In this document: piece by piece, positions 1 through 44,668 of the stretch | Numbering within the stretch: the stretch's first letter is position 1 | Layout of the letters: each line of letters starts with the position of its first letter | Assembly (NCBI GenBank): GCA_020718125.1 | Contig: DYDC01000001.1 | Span: 1 to 44,668 of the forward strand | Origin: Methylacidiphilum sp. | GTDB taxonomy: Bacteria; Verrucomicrobiota; Verrucomicrobiia; CAIQCK01 | DNA length: 44,668 nucleotides | Direction: 5' to 3' | Made by a program: the position numbers and the translations under genes | Notes under the pieces: model-generated | The model's input: only the letters and a program-made list of their open reading frames with translations | What the model was told of the DNA's origin: nothing | Databases searched by the model: none

Positions 1-137
1 AACAACGCAGGGCTATAGCCGCTGCCTACCGCATCCTCTGATCACCGAGCGCAGCGAGGTTACCCTTGAGGCGGCCAGAATCAAAATTCCTATCCCAAAA
101 CGTTAGAAGTCCAACCACCCAAGGAGATTGAGATACC

Positions 138-2225
138 ATGACCACACACTCTCTCAAAACTGAATCTCAACCCGCATCGCGGTTCCGCAAGATGGTTAAA
201 GTTACCGGAGGCTCCCTTTTGTCGCGCACATTGTTGGCCGGCTGCATGGTCGTAATGCTGGCGTTCGGCGGTTTGCCAGCCCGTTCGCAGGACGGAACCA
301 ATCTCGTCCGCAACGGCGGTTTCGAGGAAGGTGCGGCGGGCTGGAGCTTGCCGCAGGCATTTCACGTTGTGGACGACGTGTTCCACGGCGGCTCGCGCAG
401 CTTGCAGTTGGTCAACACCAACAAGGCGAGCGATCTGTTCGTGTCGTCGCAGGCCGTCCCTTTCAAGCCGGGCATGCAATATCGCTTCAGCGCATGGATT
501 CGGACGCGCGGCCTGCGCGGCGGGAAGTCCGGCGCGTGGATCTGCGTGAATTGGAGCGACGCGAAGTGCTGGCTCGGCAGCGACGGCGTGCATGGCGGGA
601 ATGGCGACCAGGATTGGTCTCATGTCGAGGGCGTTACCGCGCCGATCCCGAAGGAAGCCACCAGCGTCCGCATCAATCTCTGTCTGGGCAAAGGCGTGAC
701 CGGCACGGTGTGGTTTGACGACGTGAGCGTGACCGAGTTGTATCCGCCGGCGCTCGATGCGGCGTTGCTGCGGCCGAACTATCGCGGACGGCTGCTGAAG
801 AATGCCGCCAACCAACGCGTGATCGTGCGGGCCAAGCTCGCGGACCATTTCAAGAACGGCTTGAAGCCGGAGCAAATGACGCTGGCGTATTCACTGCGCC
901 GGGATGGAAAGGTGTTGAAGGAGAAGAAGCTCACTCCGCAAACCGGCGGCTACACCGACGTGACGTTCGATGGCCGCGCGTTGCCGGTCGGCGTTCATCA
1001 GGTGAGCGTCGAACTGCTCGCGCCAGACAAATCGCGGCTGGGCGGGCAGGAATTCGAGTTGCAGAAGCTGCCGGCTGGCGCGCCGCAGCCGGCCGTCTTC
1101 ATTGACGAGCGCAACCGCGCCATCGTCAACGGCAAGCCGTTTTTCCCGCTGGGTTGGTATTTCGGGTCGGGGCCGACCTCGAAAGACCATCAGACACATC
1201 TCGACCGCGTGGCCGCCAGCCCGTTCAACACCATCATGTGCTACAGCGTCAACGCCGGCGGCCTCGACAAAGTGCGCGCCTATCTCGACGACCTCGCGGC
1301 GCGCAACCTCAAGATCATCTACGAGATCAGCAACGTTTACGCCGGGACGGAGTATTTCAGCGAGCAAGTGCTGGGCTTTCTCGGCGAGGACGCCATCGTC
1401 CGCGGCGTGGTCGGCGCGTTCAAGGACCATCCCGCGCTGCTCGCCTGGTATGTGAACGATGAAAGGTCGCTGGGGATGCGCGACCGGCTCGACGCCCGCC
1501 AGCGGCTCGTGCGGCAACTCGACCCGCAACACCCGACGTGGGCCGTGCTCAACAAAGAGGGGCAGTTCTACGGCTACCTCAACTCCACCGACGTGCTCGG
1601 CGCGGACCCATATCCCATCACACATCCCAACGTCACCAGGCGGCGGCACGGCGTGACGTTGGCGGCCAACTGGACGCGCGAGTGCGCCGCGGTCTCCGAC
1701 AGTCAGCGTCCACTCTGGATGGTGCCGCAGGCGATGGATTGGGCGTGTTACCACGAGGAGCACGCGGAGAAACACCGCGCGCCGACACTCGACGAGGAGA
1801 TGGTGATGACCTACCTCTGCCTCATCAACGGCGCGCACGGTCTGATCTACTACAGCTACCAGGACCTGATGCGCGACCGGCTCGGCTTCGACAAACGCTG
1901 GGCCGACATGCTCGTGGTCGGCAACGAAGTCAAACAGTTGTTCCCCGCGCTGCTATCGGCTGCCAAACCGCCGAAACTCGACGTGACCACGAGCAGCGAG
2001 GCGGTGCAATTCGCGATTCGCGCTGACGACGCGGGTAGCCGCTACGTGCTCATGGCAAATCCCGACGGGAAAGCCGCGGCGACGCTGCGCATCGGTGTGC
2101 CGGCGAAGTCCAAGCTGCGGCTTCTCCAGCGAGGCAAGTGCAAGCCGCTCGATTCGCCGAGGCGCGGCCCGTGTGAGATCATGCTGGGGCCGATGAGCGC
2201 CGCGACGCTGGTCATCAAGCGGTGA
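138..2225 (+). CDS. secreted carbohydrate-binding-module / glycoside-hydrolase-like protein
   Basis: 695-aa ORF with an AAGGAG RBS just upstream and an N-terminal hydrophobic signal-like segment. NLVRNGGFEEG...VWFDDVSV resembles a CBM4/9-type sugar-binding jelly roll. Later FFPLGWY and LAWYVNDE motifs resemble a TIM-barrel glycosidase. Confidence 0.55.
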   Translation: MTTHSLKTESQPASRFRKMVKVTGGSLLSRTLLAGCMVVMLAFGGLPARSQDGTNLVRNGGFEEGAAGWSLPQAFHVVDDVFHGGSRSLQLVNTNKASDLFVSSQAVPFKPGMQYRFSAWIRTRGLRGGKSGAWICVNWSDAKCWLGSDGVHGGNGDQDWSHVEGVTAPIPKEATSVRINLCLGKGVTGTVWFDDVSVTELYPPALDAALLRPNYRGRLLKNAANQRVIVRAKLADHFKNGLKPEQMTLAYSLRRDGKVLKEKKLTPQTGGYTDVTFDGRALPVGVHQVSVELLAPDKSRLGGQEFELQKLPAGAPQPAVFIDERNRAIVNGKPFFPLGWYFGSGPTSKDHQTHLDRVAASPFNTIMCYSVNAGGLDKVRAYLDDLAARNLKIIYEISNVYAGTEYFSEQVLGFLGEDAIVRGVVGAFKDHPALLAWYVNDERSLGMRDRLDARQRLVRQLDPQHPTWAVLNKEGQFYGYLNSTDVLGADPYPITHPNVTRRRHGVTLAANWTRECAAVSDSQRPLWMVPQAMDWACYHEEHAEKHRAPTLDEEMVMTYLCLINGAHGLIYYSYQDLMRDRLGFDKRWADMLVVGNEVKQLFPALLSAAKPPKLDVTTSSEAVQFAIRADDAGSRYVLMANPDGKAAATLRIGVPAKSKLRLLQRGKCKPLDSPRRGPCEIMLGPMSAATLVIKR

Positions 2226-2507
2226 AGAGTGTTCGGCGCATTTTTGAAGCTGCCGGCTGAACCGAAAGGTGATTCTCTTGCGGCACCATGAAACCTTGGA
2301 AACGTCCCGGAATTGGGGGGCTGCGGTTGGACGGTTTGGACGCGGCGGAAAAGGATTCGCACCCGGCCGTCCAGCCGCAAACGTTTCTTCCAATACTCCG
2401 CCCACTCCCGCGGATCGGTGATCCGCCGCAATGGAATCCTCGCCCTCTGCGCCGCCCCCGCGTCCGTCCAGCCAAACCCGATCTTCTTCTCCCACATTCA
2501 AGAGGCG

Positions 2508-3758
2508 TTACACGTAAAACGCCATCGCGCCGAAGCTGACGACGGAGTTGGTGTCCGGCTCGTGGCTCTGGCCGTAGTGGAGGATGTGGGCCGCGCGCGG
2601 CTGGAGCGCCGCGAGCAGCGTGTAGATGGCCGGGTAGCCGCAGATGCGCCGCGCGTCCTTCTCCGCGGCGATGGATTGATGGAACTTCTCGGCGTCGCAT
2701 GAGGCCATCGCCGCCATCATCGCCTCGTCCTCGCGCCGCAACTGTTCGCGCTGCGCCTTGTCCATCGGCTCCTCGTCGCCGAACCGGCCGCCGATGTGGG
2801 CGAAGTCCACGCCGGCAATGACACAGACCTTGCCTCGCTGGGCCTCCACGAGCTTTCGCAGCGCCGCGGTGAATGAAGAAACTTCAGCGTCGGCCATCGG
2901 CGAGCCGCCGTTCTGGCTAAACTCGTGAAACGAGCCGGCGAGCACCGGCGCGATCCGGGCTTTGAGCTTACCGCCAAAGAGGTATTGGAGATAGACGACC
3001 TGGAACTCGATGCTGTGCTCGCGGCGATGCGGCCATTCATCGGCGAAAAGGTCGAACGGCAGCCCGGCAGCCAGCGCGCGCAGCGCGTCGTTGTCCGTCT
3101 TCGCCACGCCGAACGGTGTCTCGTAGTCCTTCCGCAGAGCGCCAAAGCGATGCTGCATCGGCTGGTGGCCGGTGCCGAGGACCACGAACATCTCAATGTC
3201 GTCGCGCCCGCGTAACTGGTGGTAGGCCCACGCGAACGACGGGCCTCCGCGGCGCGGGTCAATGTGCGGCGCGACCAAGCCGACAAGCTGCCGCTTCTCG
3301 TCCTTTGTCCTTTGCCCTTCGCCCTTGACCCGCGTCCCATCCGGCCCATCGGGCGACTCGAAGTGTTTGTCGAACATCGCGATGATCTCCGCCGGCTCGC
3401 CGGGATAGCTGGCGCCGGCATGGGCCGCTTCTCGGACGGGCGCGGCGGCAAACTCGCGCAGCAGCGTCTCGCGGTGCGCCGCGAAACGCGGGCTGTTGAG
3501 AATGAGCGCTTCGTCCAGCTTCGCGACGACGTCCTTGAGCAGGTCGCTGGGCAGCAGATGGCCCGTCTCGCGCGTGAACTCCGTCTGGATATCAAGCAGG
3601 CTATGTTCACCGTCGAACCGCTGGAGGATCGGCAGCAGGGCGGGCGACACGACCGGCGTCGCGTCGGTCCAGCCGAGCGGGTCGCGCAGGGCGATCATCT
3701 CACGGCCGGAGACTTTCACCGGCAATGCCTCGACGGGCCTGAGTTTCGGGTTGTTCAC
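2508..3758 (-). CDS. MEMO1-family protein (AmmeMemoRadiSam system protein B-like) with N-terminal extension
   Basis: 416-aa ORF. VAPHIDPRRGGPSFAWAY and GVDFAHIGGRFGD motifs are typical of bacterial Memo homologues. It contains a 42-nt heptad tract at 3294-3335. Confidence 0.7.
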   Translation of the reverse strand: MNNPKLRPVEALPVKVSGREMIALRDPLGWTDATPVVSPALLPILQRFDGEHSLLDIQTEFTRETGHLLPSDLLKDVVAKLDEALILNSPRFAAHRETLLREFAAAPVREAAHAGASYPGEPAEIIAMFDKHFESPDGPDGTRVKGEGQRTKDEKRQLVGLVAPHIDPRRGGPSFAWAYHQLRGRDDIEMFVVLGTGHQPMQHRFGALRKDYETPFGVAKTDNDALRALAAGLPFDLFADEWPHRREHSIEFQVVYLQYLFGGKLKARIAPVLAGSFHEFSQNGGSPMADAEVSSFTAALRKLVEAQRGKVCVIAGVDFAHIGGRFGDEEPMDKAQREQLRREDEAMMAAMASCDAEKFHQSIAAEKDARRICGYPAIYTLLAALQPRAAHILHYGQSHEPDTNSVVSFGAMAFYV

Positions 3759-3782
3759 GATGAAATGATGAATGATCTGAAT

Positions 3783-3807
3783 GAACGGACTTGGAAGTCC
3801 GTTCTAC
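3783..3807 (-). repeat. REP-like singlet: GTAG plus perfect 10-bp hairpin
   Basis: The minus strand reads GTAG-AACGGACTT-CC-AAGTCCGTT-C. The TAG inside GTAG is the stop codon of the CYTH gene. The unit lies between the CYTH 3' end and the Memo start. Confidence 0.5.
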
Positions 3808-4326
3808 GTCTTCGCGCCGGCCAACATGTCCGCATACGAGCGCGACTGCAAGTCCTCCGGTCTCACTCCAAACGCGGCCATCAGCTCGTCCACCTGCCGC
3901 TGGCAGCGCGGGCGGTCCTCGTCGCGCTCGCCTTTGGCCTCGATCTCGATGAACGTGCCGGGGTCCGCGACGGCGTCGAGGTGGATCTTCACGGTGTCGA
4001 GGAACCAGATCTCGCGCCGTTTGCGGACCTCGATGCGGACACCAAGCGCCTCGCGCAGGGTGGCGCGCAAGGGATCGAGGTCGCCCGCCTGCTCCAGCCG
4101 CGCCAGCGCGACGGTGCTTTCCATGACTGCGGCGGCATCGGGACGCTCGTAAAAGATAAGCGCCTTCTCAATGGGGCCGTCGCGCAGTTTCAGCCGGCCG
4201 CGCGGCACGGTGAAATAGGTGTCCCGTTGCTCACGTGCCAGCAAAGCTCGCGCCCATCTTTGCCAGCGTCGCGCGGGCGCGGGCAAGGTCGGCGCAGCGG
4301 GCCTTGATTTCGATGTTGAAGAACAT
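3804..4326 (-). pseudogene. CYTH-domain / class IV adenylate cyclase (CyaB-like), apparently frameshifted
   Basis: ATG at 4326 opens MFFNIEIKARCADLARARATLAKMGA..., the N-terminal catalytic strand of CYTH proteins, and then hits TGA at 4233-4231. The rest of the family-like sequence (QRDTYFTVPRGRLKLRDGP...IEIEAKGE...) continues in another frame down to the stop at 3804-3806. Confidence 0.6.
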
Positions 4327-4443
4327 GGCGGCGGCGTAGCGCGGCAGCGGCAGGGCGTGAAGAGCGAAACCGGACCAGCTTCACGCCCCGGAGATGTCCT
4401 GCCACGATGTTCGATTGGCTCCACTTTGCTGCCGACAGAAACA

Positions 4444-4472
4444 TTGCACGGCAGCGGGCTTTGACTTATAAG
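4444..4472 (+). promoter_or_regulatory. candidate sigma70-like promoter for ilvH (TTGCAC-N17-TATAAG)
   Basis: The hexamers are read directly from the sequence. The -10 element ends 9 nt before the ilvH ATG, which would give a near-leaderless mRNA. Confidence 0.25.
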
Positions 4473-4481
4473 GGCGGCCTT

Positions 4482-5003
4482 ATGCGACACACGATCTCGG
4501 TGCTGGTGGAAAACAAATTTGGCGTGCTGGCCCGCATCGCCGAGCTGTTCTCGGGACGCGGTTACAACATTGACACCCTCAACGTCGCCCCGACCCTCGA
4601 CGCGAAGCTCTCCCGCATGACCATCGTCACCCGCGGCGACGACGCCACGCTCGAACAGATCATCAAGCAGCTCAACAAGCTTGTGAACGTCGTCCAGATC
4701 CAGGATTTCCGCGAAGGCCAATACGTGGACCGCGAGCTGATCCTGCTCAAGGTCAAGGCCGACTCCAAGGCCCGCAGCGAGATCATGCAGATCTGCGACA
4801 TCTTCCGCGCCAAGATCGTGGACGTGCAACAGCGCGAACTGTCCATCGAGATCACCGGCACCGAGGACAAGCTGGAGAAATTCCTCCAACTCATGGACCC
4901 GTTCGGCATCGTGGACATCACCCGCACCGGCAAGGTCGCCATGCCGCGGCAAACGAAGACAGCGGCTGCAAGTGAGGCAATGGGGGTCAGGTCTCAACAT
5001 TAG
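4482..5003 (+). CDS. ilvH: acetolactate synthase small (regulatory) subunit
   Basis: MRHTISVLVENKFGVLARIAELFSGRGYNIDTLNVAPT... is the classic ACT-domain IlvH/IlvN N-terminus. The internal ATG at 4482 was chosen over the ORF-track start at 4407. Confidence 0.9.
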   Translation: MRHTISVLVENKFGVLARIAELFSGRGYNIDTLNVAPTLDAKLSRMTIVTRGDDATLEQIIKQLNKLVNVVQIQDFREGQYVDRELILLKVKADSKARSEIMQICDIFRAKIVDVQQRELSIEITGTEDKLEKFLQLMDPFGIVDITRTGKVAMPRQTKTAAASEAMGVRSQH

Positions 5004-5129
5004 ACATTTCCCTCATCACTTCCGCCATCGCCTTCTGCATCTCTTTCTCCCGCCCCGCCCGCTCCGCCATCCTCCGCACCGCCCGCCGCTTCAACGCAAG
5101 CTAAATGTCTGATATTGAGACCTGACCCC
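4983..5129. repeat. 147-bp inverted-repeat (MITE-like) element
   Basis: The 27-nt arms at 4983-5009 and 5103-5129 are reverse complements at 25/27 positions (GGGGTCAGGTCTCAACATTAGACATTT vs AAATGTCTGATATTGAGACCTGACCCC). They flank a 93-nt C-rich core. Confidence 0.6.
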
Positions 5130-5149
5130 GATCACCTTGGATGTTCGCA

Positions 5150-5221
5150 GTAGCGCGATTCATCGCGCGTGCGGTCGCATGTCGGAAGAACGGCGTAACG
5201 CGCGATGAATCGCGCTCCTAC
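5150..5221. repeat. REPIN-like doublet (GTAG-hairpin ... hairpin-CTAC)
   Basis: GTAGCGCGATTCATCGCGCG at 5150-5169 and CGCGCGATGAATCGCGCTCCTAC at 5199-5221 are inverted copies. Each arm is itself a 7-bp hairpin (GCGCGAT-TC-ATCGCGC). Confidence 0.55.
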
Positions 5222-5311
5222 GAACCAAACATCCCCATTTGCTTTCGCATGGAGCGGGTCAACTTCGCGCGCGACATTCTCGATAAGCCGAAAGACGGAC
5301 CTGCAGCCAGC

Positions 5312-6463
5312 TCAGCGATAGCGCCCCTCGTCCTTTGCCGCCTCGATCATCGCCACGACGTTCTTGCGGGGCGTGTTCTTTTCCAGATAGTCGGAGGTGG
5401 AGAAGATGTAGCGGCCGCCGGGCTTGCCGGCGCGAACGATGGCGCGGGTGGCGGCGTCCACTTCCTGCGGCGTGGCGCGCTTGAGGAAATCCACGTGGTC
5501 GAGATTCCCAAGCAGACAGATGCGGTCGCCGATGGCGGCTTTCGCGTCGGCGAGCTTGTTGTCGCCGCGCGGCGGCTCGCTGACGGTTTCCCAGACGGTC
5601 ATGCCGAGTTCGCGGTAGTTGCCATAGAGGATCTTCGCGCAGCCGCAGTTGTGATAGACGCTGAACTTGCCGGCGGCGTGGATGGCGTCAATCATCCGCT
5701 TCTCGTAAGGCTGGACGAACTGCCGGAAGAAATCCGGCCCGGTGGTCGAGCCTCCGGCCATGTGGCCCTGGATGCCGATGCAGTCAATCGCCGTTTCGCC
5801 GAGCGCCGCGCTGTAGGCGCACATTGTGTCGGCCACGCCGCTCATCAGGGCGCGATAGGCCGCCTCGTCCATGTAGGGGGCCATGTAGAAGTTGTCCATG
5901 CCGCAAAGATCGGAGCAGAAGTTGAACACGCCCGCAAATCCCCACGGCGCGAGCACGCCGCGGTCGCCGATGACATGTCGCCACGCTTCGGCAGTCTCGC
6001 GCATGAAGCGGCGGTCCTCGTCGTCGAGCGCGGGGAGCCATTTCAGGAAAGCCTCGGCGTCGTCCGCGTCGTGCAAGAGCGTCCGCGTGACGTGGAACCG
6101 CACGCCCGTGGTGGCCGCACCGCTGTCGGGGCCGGTTTCCTCCTGCACAAGCGTCCGCGTCGGCGTGACGATTTCCAGCCGGCGCTTGATCATCCCGTCG
6201 CCGCGTGTCTCACCGCGGCGCAGTTCCCAGTTCGGATGGCTGCGGCGGAAGAAATGCGGCGGCTCCAGCGCGCGATGTTTCGCCATCAGGTCGAAGTCGA
6301 GTTCGTTGGCCAGTTCCGTGGCGTCAATGACGCGGTCGAGCTTCGGCTTCTGCGGATAGTAGAAGGAGAGGTATTCCTCCTGCACGAATGGCGAAACCGG
6401 CACACGGTCGGCGATCTGGCCGCGGAGGGTGGTGAGGAGGCGTTCGCGGGGCGTCATCTGCAT
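5312..6463 (-). CDS. uroporphyrinogen decarboxylase (URO-D) family protein, methyltransferase-like
   Basis: About 384 aa. The overall pattern MTPRERLLTTLRGQ..DRVPV...HNCG...FSTSD resembles URO-D/MtaA-type TIM barrels. The start is uncertain (6463 or 6457), because the upstream Met codons lie inside the 11-mer repeat cluster. Confidence 0.6.
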   Translation of the reverse strand: MQMTPRERLLTTLRGQIADRVPVSPFVQEEYLSFYYPQKPKLDRVIDATELANELDFDLMAKHRALEPPHFFRRSHPNWELRRGETRGDGMIKRRLEIVTPTRTLVQEETGPDSGAATTGVRFHVTRTLLHDADDAEAFLKWLPALDDEDRRFMRETAEAWRHVIGDRGVLAPWGFAGVFNFCSDLCGMDNFYMAPYMDEAAYRALMSGVADTMCAYSAALGETAIDCIGIQGHMAGGSTTGPDFFRQFVQPYEKRMIDAIHAAGKFSVYHNCGCAKILYGNYRELGMTVWETVSEPPRGDNKLADAKAAIGDRICLLGNLDHVDFLKRATPQEVDAATRAIVRAGKPGGRYIFSTSDYLEKNTPRKNVVAMIEAAKDEGRYR

Positions 6464-6473
6464 AATTCTTTTT

Positions 6474-6523
6474 GGCAAAATCATGGTGGGCAAAATCATG
6501 ATTTTGCCCTGTATGATTTTGCC
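6474..6523. repeat. cluster of four GGCAAAATCAT 11-mers (two direct, two inverted), including a perfect 20-nt palindrome
   Basis: Copies lie at 6474-6484, 6489-6499, 6498-6508 (inverted) and 6513-6523 (inverted). GGCAAAATCATGATTTTGCC at 6489-6508 is a perfect palindrome. A fifth copy sits at 7915-7925. Confidence 0.6.
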
Positions 6524-7875
6524 TAAACCTTCTCCGGCACCACGAACGGCGCGCGGTATTCGCGCGTGAGCATCGCGTTGGCTTCCTTGTCGTTCTTGAA
6601 CGTCATCGTCGCCGGGTCGAACTCCAGGCTGCGGCCGAGGCGATAGGAGATGTTGCCGAGGTGGATGAGCGCGCAGGAATAGAAGCCCTCCTGAATGCTC
6701 TTGTTGAACTCTTCCGGCTTCGGCTCGCGGATGGCGTTGACGAAGACCTCGTAGTGATTGCCCGCGCCCTTGCCGGTCGGGCCGGCTTCACGTTTCTCGC
6801 CCATGAACGTGCGCCATTCGCTGACGCTCTTGGCCATGTAGCCTTTGGAGCCGAAGAACAGGTTGCCGCAGGTGTTGCCGGCGCTGGTGGCCATGTAGCC
6901 GTCGGCGCCGGCCTTTTTCATCCACATGCCGTCTTCACTGTTGCTGACCCAGTGGCGCGCCTCGAATTGGAGAATCTTCTTCTTGTCGCCGCCGCCATCG
7001 GGGTTTGGGAACTCATACATCGCCATCAACACGTTCGGCGTCTGCTGGTCGTCGTTGAACATCACGTGGCCGCCCATCGCGCTGATCTTCGTCGGCAGCT
7101 TCACGCCGAGGCCCCAGCGGGCGATGTCCATCTCATGCACGCCCTGGTTGCCCATGTCGCCGTTGCCGTAGTCCCAGTTCCAATGCCACTCGTAGTGGAA
7201 GCGGTTCTTGTTGAACGGCCGCGCCGGCGCGGGGCCTTGCCAGAGGTCGTAGTGGACGCCCTTCGGCACCGGCTCGTCCTCGAAGTGGCCGATGGTCTTG
7301 CGCCACTTGTAGCAAAGGCCCTTGGCCATATAGACCTCGCCGAGACCGCCGTCCTGGAGGAACTGCGCCATCGTCTGCGAGCACGGGTTGCTGCGCTGCT
7401 CCGCGCCGTCCTGCACCAGCACGCGATATGTTTTCGACGCCTCGACCAGCTTGCGGCCCTCGTAGAAGTTGTGGCAGCACGGCTTCTCGACCGAGACGTG
7501 TTTGCCGGCCTGAATGCCGTAGATCGCGGCGAGCGTGTGCCAGTGGTTCGGCGTCACGACTGAGAAGCCGTCAATCTCCTTGTCCTCGACCATCTTCCGG
7601 ATGTCGGTGTAGGTCTTCGGCGCTGGGCGGTTCTTCTTGGTGAAGTGCTTGGCGATAACCTCCGGGAAGAGGTTCTCGTCCACGTCGCAGAGCGCGGCGA
7701 CCTCGACGTTGGGCAGGGCGTTGTAGGCGGCGATGTGGCTCTGGCCCATGCCGTGGATGCCGACGACGGCGAGCCGGACGCGGTCATTGGCGCCAGCCCA
7801 CGCGCGGTGGGTGCCGATGAGCAACGCGCCGGTGGCGACGCTGCCTTGTTTGAGGAAATTGCGACGGGTCATCAT
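6523..7875 (-). CDS. Gfo/Idh/MocA family oxidoreductase with twin-arginine signal
   Basis: MMTRRNFLKQGSVATGALLIG...AWA is a TAT signal. It is followed by a VGIHGMG Rossmann motif and a typical Gfo/Idh/MocA layout. Confidence 0.85.
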   Translation of the reverse strand: MMTRRNFLKQGSVATGALLIGTHRAWAGANDRVRLAVVGIHGMGQSHIAAYNALPNVEVAALCDVDENLFPEVIAKHFTKKNRPAPKTYTDIRKMVEDKEIDGFSVVTPNHWHTLAAIYGIQAGKHVSVEKPCCHNFYEGRKLVEASKTYRVLVQDGAEQRSNPCSQTMAQFLQDGGLGEVYMAKGLCYKWRKTIGHFEDEPVPKGVHYDLWQGPAPARPFNKNRFHYEWHWNWDYGNGDMGNQGVHEMDIARWGLGVKLPTKISAMGGHVMFNDDQQTPNVLMAMYEFPNPDGGGDKKKILQFEARHWVSNSEDGMWMKKAGADGYMATSAGNTCGNLFFGSKGYMAKSVSEWRTFMGEKREAGPTGKGAGNHYEVFVNAIREPKPEEFNKSIQEGFYSCALIHLGNISYRLGRSLEFDPATMTFKNDKEANAMLTREYRAPFVVPEKV

Positions 7876-7948
7876 GGCGGGGGTTCCTTTCTTTAATCTT
7901 CAGTGCGGGTGAAGGGCAAAATCATGGGCATCTCGTGTTGTCGGACCG

Positions 7949-8803
7949 CTACTTCAGCACATCTGACAGCTTCCGCCAAGCGTTCATCGAGCCGGTCAGG
8001 AGCGTCTTCGGGTCGCCTTTGATGTTGTAGCATTGGAGGCCGATGGGGCCTTTGAAGCCGACGGCCTTGAGCTTCCGCAGCACGATGCCGACGTCGTAGG
8101 TTCCTTTGTCGAGCGGCTGGATGATGCGCGGCAATTCCTTCTTCGACGCGCCGCTGTCGGCGCCGTTGATGGTCGCGACAAACATGAGCGGCGCGGCTTC
8201 CTCGATGAGCGCCGGGATGCGCGGTCCGGCTTCGTCGAGCAAAGCGTGGCAAAGGTTGAACGTCACGCCGACGTTCTTGCGGTTGACCTTCCTAGCGACG
8301 CGCACGGCATCCTCGACGCGATGGACCCACACGTTGACGTGCGGGTAGATGGCGATGCGCAGGCCGTTGGCGTCGCAGAGGTCGGCGAGTTCGCGCAGGC
8401 CCGCCGCGGCGATGTCGTCGCCGGCGGGGTCGGAGTTTTTGAACTGCTTGCTGGTCATGTTCGGCCAGATCATCGTGTCGGTGCTTTTGCAGAGCGCGAT
8501 GATCTCCTTCAGGCGCGGGTCATAGACCATCTTGCCGTCTTTGAGTTCGAGGTTGCAGTAGATGACGAAGCATTTCATCCCGCGCCGCTTCGAGCCGTCG
8601 AGGACTTCCTTTACGCGCTCCGGCGCGTCGGTGCGCCACGCGATGCCTGCGAACCCGATCTCCTTCGCGAGGTCCAACTGCGACGCGATGGTCTTGAGGT
8701 TCTCGCCGCGCAGGCCGTTGTCGAAAACGAAGAACGGGTTCGTCTCGGCGTTGGCGGTCACGGCTGCCAGCGCGATGATTATGGTGAGGATGGCGGTTCT
8801 CAT
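7949..8803 (-). CDS. sugar phosphate isomerase/epimerase (xylose isomerase-like TIM barrel), secreted
   Basis: 284-aa ORF with a signal peptide (MRTAILTIIIALAAVTANA). The body resembles the AP-endonuclease-2/xylose-isomerase-like TIM barrel family. Confidence 0.75.
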   Translation of the reverse strand: MRTAILTIIIALAAVTANAETNPFFVFDNGLRGENLKTIASQLDLAKEIGFAGIAWRTDAPERVKEVLDGSKRRGMKCFVIYCNLELKDGKMVYDPRLKEIIALCKSTDTMIWPNMTSKQFKNSDPAGDDIAAAGLRELADLCDANGLRIAIYPHVNVWVHRVEDAVRVARKVNRKNVGVTFNLCHALLDEAGPRIPALIEEAAPLMFVATINGADSGASKKELPRIIQPLDKGTYDVGIVLRKLKAVGFKGPIGLQCYNIKGDPKTLLTGSMNAWRKLSDVLK

Positions 8804-10164
8804 AGCTTGTCAAAGCTCCACGGCGCGCGCATCGGCGGGCGCTTGGCGAGCTTGTTGGCGGCGTCGTTGTTGGTGAACACTTCCTTGTCGGGATCCCACG
8901 CGAGCTTCACGCCGCCGAGCTGGATGGCGATGTGGGCGAGGCGGCAGAGCGACGTGGTGCGTTGGCCAACCTCCTCGTCCTCCAGCGTCTGGCCGCGCGA
9001 GCGCACGCTGTCAATGAAGTCCGGCTTCTCGCGCTTGAGCGGGAAGTGGAGTTCCTCCGGGCCGATCTTCTCCTTGAGGATCGCCGGGGCACTTGCCTTG
9101 AGGCGCTCAGGCGAGAGCTTGCTGGCGGCGTAGTTGACGTGAATCCAACCTTTGTCGCCCTCGAAGCGGACGTGCGGTTCGCCCATCTGGTGGTAGAACT
9201 CGATGCCGTTGGCAAATTTGTAATAGGCGTCGAAGTGCTCCAGCACGTTCCAGACTTTGCCATCGTGGAACTTGCCGGTGGCCTTGATTTCGACGGGACC
9301 CGTGCGCTCGGTGCCTGCGCCCCATTGGCCGATGTCGTTGAGGTGCGTGCCCCAGTTGGCAATCATGCCGTCGCAGTAATCGAGGCTGCGCATCCAGCCG
9401 GGGCGGCTTTTGAGGTTCTGTGGCGTGTGGACGCGCTTCTGCATGTAGGGAACCTTCGGCGCGGGGCCAAGCCAGAGCTCGTAGTCCAATTCGGCGGGTG
9501 CCTCCGTGATCGTCTCCGGCTCGTCGGGAAAACCTTCCTTCGGCGAGCCTGTGCGGACGACGCGCAGCTTGCCGATGCGGCCATTGCGGACCAGTTCGGC
9601 GGCGCGGTGCATCGGCTCCAGCGAGCGAAACTCGCTGTCCACGCGGAAGACGCGCTTGTATTTGGCGACCTCATTGGCGAGCAGCCGGCCTTCGTCAATC
9701 CAGCGCGTGATCGGCTTCTCCAGCGCCACGTCCTTGCCCGCGCGCACGGCGGCGATAGCCATCGGCACGTGCCAGTGGTCCTGCGTGGCGATCATCACCG
9801 CATCAATGCTCTTGTCGGCGAGCAACTCGCGGAAATCCTTGTAGGTCGCGCAGCCCTTGAAGCTGCCATCTTTCTTCTTGGCGTAGTGGCCTTCGATCAA
9901 CTTCTTCGCCTCCGCCATGCGCCAGGAGTCCACGTCGCAGACGGCGACGGCCTGCACGCCGGCGACCTTGAGGAAGCCGGGGATGTTGGCGTGATAGGTC
10001 TGCCGTCCGCAGCCGATGAAACCCATTGTGACGCGCTTGCTGGGCGCGTCAGCGCCGAACACGGACGCGGGCAGGATGTAGGGCGCGCCCGCGATACCAG
10101 CGACGGCAACGGAGGCGCGACGGAGGAAGGAACGGCGGGTAAGTGGATGCATGGTTTGGCTCAT
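8800..10164 (-). CDS. Gfo/Idh/MocA family oxidoreductase with twin-arginine signal
   Basis: LTRRSFLRRASVAVAGIAG is a TAT signal. It is followed by MGFIGCGRQ Rossmann motif. The stop overlaps the downstream gene start (ATGA-type coupling at 8800-8803). Confidence 0.85.
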   Translation of the reverse strand: MSQTMHPLTRRSFLRRASVAVAGIAGAPYILPASVFGADAPSKRVTMGFIGCGRQTYHANIPGFLKVAGVQAVAVCDVDSWRMAEAKKLIEGHYAKKKDGSFKGCATYKDFRELLADKSIDAVMIATQDHWHVPMAIAAVRAGKDVALEKPITRWIDEGRLLANEVAKYKRVFRVDSEFRSLEPMHRAAELVRNGRIGKLRVVRTGSPKEGFPDEPETITEAPAELDYELWLGPAPKVPYMQKRVHTPQNLKSRPGWMRSLDYCDGMIANWGTHLNDIGQWGAGTERTGPVEIKATGKFHDGKVWNVLEHFDAYYKFANGIEFYHQMGEPHVRFEGDKGWIHVNYAASKLSPERLKASAPAILKEKIGPEELHFPLKREKPDFIDSVRSRGQTLEDEEVGQRTTSLCRLAHIAIQLGGVKLAWDPDKEVFTNNDAANKLAKRPPMRAPWSFDKL

Positions 10165-10262
10165 GGTCGTAATGACGGTTGACTATGCGCGTCCTTCATG
10201 GCGGTTTCAGCCGCGCGCGGAAACATCAATCGCCTAGCATCTCTCGCATCCCCCTGCGGATG

Positions 10263-11129
10263 CTACTTTCGCTTCGCCGGCTTGGTCTTCAGCAGGGCGC
10301 GGGCGGTGATGCCAAAGAACCGTTTGAACGCCCGGCTGAAGTCGTTCGCGTGGCGGTAGCCAAGTTCGAAAGCGACTTGCTTGGCCTGCAAACGACCGGC
10401 GCGGAGTTTGGCGCGGGCGATCTGCATCCGCCAGCGGAGCAGGAAACGGTTTGTGCTCTCGCCGCTGTGGCGTCGGAAGAGCGCATTGAGAGAGGCCGGC
10501 GTCAGGCGCAGGTATTCGCACAGCCGCCGCACCGGCTGGCGCTCGGCGAGGTTGTTGCGCAGGAACTCCAGCGCGAGCTTCATCCGGTAGCGCGAATTCA
10601 CCGCGGGCGGACGGTTTTCGGCGCGCGCGAGGGCAATGTCCAGTTCGAAGCGCGCGCAGTGCAGCGAGAGGACGGCCACTTCATCCGGCGTGGCGACTTC
10701 GCGGATGCAGTTGGCGTGCAATGCGCAAAGGCGGCGCATGGTGGCGCGGTCCGTTTTCAGGCAGAGGAATCCGCCGGCGGGCGGTTGCAGCGCGGCCAGC
10801 GCGGGCGCGGAACGCCACAGCCACGTCAGGATGCGGGAGGCGCGGCGCGGCCCGTCGGTCCAGCCGTAGGCGCAATCGGGATGCACGACGAGGACGCTGC
10901 CGGCGGGAATCTGCCGGGCGCCGATCTCGGTGACCAAACGCGGCGTGCCCTCGATGATGGCGATATAGACCCAGCCGTCGTGCATGGCGACGGGAATGGG
11001 GTTCTTGCCAAACCACCGCCGTCCCCACGAGAGGTAAAGCAAGTCCCACGCTTCCGGGTCGCGCGGCAGCCATCGTGGCCGGCCGGCTGGCGGCAGATAA
11101 GTGCGTCGCGGATAAGTCTTTTCAGCCAT
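10263..11129 (-). CDS. AraC family transcriptional regulator
   Basis: The C-terminal double HTH (LTPASLNALFRRHSGESTNRFLLRWRMQIARAKL...VAFELGYRHANDFSRAFKRFFG) is the AraC/XylS signature. The N-terminal part is cupin-like. Confidence 0.85.
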   Translation of the reverse strand: MAEKTYPRRTYLPPAGRPRWLPRDPEAWDLLYLSWGRRWFGKNPIPVAMHDGWVYIAIIEGTPRLVTEIGARQIPAGSVLVVHPDCAYGWTDGPRRASRILTWLWRSAPALAALQPPAGGFLCLKTDRATMRRLCALHANCIREVATPDEVAVLSLHCARFELDIALARAENRPPAVNSRYRMKLALEFLRNNLAERQPVRRLCEYLRLTPASLNALFRRHSGESTNRFLLRWRMQIARAKLRAGRLQAKQVAFELGYRHANDFSRAFKRFFGITARALLKTKPAKRK

Positions 11130-11516
11130 TCAATGGGTATCGCCGCGCAGTTCCCGCGCGAGGCGTTGCTCGACAAAATCCACGAGCGCGGGGTCGGCCA
11201 TCATCGGCTCGCTCAGCTCAAAAGCAACTTCAGGATGGTCCTTCAGCGTCTCGCGGACGATGTGCGGGATGTCTCGTTGGAGATGTTTGCCGGGGACGAG
11301 GAAGAATGCGTAGCCGAAGATGTGGTTGCAGCCGCGCTTGATGAGGCGCCGGATGGCGGTGGGGATGTCGGGCTGGCCGAGTTCCATGAAACAGGGCGCG
11401 ATGCAGTCGGTGCGGAGCCGCCGGCGCAGTTCGCGGGTGAGGCGGAACATGATCCAGTTGGCCTCCTTGAGCCGCGAGCCGTGGGTGACGACGAAGACGC
11501 CGGTTTTTTGTTTCAT
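11130..11516 (-). CDS. cbiX: CbiX/SirB-type sirohydrochlorin chelatase (small form)
   Basis: 128-aa ORF. VFVVTHGSR...ELGQPDIPTAIRRL pattern matches short CbiX chelatases. Its stop abuts the AraC start. Confidence 0.65.
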   Translation of the reverse strand: MKQKTGVFVVTHGSRLKEANWIMFRLTRELRRRLRTDCIAPCFMELGQPDIPTAIRRLIKRGCNHIFGYAFFLVPGKHLQRDIPHIVRETLKDHPEVAFELSEPMMADPALVDFVEQRLARELRGDTH

Positions 11517-11728
11517 GCGGAGAAATCCGCTTGTCCGACTGCGCGGCTACTATATCATCGCGCGCCTCGCAGACAAGCAGGTTGGCCTATGGCGCTATTG
11601 GAATTCAGCATGTATCCGCCCGCGAGTGGAATGTGTCATCACGGTGGACTATTGCGGCGGCCATCGCGGCTGGCTGAAAGCCGGGTGGTTTCCGTCGAGA
11701 AGCGACTCGTCCGCAAACTGAAACCGAT

Positions 11729-12049
11729 ATGAGCAACGCACAACATTCAGGTTCCGGCTCCGGTCATCCCGCTGCGGCGGGTCATCCTGCGGGCGCGGGC
11801 GGTCCGCCGCCCGACTTGAAACGCCAGTTCATCACCTTCGCATTCTTCAAAACCTCGCCCGAATGGCGCCGCCTGCCGGCGGCTGAACGCGAGGCAAGCA
11901 AGAGCGAGGTTGCCGCCATCGTCGAGGAATTCAAGAAACAGGGCATGCTGATTCCGGGCTGTTCGCTGGCGGGCACACATGGCGACGTGGACTTCATGCG
12001 GTGGCGCATCGCTGGTGATATCAGGGACGCGCTCAACACCGCCGGATAG
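11729..12049 (+). CDS. chlorite dismutase/HemQ-family N-terminal domain only (truncated relative to family)
   Basis: FITFAFFKTSPEWRRLPAAEREASKSEV...GCSLAGTHGDVDFMRWRI resembles the first ferredoxin-like domain of Cld/HemQ proteins. The ORF ends after 106 aa, whereas family members I recall are roughly 180-250 aa. Confidence 0.4.
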   Translation: MSNAQHSGSGSGHPAAAGHPAGAGGPPPDLKRQFITFAFFKTSPEWRRLPAAEREASKSEVAAIVEEFKKQGMLIPGCSLAGTHGDVDFMRWRIAGDIRDALNTAG

Positions 12050-12062
12050 GAGACTGACAGCC

Positions 12063-13607
12063 ATGCCGCTCACGATCGCGACAATCCTCAAAGGGGTCGA
12101 ACAGCTCGACTACGAGATAGCCACCGAGTCGCGCCTCGTGCGCGCGGGTCTCAAGGACAAACAGGAGACCGACGCCATCATGCAGCGGCACGAGTGGCTC
12201 GCCTCGCCCTCGGCCGTGAAGCTGGCGCGTGCCCAGGTCAACCGCGCGCGCGATCCCGATGAGCGCGACCGGCTGGAGCGGCTGTATTTCACGTGCGCGG
12301 GATTCTACGCCTGCCGGAAGCAGGCGAAACTCGATGACGAATTGCAGGGCGGTCTGGCGCAGCATCAGGTCAAGCTTGGCGAACGGCAGATCTCCTACTA
12401 CAACCTCAGCCCGCGCTTGCAGAACGAGGCGGATTTTGAGAAGCGCGAGCAGATCGGCGCGGCGATTGACGGCGTGCATCGGAAGTTCAACCCGTTGAAG
12501 CTCTCGCTGCTCCAACGCGAATTGCGCATCCTGCGGCGCGACCTCGGCTACAAGAGTCACATCGGATACTACCAGGCGCAGAAGCAGTTCGATTACGAGA
12601 AATTCATCGCCACGCTCGACGACTCGGCGCATCGCACGGCGCTGCTGTTCCGCGACCATGTGGCGCGATGGGTCGGCGACAAGATTGGGCGGCCGTTCCG
12701 TGCGCCGGACGGCAAGCCTGCCCTCCAGCGATGGCACGTCAGCTATCTGCTCAAGCTTGGCGACTTTGACGCGCGGTTCCCGAAGAAGGAGATGCTGCCG
12801 CGGCTGCTCGGTTCACTGAAGCGGATGGGCATAGACCTGAAGGCGAAGAAGAGCATCAAGCTCGACATCGAGGATCGCGACAAGAAGAACCCGCGTGCCT
12901 GCGTGTTCCCAGCGCGCATCCCGCGGGAGGTCCACCTCATCCTGAAGCCCGTCGGCGGACTGACCGACTACGAGACGTTTATGCACGAGGCGGGCCACGC
13001 GTTGCACTTCGGTTTCTCGGACCCGAAGCTGCCCTACGAATACCGCCACCTGTCGCGGTCGCACGCGCTGACGGAGATTTACGCGTTCCTGCTCCAGAAC
13101 ATCACGCTCGACGCGCTGTGGCTGGAGGAGGTCATGCGGCTCAACCGCAAGCTCGCGGCGCGCATCCGATACTATCGCGTGCTAGTGGACCTCTGCATGT
13201 ATCGCCGCTACATCGCGAAGCTGAAGGCCGAGTTCGCGTTCTTCCGCCAGCAGGAGCAGAGGGGCGAGGCGGCGTTGAGTGACGGGCGCATCTACGCGCG
13301 AACACTGACCGAGCATACGGGCTTCATCTACCAGCCGGTGAACTATCTCTTCGACATGGACGGCGGCTTCTACAGCGCGGATTATCTGCGCGCGTGGGTC
13401 GGCGAGGCGCAATTCTCCGAGCGCCTCCAGCAGAACTACGGGCCGCGCTGGTGGGCCGACAAGAAGGCCGGGCGGTTCCTCGTGGACCTCTGGCGGTCGG
13501 CCTGCACGCGGGAAGCCGAGCCGGTGCTTGCTGAACTCGGCTGCCAGCCGCTCGACACGAGCGCGCTGGAACGGCGGTTCGTCGAACTGGAATCGCTGCG
13601 CGCATGA
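12063..13607 (+). CDS. HExxH zinc metallopeptidase, M3/oligoendopeptidase-like
   Basis: About 514 aa starting at the ATG at 12063, which has a GGAG RBS. FMHEAGHALHF is a zincin HExxH motif placed as in M3-like peptidases. Confidence 0.55.
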   Translation: MPLTIATILKGVEQLDYEIATESRLVRAGLKDKQETDAIMQRHEWLASPSAVKLARAQVNRARDPDERDRLERLYFTCAGFYACRKQAKLDDELQGGLAQHQVKLGERQISYYNLSPRLQNEADFEKREQIGAAIDGVHRKFNPLKLSLLQRELRILRRDLGYKSHIGYYQAQKQFDYEKFIATLDDSAHRTALLFRDHVARWVGDKIGRPFRAPDGKPALQRWHVSYLLKLGDFDARFPKKEMLPRLLGSLKRMGIDLKAKKSIKLDIEDRDKKNPRACVFPARIPREVHLILKPVGGLTDYETFMHEAGHALHFGFSDPKLPYEYRHLSRSHALTEIYAFLLQNITLDALWLEEVMRLNRKLAARIRYYRVLVDLCMYRRYIAKLKAEFAFFRQQEQRGEAALSDGRIYARTLTEHTGFIYQPVNYLFDMDGGFYSADYLRAWVGEAQFSERLQQNYGPRWWADKKAGRFLVDLWRSACTREAEPVLAELGCQPLDTSALERRFVELESLRA

Positions 13608-13996
13608 GCGGACGGCCGGCGATCGAGGTGGCTGCGGCGATCATCCGGCGCGGCGACACGATTCTGATCGCGCAACGCCGCGCGGACGATCATCTGTCAA
13701 ACCTGTGGGAGTTTCCCGGCGGCAAACGCGAAGCGGGGGAAACCTTCGAGCAATGCCTGGCGCGCGAGCTTCGGGAGGAACTGGGCGTCACAGCGCGTGT
13801 GGGACGGTTGATCCATGATGTGACGCATGATTATCCGGAACGCAGCGTGCGACTCTGTTTCTTCGATTGCGAACTGATGGAGGGCGAACCCAAGCCGATT
13901 CATTGCCAGGACTGCCGCTGGGTGCGGGCGGGTGAGCTGCAGGACTACCGGTTTCCGCCGGCGGATGATGAGTTGATCAAGTTGCTGGGAAAGTAG
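13604..13996 (+). CDS. mutT: NUDIX hydrolase, MutT-type 8-oxo-dGTP diphosphatase
   Basis: Nudix box GGKREAGETFEQCLARELREELGV. The start overlaps the upstream stop (ATGA). Confidence 0.8.
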   Translation: MSGRPAIEVAAAIIRRGDTILIAQRRADDHLSNLWEFPGGKREAGETFEQCLARELREELGVTARVGRLIHDVTHDYPERSVRLCFFDCELMEGEPKPIHCQDCRWVRAGELQDYRFPPADDELIKLLGK

Positions 13997-14054
13997 TCGT
14001 CACGCTCCGCGTGATGATCCAGATGGTGATCCTCACGCTGAGCGTGCGGGCTAC
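13993..14054. repeat. REPIN-like doublet between convergent genes
   Basis: GTAG-TCG-TCACGC-TCC-GCGTGA ... CACGC-TGA-GCGTG-CGGG-CTAC. The arms are about 75% inverted-identical. The GTAG and CTAC ends contain the TAG stops of mutT (13994-13996) and of the PQQ-repeat gene (14051-14053, minus strand). Confidence 0.55.
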
Positions 14055-15625
14055 TTTACCAAGGGCAAGCGGTAGCAGACGGCTTCCTGGGCGTTGCGGA
14101 CGAGCAACAGGTCGCCGGCGAGCGCGGGGGGATTCCACGTCTTGCCTGTCAGCGCCTCGAACTTCGTCAGTTCGCGTCGGCTATTGGGCTGAGGGTCTAT
14201 CAGCGCCAGGCTGCCGTCTTCGGCCGTGAGCAGCAGCAGGTCGCGAACGAGAATGAACTGGCCATGTCCGTAGCGGCCCTCGCGCCACTTCAACCCGCCA
14301 TTGGCCAGGTCCACGCAGGCGAGCGTGCCGTCGTCGAGGCCATACACGCAGCCAGTGCGCGTGACCATGTTGTTGAACTTGGATTTGAGGCGTCGCGTCT
14401 TCCAGAGCTGTGTGGCTGTGAAGCTGTCCTCATTGTCGCGTCGGATCTGCAACAGCGCGCTCCCTTCGCCGTAGCCGCTGCTCATCAATACGCGGTCGTC
14501 CGCGACGGTGATCGGCTGCGCGACGTGGACGTGCGTCGGGTTCCACGGATGCTGCCATAGCACGCGGCCGGTGGCCGCATCGTGGCCGTAGAGGGCGTCG
14601 TGGCCGAAGATGAGGACTTGCGGCACGCCACAGAGCGTGGCCGCGCAGGGCGAGCTGTAGCTGGATTTGTCGTGACCGCCGCTCCAAGCCGGCTGGCCGT
14701 TGTGGAGGCGATAGGCCGCGAGCGCGCGATCCGGCTTGCCGCCGGGATTGACGATGACGAGTCCGTCGCGCACGAGCGGTGAGCCGGCCGTGCCCCAGAT
14801 GTTCACAGGCCGGCCGCTGTCGGCGAGGATGTTCCGGCTCCAGACCGCCTTGCCGGCGGCCAAGTCGAGGCAGTTCAAAATGCCGGTGCCGCCGACGGTG
14901 AATGCACGGTCGCCGATGATGGCTGGCGTGGTGCGCGGGCCTTCACCGGCGATGGTGGTGGCAAAGCGGGCCTTGTCGGCGTGGATCCAGAGCTTTTTGC
15001 CGGTCAGCAAGTCGTAGCAAACGGTCAGTTCTTCTTCGCCGCGCTGTTCCATCGTGATGGCGCGGTTGCCGGTAATCGCGAAGCCGGACCATGCGGCGCC
15101 AACCGGCTGGCGCCAGAGTTCCCGCGGAGGCCGCGCGCTCCAATCACGCGCCAGCTTGGGGCCATCGGGCAGCGTGGAGTTGCGGTTCGGGCCGAGGAAC
15201 TGCGGCCAGTCGGCGCCAAGACGGGTTGCGGCGCGCGATGCGGCAGCGGGGTCCGCTTCGGCAACTGGTTGAACTGCCGGGCGCGACCAACGGAACTTCA
15301 CGAGCGGCACGAGATCGCCTGTCACGCCATAGATTTGAAACAGACCGGCGAAAAGGCCGAGCGCCACGACCACGGCGCCGAACACCACGCCGCGGATTCT
15401 CCAGTGCAGCCGGGAGAACAACATGGCCCAGAGAAAGAGCAGGACGGCCGCGACGATGATTGAGCCTGTCGTGCCGATGTTGCGGTGTTGTTGCGATGGC
15501 AGCGAGGGGGCGACGCGGGTATGGATAATCGCCAGGAGTGTAACCGCCACGATCAGCCACGCGGGCCACCCGCGGATGGGGCGCCGGGCAGGCGGGTTGT
15601 TGGAGGGTGCGTCAGGAGACTGCAT
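14051..15625 (-). CDS. membrane-anchored PQQ-like beta-propeller repeat protein (BamB-like fold)
   Basis: 524-aa ORF with several N-terminal hydrophobic helices. These are followed by repeated ...G.V.A.D..TGK..W... propeller blades. Confidence 0.7.
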   Translation of the reverse strand: MQSPDAPSNNPPARRPIRGWPAWLIVAVTLLAIIHTRVAPSLPSQQHRNIGTTGSIIVAAVLLFLWAMLFSRLHWRIRGVVFGAVVVALGLFAGLFQIYGVTGDLVPLVKFRWSRPAVQPVAEADPAAASRAATRLGADWPQFLGPNRNSTLPDGPKLARDWSARPPRELWRQPVGAAWSGFAITGNRAITMEQRGEEELTVCYDLLTGKKLWIHADKARFATTIAGEGPRTTPAIIGDRAFTVGGTGILNCLDLAAGKAVWSRNILADSGRPVNIWGTAGSPLVRDGLVIVNPGGKPDRALAAYRLHNGQPAWSGGHDKSSYSSPCAATLCGVPQVLIFGHDALYGHDAATGRVLWQHPWNPTHVHVAQPITVADDRVLMSSGYGEGSALLQIRRDNEDSFTATQLWKTRRLKSKFNNMVTRTGCVYGLDDGTLACVDLANGGLKWREGRYGHGQFILVRDLLLLTAEDGSLALIDPQPNSRRELTKFEALTGKTWNPPALAGDLLLVRNAQEAVCYRLPLVK

Positions 15626-15675
15626 CGGAGAATATGCTTGGCCGTGGCATCGGTTCCGTAGATAACAAGCGACGC

Positions 15676-16539
15676 ATGAGAACGCAAAAAGATTCGCCCG
15701 CGGTGCGCACGATCACGTTGGGCCACAGCCCCGACCCGGATGATGCCTTCATGTTCTACGCGCTGGCCGCCGGCAAGATCGAGACGGGCGATCTGCGCTT
15801 CGAGCACATCCTGCAAGACATACAGACCCTTAACGAGCGCGCCACGCGCGGCGAACTGGACGTGACCGCCATCTCCATCCACGCTTACGCCTCCGTCCTC
15901 GATAAATATGCTCTTTTGCCCAGCGGCGCTTCGATGGGCGACGGCTACGGGCCGATGGTGGTGGCGAAAGGCCGAAGGTCGAAGGACGAAATCCGAAAGA
16001 TGAAGATCGCCGTCCCTGGACGGATGACCAGCGCGTTTCTGGCGCTGCGGCTGTGGCTCGGCGAGGATTTCAACCATGTCGTCGTGCCGTTCGACCAGAT
16101 CTTTGCCACGGTGAAGCGCGGCGATGCCGAAGCCGGCCTCATCATCCACGAAGGCCAGCTCACCTATCAAAAGGAGGGCTTGGACCTCTGTGTGGACCTC
16201 GGCGCATGGTGGAAGGCTGACACGGGCGGCCTGCCGCTCCCGCTCGGCGGCAACGCCATCAAGAAATCCCTCGGCAAGCCGCTGATGAGCCGCATCTCAA
16301 AGCTCCTGACCGAAAGCATCCGCTACGGCCTTGCCCACCGCCAGCCCGCAGTCGCTCACGCGATGGCCTACGCCCGCGACATGGACGTGCCGCTGGCCGA
16401 CAAGTTCGTCCGGATGTATGTGAACGACTGGACGCTCGACTACGGCGACAAGGGCAGGGAAGCCATCCGCCTTTTCCTCCGCCGCGGCTGCGAAGCCGGC
16501 ATCATCCCCCAGGCGGTGGATCTGGAGTTTGTGGAGTAA
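15676..16539 (+). CDS. menaquinone (futalosine pathway) biosynthesis protein, MqnD/VitK2-biosynthesis family
   Basis: ITLGHSPDPDDAFMFYAL...DVTAISIHAY...GDGYGPMVVA...AVPGRMTSAFLALRL matches the PF02621-type MqnA/MqnD family, closest to the MqnD pattern. The internal ATG at 15676 was chosen as the start. Confidence 0.7.
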   Translation: MRTQKDSPAVRTITLGHSPDPDDAFMFYALAAGKIETGDLRFEHILQDIQTLNERATRGELDVTAISIHAYASVLDKYALLPSGASMGDGYGPMVVAKGRRSKDEIRKMKIAVPGRMTSAFLALRLWLGEDFNHVVVPFDQIFATVKRGDAEAGLIIHEGQLTYQKEGLDLCVDLGAWWKADTGGLPLPLGGNAIKKSLGKPLMSRISKLLTESIRYGLAHRQPAVAHAMAYARDMDVPLADKFVRMYVNDWTLDYGDKGREAIRLFLRRGCEAGIIPQAVDLEFVE

Positions 16540-16588
16540 GGCCGACCTTGCATCCGGTCAGGCCATCTCCCATTATTGGCGTGCGGCC

Positions 16589-17122
16589 ATGCCACTGTTT
16601 GACCATCTGAGCCGGGAAGCAGCCAAGCACCACCTCGATTTTCTTGTCATTGGTGCGCACGCGGTGATTTGCCATGGATACGTGCGGGCCACGGACGATG
16701 CCGATATTCTGGTGAGCAAGGAGAATCAGCCGCAATGGGAGCAGATGCTTCGCGGCCTCGGTTACAAGGTGGTCCACGACGGCGGCGCCTCCCTGCAGCT
16801 TGAGTCCGCCGACAAGGCGGCTTGGGACTTGGATCTGATGCTGGTCCCGGCGGAGACGTTCGGGAAGATGATTGCCGAAGCGAAAGTCGTCAGGTTGGAG
16901 GGAGTGTCGGTCCGCATTCCGAGCCTAGACCACGTCTTTGCGTTGAAGGTTCATGCGCTCAAGCACGGCCGTGGATTGCGGCGGCTGAAAGACATGGACG
17001 ATGTCATTCGATTGGCGCTCGCCAATGGCGTGGATGTGCGGTCAGAATCCTTCCGGCGGTTGTTCGTGAAGCACGGTGATCCGAAGATTTATGAGCAAGT
17101 TCTCAAAGCATGTGCTCCGTGA
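16589..17122 (+). CDS. hypothetical protein, nucleotidyltransferase-fold-like
   Basis: FLVIGAHAVICHGYVRATDDADILV resembles the G-x-x-A...D-x-D core of minimal nucleotidyltransferases. The assignment is tentative. Confidence 0.4.
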   Translation: MPLFDHLSREAAKHHLDFLVIGAHAVICHGYVRATDDADILVSKENQPQWEQMLRGLGYKVVHDGGASLQLESADKAAWDLDLMLVPAETFGKMIAEAKVVRLEGVSVRIPSLDHVFALKVHALKHGRGLRRLKDMDDVIRLALANGVDVRSESFRRLFVKHGDPKIYEQVLKACAP

Positions 17123-17327
17123 GACCGCGGCGGCCTATCGGGTGAGAACCAAGCCCGCAAGCGACTTGGAGTTTCCGGATTGGAGCGGCCATTGTGAGCG
17201 GCCATCGAAGATGACCGCGGATGCGATGCTGCGGTATTGCGAGTTCCTGTTGCCGCTCGTGCGGAGCTTTCCGGGACGCAGGAAGCTGCGGCTGGCAACC
17301 CGATGTTCTCGTGAGTTTGTCTTATAG
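17091..17327 (+). CDS. small hypothetical protein
   Basis: 78-aa ORF overlapping the 3' end of the preceding gene. No recognisable motif. Confidence 0.2.
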   Translation: MSKFSKHVLRETAAAYRVRTKPASDLEFPDWSGHCERPSKMTADAMLRYCEFLLPLVRSFPGRRKLRLATRCSREFVL

Positions 17328-17340
17328 TGAGGATCCAATC

Positions 17341-18864
17341 ATGCCCGAATACTTCATCGGAATAGACAGCGGCACCCAATCCACCAAGGCCATCGTCGTG
17401 GACGCGCGCACCGGCCGCGTTGCCGGCAGCGGCGCGAAAGCGCACGGCCTCATCCCGAAACTGCCGCCGGGCCACAAGGAGCAGCACCCGAAGGTGTGGA
17501 TTGACGCGGTCATCGCCAGCGTCCGCGCCGCGCTCAAGGCTGCGAAAGTGAAGGCCGCCGACGTGCGCGGCATCGGCGTCAGCGGCCAACAGCATGGGTT
17601 CGCGCCTCTGGATGCCGCGGGCAACGTCATCCGTCCGGCAAAACTCTGGTGCGACACGTCCACCGCGACGCAATGCGACGAGATCATCGGCAAGCTGGGC
17701 GGCCTCTCGCGCGTCATCGAGCTCATCGGCAACGGCGTGCCGGCGGGTTTCACTGCGTCGAAGATTCTCTGGCTCAAACAAAACGAGCCGCAGAACTACG
17801 CGAGGCTCGCCACCGTCCTGTTGCCGCACGACTACATCAACTTCTGGCTGACGGGCAACAAGACGATGGAGTTCGGCGACGCCAGCGGCACGGCGCTGAT
17901 GGATGTGCGTTCGCGCCAATGGTGCGACGCGGTCATCGCTGCGATTGATCCCGATCTCAAAGCGAAGCTGCCGGCCATCCAGCCGAGCGACCAGCCCGCG
18001 GGCAAGTTGCGTGCTGAAGCCGCCAGGTCGCTTGGTGTGGGCGGCAACGTGATCGTCAGCGCGGGTGGTGGCGACAACATGATGGGTGCCATCGGCACCG
18101 GCAATACGCGGCCAGGCATCGTTACAGCGAGCTTCGGCACCAGCGGGACGATCTACGCGTGCAGCGACAAGCCGGTGATTGATCCCGAGGCGGAGATTGC
18201 CGCGTTCTGCGATTCCACGGGGCAATGGCTGCCGTTGCTCTGCACGATGAACGTCACCGTTGCCACCGAGATGGTCCGCAAAGACTTCGGCTGGACGTTC
18301 GCGAAGATGGACGCCGAAGTGAAGAAGACGCCTGTCGGCGCGGGCGGCCTCGTGCTGCTCCCCTACTTCGAGGGCGAGCGCACACCGAACGTGCCCGATG
18401 GCACAGGCGTCTTCTTCGGGGTGAACAACCGCACGCTCGCGGCGGGGCCGTTCGCGCGCGCGGCGATGGAGGGCGCCACGCTCGGCATGAACTACGGCCT
18501 GAACCGCCTGCGCGCGCTCGGCATCGCGCCGACGCAAATTCGCGCTACGGGCGGCGGCTCGCAATCGCCGGTTTGGCGGCAGATCATGGCCGACGTGTTC
18601 AACGCCGAGGTCGTTTGCGCGCAGACGGCGGAGGGCGCGGCCTACGGCGGCGCGTTGCAGGCAATGTGGTGCTGCGCCCGCCAGCGGGGCAGCAAGGTCG
18701 AGATTTGGGAAATCACCGATGAGTTCGTCAAACTCGACCGGAAGAGCATCGCCAAACCGAAGCCGGCCAACGTGGAGAAGTATCGCGCGCTCCAGACGCT
18801 GCAAGACCAGCTCAGCCGCGATCTGCGCGGGGCGTTTGCGAAGCACCGGGCGTTGGTGTCGTAA
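17341..18864 (+). CDS. xylB: FGGY-family carbohydrate kinase, xylulokinase-like
   Basis: IGIDSGTQSTKAIVVD ... GVSGQQHGFAPLD ... KLWCDTST ... GGGSQSPVWRQIMADVF are FGGY/xylulokinase signatures. Confidence 0.8.
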   Translation: MPEYFIGIDSGTQSTKAIVVDARTGRVAGSGAKAHGLIPKLPPGHKEQHPKVWIDAVIASVRAALKAAKVKAADVRGIGVSGQQHGFAPLDAAGNVIRPAKLWCDTSTATQCDEIIGKLGGLSRVIELIGNGVPAGFTASKILWLKQNEPQNYARLATVLLPHDYINFWLTGNKTMEFGDASGTALMDVRSRQWCDAVIAAIDPDLKAKLPAIQPSDQPAGKLRAEAARSLGVGGNVIVSAGGGDNMMGAIGTGNTRPGIVTASFGTSGTIYACSDKPVIDPEAEIAAFCDSTGQWLPLLCTMNVTVATEMVRKDFGWTFAKMDAEVKKTPVGAGGLVLLPYFEGERTPNVPDGTGVFFGVNNRTLAAGPFARAAMEGATLGMNYGLNRLRALGIAPTQIRATGGGSQSPVWRQIMADVFNAEVVCAQTAEGAAYGGALQAMWCCARQRGSKVEIWEITDEFVKLDRKSIAKPKPANVEKYRALQTLQDQLSRDLRGAFAKHRALVS

Positions 18865-18957
18865 TACGTAATGCGTAATACGTAAAACGGAAACGGAACC
18901 GTCGCACCCAGCCTTACGCATCACGCATTACGCATTACGGTTCACGTTTCCAGTTTC
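18862..18957. repeat. heptanucleotide-repeat tract pair (TAATGCG-type then GAAACGG-type, followed by their complements)
   Basis: TAATACG TAATGCG TAATACG TAAAACG GAAACG GAACCG, then a 12-nt spacer, then TTACGCA TCACGCA TTACGCA TTACGGT TCACGTT TCCAGTT. The tract fills the whole xylB-amidohydrolase intergenic gap. Confidence 0.7.
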
Positions 18958-20127
18958 ATGCAGCTCTATCGCGCCAAGTTCGTCCTGCCGATTGCCACAC
19001 CTCCCATCGAGGACGGTGTCGTTGCTGTCGAGCGGGGACGTGTCGCCGCAACAGGTCGAACGGCCGACTTTTCCGGCCCGTTCACCGACCTCGGCGAATG
19101 CGCCTTGCTGCCCGGCTTCATCAACGCGCACTGTCATCTCGACTACACCGACATGGCGGGCGAGGTGCCGATGCGCGGCAGCTTCACGGAATGGCTGGCC
19201 GACATCACGGCGTTGAGGCGGGCGTGGTCGGCGCCACAGTTCGCGGTGTCAGCGTGCAACGGTCTCATCGGCGCGTCCCGCAGCGGGACGACGACGTTAT
19301 GTGACATCGCAGCAACACCCGCCAACCTCGGCCTCGTGGCGGCGGCGCCGATGCGCGTATTGTCGTGTCTGGAGTTGATTGATGTCGCGGGCCAGACGAT
19401 AGACGACTCGCAATGGGCTTGTTTCGCGGGCCTCTCGCCCCACGCGCCGTTTACGGCCTCGGCGGCGCTCTACGAGAAGGCTCACACCTTCTGCCGGAAA
19501 CGCCGGCGCATTTTCACGACGCACTTGGCGGAGTCTCTCGACGAGCGGGCGATGTTCGAGGAGGCGCGTGGCGCGCTCTATGAACGGCTGCGCGCGCTGG
19601 GCCGGCCGATGAGCGACTGCGGCCACGGATCGAGCGTTGAGTTGCTTGACCGGCTGGGGGTGCTTCGCGGCGCGTTGGTGGCGCATGCGAATTGCGTCAG
19701 CGACGATGACATTGTCCGGTTGGCGCAAGCCAAGGCAATTGTCGTGCATTGCCCAAGCAGCCACCGGTTTTTCGGTCATCCACCGTTTCCGCTGGAGCGG
19801 CTGCGGGCGGCGGGCGTGCCGGTCTGTCTCGGCACCGACAGCGCCGCCAGCGGGGCGACGTTGGACATGCGCGACGAGATGCGGCAGTTTGGGGCGGCAT
19901 TTCCGGCGGTGCGGCCCGGCGACGCGCTGGCAATGGCGACCGTGGCAGCGGCTGCGGCATTGAAACGGCCGGGCGTGACGGGCACACTGGCACCGGGTGC
20001 CAGGGCCGACATGATCGCAGCAGCGGTGGAACGGAACCCGCGGGATTTGCCCGAAGCGGCGGTCATGAGCCGGGGCGCGGTGTGGTTGAACATGGTCAAT
20101 GGAAAGGCGGTGCATCGTGAGGATTGA
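18958..20127 (+). CDS. amidohydrolase-superfamily deaminase (chlorohydrolase / aminofutalosine-deaminase-like)
   Basis: LLPGFINAHCHLDYT is the metal-binding HxH motif, and the later HL.ES and CPSSH motifs are typical of the ATZ/TRZ-like subgroup. Confidence 0.7.
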   Translation: MQLYRAKFVLPIATPPIEDGVVAVERGRVAATGRTADFSGPFTDLGECALLPGFINAHCHLDYTDMAGEVPMRGSFTEWLADITALRRAWSAPQFAVSACNGLIGASRSGTTTLCDIAATPANLGLVAAAPMRVLSCLELIDVAGQTIDDSQWACFAGLSPHAPFTASAALYEKAHTFCRKRRRIFTTHLAESLDERAMFEEARGALYERLRALGRPMSDCGHGSSVELLDRLGVLRGALVAHANCVSDDDIVRLAQAKAIVVHCPSSHRFFGHPPFPLERLRAAGVPVCLGTDSAASGATLDMRDEMRQFGAAFPAVRPGDALAMATVAAAAALKRPGVTGTLAPGARADMIAAAVERNPRDLPEAAVMSRGAVWLNMVNGKAVHRED

Positions 20128-20791
20128 ACGACTGGGCGGCCTGCTGGCGGTCGCAATTGCGACCGTGATGTGGCGGGCGGAGGCGCAACAGGGTGTCGCG
20201 CCGCCAACGCCCGGCGGCTTCGCTCCGCACGGTGTGGGGTCGGGTGTGGGTGTCGGCGGCGCCACGGTGGCACCCGGTCAGGTGACCAACCCCGCCGGGA
20301 TCGTGAGAGGGTTGCACTTGAAAATCCAGGCCCTGATTCGCGCGCAACGCTACAACGAAGCCGAGGCGGCAACGATGGAACTGCTCCAGCGCGAACAGAA
20401 CACGCAATCACAATACGCGCAGGTTTATTTGCGGCAGATCCAGGCCGGTCGGGCGGCATTGGAGGCGCCCTTGCGCCAGATCATCGTGCCGGAGGTCAAC
20501 TTCCGGGAGGCGAACATCGCGGATGTGGTCAAGTTCCTGGGGGACGTCAGTGTTGAGCGTTCGGCAAACAAGCGCGGCATCAGTTTCGTGCTTCAACTGC
20601 CTCCGGGCGTTCCGACGTCAACGGTAACATTGAACCTTCGCCAGACGCCATTGCTCGATGTGCTCCGCTACGCCGCCTCCGGCGCCGGGCTGGAGTTCCG
20701 CTGCGAGCAGCACGCCGTGGTCATCTACAAGCCTCAACCGGCGGCTCCAGCCGCAACGCAGGGCGGGGCACAGCCGCCGCCGGCTCCGTGA
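20099..20791 (+). CDS. secreted hypothetical protein with secretin-N/STN-like C-terminal domain
   Basis: Signal-like LGGLLAVAIATVMWRAEA. IVPEVNFREANIADVVKFL...LNLRQTPLLDVLRYA resembles the small N0/STN-type domains common in PVC bacteria. Confidence 0.45.
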   Translation: MERRCIVRIERLGGLLAVAIATVMWRAEAQQGVAPPTPGGFAPHGVGSGVGVGGATVAPGQVTNPAGIVRGLHLKIQALIRAQRYNEAEAATMELLQREQNTQSQYAQVYLRQIQAGRAALEAPLRQIIVPEVNFREANIADVVKFLGDVSVERSANKRGISFVLQLPPGVPTSTVTLNLRQTPLLDVLRYAASGAGLEFRCEQHAVVIYKPQPAAPAATQGGAQPPPAP

Positions 20792-22014
20792 TGGCAATGG
20801 AACTCGACGCGTTTGCGACTGCGGCGTTGGAGGAACTGCGCGCGGCTGGATTGCTTCGGTCGCTCCGCACGGTTGGCAATCCGCAAGGCCCGCTCATTAC
20901 GGTGGACGGCCGGGAGCTGCTGAACTTCTCCTCCAACGATTACCTCGGCCTCGCGAACGATCCGTTGCTGCGCGAGGCGGCGGTGCGCGCTGTGGAGCGA
21001 TACGGCGTCGGCGCGGGCGCGTCGCGGCTGGTCTGCGGCAACATGGCGCCGTATGGCGAACTGGAGGATCGCTTGCCGGCTTTCAAGGGGAAGGAGGCGG
21101 CGGTCGTTTTCGGTTCCGGCTATGCCGCCAATGTCGGCACGATTTGCGCGCTGGTTGGTAAAGGCGACACCGTCATCCTCGACAAGCTCAACCACGCCAG
21201 CATCGTTGATGGCGCCCGGCAGAGCGGGGCGACCGTCCGCGTCTATCCGCACCGCGACATGGACAAGCTAGAGAAGTTGCTGAAACAGAGTGGGCCGTGC
21301 GTCCCGCACGGCCAATCATCGACGATCAGCCGCGCGGGACGCGCGGCCCACCCTAGTCGCACACTCGTAGTCACAGAAACCGTCTTCTCCATGGACGGCG
21401 ACCACGCGCCGCTGCGCGAGATCGTCGAGTTGAAAGACCGCTACGGCGCGTGGCTGATGATTGATGAGGCTCACGCAACGGGCCTCTACGGGTCGCGCCG
21501 GCGGGGACTGGCCGAGGAACTGGGTGTGGAGGACCAGATTGACGTGACCCTCGGCACGTTGAGCAAGGCGCTCGGCTGCGTCGGTGGTTTCGTGTGCGGC
21601 TCGCGCGCGCTCGTGGACTTGCTCATCAACCGGGCGCGCAGCCTCATTTACTCGACGGCCCTGCCGCCGGCCATCGTCGCGGCAGCGAGCGCGGCGGTGC
21701 AGTTTGTGATGAGCGACGCCGGCCAGGCACGGCGGGAGTTGTTGTTGCAGCGGGTGAAGGAATTGCATCAAGGTGTGGTCAACCTTGGATACCGCAGCGT
21801 TCCGACCGGAGCAATCATGCCGATGGTTGTCGGTGACGAAGTCAAAGCGATGGCCCTGTCGCGGAGGCTGCTGGACGCCGGCGTCTTTGTCCCGGCGATC
21901 CGTTATCCGACCGTCGCCCGTGGCGCGGCACGCTTGCGGCTGACTGTGACGGCCGCGCATACCGCTGAACGGGTTCAGTTGCTGATAGGAAAGCTGTCGG
22001 GCGCGGGCCAGTGA
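20788..22014 (+). CDS. bioF: 8-amino-7-oxononanoate synthase
   Basis: NFSSNDYLGL, GSGYAANVG, FSMDGD and TLSKALG (PLP lysine) motifs. It carries a 68-nt palindromic insert. Confidence 0.9.
   Translation: MMAMELDAFATAALEELRAAGLLRSLRTVGNPQGPLITVDGRELLNFSSNDYLGLANDPLLREAAVRAVERYGVGAGASRLVCGNMAPYGELEDRLPAFKGKEAAVVFGSGYAANVGTICALVGKGDTVILDKLNHASIVDGARQSGATVRVYPHRDMDKLEKLLKQSGPCVPHGQSSTISRAGRAAHPSRTLVVTETVFSMDGDHAPLREIVELKDRYGAWLMIDEAHATGLYGSRRRGLAEELGVEDQIDVTLGTLSKALGCVGGFVCGSRALVDLLINRARSLIYSTALPPAIVAAASAAVQFVMSDAGQARRELLLQRVKELHQGVVNLGYRSVPTGAIMPMVVGDEVKAMALSRRLLDAGVFVPAIRYPTVARGAARLRLTVTAAHTAERVQLLIGKLSGAGQ
21287..21354 (+). repeat. REPIN-like hairpin doublet (family B) inside bioF, translated in-frame
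   Basis: AGAGTGGGCCGTGCG-TCC-CGCACGGCC, 15-nt spacer, GCCGCGCG-GGA-CGCGCGGCCCACCCT. It encodes QSGPCVPHGQSSTISRAGRAAHPS between conserved BioF blocks. Confidence 0.75.
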
Positions 22015-22023
22015 GTGTGCGCA

Positions 22024-22072
22024 TCGCGTTTCACGTTTCACGCTTCACTCGCCATGCCCCACGCTTTACGCT
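22024..22072. repeat. direct heptanucleotide tract (CACGNTT x7)
   Basis: CGCGTTT CACGTTT CACGCTT CACTCGC CATGCCC CACGCTT TACGCTC in the bioF-bioA spacer. Confidence 0.6.
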
Positions 22073-22081
22073 CCCCGCCGC

Positions 22082-23413
22082 ATGGATTCGCTCGCTGACA
22101 AGGACCATCGCCACCTCTGGCATCCGTTCACGCAGATGCGTGACTGGATGGCGGAGGAGCCTGTCATTATCGCGCGGGGGCAGGGTGCGCGACTGTGGGA
22201 CACGAAGGGTCGCGAGTATCTCGACGCCAACGCCTCGATCTGGACGAATATCCACGGCCACAACCATCCGCGCATCAACGCCGCCATCCGCGCCCAACTG
22301 GAGAAGGTCGCGCACAGTTCGTTCCTCGGCCTGTCGAACGTGCCGGCCATCGAACTGGCGGAGAAGTTGGTCAGCATCGCGCCTGTAGCGGCGGTCTCTG
22401 ACCGCCGTCGGTTGCCAGAAGACGAACAGCCGGCGGTCAGAGACCGCCGCTACAGTCCGCTCACACGCGTTTTCTACAGCGACGACGGCTCCACGGCGGT
22501 CGAGGTGGCAATCAAGATGGCGCTGCATTACTGGGTCCATCGCGGCCAGCCGCAGCGACGGCGGTTCGTGGCATTCAGCGGCGCCTATCACGGCGATACG
22601 GTCGGCGCGGTGAGCCTCGGCGGGATTGATCTGTTTCACGCGGCCTACAAGCCGCTGCTGTTTGAAGTGGAGCATGTGGCGGACGCGGCGGCGCTGAGAT
22701 CAGTTTTGGAGAGGCATGGCAAAGAAGTGGCTGCGGTGGCGATCGAACCTCTGATTCAGGGCGCGGCGGGGATGAAGGTGTGGCCGCGCGGTTTGTTGGC
22801 AGAGACGCGGCGGCTTTGCGATGAGCACGGGGCGTTGCTGGTCGCCGACGAAGTGATGACGGGCTTTGGCCGGACAGGAACGATGTTCGCGTGCGAGCAG
22901 GAGAGCGTGACGCCGGATTTTCTGTGTCTGGCGAAAGGGTTGACGGGCGGCTACATGCCGCTGGCGGCGACACTGACGACTGACGCAGTGTTCGAAGCGT
23001 TTCTCGGCAGCTACGAAGACCAGAAGACGTTCTTTCACGGCCACAGTTATACAGGCAACCAGCTCGGCTGCGCGGCGGCGCTGGCAAGCTTGGCGGTCTT
23101 CGAGGAAGAGCAGACGCTGGAGCAGTTGCAGCCGAAGATTGGGTTGCTGCGGAACGATCTACAGGAGTTCTGCGAGCTGAAGGCGGTGATGGAGGTCCGT
23201 CAGTGTGGCTTCATCGGCGCAGTGGAGCTTGGCTCGTATCCGTGGAAGGCAAAGGCGGGCATCCGAGTGTGCCAGCGTGCGCGCGAGCTGGGCGCGCTGA
23301 CGCGGCCCATCGGCAACGTCATCGTCATCATGCCGCCACTGTGTGTGACGGAGGATGAGTTGCGGAAGATATGCGAGGCGCTGCGACGGGCGATTCAGGA
23401 GGAGTTGAGATGA
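22082..23413 (+). CDS. bioA: adenosylmethionine-8-amino-7-oxononanoate aminotransferase
   Basis: HLWHPFTQM, RVFYSDDGSTAVEVAIKMA, ADEVMTGFGRTG and MPPL motifs. It carries a 73-nt palindromic insert. Confidence 0.9.
   Translation: MDSLADKDHRHLWHPFTQMRDWMAEEPVIIARGQGARLWDTKGREYLDANASIWTNIHGHNHPRINAAIRAQLEKVAHSSFLGLSNVPAIELAEKLVSIAPVAAVSDRRRLPEDEQPAVRDRRYSPLTRVFYSDDGSTAVEVAIKMALHYWVHRGQPQRRRFVAFSGAYHGDTVGAVSLGGIDLFHAAYKPLLFEVEHVADAAALRSVLERHGKEVAAVAIEPLIQGAAGMKVWPRGLLAETRRLCDEHGALLVADEVMTGFGRTGTMFACEQESVTPDFLCLAKGLTGGYMPLAATLTTDAVFEAFLGSYEDQKTFFHGHSYTGNQLGCAAALASLAVFEEEQTLEQLQPKIGLLRNDLQEFCELKAVMEVRQCGFIGAVELGSYPWKAKAGIRVCQRARELGALTRPIGNVIVIMPPLCVTEDELRKICEALRRAIQEELR
22383..22455 (+). repeat. 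REPIN-like hairpin doublet (family C) inside bioA, translated in-frame
   Basis: CTGTAG-CGGCGGTC-TCT-GACCGCCG, 23-nt spacer, CGGCGGTC-AGA-GACCGCCG-CTACAG. The arms are perfect inverted copies. It encodes VAAVSDRRRLPEDEQPAVRDRRYS just before the conserved RVFYSDDGS block. Confidence 0.8.
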
Positions 23414-24075
23414 AGGCCGAAGGTCGAAGGTCGAAGGCCGAAGGAAGGCCGAAATCCGAAAACCGAAGCGCGGCGTGTGTGTTTGTGACTGGAACAGATA
23501 CGGGGGTGGGCAAGACATTTGTGACGGCGGCGCTTGTGCGAGCATTGCGGAAAGCGGGCGTCCATGCGGGCGCAGTGAAACCATTTGCCACAGGGAACCG
23601 GGACGATGCGCGGGTGTTGCGGGCGGCAATGGACGGCGAGTTGACGCTGGCGGAGATCAATCCAGTGTTCTTCCGACGGCCGTTGGCGCCGATGGTGGCG
23701 GCGCGGTTGGAGGGGAAACGTGTGCCGCTGCGAGTAAGACTGCCGGCCAAGCGGTTCGATTTGCTGCTGGTCGAGGGCGTCGGGGGCTGGCTGGCGCCTC
23801 TGACGGATCGTGTGATGGTGGCGGATTGGGTGGCGCGGCAGGGCTGGCCGATCGTCATTGTTGCGCGGGCGGGCTTGGGAACGATCAATCACACGCTGCT
23901 GACGGTGGAAAGCGCGCGGCGGCGAGGTGTGAAGATTGTAGCCGTGATTCTGAATGACGTGGACAAGGCTGGCACGGCAGCGGCGCGGAGGAACGCGGTC
24001 GTCTTGCGGCGGTTGACGCGGCTGCCGGTGTTCGTGTCGGCAAGTGGATTGGCGGCTGCGCTTCTCGGACGATGA
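23410..24075 (+). CDS. bioD: dethiobiotin synthase
   Basis: FVTGTDTGVGKT P-loop and the typical BioD length. The ATG at 23410 overlaps the bioA stop. The first ~20 codons are encoded by a heptad tract, so the true start could be the GTG near 23477. Confidence 0.8.
   Translation: MKAEGRRSKAEGRPKSENRSAACVFVTGTDTGVGKTFVTAALVRALRKAGVHAGAVKPFATGNRDDARVLRAAMDGELTLAEINPVFFRRPLAPMVAARLEGKRVPLRVRLPAKRFDLLLVEGVGGWLAPLTDRVMVADWVARQGWPIVIVARAGLGTINHTLLTVESARRRGVKIVAVILNDVDKAGTAAARRNAVVLRRLTRLPVFVSASGLAAALLGR
23412..23471. repeat. direct heptanucleotide tract (GAAGGYC family)
   Basis: GAAGGCC GAAGGTC GAAGGTC GAAGGCC GAAGGAAGGCC GAAATCC GAAAACC GAAGCGC at the bioA/bioD junction. Confidence 0.65.
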
Positions 24076-24083
24076 TGCAGCCG

Positions 24084-24530
24084 CTACGAGGCGCGCGGTT
24101 GCAGAATCAGGCAATCCAAGCCGTGGAATCGGGAGAAGCCTTGATCGAACGTCACCAGCCGAACACCGGCGCATTTGGCAAAGGCCGCCAGATACGCGTC
24201 CGTCCACAGGTTCGGCGATGTCCGCCCCAAGTCGCTGAACCTTGCCCATGTTTCGTCCAGATCGCGCGGCTCGGACTGCAACTGGATTTCAGGCAGTGCC
24301 AGCAAGTCCACGCACTGCTTCCACGCAGCCGCAGGCGTCAGCACATGGACGCCCATGACGCTCTTGTTGGTCAGCAGCCGCAGAAACCCCATCTGTGCGA
24401 CACGACAAAGGACAACCCGCGCTGCCGCCTCGCGCTCCCAATACGCCGCCGCCTCTTTGTGATGCGCGTGGGCCTCCGCCACAAGCGCCAGCCAGACGTT
24501 GGCGTCCAGCAGATCAGTGGATCTTGGCAA
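24084..24530 (-). CDS. vapC: type II toxin, PIN-domain ribonuclease VapC
   Basis: LLDANVWLAL at the N-terminus, a later TD (LWTDAYLAAFA), and TFD near the C-terminus are the PIN acidic-residue pattern. It overlaps the upstream antitoxin gene by 17 nt. Confidence 0.8.
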   Translation of the reverse strand: MPRSTDLLDANVWLALVAEAHAHHKEAAAYWEREAAARVVLCRVAQMGFLRLLTNKSVMGVHVLTPAAAWKQCVDLLALPEIQLQSEPRDLDETWARFSDLGRTSPNLWTDAYLAAFAKCAGVRLVTFDQGFSRFHGLDCLILQPRAS

Positions 24531-24774
24531 GGTCTTCCTCCTCCTCCAGCCTGGCTCGCAGAGCCGGCGTCACGCTGGCGATGATGCCCTTGCCGCGGCG
24601 TTTGATGATCGGCAGCCGGCTCCGCTTGCGCCCGGCCGTGGTGGATCGGTGCGGCTCCCGCAGCCCGTTCTCCATATACCGCATCAGCATTTCCTTCAGC
24701 GACGAGCCTTGCAGTGCCGCCTTCGCCTTCACTCGGCGGAACAACTCATCCGGCAAATCCAACGTCGTTCTCAT
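24514..24774 (-). CDS. vapB: type II antitoxin (VapB-like, ribbon-helix-helix type N-terminus)
   Basis: 86-aa ORF. MRTTLDLPDELFRRVKAKAALQG is typical of small antitoxins that pair with PIN toxins. Confidence 0.65.
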   Translation of the reverse strand: MRTTLDLPDELFRRVKAKAALQGSSLKEMLMRYMENGLREPHRSTTAGRKRSRLPIIKRRGKGIIASVTPALRARLEEEEDLAKIH

Positions 24775-24845
24775 GGACGCATCTTCACATCAAAGCATAT
24801 TGCCGTCAACATTCGGGAATGCGCCTGCGCGTGGGGAATGGCATG

Positions 24846-26255
24846 TTATTTCGCCTGAAGCGCGGCCAATATCTTGCCGTGGATTCCGCCGAAGCCGCCG
24901 TTGGAGAAGATGGCGACGACATCGTTGGGGCGCAGCAGCGGCACAATGGAGGCGACGATGGCGTCGGCGTCGGGGAGGTAGTGGGCGGGCCGGCCTCGCG
25001 CGGCGATGTCGGCGATGAGGCGTTCAGGCGACAGGCGGTCGTGTTCGGCTAGCTGCTCCAACCGGGCGATCTGGCTGACGAAGACGCCGTCGGCTTCGGC
25101 GAGCGATTCGGCTAGTTCCTTCTGGAAGACGCAGCGGCGGGTGGTGTTGCTGCGCGGTTCGAAGACGGCCCAGAGGCGGCGGCCGGGGAACTGCGGGCGG
25201 AAGGCGCGGAGGGTCTCGCGGATGGCGGTCGGGTGATGACCAAAGTCGTCCACGACGGTGACGCCGCCGGCTTCGCCGCGGATTTCCTGCCGGCGCTTGA
25301 TGCCGCGGAAGGTGTCGAAGGCGGCCTGGATTTCGGCGGCCGTGAGGCCGTGGTGAAGTGACGCGGCGGCGACGGCGAGGGCGTTGCGGACGTTGTGCTG
25401 GCCCAAGAGGGAAATGCGGAATGCGTAATGCGTAATGCGTAACTCGGAATAGTCGGCAGCCAGCCGCACGTCAGTGGCTCGGAAGTCGTTGCCGGGGCCG
25501 AGGCCGAAAGTTTTGACGGGGCAGGGGGCGGTGGCGATGACTTCACGGACGTTGGGGTCGTCGCCGTTGGCGAGGACGAGGCCGTTGGGCGGGACGATGT
25601 TGATGAGGCGGCGGAAGGTGAGCTTGATGTCGTCGAGACTCGCGAAGATGTCGGCGTGGTCGAATTCGATGTTGTTGATGATGACGGTGTCGGGCAGGTA
25701 GTGGAGGAACTTGGAGCGCTTGTCGAAGAACGCGGTGTCGTATTCGTCGCCCTCGCTGATGAAGTAGCGGGCCTTTGGCGGGCAGGCGCAGCCTTGGCCG
25801 AGGTTGAGCGGGATGCCGCCGATGAGGTAGCCGGGGGCGCGGCCGGCGTGCTGGAAGGTCCAGGCCAGCAGCGACGTGGTGGTGGTCTTGCCGTGGGTGC
25901 CGGTGACGACAATGGAGGTCTTTCCCTGGATGAAGAACTCGCGCAGGACTTCGGGCAGCGAGGCGTAGCGGAGTCTGCGATCGAGGACGGCCTCGACCTC
26001 GGGGTTGCCTCGGCTGATGACGTTGCCGATGACGACGAGATCGGGCGCGCCGACGGCATCGAGGTTGGCGGCGGCATAGGAGGCCATCGCGGTGATGTCC
26101 TGTCCGGCGAGGAACGTGGACATGGGTGGATACACGTTCTGGTCGGAGCCGGTGACGCGCAGGCCGCGTTGTTTGAGGAGTGCGGCGGCAGCGGCCATGG
26201 CGGCGCCGCAGATGCCGAGGAAGTGGACGTGACGAATCTGGTCGGGCAGCAGCAT
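24846..26255 (-). CDS. mpl: UDP-N-acetylmuramate:L-alanyl-gamma-D-glutamyl-meso-DAP ligase (murein peptide ligase)
   Basis: HFLGICGAAMAAAA, TGTHGKTTTTS P-loop, GDEYDTAFFDKRSKF and DDFGHHPTA motifs. The start was set at the ATG at 26255. It contains a heptad tract at 25413-25454. Confidence 0.85.
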   Translation of the reverse strand: MLLPDQIRHVHFLGICGAAMAAAAALLKQRGLRVTGSDQNVYPPMSTFLAGQDITAMASYAAANLDAVGAPDLVVIGNVISRGNPEVEAVLDRRLRYASLPEVLREFFIQGKTSIVVTGTHGKTTTTSLLAWTFQHAGRAPGYLIGGIPLNLGQGCACPPKARYFISEGDEYDTAFFDKRSKFLHYLPDTVIINNIEFDHADIFASLDDIKLTFRRLINIVPPNGLVLANGDDPNVREVIATAPCPVKTFGLGPGNDFRATDVRLAADYSELRITHYAFRISLLGQHNVRNALAVAAASLHHGLTAAEIQAAFDTFRGIKRRQEIRGEAGGVTVVDDFGHHPTAIRETLRAFRPQFPGRRLWAVFEPRSNTTRRCVFQKELAESLAEADGVFVSQIARLEQLAEHDRLSPERLIADIAARGRPAHYLPDADAIVASIVPLLRPNDVVAIFSNGGFGGIHGKILAALQAK

Positions 26256-26334
26256 GGCGGCGACGGTAACGGCGCGCGGCGCGGGATTCAAACTTGATTT
26301 TCCCCCTGCGCGGGGGCTATCTCTGCTTGCAGCC

Positions 26335-26643
26335 ATGCCGACCTACGAATATCGCTGTAAGAAGTGCGACCACGAGTTTGAGGTGTTCCAGTCCATCAAG
26401 GACGCGCCGAAGAAGACCTGCCCGAAATGCAAGGGCCGCGTCGAGCGGCTCATCGGCGCGGGGGCGGGACTGCTTTTCAAAGGCTCGGGGTTCTACATCA
26501 CCGACTACCGGAGCGAGAGCTACAAGTCGGCGGCCAAGAGCGAGTCGTCGGCGTCGAAGGTTGAGAAACCGGCAAGCGGCGACGCCAAGTCTGCGGCTGG
26601 TTCCCACAAAAGTAAAAGCGGCGGTTCGGAGGCAAAGAAATGA
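26335..26643 (+). CDS. FmdB-family putative regulatory zinc-ribbon protein
   Basis: MPTYEYRCKKCDHEFEVFQSIKDAPKKTCPKCKG is the CxxC...CxxC FmdB signature. Confidence 0.8.
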   Translation: MPTYEYRCKKCDHEFEVFQSIKDAPKKTCPKCKGRVERLIGAGAGLLFKGSGFYITDYRSESYKSAAKSESSASKVEKPASGDAKSAAGSHKSKSGGSEAKK

Positions 26644-27443
26644 TCAAGTGCGGCGTTTGCGGTTTTGACAATTCATTGGGCCGGGTTCACTGCGTGCAGT
26701 GCGGCACGAAAATTGACCTGAGCAAGGTCGTGCCGGAAGGCGCGAAGACCAAGGGGAAGGGGGCTGTCGTGCTGGGCAGGACTCCCGGCGCACGCAAGTC
26801 CGTTGCGAAAACAATTTGCAAACTGGCGGACCTGGCCGTGCTTGCGGTGATCGTGGCGGCTCTTGTGTCGATATGGCAGGAAACGTCGCTCAAGCCCATC
26901 GAGCGAGGGCCGTCATGGGCGCTGGCGGCCAAGGGCAAGGTGGAAACGCTGTCGGCCGCGGTGCGGCTGGGGACGCCGTTGCCGCAGCCGCTGGAGTTTT
27001 CGGAGGCGGAGATCAACTCCTACATCGATGATCCCGCGTCTCCGCGGCGCCTGCCGCCGCCGCCCCAGGGGAAGGAACGTTTCAGCGCGCAGATCGTGCG
27101 GCGCCAGATCGAACTGGCGGAAGGCTCGATGACTGCGGTGGCGGTTGGCGAAATCAAACTGCCCAACTACGTGAAGCGCATCGTGGTCCGTGTCGGGGCG
27201 GAACTTGCGGGCGAGGCGGGTGGCCGCCGTCTGCGCCTGACAACGGCGCGCATTGGCAATCTGCCCCTTCACGCGCTGCCGTGGGGCGACAGACTGGTCG
27301 AGTTGTGCGGCAAGCATTTCTTCCAGTTCGAATTCTACGACACGGAGTGGAAGCTCATCCAACGCGCGAGCAACGTGCGCCTGGCGGCGGGGAAGGCGGT
27401 TGTCTCCTTCGGCGGGGGCGGCGCGCCCGCGGCCCGACAATGA
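26640..27443 (+). CDS. zinc-ribbon, single-pass membrane hypothetical protein
   Basis: MIKCGVCGFDN...VHCVQCGTKI zinc ribbon, followed by one hydrophobic helix. Start and stop are translationally coupled to both neighbours (ATGA overlaps). Confidence 0.5.
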   Translation: MIKCGVCGFDNSLGRVHCVQCGTKIDLSKVVPEGAKTKGKGAVVLGRTPGARKSVAKTICKLADLAVLAVIVAALVSIWQETSLKPIERGPSWALAAKGKVETLSAAVRLGTPLPQPLEFSEAEINSYIDDPASPRRLPPPPQGKERFSAQIVRRQIELAEGSMTAVAVGEIKLPNYVKRIVVRVGAELAGEAGGRRLRLTTARIGNLPLHALPWGDRLVELCGKHFFQFEFYDTEWKLIQRASNVRLAAGKAVVSFGGGGAPAARQ

Positions 27444-28837
27444 GGCTGGACGGGCGGCCGTTGGTGGCTGGCATGGCGCTGTCAATGGCGCTGGGCAGCG
27501 CTTGGGGCGCGACGACGAACGCATTCACGCGGGCAGTCAGTTTCTCGGGCCAGATCCACGTCCTGTGCGCCGAGCCTGCGTTGGCCGCGCCATTGGTGTC
27601 GTTCTGCGAGGATATCCGCGCGAAACTGGTCAAACGCGTGGGCGACGACGGACCGTGGCGCGCACCGGTGGCGGTGGTGGTCCGACAGAGGGCGGTGGGC
27701 AGCCCGGTGGCAATGCCCGGCGAGGCTGGACGGCTCCGCAGTTCTGTTGTGACCGTGTCGGGTTTCCTTCGGTTTCAGATCGAGATGGAGGCGCCGCCGC
27801 CGGTGGACGCGGATGAATTCGTGCGCGCGCTCGCGGGCGCGTTGCTGTCCGAGATGGCCAACCGCAGCCTCGGCAAGGTCGCGCCCGGCCAGACGATGGG
27901 GAGGGTGCCGGCGTGGCTGGTGTGGGGGCTGGTGAACCGGATGGATGATACCGCGCGGCCGGCCACACTCCGCGAGGTGCGGCGCGCGGTGGAACAGGGG
28001 GCGTTGCCGGGTTACTCGGAGTTCACGGCGTGGGATGCGCCGCAATGCGACACGGCGCTCTACCGCGCCTGTTGCGAGCTGCTGGTAGAGGCGTTGGAGA
28101 CGCAACTCAAGGGCCGGGAGAAGTTGCGCGACTTCGTGTTCGGCTTGAAGCCGGGCCGTTCATGGGGGACAACGCTGGCTGAGACGTTTGGCGGCGGGTT
28201 TGGCTACAAGCCCGGTTTGGAGAAATGGTGGGCGCTGTTCGCCAGCCGTGCGTCGGCGATGATCGTGGCGGAAGGCCTGTCCTGGACCGAATCGCGACGC
28301 CAGCTTGAGATGGCATTGCGGACGGATGAACCAGCTTTGGCGGCAGGCCTCTCCACGGGCGTCCTGCCAGCGGACTTCCTCAAACAGTGCGCGAACGATG
28401 CAAACACGCTCATGGAATGGCTCGTGCCGGTGCAGGGCCGGCTGCTGACGATGGCGCCGCTGGCGCACCCGTTGTATCGGCCGGTCGCCGGGGCTTATCT
28501 CAACGCGATAGATTCTTTGCGTGAGAAGCAGCCTCCGCAGAAAGGGTTCTGGGCCGGCGTGACGTCGTGGTTTGCGGAAGTCGGCGGCGCGCGGGAGAAA
28601 AGGATCCGGAGGTTCCAAAGCGACCTGCAGCGCGCGGTGGCCGCGCGGCGTCGCGCCGAACAAAGCGGCGAGGCCATGTCGCGCTATGTCGGCGAAGTGG
28701 AGGCGTCGGTGTATCCGGAGGACTTCGCAAAGCAGTTCGGCGGCTGGTTCCAGGTCAATCCACCGGCCGGCGGCAGCCCGCAGCCCACCCCCATCAGCAA
28801 GTTTTTGGATCGCGTCGAGGCGGAGCAACGGCGCTAA
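27440..28837 (+). CDS. secreted hypothetical protein
   Basis: 465 aa from the ATG at 27440, with a signal-like LVAGMALSMALGSAWG. No recognisable catalytic motif. Confidence 0.45.
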   Translation: MRLDGRPLVAGMALSMALGSAWGATTNAFTRAVSFSGQIHVLCAEPALAAPLVSFCEDIRAKLVKRVGDDGPWRAPVAVVVRQRAVGSPVAMPGEAGRLRSSVVTVSGFLRFQIEMEAPPPVDADEFVRALAGALLSEMANRSLGKVAPGQTMGRVPAWLVWGLVNRMDDTARPATLREVRRAVEQGALPGYSEFTAWDAPQCDTALYRACCELLVEALETQLKGREKLRDFVFGLKPGRSWGTTLAETFGGGFGYKPGLEKWWALFASRASAMIVAEGLSWTESRRQLEMALRTDEPALAAGLSTGVLPADFLKQCANDANTLMEWLVPVQGRLLTMAPLAHPLYRPVAGAYLNAIDSLREKQPPQKGFWAGVTSWFAEVGGAREKRIRRFQSDLQRAVAARRRAEQSGEAMSRYVGEVEASVYPEDFAKQFGGWFQVNPPAGGSPQPTPISKFLDRVEAEQRR

Positions 28838-28861
28838 CGTGTGGATCGCGGGCCGGGAGAG

Positions 28862-28951
28862 TGGCGGAGGGGGCGAGATTCGAACTCGCGAGGGCTTTTA
28901 CACCCCACACGCTTTCCAGGCGTGCTCCTTCAACCACTCGGACACCCCTCC
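28862..28951 (-). tRNA. tRNA-Ser (anticodon GGA)
   Basis: The reverse complement folds as acceptor GGAGGGG/CCCCTCC, anticodon stem CACGC/GCGTG with loop CTGGAAA, a long variable arm, T-arm GCGAG-TTCGAAT-CTCGC, and an encoded CCA. Confidence 0.9.
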
Positions 28952-29028
28952 GCAAAGGGCGCGCAAACCGTAGCGGGGCGCCCCGCCGATTGCAAGACGC
29001 GGGCACTACGCGAGCGCAACGCGCGCGA

Positions 29029-29057
29029 TTGACTTTTGAGGGTGGCTCTGACGATAT
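29029..29057 (+). promoter_or_regulatory. candidate sigma70-like promoter for recA (TTGACT-N17/18-GATATA region)
   Basis: TTGACT at 29029-29034 and an AT-rich CGATATAT at 29052-29059, about 25 nt upstream of the AGGAG RBS. Confidence 0.3.
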
Positions 29058-29084
29058 ATCCCGCGACTTCAACAGGAGAAAACC

Positions 29085-30197
29085 ATGCCCCCAGCCAAAG
29101 CGGCCGACAAAACCGAAAAAACAGACAAAGCCGAGAAGATCGAGAAACCGGCGGGAACCGACGCGGCGCCCGCCAAGACCCCCGCGCAGGTCAAGCAGCT
29201 CGAAGCCGCCATCGCCCACATCGCCAAGACCTACGGCGAGGGCAGCATCATGCGCCTTGGCGACGAGCGCGCCCGCGTGAAGATCGGCGTCATCTCGACG
29301 GGTTCGCTGGCCATTGACATGGCGCTCGGCATCGGCGGCGTGCCGCGCGGGCGCATCGTGGAGATTTACGGCCCGGAAATGTCCGGCAAGACCACGCTCG
29401 TGCTCCAGATCATGGCGCAGGCGCAGAAAAACGGCGGCTTGGCGGCGTTCATTGACGCCGAGCACGCGATGGCCCCGAACTACGCCAAGAAGCTCGGCGT
29501 CAACCTCGACGATTTGCTGGTGAGCCAGCCTGATAGTGGTGAAGAAGCGCTTCAGATCGTCGAGACGCTGGTTCGTTCCAACGCGCTTGACGTTATCGCG
29601 ATTGACTCGGTCGCCGCGCTCGTTCCGCGGGCCGAACTCGAAGGCCAGATGGGCGACGCCATCGTCGGCGTGCAGGCGCGTCTCATGAGCCAGGCGATGC
29701 GCAAACTGACCTCGATTGTGGCGAGGGCCAACACCTGCGTCATCTTCACCAACCAGCTCCGCGAAAAAATCGGCGTCATGTTCGGCAGCCCGGAGACGAC
29801 GCCGGGCGGCAAGGCGCTGAAGTTCTACGCCAGCGTGCGCATTGACATCCGCCGCCAGCAGCAGATTAAAGACCCCGAAGGCCGCGCCATCGGCAACCAT
29901 TGCAAGGTGAAGGTCGTGAAGAACAAGTGCGCCCCGCCGTTCACCGAGTGCGAATTCGACGTGATGTATAACGAGGGCATCTCGAAGGAAGGCAGCATCC
30001 TCGACGTGGCGACCAACTGCGGCGTCGTCGAGAAGAAAGGCTCCTGGCTCCAGTTCGAGGGCGAGATGATCGGCCAGGGCCGCGAAGCCGCGAAGGACTT
30101 CCTCCGCCAGAACCCCGCCGTCGGTGAGAAGATCGTCGCGGCGGTGAAGGCCAAGGCGGCAGGCCCGGCGGCTGCCGCCGAAGTGAAGAGTGAATAG
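29085..30197 (+). CDS. recA: recombinase RecA (with K/E/A-rich N-terminal extension)
   Basis: [17 protein letters not shown] Walker A, FIDAEHA and [20 protein letters not shown] motifs. Confidence 0.95.
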
Positions 30198-30269
30198 TTC
30201 AGAGTGAAGAGTTCAGAAAGTCAGTCACCGTTAACTCTTCACTCTTCACTCTTCACTTTTAACTTTCTG
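30180..30269. repeat. heptanucleotide-repeat tract pair (GTGAAGA-type and complement TCTTCAC-type)
   Basis: AGAGTGAAGAGTT (30201-30213) pairs perfectly with AACTCTTCACTCT (30233-30245). CAGAAAG (30214-30220) pairs with CTTTCTG (30263-30269). The tract begins inside the last recA codons. Confidence 0.7.
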
Positions 30270-30274
30270 CCGTC

Positions 30275-33200
30275 ATGACCAGTTCCGAAATACGCCAGTT
30301 GTTCCTCGACTACTTCAAGCGCCAGGGGCACACCATCGTGCCGTCGTCGTCGCTGCTGCCCGACGCGCCGAACCTGCTGTTCACCAACGCCGGCATGAAC
30401 CAGTTCGTGCCGATCTTCCTCGGCCAGCAGCCGTGCCCCTACAAGCCCCAGCGCGCCGCCGACACGCAGAAGTGCATCCGCGCGGGCGGCAAGCACAACG
30501 ACCTCGAAGACGTCGGCCTCGACACCTACCACCACACGTTCTTCGAGATGCTCGGCAACTGGAGCTTCGGCGACTATTTCAAAAAGGAAGCCATCGCGTG
30601 GGCGTGGGAACTCGTCACATCGAAGGACTGGTGGGGCTTCCCGAAGGAGCGCATCTACGCCACGGTCTATAAGCCCGGCCCCGGCGATCCGAGCGAGTTC
30701 GACCAGGAAGCCTACAACCACTGGGCGAGCATCTTCACCGCCGCCGGCCTCGACCCGAAGCAGCACATCGTCTTCGGCAACAAGAAGGACAACTTCTGGA
30801 TGATGGGCGACACCGGCCCGTGCGGCCCGTGTTCGGAGCTGCACGTGGACCTCACGCCCAAGGGTGACACGCACGGCGCGCTGGTCAACAAAGGCAGCGC
30901 GCAGTGCATCGAGATCTGGAACCTCGTGTTCATGGAGTTCAACGCGAACCCGGACGGCACGTTTTCGCCGCTGCCGGCCAAGAATGTGGACACCGGCGCG
31001 GGCTTCGAGCGCGTCACCTCGATCATCCAGTGCACGAAGAACTTCACCGACTTCGGCGGCATCATCTCCAACTACGAGACTGACGTCTTCCGGCCCATCT
31101 TCGACGTGCTGGAGAAGCTCAGCGGCAAACGCTACGGCTCCACGCTGCCGAAGGCGGGCGAATTACCGGCTGCCGAGCAGGAGAAAATCGACATCGCTTT
31201 CCGTGTCATCGCCGACCACATCCGTTGCCTGGGCTTCGGCATCGCTGACGGCATCCCGCCGAGCAACGAAGGCCGCGGCTACGTCCTGCGCCGCATCCTG
31301 CGCCGCGCCGTCCGCTACGGCCGCTCACTCGGCTTCCACGAGCCGTTCTTCTACAAGCTCGTCGCGGTGCTCGCCCGGACGATGGGCGGCGTGTTCCCGG
31401 AAGCGCGCCAGCGGCAGGCGAGCATCGAGAAGGCCCTGCGCGGCGAGGAGGAGAGTTTCAACCGGACCTTGGATCGCGGCATTGAATTGTTCAACGAGGA
31501 AGCGTTGCGATTGACGGGGAGCGCACGCGTCCCGCGTGCGACTTCCGGCGTCTCGCCGGAAGCTGCGGTGGGCGCACGCTACTCCAAGCGTCGTTTGCCG
31601 CACTTTGAACGACCGTGGGCGAAATACATCGTGACGTTCTCCACCGTGGAGCGCCGGCAACTATCGCCGGCGGCCCGCGGTATCGTCTTGAACAGTCTGT
31701 TGTTTGTGCAGCAGCAAGGCCGCTACCAACTCTACGCCGCGTGTGTGATGCCCGACCACGTCCATTTGCTCTTCGAACCGCAAATCAAGACAGAAGACGC
31801 CGAGGGCAAGCCAATGTTTTGGTCGCTCACAGAACTCCTGCATTCCATCAAATCGTTCACGGCACACGAGATCAACAAGACAGAGGCCAAAAGCGGAGCC
31901 GTATGGGAAAAGGAGTCGTTTGACCGAATGATCCGGTCGGATGCGGACTGTGAAGAGAAGTTCAACTACATCTGCCAAAACCCTTGGGGGCCGGGTGGGG
32001 TTGCGCAGACGGAACCGTATCAGTGGTTGTGGACGCCTGAGGTTGCGCAACCGCAGACTCCTCGGCGGGACGCCGAGGAGGGCACGCGGGACGCGTGCGC
32101 TCCCCGGAACCTAACGGGCGACTTCGCTTTCAAACTCTATGACACCTACGGCTTCCCGCTCGACCTCACGGAACTGATGGCTCGCGAGCAGGGACTGAAA
32201 GTGGACGTGCCAGGCTTCGAAAAGCGGATGGAAGAACAACGGCAGCGGGCGCGTGAGGACTACGAGAAGAAGAAGTCGGTCATCGCGGCTGTGGGCGAGG
32301 GGCTGAAGGTCGAGCCGACGAAGTTCCTCGGCTACGACAACCTCGAAGCCGAGGCGGTCGTCGAGGCCGTCGCGCCGGGCGCGGAGGCGGGCGAGTTCGA
32401 GGTCGTCCTCGACAAGACGCCATTCTATGCCGAGATGGGCGGCCAGGTCGGCGACACGGGCCTGGTCCACGCGCCGGGACACGACTGGACCGAACTGGGC
32501 AAGCTACAGGTGCTCGACACGCAGCGTCAGGGCGAGGTCCATGTTCACCGCTCCAAGCTCTCCGACGGCCGCGCGCCGGTGGTGGGGGAGGCGGTGCGCG
32601 CAGCAGTGGACGCGGCGCGGCGGGCGAACATCCAGCGGCACCACACGGTGACGCACCTGTTCCACTGGGCGTTGCACGAGGTCGTCAGCAAGGACGCGCG
32701 GCAGCGCGGCTCGCATGTCGCGCCGGACCGGATGCGGTTCGATTTCAATCACCCGGAGCGGCTGACCGAGCGGCAGATCGCCGACATCGAGCGGCTGGTT
32801 AACGAGCGGATCAAGGAGAACGCGCCGGTCTATTGGACCGAAGCGCCTTACACCGAGATCAAGGGCAACGCGGCCGTGATGCAGTTCTTCGGCGAGAAAT
32901 ACGGCGACATCGTCCGCGTGGTGCAGATCGGCGGCCACGCGGGCAAGTTCGACGGCTATTCGGCGGAGCTTTGTGGCGGCACGCACACGCGGAACACGGG
33001 CGACATTCAGTTCTTCAAGATCGCGAAAGAGTCTGCCATCGCGGCGGGCACGCGCCGCGTCGAGGCGGTCGTGGGCCGGTTCGCGCTGGAGTTCGTGGAG
33101 AAGATGAAGGTTCAGCAGCGGGCCGAAGCCGCCAAAGCGCAGGCTCGCGGGCAGGACAAGGAACTCGCGAAGCAGCGGCAGGCGGATGCGCAGCGTCAGG

Positions 33201-33565
33201 CCGCGGGTCTTGCCGGTCAACTACTGGCGAAGGCGCAGCAGGTCGGCGCCGTGAAGTGCGTCGTTGCCAACGTCGGGGAAACGACGCCTGATGCGCTACG
33301 GACGATTGTTGACGGCATCAAGCCGAAGTTGCCGAGCGGCGTGGTTGTGCTCGGTGGCACGGGCGGCGGCAAGGTGTCGCTGGTTTGCTTCATCACACCC
33401 GACCTCGTGAAAGCGGGCAAGAACGCCGGCGAGATTGTTGGCGCGCTGGCGAAGACTTGCGGCGGTGGCGGCGGCGGCAGGCCGGACATGGCGCAGGCCG
33501 GCGGCAAAGACCCGTCGAAGCTCGACGAGGCGCTGAGATCTGTCACGGGCTTGATTGGCGGCTGA
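30275..33565 (+). CDS. alaS: alanine--tRNA ligase carrying an in-frame ~197-codon insertion
   Basis: FTNAGMNQF, KHNDLEDVG, WSFGDYFK, LYDTYGFPLDLT, the HHTVTHLL-type editing motif (RHHTVTHLFHWAL) and a C-terminal GGGG DHHA1-like end. It is 1096 aa versus the roughly 870-900 aa I recall for typical bacterial AlaRS. Confidence 0.9.
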   Translation: MTSSEIRQLFLDYFKRQGHTIVPSSSLLPDAPNLLFTNAGMNQFVPIFLGQQPCPYKPQRAADTQKCIRAGGKHNDLEDVGLDTYHHTFFEMLGNWSFGDYFKKEAIAWAWELVTSKDWWGFPKERIYATVYKPGPGDPSEFDQEAYNHWASIFTAAGLDPKQHIVFGNKKDNFWMMGDTGPCGPCSELHVDLTPKGDTHGALVNKGSAQCIEIWNLVFMEFNANPDGTFSPLPAKNVDTGAGFERVTSIIQCTKNFTDFGGIISNYETDVFRPIFDVLEKLSGKRYGSTLPKAGELPAAEQEKIDIAFRVIADHIRCLGFGIADGIPPSNEGRGYVLRRILRRAVRYGRSLGFHEPFFYKLVAVLARTMGGVFPEARQRQASIEKALRGEEESFNRTLDRGIELFNEEALRLTGSARVPRATSGVSPEAAVGARYSKRRLPHFERPWAKYIVTFSTVERRQLSPAARGIVLNSLLFVQQQGRYQLYAACVMPDHVHLLFEPQIKTEDAEGKPMFWSLTELLHSIKSFTAHEINKTEAKSGAVWEKESFDRMIRSDADCEEKFNYICQNPWGPGGVAQTEPYQWLWTPEVAQPQTPRRDAEEGTRDACAPRNLTGDFAFKLYDTYGFPLDLTELMAREQGLKVDVPGFEKRMEEQRQRAREDYEKKKSVIAAVGEGLKVEPTKFLGYDNLEAEAVVEAVAPGAEAGEFEVVLDKTPFYAEMGGQVGDTGLVHAPGHDWTELGKLQVLDTQRQGEVHVHRSKLSDGRAPVVGEAVRAAVDAARRANIQRHHTVTHLFHWALHEVVSKDARQRGSHVAPDRMRFDFNHPERLTERQIADIERLVNERIKENAPVYWTEAPYTEIKGNAAVMQFFGEKYGDIVRVVQIGGHAGKFDGYSAELCGGTHTRNTGDIQFFKIAKESAIAAGTRRVEAVVGRFALEFVEKMKVQQRAEAAKAQARGQDKELAKQRQADAQRQAAGLAGQLLAKAQQVGAVKCVVANVGETTPDALRTIVDGIKPKLPSGVVVLGGTGGGKVSLVCFITPDLVKAGKNAGEIVGALAKTCGGGGGGRPDMAQAGGKDPSKLDEALRSVTGLIGG
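31516..32105 (+). mobile_element. REP-associated tyrosine transposase (RAYT / IS200-like Y1 HUH) cassette with 24-nt perfect terminal inverted repeats, embedded in alaS
   Basis: GGGGAGCGCACGCGTCCCGCGTGC (31516-31539) is the exact reverse complement of 32082-32105. The interior encodes RRLPHFERPWAKYIVTF..., MPDHVHLLF (HUH) and FNYICQNPW (catalytic Tyr region). There is no stop codon in the alaS frame. Confidence 0.75.
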
Positions 33566-33579
33566 GCCGCGGCGGTTGC

Positions 33580-33870
33580 ATGGCGCTGAAGCAGTTGACG
33601 TTCGCGAAGGACGTGGACGATCTCGACACGCTTTATCTGCCCGACGACAGCATCGTGTTCTCATCCACGCGCGAGCCGAAGTATTGCGGTTGCAACCGGC
33701 ACATCATGGCCAATCTCCATCGCATGGAGGCCGACGGCGCGAACATGCGCCCGATCGGCAAGGGCGCGTTGTTCGAGGGGCACAGCAGCCTGACGCCCGA
33801 CGGCCGCATCCTTTGCGACCGGTGGGAATACGTGGACCGGAACGTCGGCGACGCGCAGGGACTATTGACT
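33580..33870 (+). pseudogene. possible remnant of a PD40/TolB-like beta-propeller protein gene
   Basis: LPDDSIVFSSTRE...MEADGANMRPI...LTPDGRILCDRWEYVDR resembles internal blades of large PVC propeller proteins. Only about 95 codons are present, and the ORF then runs into the riboswitch. Confidence 0.3.
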
Positions 33871-33904
33871 TCGCCGGGCGGGGCCGATATTTTCGGCCGT
33901 GTTG

Positions 33905-34130
33905 TAAGTCTTCAGGGCAGGGTGAACATGCCGCCTGTAGTGACGGTGGCGGCAAGTGATTCCCGACCGGCGGTAAACCCCGCGACCCCTCGCGAGCAGA
34001 GGGCTGATCCGGTGCAACTCCGGAGGCGACGGTAAAGTCCGGACGAAAGAAGAATTCGTGGCTCGCCTGCAAGGCAGGCGGCGTGTCACTTTCGACCCTG
34101 AAGGCTGTGCGGCTTCAGGGTTGTTATTTT
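33905..34130 (+). promoter_or_regulatory. FMN riboswitch (RFN element) with expression platform, upstream of ribBA
   Basis: CTTCAGGGCAGGGTGAA...ATTCCCGACCGGCGGTAAACCCCGCGA...GATCCGGTGCAACTCCGGAGGCGACGGTAAAGTCCGGACGAAAGAAGA matches the conserved RFN core blocks in order. Confidence 0.85.
34095..34130 (+). terminator. riboswitch terminator/sequestor hairpin
   Basis: ACCCTGAAG-(9-nt loop)-CTTCAGGGT followed by TGTTATTTTA, immediately before the ribBA ATG. Confidence 0.5.
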
Positions 34131-34131
34131 A

Positions 34132-35376
34132 ATGAGTGAGAAACTGACAGTGCAGCCTGGCCAGGACCTGATTCCCGGTTGTCCGTTCGACCCGGTGGAT
34201 GAGGTCATCGCCGATGTGCGCGCCGGCAAGCTGGTGATCGTCACCGACGACGCCGACCGTGAGAACGAGGGCGACCTCATTGTCGCAGCGGAGAAGATCA
34301 CGCCTGCGGTGGTGAACTTCATCGTCAAGCACGGGCGCGGCCTGCTGTGCGTGGCGTTGCAGGACGAGGACCTCACCCGCCTCGGCATCAGCCGGATGGT
34401 TGAGCAGAACCACGACTCGTTCGGGACGGCGTTCATGGTCACCGTGGACGCCGCGGAAGGTGTCACCACAGGCATCAGCGCTGCCGATCGGGCGAAAACA
34501 ATCCAAGTGCTCGGCAGTCCAAAATCGAAGCCGGACGACCTGCGGCAGCCCGGCCACGTCAATCCGCTCGCGGCGCGTCCGGGCGGCGTGTTGCGGCGCG
34601 CGGGGCATACGGAGGCGGCAGTGGACCTGGCGCGGCTGGCGGGGCTGCATCCGTGCGGCGTGCTCTGCGAGATCATGAACGACGACGGCGCGATGGCACG
34701 GCTGCCGGAACTGATCGCGTTCAAGCGCAAACACGGCCTGAAGATGTGCAATATGCGCGACCTGATCCACCATCGGAACCGGCGCGAGAAGCTCATAGTC
34801 AAGGAGCGGGAGGTGACGATGCCGACGGATTGCGGCCACTTCAAGCTGCACCTCTACCGTTCGCTGGTTGACGGCCAGCACCACGTCGCGCTGGTCAAGG
34901 GCGACGTGCGCGGCCGGCGGGGCGTGCTGGTGCGCGTCCACAGCGAATGCCTCACGGGTGATGTGTTTCATTCGCAGCGATGCGACTGCGGCGGCCAGCT
35001 CCACCGCGCCATGAAGATGGTCGAGGACGAGGGGTGTGGCGTCATCGTCTATCTGCGGCAGGAAGGCCGTGGTATCGGTCTGTCGCACAAGATTCACGCC
35101 TACGAGTTGCAGGAGAAGGAAGGTTTGGACACGGTTGAGGCGAATGAACGCCTCGGCTTCCAAGCCGACCTGCGCGAATACGGCATCGGCGCCCAGATCC
35201 TCGTGGACCTCGGCCTTCGCTCCATCCGCCTGCTGACGAACAATCCCAAGAAGATGATCGGTCTCGACGGCTTCGGCCTGAAGGTGATCGAGCAACTGCC
35301 GATCCGCGGCAACCTGACGCCGCACAACGCCCGCTATCTGAAAACCAAGAAACTCAAACTGGGCCACGTCCTCTGA
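34132..35376 (+). CDS. ribBA: bifunctional 3,4-dihydroxy-2-butanone-4-phosphate synthase / GTP cyclohydrolase II
   Basis: DDADRENEGDLI (RibB) and VRVHSECLTGDVF..RCDCG (RibA zinc site) motifs. Confidence 0.95.
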   Translation: MSEKLTVQPGQDLIPGCPFDPVDEVIADVRAGKLVIVTDDADRENEGDLIVAAEKITPAVVNFIVKHGRGLLCVALQDEDLTRLGISRMVEQNHDSFGTAFMVTVDAAEGVTTGISAADRAKTIQVLGSPKSKPDDLRQPGHVNPLAARPGGVLRRAGHTEAAVDLARLAGLHPCGVLCEIMNDDGAMARLPELIAFKRKHGLKMCNMRDLIHHRNRREKLIVKEREVTMPTDCGHFKLHLYRSLVDGQHHVALVKGDVRGRRGVLVRVHSECLTGDVFHSQRCDCGGQLHRAMKMVEDEGCGVIVYLRQEGRGIGLSHKIHAYELQEKEGLDTVEANERLGFQADLREYGIGAQILVDLGLRSIRLLTNNPKKMIGLDGFGLKVIEQLPIRGNLTPHNARYLKTKKLKLGHVL

Positions 35377-35846
35377 TGCTACGCGCGCACAAATCACAAC
35401 CAGTTCTCTCTGCTGATGGCCTGCGATTTGCAGTCGTTGGCAGCCGCTACAACCGTCGCTTTGCCGACGCGCTCGTGAACCACGCCACGCGCACCCTGCA
35501 CAAGGCCGGCGCAGACCGCGCAGACGTGAAGGTCGTGCGGGTGCCGGGCGGGTTTGAGATTCCCGTCGTGGTCGAACGGCTGGCGGCGAGCGGCCATTTC
35601 GACGCGATCATCGCCCTCGGCGTCATCATCCGCGGCGAGACGGCGCACGCCGACCTGATTGGCGCATCCATCACTCGCGAGTTGGCCGGCACGGCCGTGC
35701 GGCACGGTTTACCAATCATCCACGAAGCATTGTTGCTGCAAAACGAGGAGCAGGCCGAAGTGCGCTGCGTGAAGCCGGAGCACAACCGGGGCACGGAAGC
35801 CGCGTTGACGGCGATCGAGATGGCGCGGTTGATGCAGGAGCTTTGA
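35376..35846 (+). CDS. ribH: 6,7-dimethyl-8-ribityllumazine synthase
   Basis: VRVPGGFEIP and ALGVIIRGETAHADL motifs. The start overlaps the ribBA stop. Confidence 0.9.
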   Translation: MLRAHKSQPVLSADGLRFAVVGSRYNRRFADALVNHATRTLHKAGADRADVKVVRVPGGFEIPVVVERLAASGHFDAIIALGVIIRGETAHADLIGASITRELAGTAVRHGLPIIHEALLLQNEEQAEVRCVKPEHNRGTEAALTAIEMARLMQEL

Positions 35847-35849
35847 ATC

Positions 35850-36323
35850 ATGGGCACACGACGACAGAGCCGCGAAGCCGCAGTCCAGATCCTCTACCAG
35901 CGCGACCTCAACCCGCATGAGGCGCTGGACGATGCCGTGGCGAGATTTTGGAAGGAGCAGGATTATCCCGACGACATCCGCGCCTTTGCTGAAAAGCTGG
36001 CGCGCGGCGCGCTGGAGAAGCGGGACGCCGTGGACGAGCAGATCAAACGGGTCACGGAGAACTGGGAGTTGGAGCGCATCGCGGCCGTGGACCGGAATAT
36101 CCTGCGGCTGGCGATCCATGAGATGATGTTTTGCGACGACATCCCGCCGGTCGTCTCGATCAACGAGGCGGTGGACATCGCCAAGAAGTTCAGCACCAAG
36201 GAGAGCGGCAAGTTCGTCAACGGCATCCTCGACCGCATCCGCAAGGAGTTGCCCCGTCCCGCCCGCACAGCCGGCCCGCGCGAGCCGGAGAGCGGCGGTT
36301 CCGCGCCCACGGCAGCATCATGA
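35850..36323 (+). CDS. nusB: transcription antitermination factor NusB
   Basis: RRQSREAAVQILYQ, DRNILRLAIHEM and INEAVDIAKKF motifs. Confidence 0.9.
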   Translation: MGTRRQSREAAVQILYQRDLNPHEALDDAVARFWKEQDYPDDIRAFAEKLARGALEKRDAVDEQIKRVTENWELERIAAVDRNILRLAIHEMMFCDDIPPVVSINEAVDIAKKFSTKESGKFVNGILDRIRKELPRPARTAGPREPESGGSAPTAAS

Positions 36324-37162
36324 ACCGCGTGGCCGACCTGCACCTGCACACGCGCCATTCCGACGGCACCTTCACCTCCGCCGAGGTTGTCGCGCGAGCG
36401 GGCGCGGCGGGTTTCGCGTGCATCTCGCTCACCGATCACGACACGCTGGGCGGCGTCCCGGAGATGATCCCGCTATGTGAGGCGGCCGGCATCGAGTTCA
36501 TCCCGGGATGCGAACTGACGGCGCGCTGGAACGAAAAGGAAGTTCACGTCTTGGCGTATTGCGTAGGATGCGAGGATTCGGAGTTTTGCGCGGCGATTGA
36601 GCGTTTCAAGTCCGCGCGCGCGAAGCGCGTCGCGGACATGGTGGGCAAACTGCAAGGCAAAGGGGTTGGCTTGCAAGTCGAGGACGTGACGGCGCTCGCG
36701 GACCGGGGCAGCGCGCTCGGCAGGCTCCACGTTGCGCGCGCGCTCTTGAACCGGGGTTTCATCGGCGAGATTGATGAGGCGTTTCAGCGGTTCATCGGGA
36801 CGGGCAGGCCGGCCTTCGTCCCGAAGTTTCGGCTGTCGGTGGCCGAGGCGGCAACGCTGATTCATCGTGGCGGCGGCGCGGCCATCTTCGCGCATCCGGG
36901 TCTTGCCAACCTCGACGACCAGTTTGACGCGCTGCTGGCTGCGGGCCTGGACGGCATCGAAGTGTGGCACAGCCGGCATTCCGCGTCGCAATGCAAACGG
37001 TATCTGGATTTCGCCACGGCACGGGGTTGTGTCATCACTGGTGGCAGCGACTGCCACGGCATGGCCAAGGGCGAGGTCCTCATCGGCAGCGTCAGGCTCG
37101 ACTATGCCCATGTCGAGCGGTTAAAGGAATGTCATGCTCGGATTGCTTCAAAAGTTTCGTGA
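36320..37162 (+). CDS. PHP-domain phosphoesterase (TrpH/YciV-like)
   Basis: DLHLHTRHSDG, TDHDT and AHPG motifs of the PHP family. The ATG at 36320 overlaps the nusB stop. Confidence 0.8.
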   Translation: MNRVADLHLHTRHSDGTFTSAEVVARAGAAGFACISLTDHDTLGGVPEMIPLCEAAGIEFIPGCELTARWNEKEVHVLAYCVGCEDSEFCAAIERFKSARAKRVADMVGKLQGKGVGLQVEDVTALADRGSALGRLHVARALLNRGFIGEIDEAFQRFIGTGRPAFVPKFRLSVAEAATLIHRGGGAAIFAHPGLANLDDQFDALLAAGLDGIEVWHSRHSASQCKRYLDFATARGCVITGGSDCHGMAKGEVLIGSVRLDYAHVERLKECHARIASKVS

Positions 37163-38063
37163 GGGCCTCTCCAAGACCCACGACAAGCTGGTCGGCGAGA
37201 TCAAGCGCATCGTCACCCGCGCGCCCAAGCTCGACCCGGAATCATTGGATGAACTTGAAGCCGCGCTGATCGGTTGCGACATCGGCGTCGAGACCGCGTT
37301 GCGGATCGTGGAGGAAGTCCGCAATGCGAGCGCTGAGGTGGGTCGGGCGTCCCGCACGGCCTCTGGCGAGGTGGATGTGGTGGCAATCGCCAAGCGCATC
37401 GCGTCCGAGGCGCTCAACAGCGGCCCGCTCGCACTGCGTCAGGCCGCGCGGCCGCCGACGGTCGTGTTGCTGGCAGGCGTCAACGGCACCGGCAAGACAA
37501 CCTCGACGGCCAAACTCGCGCATCAGCTCAAACAGGACGGTCGGAGCGTGCTGCTCGCCGCGTGCGACACGTTCCGAGCGGCGGCCATCGAGCAGCTTAA
37601 GATTTGGGGCCAGCGCACCGGCTGCGATGTGATTGCCGGCCAATACGGCGCCGACTCGGCCGCCATCGCCTTTGACGCGCTCGATGCGGCCATCAGCCGC
37701 AAGTGTGACTACCTGTTGATTGACACCGCCGGGTGCCTGCACACGAAGAAGAATCTCATGGATGAGATGGCCAAGATGCGGCGCGTGATCCGAAAACGAG
37801 TGCCCGACGCGCCGCACGAGACGCTGCTGGCGCTGGATGCGACGACCGGCGTCAACGGTCTGAATCAAGCGCGGGAGTTTCATCAGGCGCTGGGCGTGAC
37901 CGGCCTCATTGTCACGAAGCTCGACGGCACCGCCAAAGGCGGTATCGTGGTGGCCATCAACCGCGAGTTGAAGATTCCCGTGAAGTTCATCGGCGTCGGC
38001 GAGCAGGCGGACGACCTCCAGCCCTTCGACGCCAAGGCGTTTGCCGATGCCCTCTTCAGTTGA
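37134..38063 (+). CDS. ftsY: signal recognition particle receptor FtsY
   Basis: GVNGTGKTTSTAKLA, DTAGCLHTK and TKLDGTAKGG SRP-GTPase motifs. Confidence 0.9.
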   Translation: MLGLLQKFREGLSKTHDKLVGEIKRIVTRAPKLDPESLDELEAALIGCDIGVETALRIVEEVRNASAEVGRASRTASGEVDVVAIAKRIASEALNSGPLALRQAARPPTVVLLAGVNGTGKTTSTAKLAHQLKQDGRSVLLAACDTFRAAAIEQLKIWGQRTGCDVIAGQYGADSAAIAFDALDAAISRKCDYLLIDTAGCLHTKKNLMDEMAKMRRVIRKRVPDAPHETLLALDATTGVNGLNQAREFHQALGVTGLIVTKLDGTAKGGIVVAINRELKIPVKFIGVGEQADDLQPFDAKAFADALFS

Positions 38064-39213
38064 GTTCGACGAGCAGATGATGCGGCGCGCGCTGGCGCTG
38101 GCCCGGCGCGCGTTGGGGGAGACTTCGCCCAACCCGATGGTGGGGGCCATCGTCGCCAAGAACCGCCGCCTTATCGCCGAGGGCTACCATTACCGCGCAG
38201 GCACGCCACACGCCGAGATTCATGCGCTGAAAGCGGCCGGAACCCGCGCCAGGGGCGCAGACCTCTACGTGACTCTGGAGCCGTGCAGCACACACGGCCG
38301 GACACCGCCCTGCACGGACGCCATCATCGAGGCTGGCATCCGCCGCGTCGTGGTCGCGACGAAGGATCCAAACCCGCGTCACGCAGGCCGCGGCCTTGAC
38401 TTATTGAAAGAGGCTGGCATCAAGGTCGAGATGGGCCTGCTGGCTGAGGAAGCGGCCCGATTCAACGAATGTTTCAACAAATGGATCCGCGCAGGCACGC
38501 CGTTTGTCATCGCGAAGGCCGCCATGTCGCTCGACGGCAAGATTGCGACCGCCGGCGGCAAGTCGAAGTGGATCACCGGCGAGCCGGCGCGCGCGCTGGT
38601 GCGGGAGTTGCGGCGCGGTGTGGACGCGATCATGGTTGGGTGGCGAACCGTGGCGTTGGACGACCCGCGGTTGACGGTGCGGCTGCGCGGCGTCAAGCAT
38701 CAGCCGTGGCGGGTGGTGGTGGACGCGCGCGGTGAGTCGGGCTTGAAGGCGAACGTTTACACCGACGAGCACAAGGCGCGGACGATGGTGGTCACGAGCA
38801 AGTTGGCGCCTGCGGCTTGGCGCAAGCAACTAGCCGACCGCGGAGTTGCAATCATTGAGTGCGCTACTGTAGCGGCGGTCTCTGACCGCCGCAGCACCCG
38901 GAGTGAACGGCCGGCGGTCGGAGACCGCCGCTACAGTGATCGGATTGACCTGCGTGACGCGCTGCGGCGGCTCGGCGAGCGCGAGATCACGAGCGTGCTT
39001 GCCGAGGGTGGCGGGCGGTTATTGGGGGCGTTGATGGATCAGCGGCTGGTGGACAAGCTGGTGTTCTTCTACGCGCCGAAGATCATCGGCGGACGCGAAG
39101 CGCCGACGGCCATCGAGGGCGAGGGCATCAAGGCGCTGGCCGATGCCGTCACGTTGCGAAACGTCGAGTGGCGCAGGCTGGGGGAGGACCTCGTGGTGAC
39201 GGCTTACTGCTGA
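38041..39213 (+). CDS. ribD: bifunctional riboflavin deaminase/reductase RibD
   Basis: PNPMVGAIV, HAEIHAL and TLEPCSTHGRTPPC deaminase motifs, plus a C-terminal reductase region (EGGG). It carries a 70-nt palindromic insert. Confidence 0.9.
   Translation: MPMPSSVEFDEQMMRRALALARRALGETSPNPMVGAIVAKNRRLIAEGYHYRAGTPHAEIHALKAAGTRARGADLYVTLEPCSTHGRTPPCTDAIIEAGIRRVVVATKDPNPRHAGRGLDLLKEAGIKVEMGLLAEEAARFNECFNKWIRAGTPFVIAKAAMSLDGKIATAGGKSKWITGEPARALVRELRRGVDAIMVGWRTVALDDPRLTVRLRGVKHQPWRVVVDARGESGLKANVYTDEHKARTMVVTSKLAPAAWRKQLADRGVAIIECATVAAVSDRRSTRSERPAVGDRRYSDRIDLRDALRRLGEREITSVLAEGGGRLLGALMDQRLVDKLVFFYAPKIIGGREAPTAIEGEGIKALADAVTLRNVEWRRLGEDLVVTAYC
38867..38936 (+). repeat. REPIN-like hairpin doublet (family C) inside ribD, translated in-frame
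   Basis: CTGTAGCGGCGGTCTCTGACCGCCG ... CGGCGGTCGGAGACCGCCGCTACAG. The left arm is identical to the bioA copy. It encodes VAAVSDRRSTRSERPAVGDRRYS. Confidence 0.8.
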
Positions 39214-40103
39214 TCAGCAAAAGTTGCCAGCCGGCGAAACGCTTTTTGTTTCTCGCTCAGTTCGAGCTTGGTCGTGTTCAGCGTTTCCCGCAGGAACTCG
39301 ATGCTCTGGTCATAAACTTCGCGGTTTACCGGATACGGATGACCGTCTTTGCCGCCGTGGGCGAAGCTGAAACGGGCCGGGTCGCGCCAACTGGGGGCGG
39401 TGCCGTAAAGTAGTTCGCTGATGAGAGCGAGGGCGCGCAAAGTTTTCGGCCCGACGCCGGGGAGTGACAGGAGTTGCTCGAAGGACTGTGGCGCGGTTTC
39501 GTAGGTTTGAAGCAGGATGCGATGAAGGCGGTCGGGGTTGATGTCCGCGATGCGTATCGGATGGCGGCGAGGCTGGGTTAGTTCGAAACCGGGCAGCGCG
39601 GGCGTAGAGTGGGCCGTGCGTCTCGCACGGCTTGTCGCTGATGATTGGCCGTGCGGGACGCACGGCCCACTCTGTTCAAGTTCCTTCATCAGCGCGTCAG
39701 GCTGCTCGCGGGTCACAGTCACGCTTGCTTGACGAGTCGCATCACTCTCCGCCGCCACAAGGTTCAGCGTCGCTTGTCCGCGCTGGTCACAGCAGACGGC
39801 GGCGTGAGGCTCGTTGACAAAGTTCTGCACGTTGTCGCCGAGCCAAGGGTAGCGGCGGGCGTATTTGCCGGTCGCGTTCATGCCTTGCTGGACTACGGCC
39901 CAATAGCCGCTCGACGTGAACAGAAAACAGTGGTGATAGAGGTCGTAGCCGTCCTGCACGGCAGCAGAGTCCACCTTTGCAGCGAGTTTACTCGCGTAAA
40001 CCAATTCCATCGGACTGCGGCTGAGCGCGTAACAATGCGCCTCGATCTCCGACGGTGTCTTGCGCGAGGTGGCGCCTTTGCCGCCGGCGACGCCGGTTTT
40101 CAC
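39204..40103 (-). pseudogene. DUF763-family gene lacking its N-terminal ~110 codons
   Basis: Family-like sequence starts at GVAGGKGATSRKTPSEIE... and includes VDSAAVQDGYDLYHH, VVQQGMN and EPHAAVCCD. The upstream part of the ORF-track reading frame is antisense to ribE and unrelated. The only possible start is the GTG at 40103. Confidence 0.5.
39606..39673 (-). repeat. REPIN-like hairpin doublet (family B) inside the DUF763 remnant, in-frame
   Basis: On the minus strand the first 27 nt (AGAGTGGGCCGTGCGTCCCGCACGGCC) are identical to the bioF copy. It encodes QSGPCVPHGQSSATSRARRTAHST. Confidence 0.75.
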
Positions 40104-40157
40104 GCGGCAACGACAGGAGTCTGGACGCGACGAGTCGAGCCGACTATGCTTGCGGCC

Positions 40158-40754
40158 ATGTTTACAGGATTGGTTGAAGAGGCTGGCGAGGTCGTCAGCG
40201 TGAAACGCGGCAAGAAATCCACCGAGTTGACCGTGCGCGCGGCGCTGGTGCATCGAGGACTGCGGAAAGGCGACAGCCTCGCCGTCAACGGCGCCTGCCT
40301 GACCACGGTGCGCAAACGAGGCGCGTTGCTTGGCTTTGATGTGCTGGAGGAGACGCTCCGCGTTACGAATCTCCAATATGTTCGCCCCGGTGATGTGGTG
40401 AACCTGGAGCGGCCGATGCGGGCCGACGCACGGCTGGGCGGGCATTTTGTGCTCGGTCACGTGGATGGCGTCGGCATCATCCGTCGCTGGGAACAGTCCG
40501 GAAAGGACTGGGTTTTAGAGGTTGCGGCGCCGAAGGCGCTGATGCGCTACCTCATCTACAAAGGTTCGGTGGCTGTGGACGGCATCAGCCTTACGGTGGC
40601 CGATGTGGGCCGCGGCTGGATTCGGATTTGGATCATTCCCCATACGCGCGAAGTCACGAACCTCCGCCAGCGCGAAGCCGGCGAGCACGTGAACCTTGAA
40701 GCCGACGTGCTCGGCAAATACGTCGAGCAATTGCTGGCCCAAAGGACTCGTTGA
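40158..40754 (+). CDS. ribE: riboflavin synthase alpha chain
   Basis: MFTGLVEEAG...SLAVNGACLT...GSVAVDGISLTV shows the duplicated lumazine-binding repeats. Confidence 0.9.
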   Translation: MFTGLVEEAGEVVSVKRGKKSTELTVRAALVHRGLRKGDSLAVNGACLTTVRKRGALLGFDVLEETLRVTNLQYVRPGDVVNLERPMRADARLGGHFVLGHVDGVGIIRRWEQSGKDWVLEVAAPKALMRYLIYKGSVAVDGISLTVADVGRGWIRIWIIPHTREVTNLRQREAGEHVNLEADVLGKYVEQLLAQRTR

Positions 40755-40789
40755 CATTGTCCGCTGCGTGAAGCTATTTTCGCCACACT

Positions 40790-41527
40790 GTGTCACCTTC
40801 GATTGAGAAGTTATTGATAATTCAAGACCGCGACCGACGGGCGCTGCAACTCGACTTGGAACTCAAGCGCATACCGGGCGAGCGTGCGGAGGTTGAGGCC
40901 CGCGCCAAGGCCGCCACCACGCGGCTTGAGGAACTCAAGCTCAAGGCCAAGCAGGTCGAGTCCGAGCGCAAGGAACTGGAGAACCAGGTCGGGACCAAGC
41001 GGGAGCAGATCAACAAGTGGCGCGGACAGCAGCTTCAGACGAAGAAGAACGAGGAATATCAAACGCTGGCGCATGAAATCCAGAACGCCGAAAAAGAGAT
41101 ATTCAAGATCGAGGACAAAGAACTCGACCTGATGGACAAGGCCGAGAAAATTGCCGCGGAGATCAAGAAAGAGCAGCAGGTGCTCACGGAAGTGAACGCC
41201 GTGGCGCTGCGACAGCGGGACACGCTTGGCCAGCGCGAAACGGCGATGAAGGCCGAACTCGAAAAGCTCAAAGCCGAACGCGGCGCACTCTGCAAGGACG
41301 TGGACGAGTCCGTCATGTCGCGGTATGAGCGCATCATGCGGCACCGGAAAGATTCAGCGGTGGTGCCGGTCCAGCACGGCATTTGCGGCGGTTGCCACTT
41401 GCAGATTCCGCCGCAGGTGATGCACCAGGCCAAGAGCAGCGAGGAGATGGTCACTTGCGACCAATGCGGCCGGATTTTATATTGGTCGCGCGAATTTGAG
41501 CCGGCGGCGCAGACCGCCGCGCATTGA
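40790..41527 (+). CDS. coiled-coil zinc-ribbon protein (COG1579/DUF164-like)
   Basis: GTG start. Long coiled coil followed by CGGCHLQIP...CDQCGRILY. Confidence 0.7.
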   Translation: MSPSIEKLLIIQDRDRRALQLDLELKRIPGERAEVEARAKAATTRLEELKLKAKQVESERKELENQVGTKREQINKWRGQQLQTKKNEEYQTLAHEIQNAEKEIFKIEDKELDLMDKAEKIAAEIKKEQQVLTEVNAVALRQRDTLGQRETAMKAELEKLKAERGALCKDVDESVMSRYERIMRHRKDSAVVPVQHGICGGCHLQIPPQVMHQAKSSEEMVTCDQCGRILYWSREFEPAAQTAAH

Positions 41528-41533
41528 TCTTTT

Positions 41534-41905
41534 CGAAGGGGCGGATAGTCGCTGGCTTCGCTTCGGCGGGGCTGGAGGAAAGTCCGGACTCCATAGGGCA
41601 GGACGCCCCGTGAAAGCGGGGGAGCGCCGCTTCAAAGCGGCGTGACGGACAGTGCCACAGAGAACATACCGCCCCGATGTCGGCAACGGCGCCGGGGTAA
41701 GGGTGAAAAGGTGCGGTAAGAGCGCACCGGGCGCGCGAGCAATCGCCGCCGCATGGAAAACCCCGTCCGGAGCAAGACCGAATAGGGGACTGAGTGGCCC
41801 GCTCGTCGGTCCCGGGTATTGGTCGCATAGACAAATGACTGTCTGAATCCTGTGAGCCTTTGCGGGCCACGCAGGATAAACAAAATCCGGCTTACGGCCC
41901 CTTCG
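41534..41905 (+). ncRNA. rnpB: RNase P RNA, bacterial type A
   Basis: P1 CGAAGGGGC/GCCCCTTCG. Conserved GAGGAAAGTCCGGACTCC, ACAGAGAACATACCGCC, GGTAAGGGTGAAAAGGTGCGGTAAGAGCGCACC and ACAAAATCCGGCTTAC blocks are present in the canonical order. Confidence 0.9.
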
Positions 41906-41924
41906 AATTATTGAAAATGGAGTG

Positions 41925-41987
41925 ATGGAGTATTGGAGTGGTGAAGTCATGGGTTGATTGCGGCCCGATGCTCCAATACTCCATGAC
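41925..41987. repeat. GGAGTAT-type heptad tract with 14-nt perfect inverted repeat
   Basis: ATGGAGTATTGGAG (41925-41938) and CTCCAATACTCCAT (41971-41984) are exact reverse complements. They lie directly downstream of rnpB. Confidence 0.6.
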
Positions 41988-42010
41988 GCCACGCCCGACG
42001 CGACAACGCC

Positions 42011-42664
42011 GTGCTCTACCCAATCTTCCTCGAACTCGCCGGCGCCGCCTGCGTCGTGGTCGGCGGCGGTCCGGTGGCACAACGTAAAGTGCAGTCTCTC
42101 TTGTCAGCCGGCGCTCGCGTGAAAGTCGTCGCGCTGACCGCCTCGGAACGGATCGAGTCTCTTGCCGCGGAGGGGAAATTAGAGTGGATAGGGGAGCTTT
42201 ACCGGCCGGATCATCTCGATGGCTCTCGGCTGGTCTTTGCTGCCACCGACGACCCGCAGCTCAACGCGCGCATTGCCGCCGATGCCCGGTCGCGCGATGC
42301 GCTGACCAATGTTGCCGAACCACCGGAGGCGGGCGACTTCATGGTGCCGGCGACCCTCAAGCGCGGCGACATCGTCCTGGCCATCTCCACCGGCGGCACC
42401 AGCCCGGCGCTGGCGAAGAAGCTGCGCCAGCAGTTGGAGGATGTCATTGGCGAGGAATACGGCGACTTGGCGAGGTTGCTGGGCGAACTGCGCCCGCTCG
42501 CGGAGCAGCAAATCAAGGCGCAGAACAAACGCCAGCAGTTCTACGAAGATGTCCTCAACTCCACCGTGCTGGATCTGCTCCGCGCCGGCAAGCACGACGA
42601 GGCCCGCCACCGATGCGAGAAACTGCTGGCGGGGTTGACGAAGCAGCCTGCCGCCCATGAATGA
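42011..42664 (+). CDS. precorrin-2 dehydrogenase / sirohydrochlorin ferrochelatase (siroheme synthase N-terminal domain, SirC/Met8-like)
   Basis: GTG start. VVVGGGPVAQRKVQSLLSAGARVKVVA is a Rossmann motif, and the length (217 aa) fits the CysG N-domain. Confidence 0.7.
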   Translation: MLYPIFLELAGAACVVVGGGPVAQRKVQSLLSAGARVKVVALTASERIESLAAEGKLEWIGELYRPDHLDGSRLVFAATDDPQLNARIAADARSRDALTNVAEPPEAGDFMVPATLKRGDIVLAISTGGTSPALAKKLRQQLEDVIGEEYGDLARLLGELRPLAEQQIKAQNKRQQFYEDVLNSTVLDLLRAGKHDEARHRCEKLLAGLTKQPAAHE

Positions 42665-43460
42665 CCGCGACTTCATCTTCTACGCGCTCTGGGTTTACGT
42701 TGGCGCGTTCCTTTATTCACTCTACCTCCTGCACGGCCGCGTCCGATGGGAGAGCCGCGCGCACAAGGCACTGGTCGCCATCGGCTGGCTGCTGCACAGC
42801 TATGGCCTCTACCTCCGCGCTCGCGCCATCAGCCACTGCCCGGTCACGAATCTGTTCGAAACGCTGATGTTCATCACGTGGGCGCTCGTGCTGGTGTATC
42901 TGGCAATGGGCGTGTTGTGGCGCGTGTCGTTGCTGGGCGAGTTCACGCTGCCGCTGGTGATCGCCTGTGTCGCGTCGGGGTTGATCCCGGCGTTTGACCA
43001 GCCGCGCGCCGAAGACATGATCCGCAACGTCTGGCTGAGCCTGCACGCGGCCATCGCCCTCCTCAGCTACGGCGCGCTCGCGCTGGCCGGCGTCACCGGC
43101 GCGATGTATCTGGCCCAGGAGCGGCAGCTCAAAGCGCGGCGGATGAACGGCATCTTCGCGCGACTGCCCGCCATTGAACAACTCGACAGCATCAACTACC
43201 GGCTGTTGATCGTCGGCTTCATCTTCCTGACCGTCGGCATCGTGTTCGGGTTCGTGCTCGGCGCGGTGCTGATGAAGCCTGACACGCCCAAGACGCTTTG
43301 GTCCCTGGTCGTGTGGCTGCTCTACGGCGGCCTGCTGGGCGCGCGGATGACCCACCGGCTGCGCGGACGGAAGATCGCCCTCGGCTCCATCGTCGCGATG
43401 GCGTTCGTGCTCGCGACGTTCTGGGGCGTCAACATGCTGTCGGCCCAGCACAAGTTCTGA
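42657..43460 (+). CDS. cytochrome c assembly family membrane protein (CcsA/HemX-like)
   Basis: 267-aa polytopic membrane protein. Its position immediately upstream of hemA matches the hemA-hemX arrangement known in Bacillus. WLSLHAAIALLSYGA resembles the family core. Confidence 0.6.
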   Translation: MNDRDFIFYALWVYVGAFLYSLYLLHGRVRWESRAHKALVAIGWLLHSYGLYLRARAISHCPVTNLFETLMFITWALVLVYLAMGVLWRVSLLGEFTLPLVIACVASGLIPAFDQPRAEDMIRNVWLSLHAAIALLSYGALALAGVTGAMYLAQERQLKARRMNGIFARLPAIEQLDSINYRLLIVGFIFLTVGIVFGFVLGAVLMKPDTPKTLWSLVVWLLYGGLLGARMTHRLRGRKIALGSIVAMAFVLATFWGVNMLSAQHKF

Positions 43461-43462
43461 TC

Positions 43463-44494
43463 ATGGCCATCGTCGTCGTCGGCATCAGCCACCAAAGCGC
43501 GCCCGTCGAGGTCCGGGAGCGCGTCGCGTTCAGCCCCGGCCAGTTCGCGGAGGCGTTCGCAACCCTCCGCGCCGAGCCGGGCGTCGCCGAAGGCCTGATC
43601 GTCTCGACATGCAACCGCATGGAAATCTACGGCGCAGGGGCCGACCCGGCGGCAGTCATCCGCGGCATCGAGGACTTCATCCACCGCTTCCACGAACTGG
43701 ACGCGCGTCTTGGCGAGGCAATCTACCGCTACGAGGAGCCGCGCAGCATCGAGCATCTGTTCCGCGTCGTGTCGGGGCTGGAGTCCATGGTGCTGGGCGA
43801 GACGGAAATCCTCGGCCAGATGAAGGAAGCCTATGATCGGGCGTTCGGGGCCAAGGCCACTGGCAAGACATTGAACCAGCTTTTCCAGCGCGCGTTCCAG
43901 GTCGCGAAGAAAATCCGCTCCCAGACCGCCATCGTCCGGGGCGCCGTCTCCGTCGGCACGGTCGCGGTGGAGCTTGCGGAGAAGATCTTCGGCGAGCTGG
44001 GCCAGTCGCAGGTGATGATCATCGGCGCGGGCGACACCAGCGAGAAGACGGCCCGCGCGCTGTTGAGCCGCGGCGCGAAGACGGTCATCGTCGCCAACCG
44101 AACCCACGAGCGCGCCGTGGCGCTCGCGGCGGAACTGGGCGGCCGTGCCGTCCGCTTCGAGGAGTTCCCGCGGGAATTCGCCCGTGCCGACATCGCGGTC
44201 AGCTCGACCGCCGCCCCGCACCACATCGTAACCCGCGACAAGGTCGCGGCGATGATGCCGGCCCGTCGGAATCGGCCGCTGTTCCTGATAGACCTCGCCG
44301 TGCCGCGCGACATTGAGCCGGCCGTCAACGACCTCGACAACGTCTATCTCTACAACATTGACGACCTCCAAAGCATCGCCGACGAGAACATGCGCGCGAG
44401 GCAGGAGGAGATCGCCAAGTGCGAGGAGATGGTGGCCGCCAACGTCGCCAAGTTCCGTGAATGGTTGAACCGCCAGCCGCCCAGTCTGCCGTAG
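43463..44494 (+). CDS. hemA: glutamyl-tRNA reductase
   Basis: VVGISHQSAPVEVRE, STCNRMEIY (catalytic Cys), ESMVLGETEILGQ and IGAGDTSE motifs. Confidence 0.9.
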   Translation: MAIVVVGISHQSAPVEVRERVAFSPGQFAEAFATLRAEPGVAEGLIVSTCNRMEIYGAGADPAAVIRGIEDFIHRFHELDARLGEAIYRYEEPRSIEHLFRVVSGLESMVLGETEILGQMKEAYDRAFGAKATGKTLNQLFQRAFQVAKKIRSQTAIVRGAVSVGTVAVELAEKIFGELGQSQVMIIGAGDTSEKTARALLSRGAKTVIVANRTHERAVALAAELGGRAVRFEEFPREFARADIAVSSTAAPHHIVTRDKVAAMMPARRNRPLFLIDLAVPRDIEPAVNDLDNVYLYNIDDLQSIADENMRARQEEIAKCEEMVAANVAKFREWLNRQPPSLP

Positions 44495-44668
44495 TGGGCG
44501 GGCTGGTATGCATCTCTCTACGGCGCGAAGAGTGTTTTGGGGGAAGTAGTGCGCAGCGGAACCAGTTTCACAAGGCGTGTCTTGCCAGTAATACTATCTA
44601 GGGCGCAACTTGACACACGCGCCACGATCAAGTCCCAGAGGGACGGACGAGAATAGCCCGGCACTTTA

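Follow-up and report, generated by a model that had tools for sequence, protein, structure and literature searches.

GTGG-tagged palindrome doublets of REPIN type within bioF and other genes of a Methylacidiphilum genome and its Verrucomicrobial relatives

The REP and BIME sequences of Escherichia coli reportedly consist of a GTAG-like 5' tag followed by an imperfect hairpin, arranged in inverted pairs, and the TnpA-REP enzyme is said to recognize the tag together with irregularities of the stem on single-stranded DNA. The repeat family described here, family B, differs from these elements in its sequence, phylum and intragenic location, and is known from sequence alone. In Pseudomonas fluorescens SBW25, two inverted REPs and a less conserved spacer form a replicative unit, the REPIN (Bertels and Rainey, 2011; PMC3116915). 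Family B shares with SBW25 REPINs the decay of singlets, common compensatory changes, higher-order clusters and presence or absence between relatives; unlike family B, the SBW25 elements are extragenic and each group lies beside its RAYT (PMC3116915). Within the Verrucomicrobia, the GTAG-17 to GTAG-20 families of Opitutus terrae were described as including intragenic GTAG/GTGG REP dimers that encode 20-30 amino acids, and in GTAG-20 the GTAG is mutated to GTGG in most elements (Di Nocera, De Gregorio and Rocco, 2013; PMC3733652). As far as that account extends, family B resembles these dimers in phylum, in having a tagged short G+C palindrome and in its inverted pairing. Further likenesses are the many copies just past stop codons (those of O. 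terrae sometimes supply the TAG), the sizeable minority wholly inside ORFs, and the finding that one gene may hold different REPs at roughly the same position in related species (PMC3733652). The differences lie in the stem, which is GCCGTGCG/CGCACGGC in family B, the published consensus sequence being outside the comparison, and in the host genes, which here encode BioF, DUF763, Memo-like and LuxC/LuxE-like proteins. Family B adds to that account orthologous intragenic copies whose nucleotide sequence has stayed frozen in two species. The RPEs of Rickettsia (Ogata et al., as cited in PMC3733652) are likewise in-frame selfish palindromes in surface regions of housekeeping proteins, and their inserts, like those of family B, are retained in orthologues. 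As characterized there, they are CGTC-type or longer, alphaproteobacterial, of another length and without a GTGG tag; they are apparently unrelated to family B and are likened to it by function only.

The DNA analysed here, termed the window, is a 44,668-nt stretch of a Methylacidiphilum sp. contig (DYDC01000001.1). It contains two 68-nt family-B doublets, one in bioF (21287-21354, plus strand) and one in a DUF763 gene (39606-39673, minus strand). In each, two inverted arms with a GTGG tag, an 8-bp stem and a TCC loop enclose a 15-nt spacer. The bioF doublet reads AGAGTGGGCCGTGCG-TCC-CGCACGGCC / AATCATCGACGATCA / GCCGCGCG-GGA-CGCGCGGCCCACCCT, in agreement with the arm-spacer-arm layout proposed in an earlier sequence-only reading of this DNA. 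Its left arm (21287-21313), the tag AGAGTGG followed by the hairpin GCCGTGCG-TCC-CGCACGGC, is identical in the bioF gene of a related metagenome-assembled genome (MAG; locus L013), and the A/T-richer spacer (21314-21328) shows 3 substitutions in 15 positions against that gene. The inverted right arm (21329-21354), GCCGCGCG-GGA-CGCGCGGC-CCACCCT, is of a C:G arm subtype. On the minus strand, the DUF763 doublet opens with a left arm (39647-39673) that repeats the bioF left arm exactly and has an orthologous copy in locus L055, continues with the spacer AATCATCAGCGACAA (39632-39646) and ends with the right arm GCCGTGCG-AGA-CGCACGGC-CCACTCT (39606-39631), its arms being 96% complementary. This second doublet has the orientation relative to its gene and the codon phase of the first, as had been noted; the reported identity of the first 27 nt is also correct, and actually spans the preceding CAG through AATCATC.

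The 21-nt hairpin, searched with up to three mismatches, gave seven matches in the window against 0.01 expected, and folding energies are -31.6 and -34.6 kcal/mol for the two doublets (z = -8 and -11); these matches are therefore not attributable to chance. A lone degenerate arm, GAGGTGGGTCGGGCGTCCCGCACGGCC, lies inside ftsY (37335-37361, plus strand), where it is read in another phase (EVGRASRTA, aa 68-76). Its fold has no significance (z = -0.7), and it is consistent with a decayed singlet. The covariance models of Rfam 15 found nothing at the doublets, and only RNase P, an FMN riboswitch and tRNA scored above threshold in the window.

Besides the five arms of the 44.7-kb window, family B was found in at least 12 loci of the related Verrucomicrobia MAG JACRKA01 (at least about 24 arms over at least 12 separate contigs) and in 13 metagenome stretches, the multi-copy and dispersed character expected of a REP. 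The tag GTGG emerges from the 27-nt arm, where G4 and T5 never vary and conservation of G6-G8 reaches at least 90%; an 8-bp stem with a 3-nt loop follows, so that each arm is a short imperfect palindrome with a GTAG-like end tetranucleotide, like a REP. The spacers are variable, A/T-richer and 13-17 nt long, and the elements have the common ends NAGRGTGGG...CCCACYCT. Fourteen doublets and two four-arm clusters (in loci L018 and L104) stand against about five singlets or cut copies. As in a REPIN, the arms form an inverted pair at a fixed short distance that folds as one hairpin, and doublets are commoner than singlets. No direct duplication flanks any copy, and in place of IS-type terminal inverted repeats the ends have tagged hairpins, which separates family B from MITEs. 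Its tag and layout place family B in the GTAG-type REP superfamily, as a lineage-restricted member in which the tag has mutated to GTGG and paired arms of ~26 nt give REPIN architecture.

With gene calls made by ORF and GC3 only, about 14 of the approximately 20 listed sites have no credible spanning frame and five or six lie inside Pfam-supported genes. The coding share of the listed sites is thus about 25-30%, and the majority appear to be non-coding; intergenic copies often stand straight after stop codons. In-frame multi-arm copies occur in five independent genes, encoding BioF, DUF763, Memo-like, LuxE-like and LuxC-like proteins, with one phase throughout. This 5/5 agreement compares with an expected share of 0.42 (p~0.013), for only five sites and with stop codons favouring the phase. 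Going by their reading frames, the coding copies are translated as a surface loop or linker of about 23-24 amino acids with the pattern xSGPxVPxG...GRAGRxAH. The intragenic copies lie in variable surface loops or linkers, in a stop-free phase and with a net length change that is a multiple of three, while the element lengths themselves (67, 68 and 71 nt) are not.

The bioF gene (20788-22014, plus strand; Pfam PF00155) encodes 8-amino-7-oxononanoate synthase, and its doublet encodes QSGPCVPHGQSSTISRAGRAAHPS (aa 167-190), placed, as had been read, immediately upstream of TLVVTETVFSMDGD. This insert comes after the helix that ends in ...KLEKLLK and before the strand LVVTETVFSMDGD, and appears as a gap in the alignment to the PDB structures 8s1y and 7poa. 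An AlphaFold2 model from a 22-row alignment, too poor for a fold search (mean pLDDT 53), leaves residues 168-190 unstructured between helix and strand. The DUF763 gene (39204-40103, minus strand; GTG start, 299 aa; Pfam E=1e-84) is a remnant, as the sequence-only reading had it; compared with its orthologue, it has lost 87 N-terminal codons through a 261-nt deletion that keeps the frame. Its doublet encodes QSGPCVPHGQSSATSRARRTAHST between Pfam profile positions 226 and 233.

The bioF doublet is orthologous in L013, with identical site and arm subtypes, and the DUF763 doublet is orthologous at the same site in L055, a contig that ends within the element. On the evidence of these shared sites, both insertions are older than the split of the two species and have been retained since. 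Elsewhere the family is polymorphic, as expected of a mobile element. The Memo-like gene carries a doublet in L001, which is absent from the window orthologue (2508-3758, minus strand), and the four-arm element, located in the LuxC-like gene of L104, occupies the adjacent LuxE-like gene in the orthologous L018. A comparison of BioF orthologues, which had been suggested as a check, likewise gave both states: the insert is retained in three lineages (P0001, P0002 and P0003), and insert-free orthologues (among them P0004, P0008 and P0015) are common and interspersed with filled ones. Filled bioF genes carry a net 57 nt more than the empty-site DNA of L117. Neither this comparison (L117 with the window) nor that of L104 with L018 defined exact boundaries, a target duplication or a clean junction, because the host loops are hypervariable or filled by other repeats. 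The bioF and DUF763 copies are preceded by 25-nt stretches alike at 14 of 25 positions, a score among the top 4 of 452 pairs and suggestive only.

Between the window and L013, the bioF arms show 0 changes in 53 positions (P=2e-6), third codon positions included, whereas the rest of the gene is 79% identical (21% divergence) and its third positions 63% identical (37% divergence); spacer and host codons drifted while the arms stayed frozen at the nucleotide level. The count and alignment called for by the sequence-only reading, here of the copies listed, confirmed that copies exist elsewhere and that compensatory changes are in significant excess. Among 43 distinct arms, double changes affect five of the eight true stem pairs, and the covariation score is 0.243 against 0.073 for shuffles (0/500 as high) with 91.7% of cells paired, the tally being of distinct sequences rather than independent events. 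Arm variants are mostly compensated inside each arm: pairing is kept in 213 of 224 pairs of the within-arm hairpin and in 189 of 224 from arm to arm, so that, unlike in SBW25, conservation is stronger in the hairpin of each arm than in the long stem between arms. A G.A mismatch without compensation recurs at stem position 5 in 11 distinct arms, about a quarter of arm types, and perfect pairing is therefore not strictly required. The two differences of the bioF right arm from an ideal inverted copy (T>C and A>G) are present as described and pair with each other, with one additional difference in the tail (CCCACCCT). The resulting C:G pair does keep the hairpin, but the change is not a private event in this gene. 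The C:G subtype recurs in at least seven other copies (L001, L042, L044, L077, L101, L103 and L106), and the related MAG already has it in its orthologous bioF.

From the frozen arms and the significant family covariation it follows that the constraint is on the DNA or RNA hairpin and not on the peptide, as had been claimed, and the prevalence of non-coding copies points the same way. The converse, that a module of the type QSGPCVPHG...RAGRAAHP is selected as protein and its palindromy is incidental, could appeal to the single phase in five different proteins and to a phase bias slightly past the stop-codon effect. It is extremely improbable and already close to refuted. Third positions are conserved in the arms and not in the spacer or host codons, most listed copies appear not to code, and close orthologues and all solved BioF structures lack the insert; stem covariation moreover alters the peptide (C/R/G, H/R/P) while keeping the base pairs. 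A HMMER search of 1.84e9 representative proteins with a 30-position profile built from both window peptides gave no match at E<=1e-3, so that the peptide did not appear there as a genuine motif of unrelated proteins. A word-index search with a composite of three reading-phase peptides returned four candidates and no match, the peptides being too short for the index. The hairpin may instead be kept because it serves the host in transcript or DNA, intragenic copies having been domesticated, for example for mRNA stabilization or pausing in the bio operon or as a site for a nucleoid or topology protein. Both arms are indeed nucleotide-frozen at third positions too across about 21% divergence, the insert persists in three BioF lineages, and functions in RNA stability, termination and supercoiling have been ascribed to REPs in general (PMC3733652). 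We nevertheless regard domestication as unlikely, given the many insert-free BioF orthologues interspersed with filled ones, the unrelated palindrome families that occupy the same BioF loop in other lineages and the window Memo-like gene without an insert. That loop, after ...KLEKLLK, carries at least four unrelated REP families across lineages, at the same codon boundary and phase (CAG|AGTGGG..., CAA|AGTAGG..., |GCTGCGAGCGAGGGC...) and with empty alleles between, and the orthologous bioA site is occupied in the window by another repeat family (family A), in the sister species by a different doublet. Given these occupied sites and the invariance of arms at the DNA level inside coding sequence, it is conceivable, if rather doubtful, that particular surface loops of Verrucomicrobial housekeeping enzymes are, beyond being tolerant, targeted sites for the integration or replacement of tagged palindromes. 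If so, REPINs would be exchanged for REPINs at existing hairpins or a target would be recognized, and a function at the nucleic-acid level or a correction mechanism would also act within genes.

The only Y1/RAYT gene of the window is an in-frame Y1/HUH cassette with inverted ends inside alaS (31515-32106, plus strand), and the sequence-only reading had named it as the obvious mobilizer of family B. The cassette looks catalytically intact from its motifs, an HUH motif in the form H-V-H at aa 495-497 and the tyrosine motif NYICQNP at aa 564, and its flanking hairpins have the TCC loop and the closing pairs GCG/CGC in common with family B. That match stands, but it is a weak link. The flanking stem is GCACGCG/CGCGTGC with a GGGGAGC leader and no GTGG tag, and the ends also hold a second, unrelated hairpin, CTTCCGGCG-TCT-CGCCGGAAG. 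In relatives of this RAYT, including another one inside alaS (L116) and the closest ones (61-68% identity by tblastn), the stem GCACGCG is kept, while the loop varies (CCT, CCCT, AGGG). The TCC loop and three closing pairs are therefore not conserved in this clade, and what is shared with family B is not the conserved recognition feature. The shared 9-mer GCGTCCCGC is in mild excess only, with nine occurrences against 2.6 expected (1 of 100 shuffles reaches nine). RAYTs are normally flanked by cognate REPs (PMC3116915, PMC3733652). Searches by tblastn with the RAYT of AlaS, with two relatives that stand free and with two that are fused to BioF found no RAYT adjoining a family-B copy, whether in the window or in the other B-bearing loci examined. 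The single-copy cognate RAYT flanked by the same REPs, typical of REPINs, was thus absent from these loci. The RAYTs matched in L088 and L059 have flanks of other GT(A/G)GG families; in L088, doublets of family-B-like architecture (GTGGGGCGGGCG-TCT-CGCCCGGC) stand on both sides. It is accordingly quite unlikely that the AlaS RAYT mobilizes family B, and its identification as the obvious mobilizer is not supported; the cognate enzyme is probably another one. The alaS cassette, with its in-frame order of hairpin, RAYT and hairpin, also raises the idea that the doublets are scars, terminal hairpins left after deletion of a transposase gene. RAYT flanks are the presumed origin of REPINs (PMC3116915), and RAYT domains with palindrome-encoded peptides at their flanks occur as fusions to many Verrucomicrobial BioF proteins. 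We consider this idea very unlikely, since spacers of only 13-17 nt, alike from copy to copy, suit a unit copied whole, and RAYT remnants occur in none of the approximately 20 listed sites. For the bioF loop itself, such a scar, suggested by BioF-RAYT proteins of 555-649 aa, was rejected on account of the C-terminal position of the fusions, away from the insert loop.

The explanation that we favour, and consider likely as a whole, is that of a GTAG-type REP/REPIN family spread by a RAYT, tolerated in loops and maintained at its arms as hairpins. The link of family B to a transposase is drawn by analogy. Copies would spread through single-stranded hairpin intermediates on which a RAYT acts in trans, a mechanism modelled on the recognition of single-stranded DNA by TnpA-REP. 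Only insertions into tolerant loops would survive selection. Two processes, alone or together, may then preserve arm identity: purifying selection on the hairpin, for RNA structure or for binding by a protein or nuclease, and intrastrand templated correction of quasi-palindromes. Selection on the peptide would play no part.

Family B is a well-supported yet fairly ordinary example of its kind, as intragenic repeats are already documented in the phylum, and it leaves the current picture of REPs unchanged. What it provides is a quantified case in which a REP/REPIN-type element has stayed inside essential-pathway genes for longer than one speciation event, the conserved entity being the hairpin arms and neither the encoded peptide nor the host codons. 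For annotation, inserts of 20-30 amino acids and RAYT fusions inflate and fragment Verrucomicrobial gene models. For protein engineering, the inserts flag naturally permissive loops in BioF, BioA, RibD and other proteins. For REPIN biology, the synonymous divergence of the host gene offers an internal clock against which the constraint on the element can be gauged in orthologous intragenic copies.

Two family-B doublets are present in the window, each within a protein-coding gene. The first (21287-21354, plus strand) lies in bioF (ORF 20788-22014, plus strand), which encodes a BioF-type aminotransferase (PF00155, E=2e-64), and reads AGAGTGGGCCGTGCG-TCC-CGCACGGCC, spacer AATCATCGACGATCA, GCCGCGCG-GGA-CGCGCGGCCCACCCT. 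The second (39606-39673, minus strand) lies in a minus-strand DUF763 gene (PF05559, E=1e-84); its left arm is that of the bioF copy, followed by spacer AATCATCAGCGACAA and right arm GCCGTGCG-AGA-CGCACGGCCCACTCT. Orientation and phase are equal in both, the encoded peptides being QSGPCVPHGQSSTISRAGRAAHPS (BioF) and QSGPCVPHGQSSATSRARRTAHST (DUF763), and the arms, spacer, orientation and phase agree with an earlier, sequence-only reading. That reading also correctly termed the DUF763 gene a remnant: relative to the orthologue in locus L055 (1259-1515) of the related Verrucomicrobia MAG JACRKA01, an in-frame deletion between GTCGCC direct repeats has removed 261 nt (87 codons) of its conserved N-terminus. 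In this gene (window 39204-40460, minus strand), the frame remaining after the deletion comprises 299 aa from a GTG start at 40103; a longer ORF of 418 aa was rejected as artefactual, since it extends antisense into the upstream gene. The doublets have folding energies of -31.6 and -34.6 kcal/mol (z = -8 and -11), and the 21-nt hairpin recurs in the window far above chance, with seven matches at three or fewer mismatches against 0.01 expected. A lone degenerate arm in ftsY (37338-37361) is in a different phase from the bioF and DUF763 copies.

The 24-residue BioF segment is an insertion and not a native motif. Solved BioF structures show a gap at these residues, where the helix ...LEELLKA gives way to the strand LIVTDGVFSMDGD, and a profile of the peptide found no match among 1.84 billion representative proteins, which speaks against a genuine motif shared with unrelated proteins. 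In the comparison of BioF orthologues proposed earlier, the close orthologues P0004, P0008 and P0015 (386-388 aa) proved insert-free; the empty-site DNA in L117 reads CTCAAA/GCGAAGCATGAGGGGCGA, and the insert adds a net 57 nt to the filled bioF genes. Similarly, a Memo-like gene has a doublet in L001 that is missing from the window copy. The 'empty' alleles opposite family-B elements are, in these cases, not empty: the window Memo-like gene (2508-3758, minus strand) has a low-complexity linker of GAAGG type (KGEGQRTKDEKRQ) at 3285-3337, with related repeats at 15964, 23409 and 41245, and L018 (~3879-3914), opposite a relative's family-B element, has three copies of TTCACGT. Linker sites seem to be occupied in turn by different short repeat families.

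Family B also recurs outside the window. When one genome per species was scanned, the arm pattern was concentrated in JACRKA01 (at least 12 loci), which is syntenic with the window at 80-88% nucleotide identity, and six further doublets came from a metagenome scan. Common to all copies are the ends NAGRGTGGG...CCCACYCT, an 8-bp stem per arm with loop TCC or TCT, and a spacer of 13-17 nt that is richer in A/T; two four-arm clusters were found. This is the architecture of a GTAG-type REP in inverted-doublet form (REPIN). An Rfam search returned no matching family. The loose arm pattern also matched dense same-strand arrays in one MAG labelled Enterobacteriaceae, CAYQSE01 (L003, L007, L015, L052 and others), with up to six copies per 460 nt; these were rejected as an unrelated REP/BIME-like family that shares GTGGG.CG.GCGTC.CGC.CGGC by chance.

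The JACRKA01 orthologues carry the doublets at the same sites, in bioF (L013) at the same codon and with equal arm subtypes, and in DUF763 (L055) with the contig end falling inside the repeat. Between the window and JACRKA01, 17-24% of bioF positions differ, 37% at third codon positions, and 3 of 15 spacer positions differ from L013, against none of 53 in the arms (P = 2e-6 given codon-position rates). Such conservation of synonymous positions cannot be attributed to protein selection. In 43 distinct arms (alignment A2; stem columns 8-15 with 19-26), the rows being sequences rather than independent events and partly chosen by a pattern in which some positions were preset, stem pairing was 91.7%, five stem pairs showed double-sided changes, and the covariation score was 0.243 against 0.073 for shuffles (0/500 as high), collapsing in slid controls. 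Stem position 5 was C:G in 11 rows, U:A in 11 and G:C in nine, with an uncompensated G.A in another 11, and the closing pair was G:C in 35 and C:G in five. A constraint on hairpin structure, rather than on the peptide, is thus supported by frozen arms and stem covariation alike, as had been proposed. Within doublets, intra-arm hairpin pairs were kept in 213 of 224 cases versus 189 of 224 for arm-to-arm pairs; what is constrained therefore seems to be the individual REP hairpin and not the long stem. The complementary C:G pair of the bioF right arm is real, but it is not the private compensatory event it was taken for: it marks a common arm subtype (L001, L042, L044, L077, L101, L103, L106) older than the species split.

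Arms may be maintained by selection on hairpin function or by templated correction within quasi-palindromes. The latter process is established from template-switch mutagenesis and would also make 'compensatory' pairs in a single event. Immediately upstream of the window doublets, the 25-nt stretches 21262-21286 and 39674-39698 are identical at 14 of 25 positions, whereas other copy pairs average 6.9 +/- 2.2, and the likeness is still greater between L013 and L055, both with GACAAGCT. Both stretches encode a helix end (DKLEKLLK and DALMKELE), and the likeness could reflect target preference, flank co-transfer or coincidence.

By analogy with REP/REPIN systems, family B most likely spread through a RAYT acting in trans on single-stranded hairpins. 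A homologous RAYT in L088 has doublets of family-B-like architecture on both sides. No RAYT was found near any family-B copy in the window and the family-B loci searched, so that the cognate RAYT of a REPIN is missing from the DNA examined. The sequence-only reading had named the RAYT embedded in alaS as the obvious mobiliser. This gene (30275-33565) is a single open frame of 1096 aa with a RayT-family Y1 transposase domain in frame (aa ~415-611), which is a genuine family member: it is up to 67% identical to free-standing RAYTs and retains the HUH motif as HVH (aa 495-497) and the Tyr motif NYICQNP (aa 564). Its cassette (31515-32106) has 44-nt inverted ends with two hairpins in each, and these share with family B the TCC and three closing pairs. 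However, the ends have a different stem (GCACGCG/CGCGTGC), a GGGGAGC leader and a second, unrelated hairpin, and relatives in L114 and L116 conserve the GCACGCG stem while the loop varies, so the shared part is the part that is not conserved. Mobilization of family B by the AlaS RAYT is accordingly unlikely.

The RAYT of L116, an unrelated metagenome contig, is 64% identical to the AlaS RAYT and likewise lies inside alaS, an association that may be conserved. The L114 RAYT is squeezed in between a pair of T2SS-E ATPase genes (2 nt before, 4-nt overlap after). Many of the verrucomicrobial BioF proteins P0032-P0105 are 555-649 aa long, extended beyond the usual C-terminus by a RAYT domain (PF01797; columns 460-761 of alignment A1), flanked by the palindrome-encoded peptides VGAASPPRP, GAVFNRDR and GGDAAPT; one such cluster was seen on 44 contigs. 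These are either real fusions or the result of systematic stop-codon loss at REP-RAYT cassettes downstream of bioF.

Roughly 14 of ~20 family-B sites lack a credible frame across them, and several non-coding copies lie directly 3' of a stop codon (TAG/AGTGGG). Five independent intragenic sites lie in Pfam-supported genes with normal GC3 periodicity, encoding BioF, DUF763 (between profile positions 226 and 233), Memo-like (L001), LuxE-like (L018) and LuxC-like (L104) proteins. The reading phase is xSGPxVPxG...GRAGRxAH in every one of them. This is also the phase most often stop-free in non-coding doublets (15/18, versus 9/18 and 12/18), and its expected share is therefore ~0.42. Against that share, 5/5 gives p~0.013, so the phase bias raised earlier is suggestive only.

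Across lineages, at least four different palindrome families occupy the BioF loop that follows KLEKLLK, at one codon boundary and in one phase, including CAA/AGTAGGACAGGCGTCT... in L118 and a GGGAGCGC-tagged doublet in L119, and a second loop, before ...IIPL, holds further families (A1 columns 165-200 and 350-383). Insert-free alleles are interspersed among filled ones in a rough NJ tree. The loop is either a hot-spot or a uniquely permissive site, reflecting targeting or only tolerance. Family-A doublets (CTGTAGCGGCGGTCTCTGACCGCCG and its inverse) occur in bioA (22383-22455; ORF 22082-23413) and ribD (38867-38936; ORF 38041-39213), translated as VAAVSDRR...PAV(R/G)DRRYS in the sole phase free of TAG/TGA. 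The orthologous bioA site in JACRKA01 (L013 ~7260-7340) has a different palindromic doublet, GTTGGAGTTCAGGCTTCAGCCTG..., and thus holds another family. Other window features include a GTAG-tagged doublet (CAGTAGCGCGATTCATCGCGCG; 5143-5225) at the very start of ORF 5141-6526, a 35-nt inverted pair (4975-5137) flanking 5010-5102, CGTAATG-type short tandem and inverted repeats (18860-18946 and 25403-25449), and AAGTGAAGAGTGAA inverted repeats (30181-30265) just upstream of alaS. Rfam identified a tRNA (28865-28951, minus strand), an FMN riboswitch (33904-34058, plus strand) upstream of ORF 34132-35376, and a bacterial RNase P class A RNA (41533-41910, plus strand).

Verrucomicrobia are already known to harbour elements of this kind, also inside genes. 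Di Nocera et al. (2013; PMC3733652) describe GTAG REPs in this phylum, with the tag mutated to GTGG in most GTAG-20 elements of O. terrae, TAG stop codons supplied by REP termini, intragenic inserts of which more than half are dimers or groups encoding 20-30 residues, and, in two Xanthomonas species, different REPs at approximately one and the same recB site. REPINs were defined by Bertels and Rainey (2011; PMC3116915), with singlets as decayed remnants and compensatory changes common. Family B fits these descriptions, except for a cognate RAYT in the DNA examined. Modestly new are the orthologous intragenic copies with arms frozen against a measurable synonymous clock, the evidence for the individual hairpin rather than the long stem as the conserved unit, and the finding that different tagged-palindrome families have repeatedly occupied one BioF codon boundary, always in one phase, with similar re-use in bioA.

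Follow-up and report, generated by a model that had tools for sequence, protein, structure and literature searches.

In-frame doublets of GTAG-type REP sequences within bioA and ribD of a verrucomicrobial genome

The bioA and ribD genes of this metagenome-assembled genome (MAG), from an uncultured verrucomicrobium, each carry, in frame, a doublet of inverted GTAG-tagged hairpins (family C), and the gene sequences support these doublets as being read through as approximately 24 residues. We consider it highly probable that each doublet represents a mobile but non-autonomous REP-class element that inserted in frame and is read through within a tolerant loop of its host enzyme. The window, i.e. 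the whole 44.7-kb stretch of DNA that was analysed, holds two such doublets (four arms), both of them intragenic. The features are as follows:

22082 to 23413, + strand: bioA, adenosylmethionine-8-amino-7-oxononanoate transaminase, 443 aa (Pfam Aminotran_3, E = 1.8e-97)
22383 to 22455, no strand assigned: family C REP doublet in bioA, with perfect inverted arms
22383 to 22407: left arm of the bioA doublet, CT-GTAG-CGGCGGTC-TCT-GACCGCCG
22408 to 22430: spacer of the bioA doublet
22431 to 22455: right arm of the bioA doublet, exact reverse complement of the left arm
38047 to 39213, + strand: ribD, bifunctional deaminase/reductase, 388 aa (Pfam RibD_C, 8e-54, and dCMP_cyt_deam_1)
38867 to 38936, no strand assigned: family C REP doublet in ribD; the inverted repeat reaches 38866 to 38937
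38867 to 38891: left arm of the ribD doublet
38892 to 38911: spacer of the ribD doublet
38912 to 38936: right arm of the ribD doublet, with a single loop mismatch (GGA for AGA)

Examination of the arms reveals that the 25-nt sequence CTGTAGCGGCGGTCTCTGACCGCCG occurs without mismatch at 22383-22407 (+), 22431-22455 (-) and 38867-38891 (+), and with one mismatch, located in the loop, at 38912-38936 (-). This bears out the second copy that an earlier note on this DNA had described in ribD, with an identical left arm and one loop mismatch in the right arm. These four matches in the window compare with 0.00 expected from 100 dinucleotide shuffles. All four arms start with CT-GTAG-CGGCGGTC, with the GTAG tag abutting the 5' side of the stem, and a hairpin scan of the four indicates a perfect stem of 8-9 bp with a 3-nt loop. 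The REP proper thus comprises 23 nt (GTAG tag, 8-bp GC stem and 3-nt loop) and is preceded in each copy by a CT dinucleotide, which lies directly 5' of GTAG in both arms of the doublet; the GTAG tetranucleotide and the GC-rich perfect palindrome of group-3 type are both traits of GTAG-type REPs. The same architecture is seen in the group-3 REPs of Stenotrophomonas maltophilia, which consist of 23 nt (GTAG, an 8-bp perfect palindrome and a 3-nt loop) and are cut by their RAYT at CT (Corneloup et al. 2021, NAR 49:6982; PMC8266576). Family C is identical to them in this respect, including the CT immediately before GTAG in both arms, and differs from them in the sequences of stem and loop.

The inverted repeats extend over 31 nt (94% complementary) and 26 nt (96%) in the two doublets, and a single long hairpin is the minimum-free-energy RNA fold of the 89-nt region (-63 kcal/mol, z = -9.8), the corresponding DNA fold having -39.6 kcal/mol (z = -10.4). 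The bioA unit had been described as a 73-nt perfect palindrome; this holds for its 25-nt arms, which are exact complements, but not for the spacers, which are non-palindromic and differ between the copies (23 nt, TCGGTTGCCAGAAGACGAACAGC, versus 20 nt, CAGCACCCGGAGTGAACGGC), the sole stretch common to both being GAACRGC beside the right arm. Similarly, the proposed likeness to REPINs stands insofar as an inverted pair of GTAG hairpins able to form one long hairpin is present in both doublets, but a conserved spacer and spacing are absent between the two copies of the window, a weak test with n = 2. Given that the spacers differ in both length and sequence, the doublets are at most candidates for copying as a single REPIN unit.

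The translation of the BioA ORF (22082-23413) contains IAPVAAVSDRRRLPEDEQPAVRDRRYSPLTRVFYSDDGSTAVE, with the insert constituting residues 102-125; it had been placed directly before a conserved block, and it does lie upstream of RVFYSDDG, but with three residues (PLT) in between. In comparisons with orthologues drawn from protein searches, the empty versions of BioA (P0013-P0025) are 420 aa long, at most 84% identical, and read IAP-xG-LxRVFY, whereas the alignment shows family C inserts at the same site in P0002 and P0004-P0008; the net gain of the filled over the empty bioA allele is 69 nt (23 aa). RibD, for which the start is the ATG at 38047 while the mechanically called ORF begins at the TTG at 38041, contains ECATVAAVSDRRSTRSERPAVGDRRYSDRIDL, and its insert falls within the reductase domain. 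The empty RibD orthologues (P0122-P0124) are 367 aa long and 85-87% identical, amounting to a net gain of 63 nt (21 aa), and decayed family C copies are seen in the RibD of P0125 and P0126 (~70% identical). Thus, the nearest orthologues of both proteins, at no more than 84-87% identity, are without inserts, and filled and empty alleles of both genes occur among the relatives.

Solved structures point in the same direction: alignment of BioA with PDB 3DOD breaks cleanly (query 101/126 corresponds to chain 101/103), as does that of RibD with PDB 2B3Z (query 271/297 corresponds to chain 276/279), with 1-2 residues at these positions in the structures. In the AF2 models the inserts are predicted as low-confidence coil amid a confident fold, most clearly for RibD (mean pLDDT 80.7; residues 280-295 coil with pLDDT <50). 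The BioA model places residues 103-122 in coil with pLDDT <50, but, having been built from 34 sequences with a mediocre mean pLDDT of 68.7 and pTM of 0.50, it serves as weak support only. Across natural homologues the BioA site accommodates inserts ranging from none to ~60 residues. The same permissive loops host different palindromic families in sister lineages, and other such families are found in the window within bioF, the DUF763 gene, ftsY and alaS.

The alternative that there was no insertion at all, with the extra residues representing an ancestral enzyme loop or an assembly artefact, has nothing in its favor beyond the origin of the sequence from a MAG. It is refuted by the empty orthologues, found within the clade as well as beyond it, which lack homologous residues at these positions, and by the 1-2 residues of the solved structures. 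Moreover, the identical BioA protein is encoded on 5 contigs (NCBI and ENA), and related filled alleles were assembled independently in JGI, ENA and Logan data, the JGI data containing no proteins of the source species itself; we accord this alternative practically no credence.

The two elements are 73 and 70 nt long, neither length being divisible by 3, and the net gains are 69 and 63 nt instead because the filled allele lacks 7-9 nt that the empty one has, in both bioA and ribD. This replacement indicates neither a simple insertion nor a clean cut-and-paste event. Comparison of filled and empty alleles detected no target-site duplication at the bioA and ribD junctions, and no common target motif or target-site duplication was found across bioA, ribD and eight other host genes.

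Both elements begin at codon position 2, as (22383-22082) mod 3 = (38867-38041) mod 3 = 1, and neither introduces a stop, as had been pointed out earlier. However, the shared phase is uninformative, given that the left arm (loop TCT) contains TAG or TGA in its two other phases and is therefore open in 1/3, leaving a single survivable phase. In contrast, the right arm is open in 3/3 frames. Accordingly, in other host genes VAAVxDRR is the only reading of the left arm, whereas the right arm yields AVxDRRYS, GGHRPPLQ or RRSQTAAT. Long-term conservation of the frame suggests that the insert is indeed translated, and it is presumably neutral.

Family C is widely distributed: the core GTAGCGGCGGTCNNNGACCGCCG is found in at least 120 loci and at least 157 arms, with several loci per MAG, so that the doublets of the window are by no means the only two copies with this hairpin. 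The matches listed include Verrucomicrobiota, Terriglobia/Acidobacteriota, Pirellulales (Planctomycetota), Kiritimatiellia and Lentisphaerae, and among them the arms are arranged as singlets, homodimers and heterodimers with a REP having a CGGCGCTC stem, a combination indicative of REP behaviour. In-frame copies were recovered in genes whose products, verified with Pfam, are LeuRS, an MFS transporter, XseA, MetH, an aminotransferase, a PKS and a Cu-ATPase. Hence, the preference for vitamin-biosynthesis genes suggested by the earlier note is not borne out. Family C also occurs in intergenic DNA, across phyla. A tblastn search of BioA and RibD against 120 family C loci yielded no orthologues and one weak RibD-like match (in L078), and seven related contigs, each represented by stretches of 3-21 kb, contain no family C copies beyond those of bioA and ribD.

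A potential transposase for these elements is seen in an Opitutia MAG (L039), where a 153-aa ORF (3269-3727) lies between inverted family C arms (3235-3257+ and 3744-3766-). This RAYT, recognised from its sequence, scores 23.3 bits with Pfam Y1_Tnp (cut-off 23) and 88.1 bits with NCBIfam REP_Tyr_transpos (cut-off 80), and has 2899 homologues in Verrucomicrobiota, Chthoniobacterales and Terriglobia, some of which are named RayT in their source records. Locus L075 represents a partial case of a RAYT with flanking family C arms, and none of this kind was detected in the 44.7-kb window. The REP/RAYT architecture to which the doublets had been likened is therefore upheld by the wide occurrence of the same arms and by their bracketing of a RAYT gene, and we infer that a RAYT in the source genome mobilised them. 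An origin as a MITE of a DDE insertion sequence, independent of any RAYT, would fit terminal inverted repeats of 25-31 nt (25-31 bp when paired) and a unit of 70-73 nt. Nevertheless, it appears very improbable in light of the absence of a target-site duplication and the replaced 7-9 nt, the common occurrence of single arms and of heterodimers with another REP, the GTAG-tagged hairpin formed by every arm on its own, and the Y1 (HUH) RAYT, with no DDE transposase, between the arms of L039.

In light of the above, we propose that two inverted, CT-preceded REPs would provide the architecture that group-3 RAYT/TnpAREP proteins (HUH Y1) recognise in folded, single-stranded form and cleave at CT. One doublet would have entered the BioA loop between a helix and the next β-strand, and another a loop of the RibD reductase domain. 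Given that both genes are needed, only in-frame, stop-free insertions in tolerant loops would survive. Transcription and translation of the element would then yield a disordered stretch in which Arg, Asp, Ala and Val abound, a peptide probably set by the DNA palindrome rather than by selection on the peptide itself.

Comparison of the bioA copy with its counterparts in two related loci (L122 and L127) shows that 45/46 and 43/46 arm bases, respectively, are identical to those of the window, and that the stem bases are identical at 32/32 positions in both, while 4-fold sites are 60-62% identical; the orthologous copy of L127 has GTGG on one arm. Further, the loop bases of paired arms remain complementary or form a G-T wobble (TCT/AGA, TAT/ATA and TCT/GGA). 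Conservation of the arms so far beyond that of the 4-fold sites makes simple neutral hitch-hiking an inadequate explanation. The spacers of the three bioA copies (23, 17 and 23 nt) also have the appearance of homologues (CAGAAGA) separated by in-frame indels, which, along with the shared position of the insert, points to an old event.

This age is central to a reading that agrees with the REP origin and disputes only current mobility, namely that the doublets are frozen relics of old REP insertions, retained because the cell would not survive their imprecise deletion from bioA or ribD, while copies between genes have disappeared. Along with the bioA insert common to L122 and L127, it could account for the intragenic location of all family C copies in the window and the related-contig stretches, and for the visible decay of the ribD copies of P0125, P0126, P0128 and P0130. 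On the other hand, a neutral relic sitting in a loop free of constraint should have decayed, like the ribD copy of L129, rather than keep every stem base at this level of 4-fold divergence. The ribD copy of the window is intact whereas its nearest relatives (85-87%) are empty, suggesting recent gain or re-copying. Likewise, filled, empty and other-family states are interleaved in a neighbor-joining tree of BioA computed with the insert removed, a tree without the power to separate repeated gain from loss or recombination, from which we claim no number of events. We therefore view present-day immobility as possible but doubtful.

The strong conservation of the stems could alternatively reflect a selected function, with an mRNA hairpin (~25 bp of perfect duplex, perhaps acting via RNase III or translation pausing) or the peptide loop regulating the amount or activity of the biotin or riboflavin enzyme. 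The very stable predicted fold, the stems conserved far over neutral expectation and the retained complementarity or wobble of the loops are consistent with this. Yet the same element occurs in unrelated genes and intergenic DNA across phyla, close relatives are empty or have a different palindrome at the same site, and the right arm is read in three frames depending on the gene, so that the peptide is not conserved. A search of Rfam with the element also recovered 0 families at the gathering score, with miRNA-precursor models below threshold reflecting a generic hairpin resemblance. A regulatory role thus seems improbable, and insertion of a mobile REP doublet into a tolerant loop remains our preferred explanation.

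Several known systems resemble family C to differing degrees. The REPINs of Pseudomonas fluorescens SBW25, described by Bertels and Rainey in 2011, reportedly consist of two inverted REPs forming one long hairpin, are probably mobilised in trans by a RAYT present as a single copy, and are reported to persist over long periods. They are also reported to be almost all extragenic with conserved spacing, whereas the family C spacers differ between copies and all local copies are intragenic. The Rickettsia palindromic elements, which the earlier note had offered as precedent, are in-frame palindromic repeats that add a peptide to genes that stay functional (Ogata et al. 2000, cited in PMC3733652). 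The intragenic repeats of R. conorii are either among the CGTC repeats (RPE-4 and RPE-6), which are without a dedicated transposase, or longer (RPE-1) (PMC3733652). With a GTAG rather than a CGTC tag and no sequence relation, family C has in common with them in-frame palindromic insertion alone, and they are not its nearest precedent.

That precedent is provided by the intragenic GTAG REP dimers encoding 20-30 aa, which reach their highest number in Opitutus terrae, itself a verrucomicrobium (Di Nocera, De Gregorio and Rocco 2013, BMC Genomics 14:522; PMC3733652). They likewise are inverted dimers of short GTAG stem-loops, are wholly contained in the ORFs of known proteins (tRNA synthetases and repair enzymes among them), encode 20-30 residues, come from the phylum Verrucomicrobia and are linked to RAYT genes. 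The kind of event seen in bioA and ribD is thus already described, and family C is a further example of it. As for differences, the stem of family C is unlike those of the O. terrae families GTAG-17 to GTAG-20, whose encoded peptides are of the type VGPALAAG or GTGVPPV, and neither VAAVxDRR nor DRRYS peptides are present in the list of intragenic REPs in that study. It also does not include bioA and ribD among its listed host genes, and mentions reuse of one loop by several families for Xanthomonas recB only (PMC3733652).

The value of the bioA and ribD finding itself is mostly practical. It accounts for Arg/Asp/Ala-rich inserts of 21-25 residues (VAAVxDRR...DRRYS, GGHRPPLQ, RRSQTAAT) seen repeatedly among the predicted proteins of Verrucomicrobiota, Acidobacteriota and Planctomycetota from soil and freshwater; we advise masking such inserts in alignments, phylogenies and structure predictions. 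For protein engineering, it also points to loops of BioA and RibD that tolerate insertions in nature. The wider pattern could matter more. We tentatively suggest, as a less likely view than accidental survivorship alone, that intragenic life might offer REP/RAYT systems of Verrucomicrobiota a niche in which to persist, on the grounds that the BioA, BioF, RibD and AlaRS loops are reused by different palindromic families in sister lineages, that REP stems are identical where 4-fold sites are ~60% identical, and that a RAYT gene itself lies in frame in an essential gene (alaS here). Under such a scenario, host-RAYT fusion proteins would follow a lifestyle analogous to that of inteins but without splicing, and intragenic REPtrons would have their non-autonomous counterparts in the doublets of bioA and ribD. 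Reused loops, conserved stems and a RAYT within AlaRS would together make REP/RAYT persistence testable with comparative data from uncultured phyla, and the same pattern could offer an approach to the long-standing question of whether these systems are parasites or domesticated.

The alaS gene of the window, which contains a whole RAYT gene in frame, is more unusual than the bioA and ribD doublets. This is the sole RAYT of the window; it gives AlaRS an insert of 198 aa, and its flanking REPs bear a GGAG tag and differ from family C. A PDB sequence search with the alaS cassette returned one spurious sulfotransferase match and nothing else. [quoted passage not shown] Relatives of the alaS RAYT are found inside AlaRS, RecG, PriA, class-I aminoacyl-tRNA synthetases, PurH, shikimate kinase and other proteins.

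Inverted doublets of the GTAG-tagged REP designated family C lie in frame within two genes of the window:

22383-22455: family C inverted doublet in bioA; 25-nt arms, CTGTAGCGGCGGTCTCTGACCGCCG and its exact reverse complement, separated by a 23-nt spacer
38867-38936: family C inverted doublet in ribD; left arm the same as in the bioA copy, right arm with one loop mismatch

A hairpin scan resolves each arm into CT and GTAG followed by a hairpin of 8-bp stem and 3-nt loop, and the arm has 4 matches in the window against 0.00 expected. The bioA host ORF encodes 443 aa with an Aminotran_3 domain (Pfam), and the spacer of the ribD doublet, at 20 nt, is unrelated to that of the bioA doublet. Folded as RNA, the whole doublet unit reaches -63 kcal/mol, with z = -9.8; folded as DNA, it reaches -39.6 kcal/mol, with z = -10.4. 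Both doublets start at codon position 2, and neither unit length (73 and 70 nt) is a multiple of three. The earlier note had described these elements as REPIN-like, GTAG-hairpin doublets in frame and in a common codon phase, and it read them correctly: the feature is genuine, namely a REP doublet of the GTAG type. Its "73-nt perfect palindromic unit" holds for the arms of the bioA copy, to which the perfection is limited, and it misplaced the bioA insert directly before a conserved block, since the residues PLT stand between the insert and RVFYSDDG.

Alignment with orthologues indicates that both doublets are insertions, as had been claimed, the nearest BioA and RibD relatives being without them. 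The BioA homologues P0013-P0025 (420 aa, at most 84% identical) read IAP-xG-LxRVFY with the site empty, and P0002 and P0004-P0008 carry a family C element at the same site as the window. The nearest RibD relatives, P0122-P0124 (367 aa, 85-87% identical), read ECAVDG-DRIDL with no insert; P0125 and P0126 (~70% identical) contain a decayed family C copy, and P0128 and P0130 contain remnants that are decayed still further. At the codon level, comparison of filled and empty alleles (host genes with and without the doublet) reveals that 7-9 nt of the empty allele have been replaced; the net gain amounts to 69 nt for bioA and 63 nt for ribD, and neither insertion has a target-site duplication. Placement on known structures agrees, with alignments breaking at the inserts: query 101/126 corresponds to chain 101/103 of B. 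subtilis BioA (3DOD), and query 271/297 to chain 276/279 of B. subtilis RibG (2B3Z). The AlphaFold model of RibD is good (mean pLDDT 80.7, pTM 0.80) and gives residues 280-295 a pLDDT below 50, flanked by confident elements; in that of BioA, which is poor (mean pLDDT 68.7), residues 103-122 stay below 50 and lie between a helix (87-99) and a strand (129-133). Given that natural inserts at the BioA site range from none to ~60 residues among homologues, this loop appears permissive; the doublets have persisted, with the reading frame kept, in loops of BioA and RibD that tolerate them. More distant relatives display further spots of variable-length insertion, namely columns 223-229 and 454-460 of the BioA alignment (A1) and columns 115-141 of the RibD alignment (A2), the latter in the deaminase domain near window residue 66-70; sequences at such spots (for example GVRSQESGVRSQ...) suggest other repeat-derived inserts.

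Searching 185,579 species genomes for exact matches to GTAGCGGCGGTCNNNGACCGCCG recovered at least 120 loci and at least 157 arms. Among the matches listed, family C loci occur in many orders of Verrucomicrobiota, in Terriglobia/Acidobacteriota, where some of the contigs measure 0.45-2.2 Mb, and in Pirellulales, Kiritimatiellia and Lentisphaerae. Some arms stand alone, others form homodimers whose spacers vary, and others again pair with a related CGGCGCTC-stem REP into heterodimers; these arrangements are those of a REP and not of a MITE. The architecture is also the same as in the group-3 REP of S. maltophilia, whose 23 nt hold GTAG and an 8-bp palindrome with a 3-nt loop and which is cut at CT (PMC8266576). 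At one locus (L039), two inverted family C arms 487 nt apart enclose a 153-aa ORF with HUH and Tyr motifs, which scores 23.3 bits with Pfam Y1_Tnp (cut-off 23) and 88.1 bits with NCBIfam REP_Tyr_transpos (cut-off 80); its 2899 homologues, some of them named RayT or REP-associated tyrosine transposase, come from Verrucomicrobiota, Chthoniobacterales and Terriglobia. The bioA and ribD doublets were most likely mobilised by such a transposase (RAYT). In a Pirellulales MAG (L077:4972-5063), three family C arms stand in direct tandem at ~35-nt spacing together with a degenerate inverted arm, a cluster that is BIME-like and not a doublet.

For 27 of the 157 arms among the matches listed, the enclosing ORF extends 60 aa or more to either side, and Pfam confirms in-frame copies in 8 real genes among these matches:

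L009: LeuRS
L022: MFS transporter
L026: XseA
L033: MetH, between two domains
L056: membrane TPR protein
L072: aminotransferase
L098: polyketide synthase
L102: Cu-ATPase

With LeuRS, XseA, MetH and others also serving as in-frame hosts, family C has no link to vitamin-biosynthesis genes. Family C copies are 100% intragenic in the window, and likewise all intragenic in the stretches (3-21 kb each) fetched from seven related contigs. In the eight other host genes among the matches listed, the left arm is read as VAAVxDRR every time, and the right arm as AVxDRRYS, GGHRPPLQ or RRSQTAAT, as set by spacer length. The left arm with loop TCT (also TAT or TGT) is closed by TAG in phase 1 and by TGA in phase 2, which leaves the VAAVxDRR reading as its sole open phase; the right arm with loop TCT, as in the window, is open in all three. 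Because the left arm is open in one phase, the codon phase shared by bioA and ribD, though truly present, is a result of stop codons and hence of survivorship, not of insertion mechanism.

Other inverted-repeat doublets occupy the window's BioA site in P0003, P0012 (L126) and P0009-P0011 (L125). In an NJ tree of BioA, sequences with family C, with an empty site and with another family are intermingled (P0008, with family C, is for instance the sister of P0009, with another family), which may reflect repeated gain, loss or recombination. This site, like the bioF site treated below, is in this sense an insertion hot spot. Such hot spots, together with the conservation of the arms and the wholly intragenic local distribution of family C, go slightly beyond the literature. 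The bioA copies of the window and of two relatives' contigs, L122 and L127, look orthologous; their spacers are 23, 17 and 23 nt, respectively, with CAGAAGA common to all. Relative to the window, 45/46 arm bases are identical in L122 and 43/46 in L127, and 32/32 stem bases are identical among the three; 4-fold sites of bioA in the same comparison are 60-62% identical. The arms differ in the GTAG tag and loops only, with loop pairs (TCT/AGA, TCT/GGA, TAT/ATA) that are complementary or G-T wobble. This arm conservation may point to constraint at the nucleic-acid level or to re-copying.

The survey of GTAG and CGTC REPs by Di Nocera, De Gregorio and Rocco 2013 (PMC3733652) reports several species with REPs inside genes, including those for tRNA synthetases and repair proteins, and regards these insertions as probably neutral because they fall within loops or flexible linkers. 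Family C doublets are similar in lying inside genes, with a tRNA synthetase (LeuRS) among the hosts, but differ in their peptides, which are not among the intragenic REP peptides listed there, and in their host genes. The REP family and host genes are new, and the kind of event is already described. Interest is modest for this reason; the hot-spot turnover, the arm conservation and a neighbouring in-frame RAYT in alaS add to it somewhat, and this RAYT is the most unusual item of the window:

30275-33565: AlaRS ORF with in-frame cassette, 1096 aa; insert at ~aa 413-612
31514-32107: alaS cassette, 594 nt; GGAG-tagged REP, RAYT-like ORF and inverted REP
31518-31540 (+) and 32081-32103 (-): GGAG-tagged REP arms of the cassette

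The RAYT-like gene is complete and in frame with AlaRS, and scores 30.8 bits with Pfam Y1_Tnp and 79.4 bits with NCBIfam REP_Tyr_transpos, below the cut-off of 80. HMMER, run in full against 1.84 billion representatives, recovered 71 matches at E <=1e-30, and most of the best are embedded in long proteins. Thirty of these long proteins were checked by Pfam: 16 are AlaRS and one has the AlaRS/ThrRS SAD domain only; the others comprise four RecG, one PriA, three class-I aminoacyl-tRNA synthetases, one each of a PFL-like enzyme, shikimate kinase, PurH and a DNA methylase, and one with no other Pfam domain. No published description of RAYT genes in frame within such hosts was found in the literature searched; unexpectedly long proteins were set aside by Quentin et al. 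2018 as fusions or annotation errors. A relative's AlaRS (L129:423-3506, 1027 aa) contains an unrelated 86-aa insert exactly at the site of the cassette and an insertion-rich stretch of ~40 extra residues from near residue 130; the AlaRS of a third relative has 910 aa.

A second, GTGG-tagged REP family (GTGG-GCCGTGCG-TCC-CGCACGGCC) is likewise found in frame, and a fourth family provides a third GTAG-tagged doublet (GTAG-CGCGAT-TCA-TCGCGCG; 28-nt arms, 93% complementary):

21287-21354: GTGG family, bioF; encodes QSGPCVPHGQSS...
39606-39673, minus strand: GTGG family, DUF763 gene; encodes QSGPCVPHGQSS...
37338-37361: GTGG family singlet, ftsY
5143-5225: fourth-family doublet, intergenic between a CYTH-domain gene and a URO-D-like gene

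The bioF insert is also present in L126 and is absent from L122, L127 and L129; L123 has a different palindromic insert, an inverted-repeat doublet, at this site. In L124:1740-2961 (GCA_964460705.1), where the bioA site is empty, bioF is called as two genes (219 and 189 aa), a split that may stem from a frame-breaking element or an assembly error. A repeat scan also detected AT-richer inverted repeats or palindromes (such as AAGTGAAGAGTGAA... and CGTAATACGTAATGCG...), unrelated to the GC-rich REPs, and the window further encodes ordinary RNA elements:

4975-5009/5103-5137, 6470-6527, 18860-18946 and 30181-30265: AT-richer repeats
33904-34058: FMN riboswitch, 5' of the ribBA-ribH genes
41533-41910: RNase P RNA, bacterial class A
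28865-28951: tRNA

Finally, a CGAAGG-like short unit (GAAGGCCGAAGGTCGAAGG...) forms near-identical runs at 23409-23445 and 15964-16000, one of them at the bioA/bioD junction.

What the first reader, a model, noticed from the sequence alone, without database searches (positions are those of the whole stretch)
31516..32105. alaS contains a stop-free, in-frame RAYT-like tyrosine transposase cassette bounded by perfect 24-nt inverted repeats
**Seen in sequence**
- The alaS reading frame is uninterrupted for 1096 codons.
- Between the conserved AlaRS blocks ...RGIELFNEEALRL and [20 protein letters not shown] it carries about 197 extra codons.
- That insert has the hallmarks of an IS200-like Y1 HUH enzyme of the REP-associated (RAYT) type: RRLPHFERPWAKYIVTF, MPDHVHLLF (HUH) and FNYICQNPW (Tyr region).
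- The cassette is bounded by GGGGAGCGCACGCGTCCCGCGTGC (31516-31539) and its exact reverse complement (32082-32105).
- Each end carries two small hairpins in mirror order. The left end has GCACGCG-TCC-CGCGTGC then CTTCCGGCG-TCT-CGCCGGAAG. The right end has CTCCTCGGCG-GGA-CGCCGAGGAG then GCACGCG-GGA-CGCGTGC.
- The stem-TCY-stem / stem-GGA-stem architecture and the GCGTCCCGC core are shared with the REPIN-like doublets inside bioF, bioA and ribD in this window.
- An in-frame GTG at 31568 could serve as an independent internal start. There is no stop before alaS resumes.

**Established knowledge**
- RAYTs are normally free-standing single-copy genes flanked by their REP hairpins.
- AlaRS is essential.

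**Inference**
- One option is that AlaRS tolerates a whole HUH domain in a surface loop of its helical tRNA-recognition region.
- A second is that a fusion protein is functional or domesticated.
- A third is that the cassette is removed at the DNA or RNA level in part of the population.
- I do not recall a precedent for a transposase domain embedded in an aminoacyl-tRNA synthetase. This needs a database check.
Basis: partly seen in the sequence, partly recalled or inferred. Interest (0 to 1): 0.9.

Follow-up and report, generated by a model that had tools for sequence, protein, structure and literature searches.

The report
Transposase gene nested in-frame inside alaS
The essential alanyl-tRNA synthetase gene carries, in one of its variable surface loops, a complete hairpin-flanked REP-associated tyrosine transposase (RAYT) with no start or stop codon of its own. 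The same arrangement recurs in at least ten housekeeping protein families, mostly in Verrucomicrobiota, which points to an apparently undescribed way for a mobile element to live inside host genes.

Summary
alaS (30275-33565, 1096 aa) contains a 590-nt cassette (31516-32105). It consists of a GGGGAGC-tagged hairpin plus a second hairpin, a 154-aa RAYT core, and the mirrored hairpins.

- **Identity of the insert.** It passes Pfam Y1_Tnp and is about 60% identical to proteins annotated RayT. Its model folds like E. coli TnpA_REP (4ER8).
- **Not an artefact.** An independent SRA assembly carries the same gene, with 2 differences in 3291 nt.
- **Not a conserved AlaRS domain.** The closest orthologues (78-80% identity, 901 aa) have an empty site.
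- **Not a singleton.** 80 species-level genome loci hold 86 relatives. All lie in long reading frames co-oriented with a host gene: AlaRS at three sites, ThrRS, MetH at two sites, CarB and RecG. For 83 of 86 the frame is intact on both sides. Protein searches add PriA, ValRS, PurH and others.
- **Still a working enzyme, by sequence.** His-hydrophobic-His (HUH) and the catalytic Tyr are conserved (86/86, 85/86, 86/86). Median dN/dS is 0.11. The hairpin stems covary.
- **No start of its own.** An in-frame ATG precedes the core in only 1 of 86 copies.

My best reading is that the cassette is translated as a passenger domain of AlaRS. I found no published precedent. One earlier survey discarded such long proteins as fusions or errors.

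The parts
30275..33565 (+). alaS reading frame: 1096 codons plus stop, host of the cassette
   Evidence: ORF list. Pfam finds tRNA-synt_2c (split), tRNA_SAD and DHHA1. The same gene occurs in an independent Logan assembly with 2 nt differences.
31516..32105 (+). REP-RAYT-REP cassette, delimited by GGGGAGC...GCTCCCC (590 nt; 588 nt if taken as GGGAGC...GCTCCC, 31517-32104)
   Evidence: Inverted repeat. The same termini are conserved around relatives in ThrRS, AlaRS, RecG and CarB. The cassette is open in only 1 of 6 frames.
31516..31540 (+). Left terminal tag GGGGAGC plus hairpin 1 (stem 31522-31529 / 31533-31540, loop TCC)
   Evidence: ssDNA fold. The GG(G/T)AGC tag is invariant and the stem covaries in 62 cassettes.
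31542..31562 (+). Left hairpin 2 (CTTCCGGCG-TCT-CGCCGGAAG)
   Evidence: ssDNA fold. 7 of its 9 stem pairs show compensatory changes.
31568..31570 (+). In-frame GTG proposed as an internal start; not conserved in relatives
   Evidence: Sequence. Only 14/86 relatives have ATG or GTG in the 15 codons before the core, and only 1/86 has ATG.
31580..32041 (+). RAYT catalytic core (YSKRRLPHF...YQWLWTPE, 154 aa)
   Evidence: Pfam PF01797. NCBIfam REP_Tyr_transpos 79.4 bits. About 60% identity to annotated RayT proteins. AF2 core pLDDT above 90 and Foldseek top hit 4ER8.
31757..31765 (+). HUH motif (His-Val-His)
   Evidence: First His conserved in 86/86 and second His in 85/86 embedded relatives.
31967..31969 (+). 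Catalytic tyrosine codon (FNYICQNPW)
   Evidence: Tyr conserved in 86/86 embedded relatives. It aligns with the Tyr region of 4ER8.
32058..32080 (+). Right hairpin 2' (CTCCTCGGCG-GGA-CGCCGAGGAG)
   Evidence: ssDNA fold; repeat I12.
32082..32105 (+). Right hairpin 1' (GCACGCG-GGA-CGCGTGC) plus terminal tag GCTCCCC
   Evidence: Exact reverse complement of 31516-31539; fold.
21287..21354 (+). In-frame REPIN-like doublet in the bioF-like aminotransferase gene. Context only; a different REP family.
22383..22455 (+). In-frame GTAG-tagged REPIN doublet in the bioA-like aminotransferase gene (context)
38866..38937 (+). In-frame GTAG-tagged REPIN doublet in ribD (context)
39606..39673 (-). In-frame REPIN-like doublet in a DUF763 gene. 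Same family and same encoded peptide as the bioF copy.

Best explanation
alaS carries a complete REP-RAYT-REP cassette. The order is a GGGGAGC-tagged REP hairpin, a second hairpin, a REP-associated tyrosine (Y1 HUH) transposase reading frame, and the mirrored pair of hairpins.

**Inferred mechanism**
1. The cassette has no start or stop codon of its own (shown) and presumably no promoter (not tested). It is open in one frame only.
2. It sits in a naturally variable surface loop of the AlaRS tRNA-recognition domain. It is therefore transcribed and translated as part of AlaRS.
3. The product is a 1096-aa protein in which the transposase is a passenger domain. It is tethered by two disordered linkers, which are the translated hairpins.
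4. AlaRS stays functional. The transposase stays catalytically competent and acts on its cognate REP hairpins in single-stranded DNA.
5. The essential host gene supplies constitutive expression. It also protects the cassette from imprecise deletion.

**What kind of thing it is**
- It is one member of a family of such 'gene-nested' RAYTs.
- Members persist for long periods in permissive loops and linkers of housekeeping genes.
- They occasionally move or are replaced.

**Shown here:** anatomy, family membership, frame conservation, purifying selection, hairpin covariation, and presence/absence among relatives.

**Inferred only:** translation as a fusion, retained activity of both enzymes, and the selective logic.
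For: **Anatomy**
- establish the frame, the repeats and the hairpins.

**Family membership of the insert**
- Pfam Y1_Tnp is above its cut-off.
- NCBIfam REP_Tyr_transpos scores 79.4 bits over positions 4-145 of 146.
- 473 homologues were found, at about 60% identity to 'REP element-mobilizing transposase RayT'.
- The AF2 core has pLDDT above 90, while the hairpin-encoded ends (residues 1-19 and 177-199) are below 50.
- The best structural match is 4ER8, TnpA_REP bound to a REP hairpin.

**Frame conservation across relatives**
- 86 RAYT copies in 80 genome loci all lie in long reading frames co-oriented with host genes. Most have hundreds of residues on both sides.
- Hosts are AlaRS, ThrRS, MetH, CarB and RecG.
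- Three exceptions are frameshifts.
- Further hosts are PriA, ValRS, PurH, a PFL-like glycyl-radical enzyme and a DNA methylase.
- An in-frame ATG precedes the core in only 1/86 copies. The tag is in frame in 64/72.

**Selection**
- RAYT dN/dS has a median of 0.11.
- HUH and Tyr are essentially invariant.
- 11 of 16 stem pairs show compensatory change, with 0 of 500 shuffles as good.

**Permissive site**
- The site aligns to the E. coli AlaRS loop at about residues 385-389.
- That loop varies from 39 to 176 aa.

**Gain in this lineage**
- The nearest orthologues are empty.
- Cassette GC3 is 0.72, against 0.91 and 0.85 in the alaS flanks.

**Turnover**
- The window's RAYT clade contains copies at both site A and site B.
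- Hosts 4% divergent carry RAYTs 36% divergent at the same site.

**Not an artefact**
- An independent assembly carries the same gene.
Against: - There are no expression or protein data, so the fusion protein is inferred.
- No second copy of this cassette's REP occurs in the 44.7-kb window. A cognate REPIN population in this genome is therefore unverified.
- NCBIfam's equivalog cut-off (80 bits) is missed by 0.6 bits.
- No recent intragenomic duplicates were seen. Two RAYTs in one alaS are 27-51% divergent, so current mobility is not shown.
- No empty allele of this species was found, because the species is absent from the scanned metagenomes.
- Whether the genome has a second, intact alaS could not be checked.
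- Post-translational release of the domain cannot be excluded.
Confidence: 0.7

Rival explanations
1. The insert is removed before the mature enzyme forms. Possible routes are precise DNA excision in part of the population, RNA-level removal or ribosomal bypass promoted by pairing of the inverted ends, or protein-level cleavage or splicing. Functional AlaRS would then lack the domain.
For: - The 44-nt inverted repeat could bring the junctions together in RNA or single-stranded DNA.
- IS200/IS605-type Y1 enzymes excise precisely (established knowledge of ISHp608 and ISDra2).
- The hairpin-encoded flanks are predicted to be disordered, and so accessible to proteases.
Against: - Removal at the DNA or RNA level would make the internal frame irrelevant. 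Yet 83/86 copies are stop-free and in frame on both sides. The cassette is open in only one of six frames.
- Insertions sit in variable loops and inter-domain linkers, as expected if the insert remains in the protein. They do not sit in conserved cores as inteins do.
- There is no Hint or intein Pfam hit. Junction residues L|TGS...APR|N lack intein signatures.
Confidence: 0.13
2. The transposase-like domain has been domesticated by AlaRS for a host function, such as extra nucleic-acid binding. It would no longer be a mobile-element gene.
For: - Purifying selection is strong.
- Clades on the RAYT tree are long-lived and largely specific to one host gene and site.
- RAYTs in general are regarded as vertically inherited, host-associated genes (Bertels and co-workers, from my own knowledge).
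Against: - The closest orthologues lack it.
- The same domain occurs in at least ten unrelated host protein families and at three AlaRS sites.
- The flanking DNA hairpins and tag are conserved, with compensatory changes. That is a DNA-substrate constraint, not a protein one.
- The catalytic HUH and Tyr are retained.
- RAYT and host distances correlate only weakly, with rho 0.2-0.3.
Confidence: 0.1
3. The structure is an assembly chimera, or the gene is a dead pseudogene in a metagenome-assembled genome.
For: The window comes from a MAG contig, and repeats can cause misjoins.
Against: - The identical cassette and junctions occur in an independent Logan assembly of another run, with 2 nt differences in 3291 and none in the cassette.
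- The same architecture occurs in 80 loci from many studies and platforms.
- Both alaS halves remain in frame, and the host flanks show low dN/dS.
Confidence: 0.02

Closest known systems
RAYT/REPIN systems (E. coli TnpA_REP, PDB 4ER8; Pseudomonas fluorescens RAYTs)
   Same: - It has a Y1 HUH fold and motifs.
- Its best structural match is 4ER8.
- It is flanked by inverted REP hairpins carrying a GTAG-like tag. The tag is GGAG here and true GTAG in the CarB copies.
- RAYT-less doublets with the same ends exist nearby.
- Different RAYT lineages have their own REP sequences.
   Different: - Classical RAYTs are free-standing genes with their own start and stop, lying in intergenic space.
- Here the reading frame runs through both flanking hairpins and has no conserved start or stop.
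- It is nested in frame inside an essential gene.
Intragenic in-frame palindromic repeats: Rickettsia RPEs and intragenic GTAG/CGTC REPs (for example in Opitutus terrae; Di Nocera et al. 2013, PMC3733652)
   Same: - Palindromic mobile repeats are inserted in frame in functional genes and are translated.
- tRNA synthetases and DNA-repair genes are among the reported hosts.
- The window itself holds four such doublets.
   Different: - Those elements are short and carry no enzyme gene.
- Here the transposase itself is the in-frame insert.
- The cited paper describes REPs overlapping RAYT gene ends, but not RAYTs inside host genes.
Inteins with homing endonucleases
   Same: - A selfish enzyme-coding insert lies in frame within essential housekeeping genes.
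- It is expressed from the host gene.
- The same sites are occupied recurrently across lineages.
   Different: - There is no Hint domain and there are no splicing residues.
- Inserts lie in variable loops or linkers rather than conserved catalytic motifs. This implies that the insert is retained and not spliced out.
IS200/IS605 insertion sequences (ISHp608, ISDra2)
   Same: - The enzyme is a Y1 HUH transposase.
- The ends are hairpins, not simple terminal inverted repeats that are bound as duplex DNA.
- These elements are structural neighbours of the insert model.
   Different: - The NCBIfam IS200 model scores 19 bits against a cut-off of 55.
- No multi-copy identical elements were seen.
- There is no accessory tnpB.
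- There is no independent gene structure.

Membership tests
RAYT (REP-associated tyrosine transposase, Y1 HUH) | HUH motif and catalytic tyrosine in the conserved YxxxNP context | tested here: met
   PDHVHLLF and FNYICQNPW are present. His, His and Tyr are conserved in 86/86, 85/86 and 86/86 relatives.
RAYT (REP-associated tyrosine transposase, Y1 HUH) | Match to curated profiles | tested here: inconclusive
   Pfam PF01797 scores 30.1 bits, above its cut-off of 23. NCBIfam NF047646 REP_Tyr_transpos scores 79.4 bits against a cut-off of 80, over nearly its full length.
RAYT (REP-associated tyrosine transposase, Y1 HUH) | TnpA_REP-like fold | tested here: met
   In the AF2 model the ten-residue block means for residues 41-130 are about 88-95. 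The Foldseek top hit is 4ER8_A (E = 7e-6, probability 1.00), followed by IS200/IS605 TnpA structures.
RAYT (REP-associated tyrosine transposase, Y1 HUH) | Flanked by inverted REP hairpins with a conserved 5' tetranucleotide tag | tested here: met
   Inverted repeat and hairpins. The GG(G/T)AGC tag is invariant and the stems covary in 62 cassettes.
RAYT (REP-associated tyrosine transposase, Y1 HUH) | Cognate REP/REPIN population in the same genome | tested here: inconclusive
   The 44.7-kb window holds no further copy of this REP. RAYT-less doublets with the same tag occur in related loci. The whole genome was not available.
RAYT (REP-associated tyrosine transposase, Y1 HUH) | Free-standing gene with its own start and stop | tested here: not met
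   The copy is embedded in alaS with no stop codon. No start codon is conserved in relatives.
RAYT (REP-associated tyrosine transposase, Y1 HUH) | Cleavage and rejoining of REP single-stranded DNA | not testable with these tools
   This needs biochemistry.
IS200/IS605 insertion sequence | TnpA of the IS200 type and several near-identical copies per genome | tested here: not met
   NF033573 scores 19.2 bits against a cut-off of 55. Two copies within one gene are 27-51% divergent.
Intein | Hint splicing domain, with nucleophile and Asn junction residues, inserted at conserved host motifs | tested here: not met
   No Hint-family Pfam hit. The junctions are L|TGS and APR|N. The site is a variable loop.
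In-frame intragenic palindromic elements (RPE, intragenic REP) | Palindromic repeat inserted in frame in a gene that stays open | tested here: met
   The hairpin-bounded cassette lies within an uninterrupted alaS. The doublets in bioF-like, bioA-like, ribD and DUF763 genes do the same.
In-frame intragenic palindromic elements (RPE, intragenic REP) | Short element that does not encode its own enzyme | tested here: not met
   The cassette encodes a 154-aa RAYT core.

The most novel reading that the evidence does not exclude
A distinct lifestyle for a bacterial transposase may exist: 'gene-nested' RAYTs.

- They would have given up their own start and stop codons (a promoter of their own was not tested).
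- They would live as translated passenger domains in permissive loops of essential enzymes, such as AlaRS, ThrRS, ValRS, MetH, CarB, RecG, PriA and PurH.
- Their REP hairpins would double as DNA recognition ends and as coding sequence for flexible linkers.
- Different lineages would repeatedly colonise or replace each other at the same host sites.
- In effect they would be non-splicing functional analogues of inteins, found across the PVC bacteria.
Probability: 0.55. Interest if true: 0.9.

Novelty: new variant of a known kind. Interest (0 to 1): 0.85.

Why it matters
**For mobile-element biology**
- It would show a third way, besides intergenic residence and protein splicing, for a selfish or mutualistic element to persist inside essential genes. 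The element is built as an open reading frame from end to end, and its DNA recognition hairpins double as linker-coding sequence.
- It ties together two known observations: in-frame palindromic repeats, and RAYT/REPIN systems.
- It would explain how such repeats come to populate coding regions in Verrucomicrobiota and relatives.

**For annotation**
- Public records name these hosts as ordinary 'alanine--tRNA ligase' or 'primosomal protein N''. One record instead names a 904-aa methylase-containing protein as 'REP-associated tyrosine transposase'.
- A large survey of Y1 transposases discarded long proteins as fusions or errors.

**For protein engineering**
- It supplies natural maps of loops in aminoacyl-tRNA synthetases and other enzymes that tolerate a whole inserted domain.
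- It offers an experimentally tractable case: a fusion of about 120 kDa whose two activities can be assayed separately.

Tried and rejected
1. **Empty allele of this species.** I scanned metagenome contigs for the two alaS flanks joined with a 0-30 nt gap. I then scanned for a 24-mer just upstream of the site. Both gave 0 hits, so the species is simply absent there and the test is uninformative.
2. **Proteins carrying the translated REPIN.** A 36-aa query was too short. A 43-aa consensus shared no indexed words. This is a method limit, not evidence of absence.
3. **Full-length fusion model.** Alignment A3 (AlaRS orthologues plus stand-alone RAYTs) misplaced the RAYT rows, at about 26% identity instead of about 60%. 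I did not run the model, and coordinates would not have been readable in any case.
4. **Possible excision footprint.** I suspected that 'GSRAP' at the empty site B of L035 was a footprint. Its DNA (GGC TCG CGC GCG CCT) does not match the cassette tags, so I rejected the idea.
5. **Independent start at the in-frame GTG (31568).** It is not conserved in relatives.
6. **Intein hypothesis.** There is no Hint domain and there are no junction signatures.
7. **PDB search by sequence alone.** It gave only a weak 4ER8 match (E = 0.26). The fold comparison was needed.
8. **Literature.** Nine searches found intragenic REPs (PMC3733652) but no RAYT embedded in a host gene.
Full report
**1.

The + strand reading frame 30275..33565 is uninterrupted for 1096 codons. 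Pfam finds the class II AlaRS catalytic and tRNA-recognition profile split in two, followed by tRNA_SAD and DHHA1. Y1_Tnp (PF01797) lies in the gap. The excised insert alone scores 30.1 bits against a gathering cut-off of 23.

The perfect 24-nt inverted repeat 31516-31539 / 32082-32105 is present. It extends to 44 nt at 84% complementarity. As single-stranded DNA, each end folds into two adjacent hairpins in mirror order. Energies are -22.2 to -22.7 kcal/mol, z-scores are -3.4 to -5.1, and none of 200 shuffles folds as well.

**2. Not an artefact, and not a conserved AlaRS domain**

- The window is contig JAEMOL010000107.1 of MAG GCA_017973795.1.
- An independent Logan assembly of run SRR25664382 carries the same 3291-nt gene. 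It has two substitutions, and neither is in the cassette.
- With the insert removed, the protein's nearest relatives are 901-aa AlaRS proteins at 78-80% identity. Their site is empty ([39 protein letters not shown]).
- The site aligns to the E. coli AlaRS loop at about residues 385-389 of structure 3HXU, where the alignment itself opens a gap.
- Among verrucomicrobial AlaRS proteins this loop ranges from 39 to 176 residues. Many carry unrelated inserts there. It is a permissive site.
- The RAYT core has GC3 of 0.72. The alaS flanks have 0.91 and 0.85.

**3. The insert is a RAYT**

- It has 473 homologues. Typical identity is about 60% over 92-100% of its length, to proteins of about 205 aa that JGI names 'REP element-mobilizing transposase RayT'.
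- NCBIfam's REP_Tyr_transpos model matches positions 4-145 of 146 at 79.4 bits (cut-off 80). The IS200 model scores 19 bits (cut-off 55).
- An AlphaFold2 model built on alignment A1 has a confident core; the ten-residue block means for residues 41-130 are about 88-95. The two ends encoded by the hairpins (residues 1-19 and 177-199) are below 50.
- Its best PDB match is 4ER8, E. coli TnpA_REP bound to a REP hairpin. ISDra2, IS608 and IS200 transposases follow.

**4. The unexpected result: this is a family habit**

A scan of one genome per species found 320 stretches that encode relatives, and the best 80 were fetched. I detected the transposase independently of host frame, then extended each match to the nearest stops.

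- All 86 copies lie in long reading frames. Most have hundreds of residues on both sides.
- The hosts cluster as AlaRS (54 loci plus the window), MetH (12), ThrRS (11), CarB (2) and RecG (1).
- In AlaRS, both flanks align in the same frame to the N- and C-terminal parts of the window protein. The alignments define three recurrent sites. Site A follows KRYGSTLP, site B is ours, and site C precedes the editing domain.
- Five alaS genes carry two RAYTs each.
- The three exceptions are frameshifts. One is a long-read MAG with several frameshifts along the gene. The other two have a single shift at the left junction.
- An exhaustive search of 50%-identity cluster representatives found 65 clusters at E < 1e-30, many of them long proteins. 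Pfam on twenty of these gave AlaRS, RecG, PriA, ValRS, PurH, a PFL-like glycyl-radical enzyme and a DNA methylase.
- Source names place the PriA case in Verrucomicrobiota, the ValRS case in Phycisphaeraceae and the methylase case in Rubrobacteraceae.
- Stand-alone relatives (P0028, P0060) are also embedded. They abut both neighbours between an Amuc_1100-like gene and the next gene of a PilM/secretin operon.

**5. Anatomy shared by the cassettes**

- Across hosts the termini are conserved. The left end reads GGGGAGCGCACGCGTCYCGCGTGC-CGTTTCCGGCGTCKCGCCGGAAAC. The right end reads CTCGGCGNGACGCCGAG-GAG-GGCACGCGRGACGCGTGCGCTCCCC.
- The CarB copies have GGGTAGC...GCTACCC, which is the canonical GTAG tag.
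- In 62 distinct left ends the GG(G/T)AGC tag is invariant, while the two stems change by compensation. 90.7% of cells are paired, against 75.9% in shuffles and 37-57% when the partners are slid. 11 of 16 pairs show double changes, and 0 of 500 shuffles do as well.
- The constraint is therefore on DNA (or RNA) structure, as expected for the substrate of a Y1 enzyme.
- RAYT-less doublets with the same tags, 100-135 nt long, occur in the same loci and often in the same host loops. One MetH has the RAYT in one linker and a doublet in the other, and other MetH genes have the reverse. The cassette thus looks like a REPIN with the transposase in its spacer.
- The tag is read as Gly-Ser in 64/72 copies. 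Tag-to-tag length is a multiple of three in 50/72. An in-frame ATG within 15 codons before the core occurs in 1/86.
- The window cassette is open in one of six frames.

**6. Selection and dynamics**

- The catalytic residues are conserved: first His 86/86, second His 85/86, Tyr 86/86.
- dN/dS of the core has a median of 0.11 over 137 same-host pairs. This is as low as in the flanking host sequence.
- On a neighbour-joining tree, most clades follow host gene and site. The window's clade mixes site-B copies (window, L007, L014, L018, L022) with site-A copies (L008, L024, L025).
- RAYT and host distances correlate only weakly, with rho 0.2-0.3.
- Hosts whose catalytic domains differ by 4% carry RAYTs that differ by 36% at the same site (L025/L079).
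- In some pairs the cassette is much less diverged at synonymous sites than its host (L009/L013: 0.13 against 0.86).
- RAYT cores have lower GC3 than their host flanks in 75/84 copies.
- Together these results point to long residence, punctuated by movement, replacement or transfer.

**7. Mechanism**

What is shown: a catalytically intact-looking RAYT, flanked by its own structured ends, sits in frame in a permissive AlaRS loop. Its frame is conserved across relatives, and it has no conserved start of its own.

What I infer, at about 0.7 confidence:
- It is translated as an internal passenger domain, tethered by disordered linkers.
- AlaRS remains functional.
- The domain acts on its REP hairpins.
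- The essential host gene supplies expression and protection against loss.

Removal at the DNA or RNA level is disfavoured, because it would not require the frame conservation that is observed. Protein-level release cannot be excluded. Insertion only in variable loops and linkers, and the absence of intein features, argue that the insert is retained.

**8. Relation to what is known**

- RAYT/REPIN systems are well described.
- In-frame palindromic repeats are also well described. Examples are Rickettsia RPEs and intragenic REPs, notably in the verrucomicrobium Opitutus terrae, with tRNA synthetase hosts reported in other species.
- The window itself has four in-frame doublets of two other REP families, in bioF-like, bioA-like, ribD and DUF763 genes.
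- What I could not find in nine literature searches is the transposase gene itself nested in frame in a host gene.
- I therefore rate this a new variant of a known kind, with high interest.

**9. Limits**

- There are no expression data.
- The whole genome was not available. The cognate REPIN population and a possible second alaS are unchecked.
- The exact boundaries of the mobile unit are unresolved. The unit is 590 nt including the outer G and C, and 588 nt without them.
- Only the best 80 of 320 genomic hits were examined.
- Some source MAGs may contain indel errors.

Noticed in passing
window 21287-21354, 39606-39673(-), 22383-22455, 38866-38937: Four REPIN-like doublets are translated in frame. 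Two are in the bioF-like and DUF763 genes, with peptide QSGPCVPHGQSS...; two are in the bioA-like and ribD genes, GTAG-tagged, with peptide VAAVSDRR...DRRYS. Within each family both copies use the same frame. Their cognate RAYTs are not in the window.
   Followed up: partly
window 5143-5225 and 4975-5137: Between the genes around 5.0-5.2 kb lie a GTAG-tagged doublet (GTTCGCAGTAGCGCGATTCATCGCGCG...) at the very start of ORF 5141, and a separate 35-nt inverted repeat with a 93-nt spacer. They are probably further REPIN or MITE families.
   Followed up: no
window 30181-30265, 18860-18946, 6470-6527: AT-rich inverted repeats are built from short reiterated words (GTGAAGAGT, CGTAATA and TTTTGCC/GGCAAAATCA types). 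They lie at or near gene boundaries; the first lies between recA and alaS. Their function was not examined.
   Followed up: no
window 33904-34058; 41533-41910; 28862-28951(-): An FMN riboswitch lies upstream of ribBA, just after alaS. The window also holds a bacterial RNase P RNA (class A) and a tRNA-Ser(GGA).
   Followed up: no
L031, L033, L055, L070, L074: In five genomes a single alaS reading frame carries two different RAYT cassettes, at two of sites A, B and C. The two are 27-51% divergent and have different flanking REP types.
   Followed up: partly
L082:3001-3618, L083:3001-3654: Stand-alone relatives of about 205-217 aa sit in a conserved slot of a pilus-like operon (PilM, Amuc_1100-like, RAYT, unknown gene, secretin/TPR). 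They abut both neighbours within 0-4 nt, and their reading frame still runs through the REP hairpins.
   Followed up: partly
L051 and L071 versus L044 and L058 (MetH): The two MetH inter-domain linkers are alternately occupied. The occupant is either a RAYT cassette, or a RAYT-less doublet or single REP remnant. This suggests interconversion or exchange between the two forms.
   Followed up: partly
L009 versus L013; L025 versus L079: In L009/L013 the cassette is far less diverged at synonymous sites than its host gene (dS 0.13 against 0.86). Conversely, the nearly identical hosts L025/L079 carry very different RAYT lineages at the same site. Both hint at cassette transfer or replacement.
   Followed up: partly
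L038 about 3977-3983; L072 about 3990-3995: A single frameshift lies exactly at the left cassette junction in two Illumina-derived MAGs. It could be an assembly error in the hairpin or a genuinely disrupted (or recoded) gene.
   Followed up: no
P0309 (Phycisphaeraceae ValRS), P0344 (Rubrobacteraceae), P0299/P0388 (PriA, seen on 48 contigs): More distant RAYT relatives (38-50% identity) are embedded in ValRS, in a protein containing a DNA methylase domain, and in PriA. Some of these are outside Verrucomicrobiota. NCBI names the ValRS and PriA cases after the host enzyme only, and names the 904-aa methylase-containing protein 'REP-associated tyrosine transposase'.
   Followed up: partly
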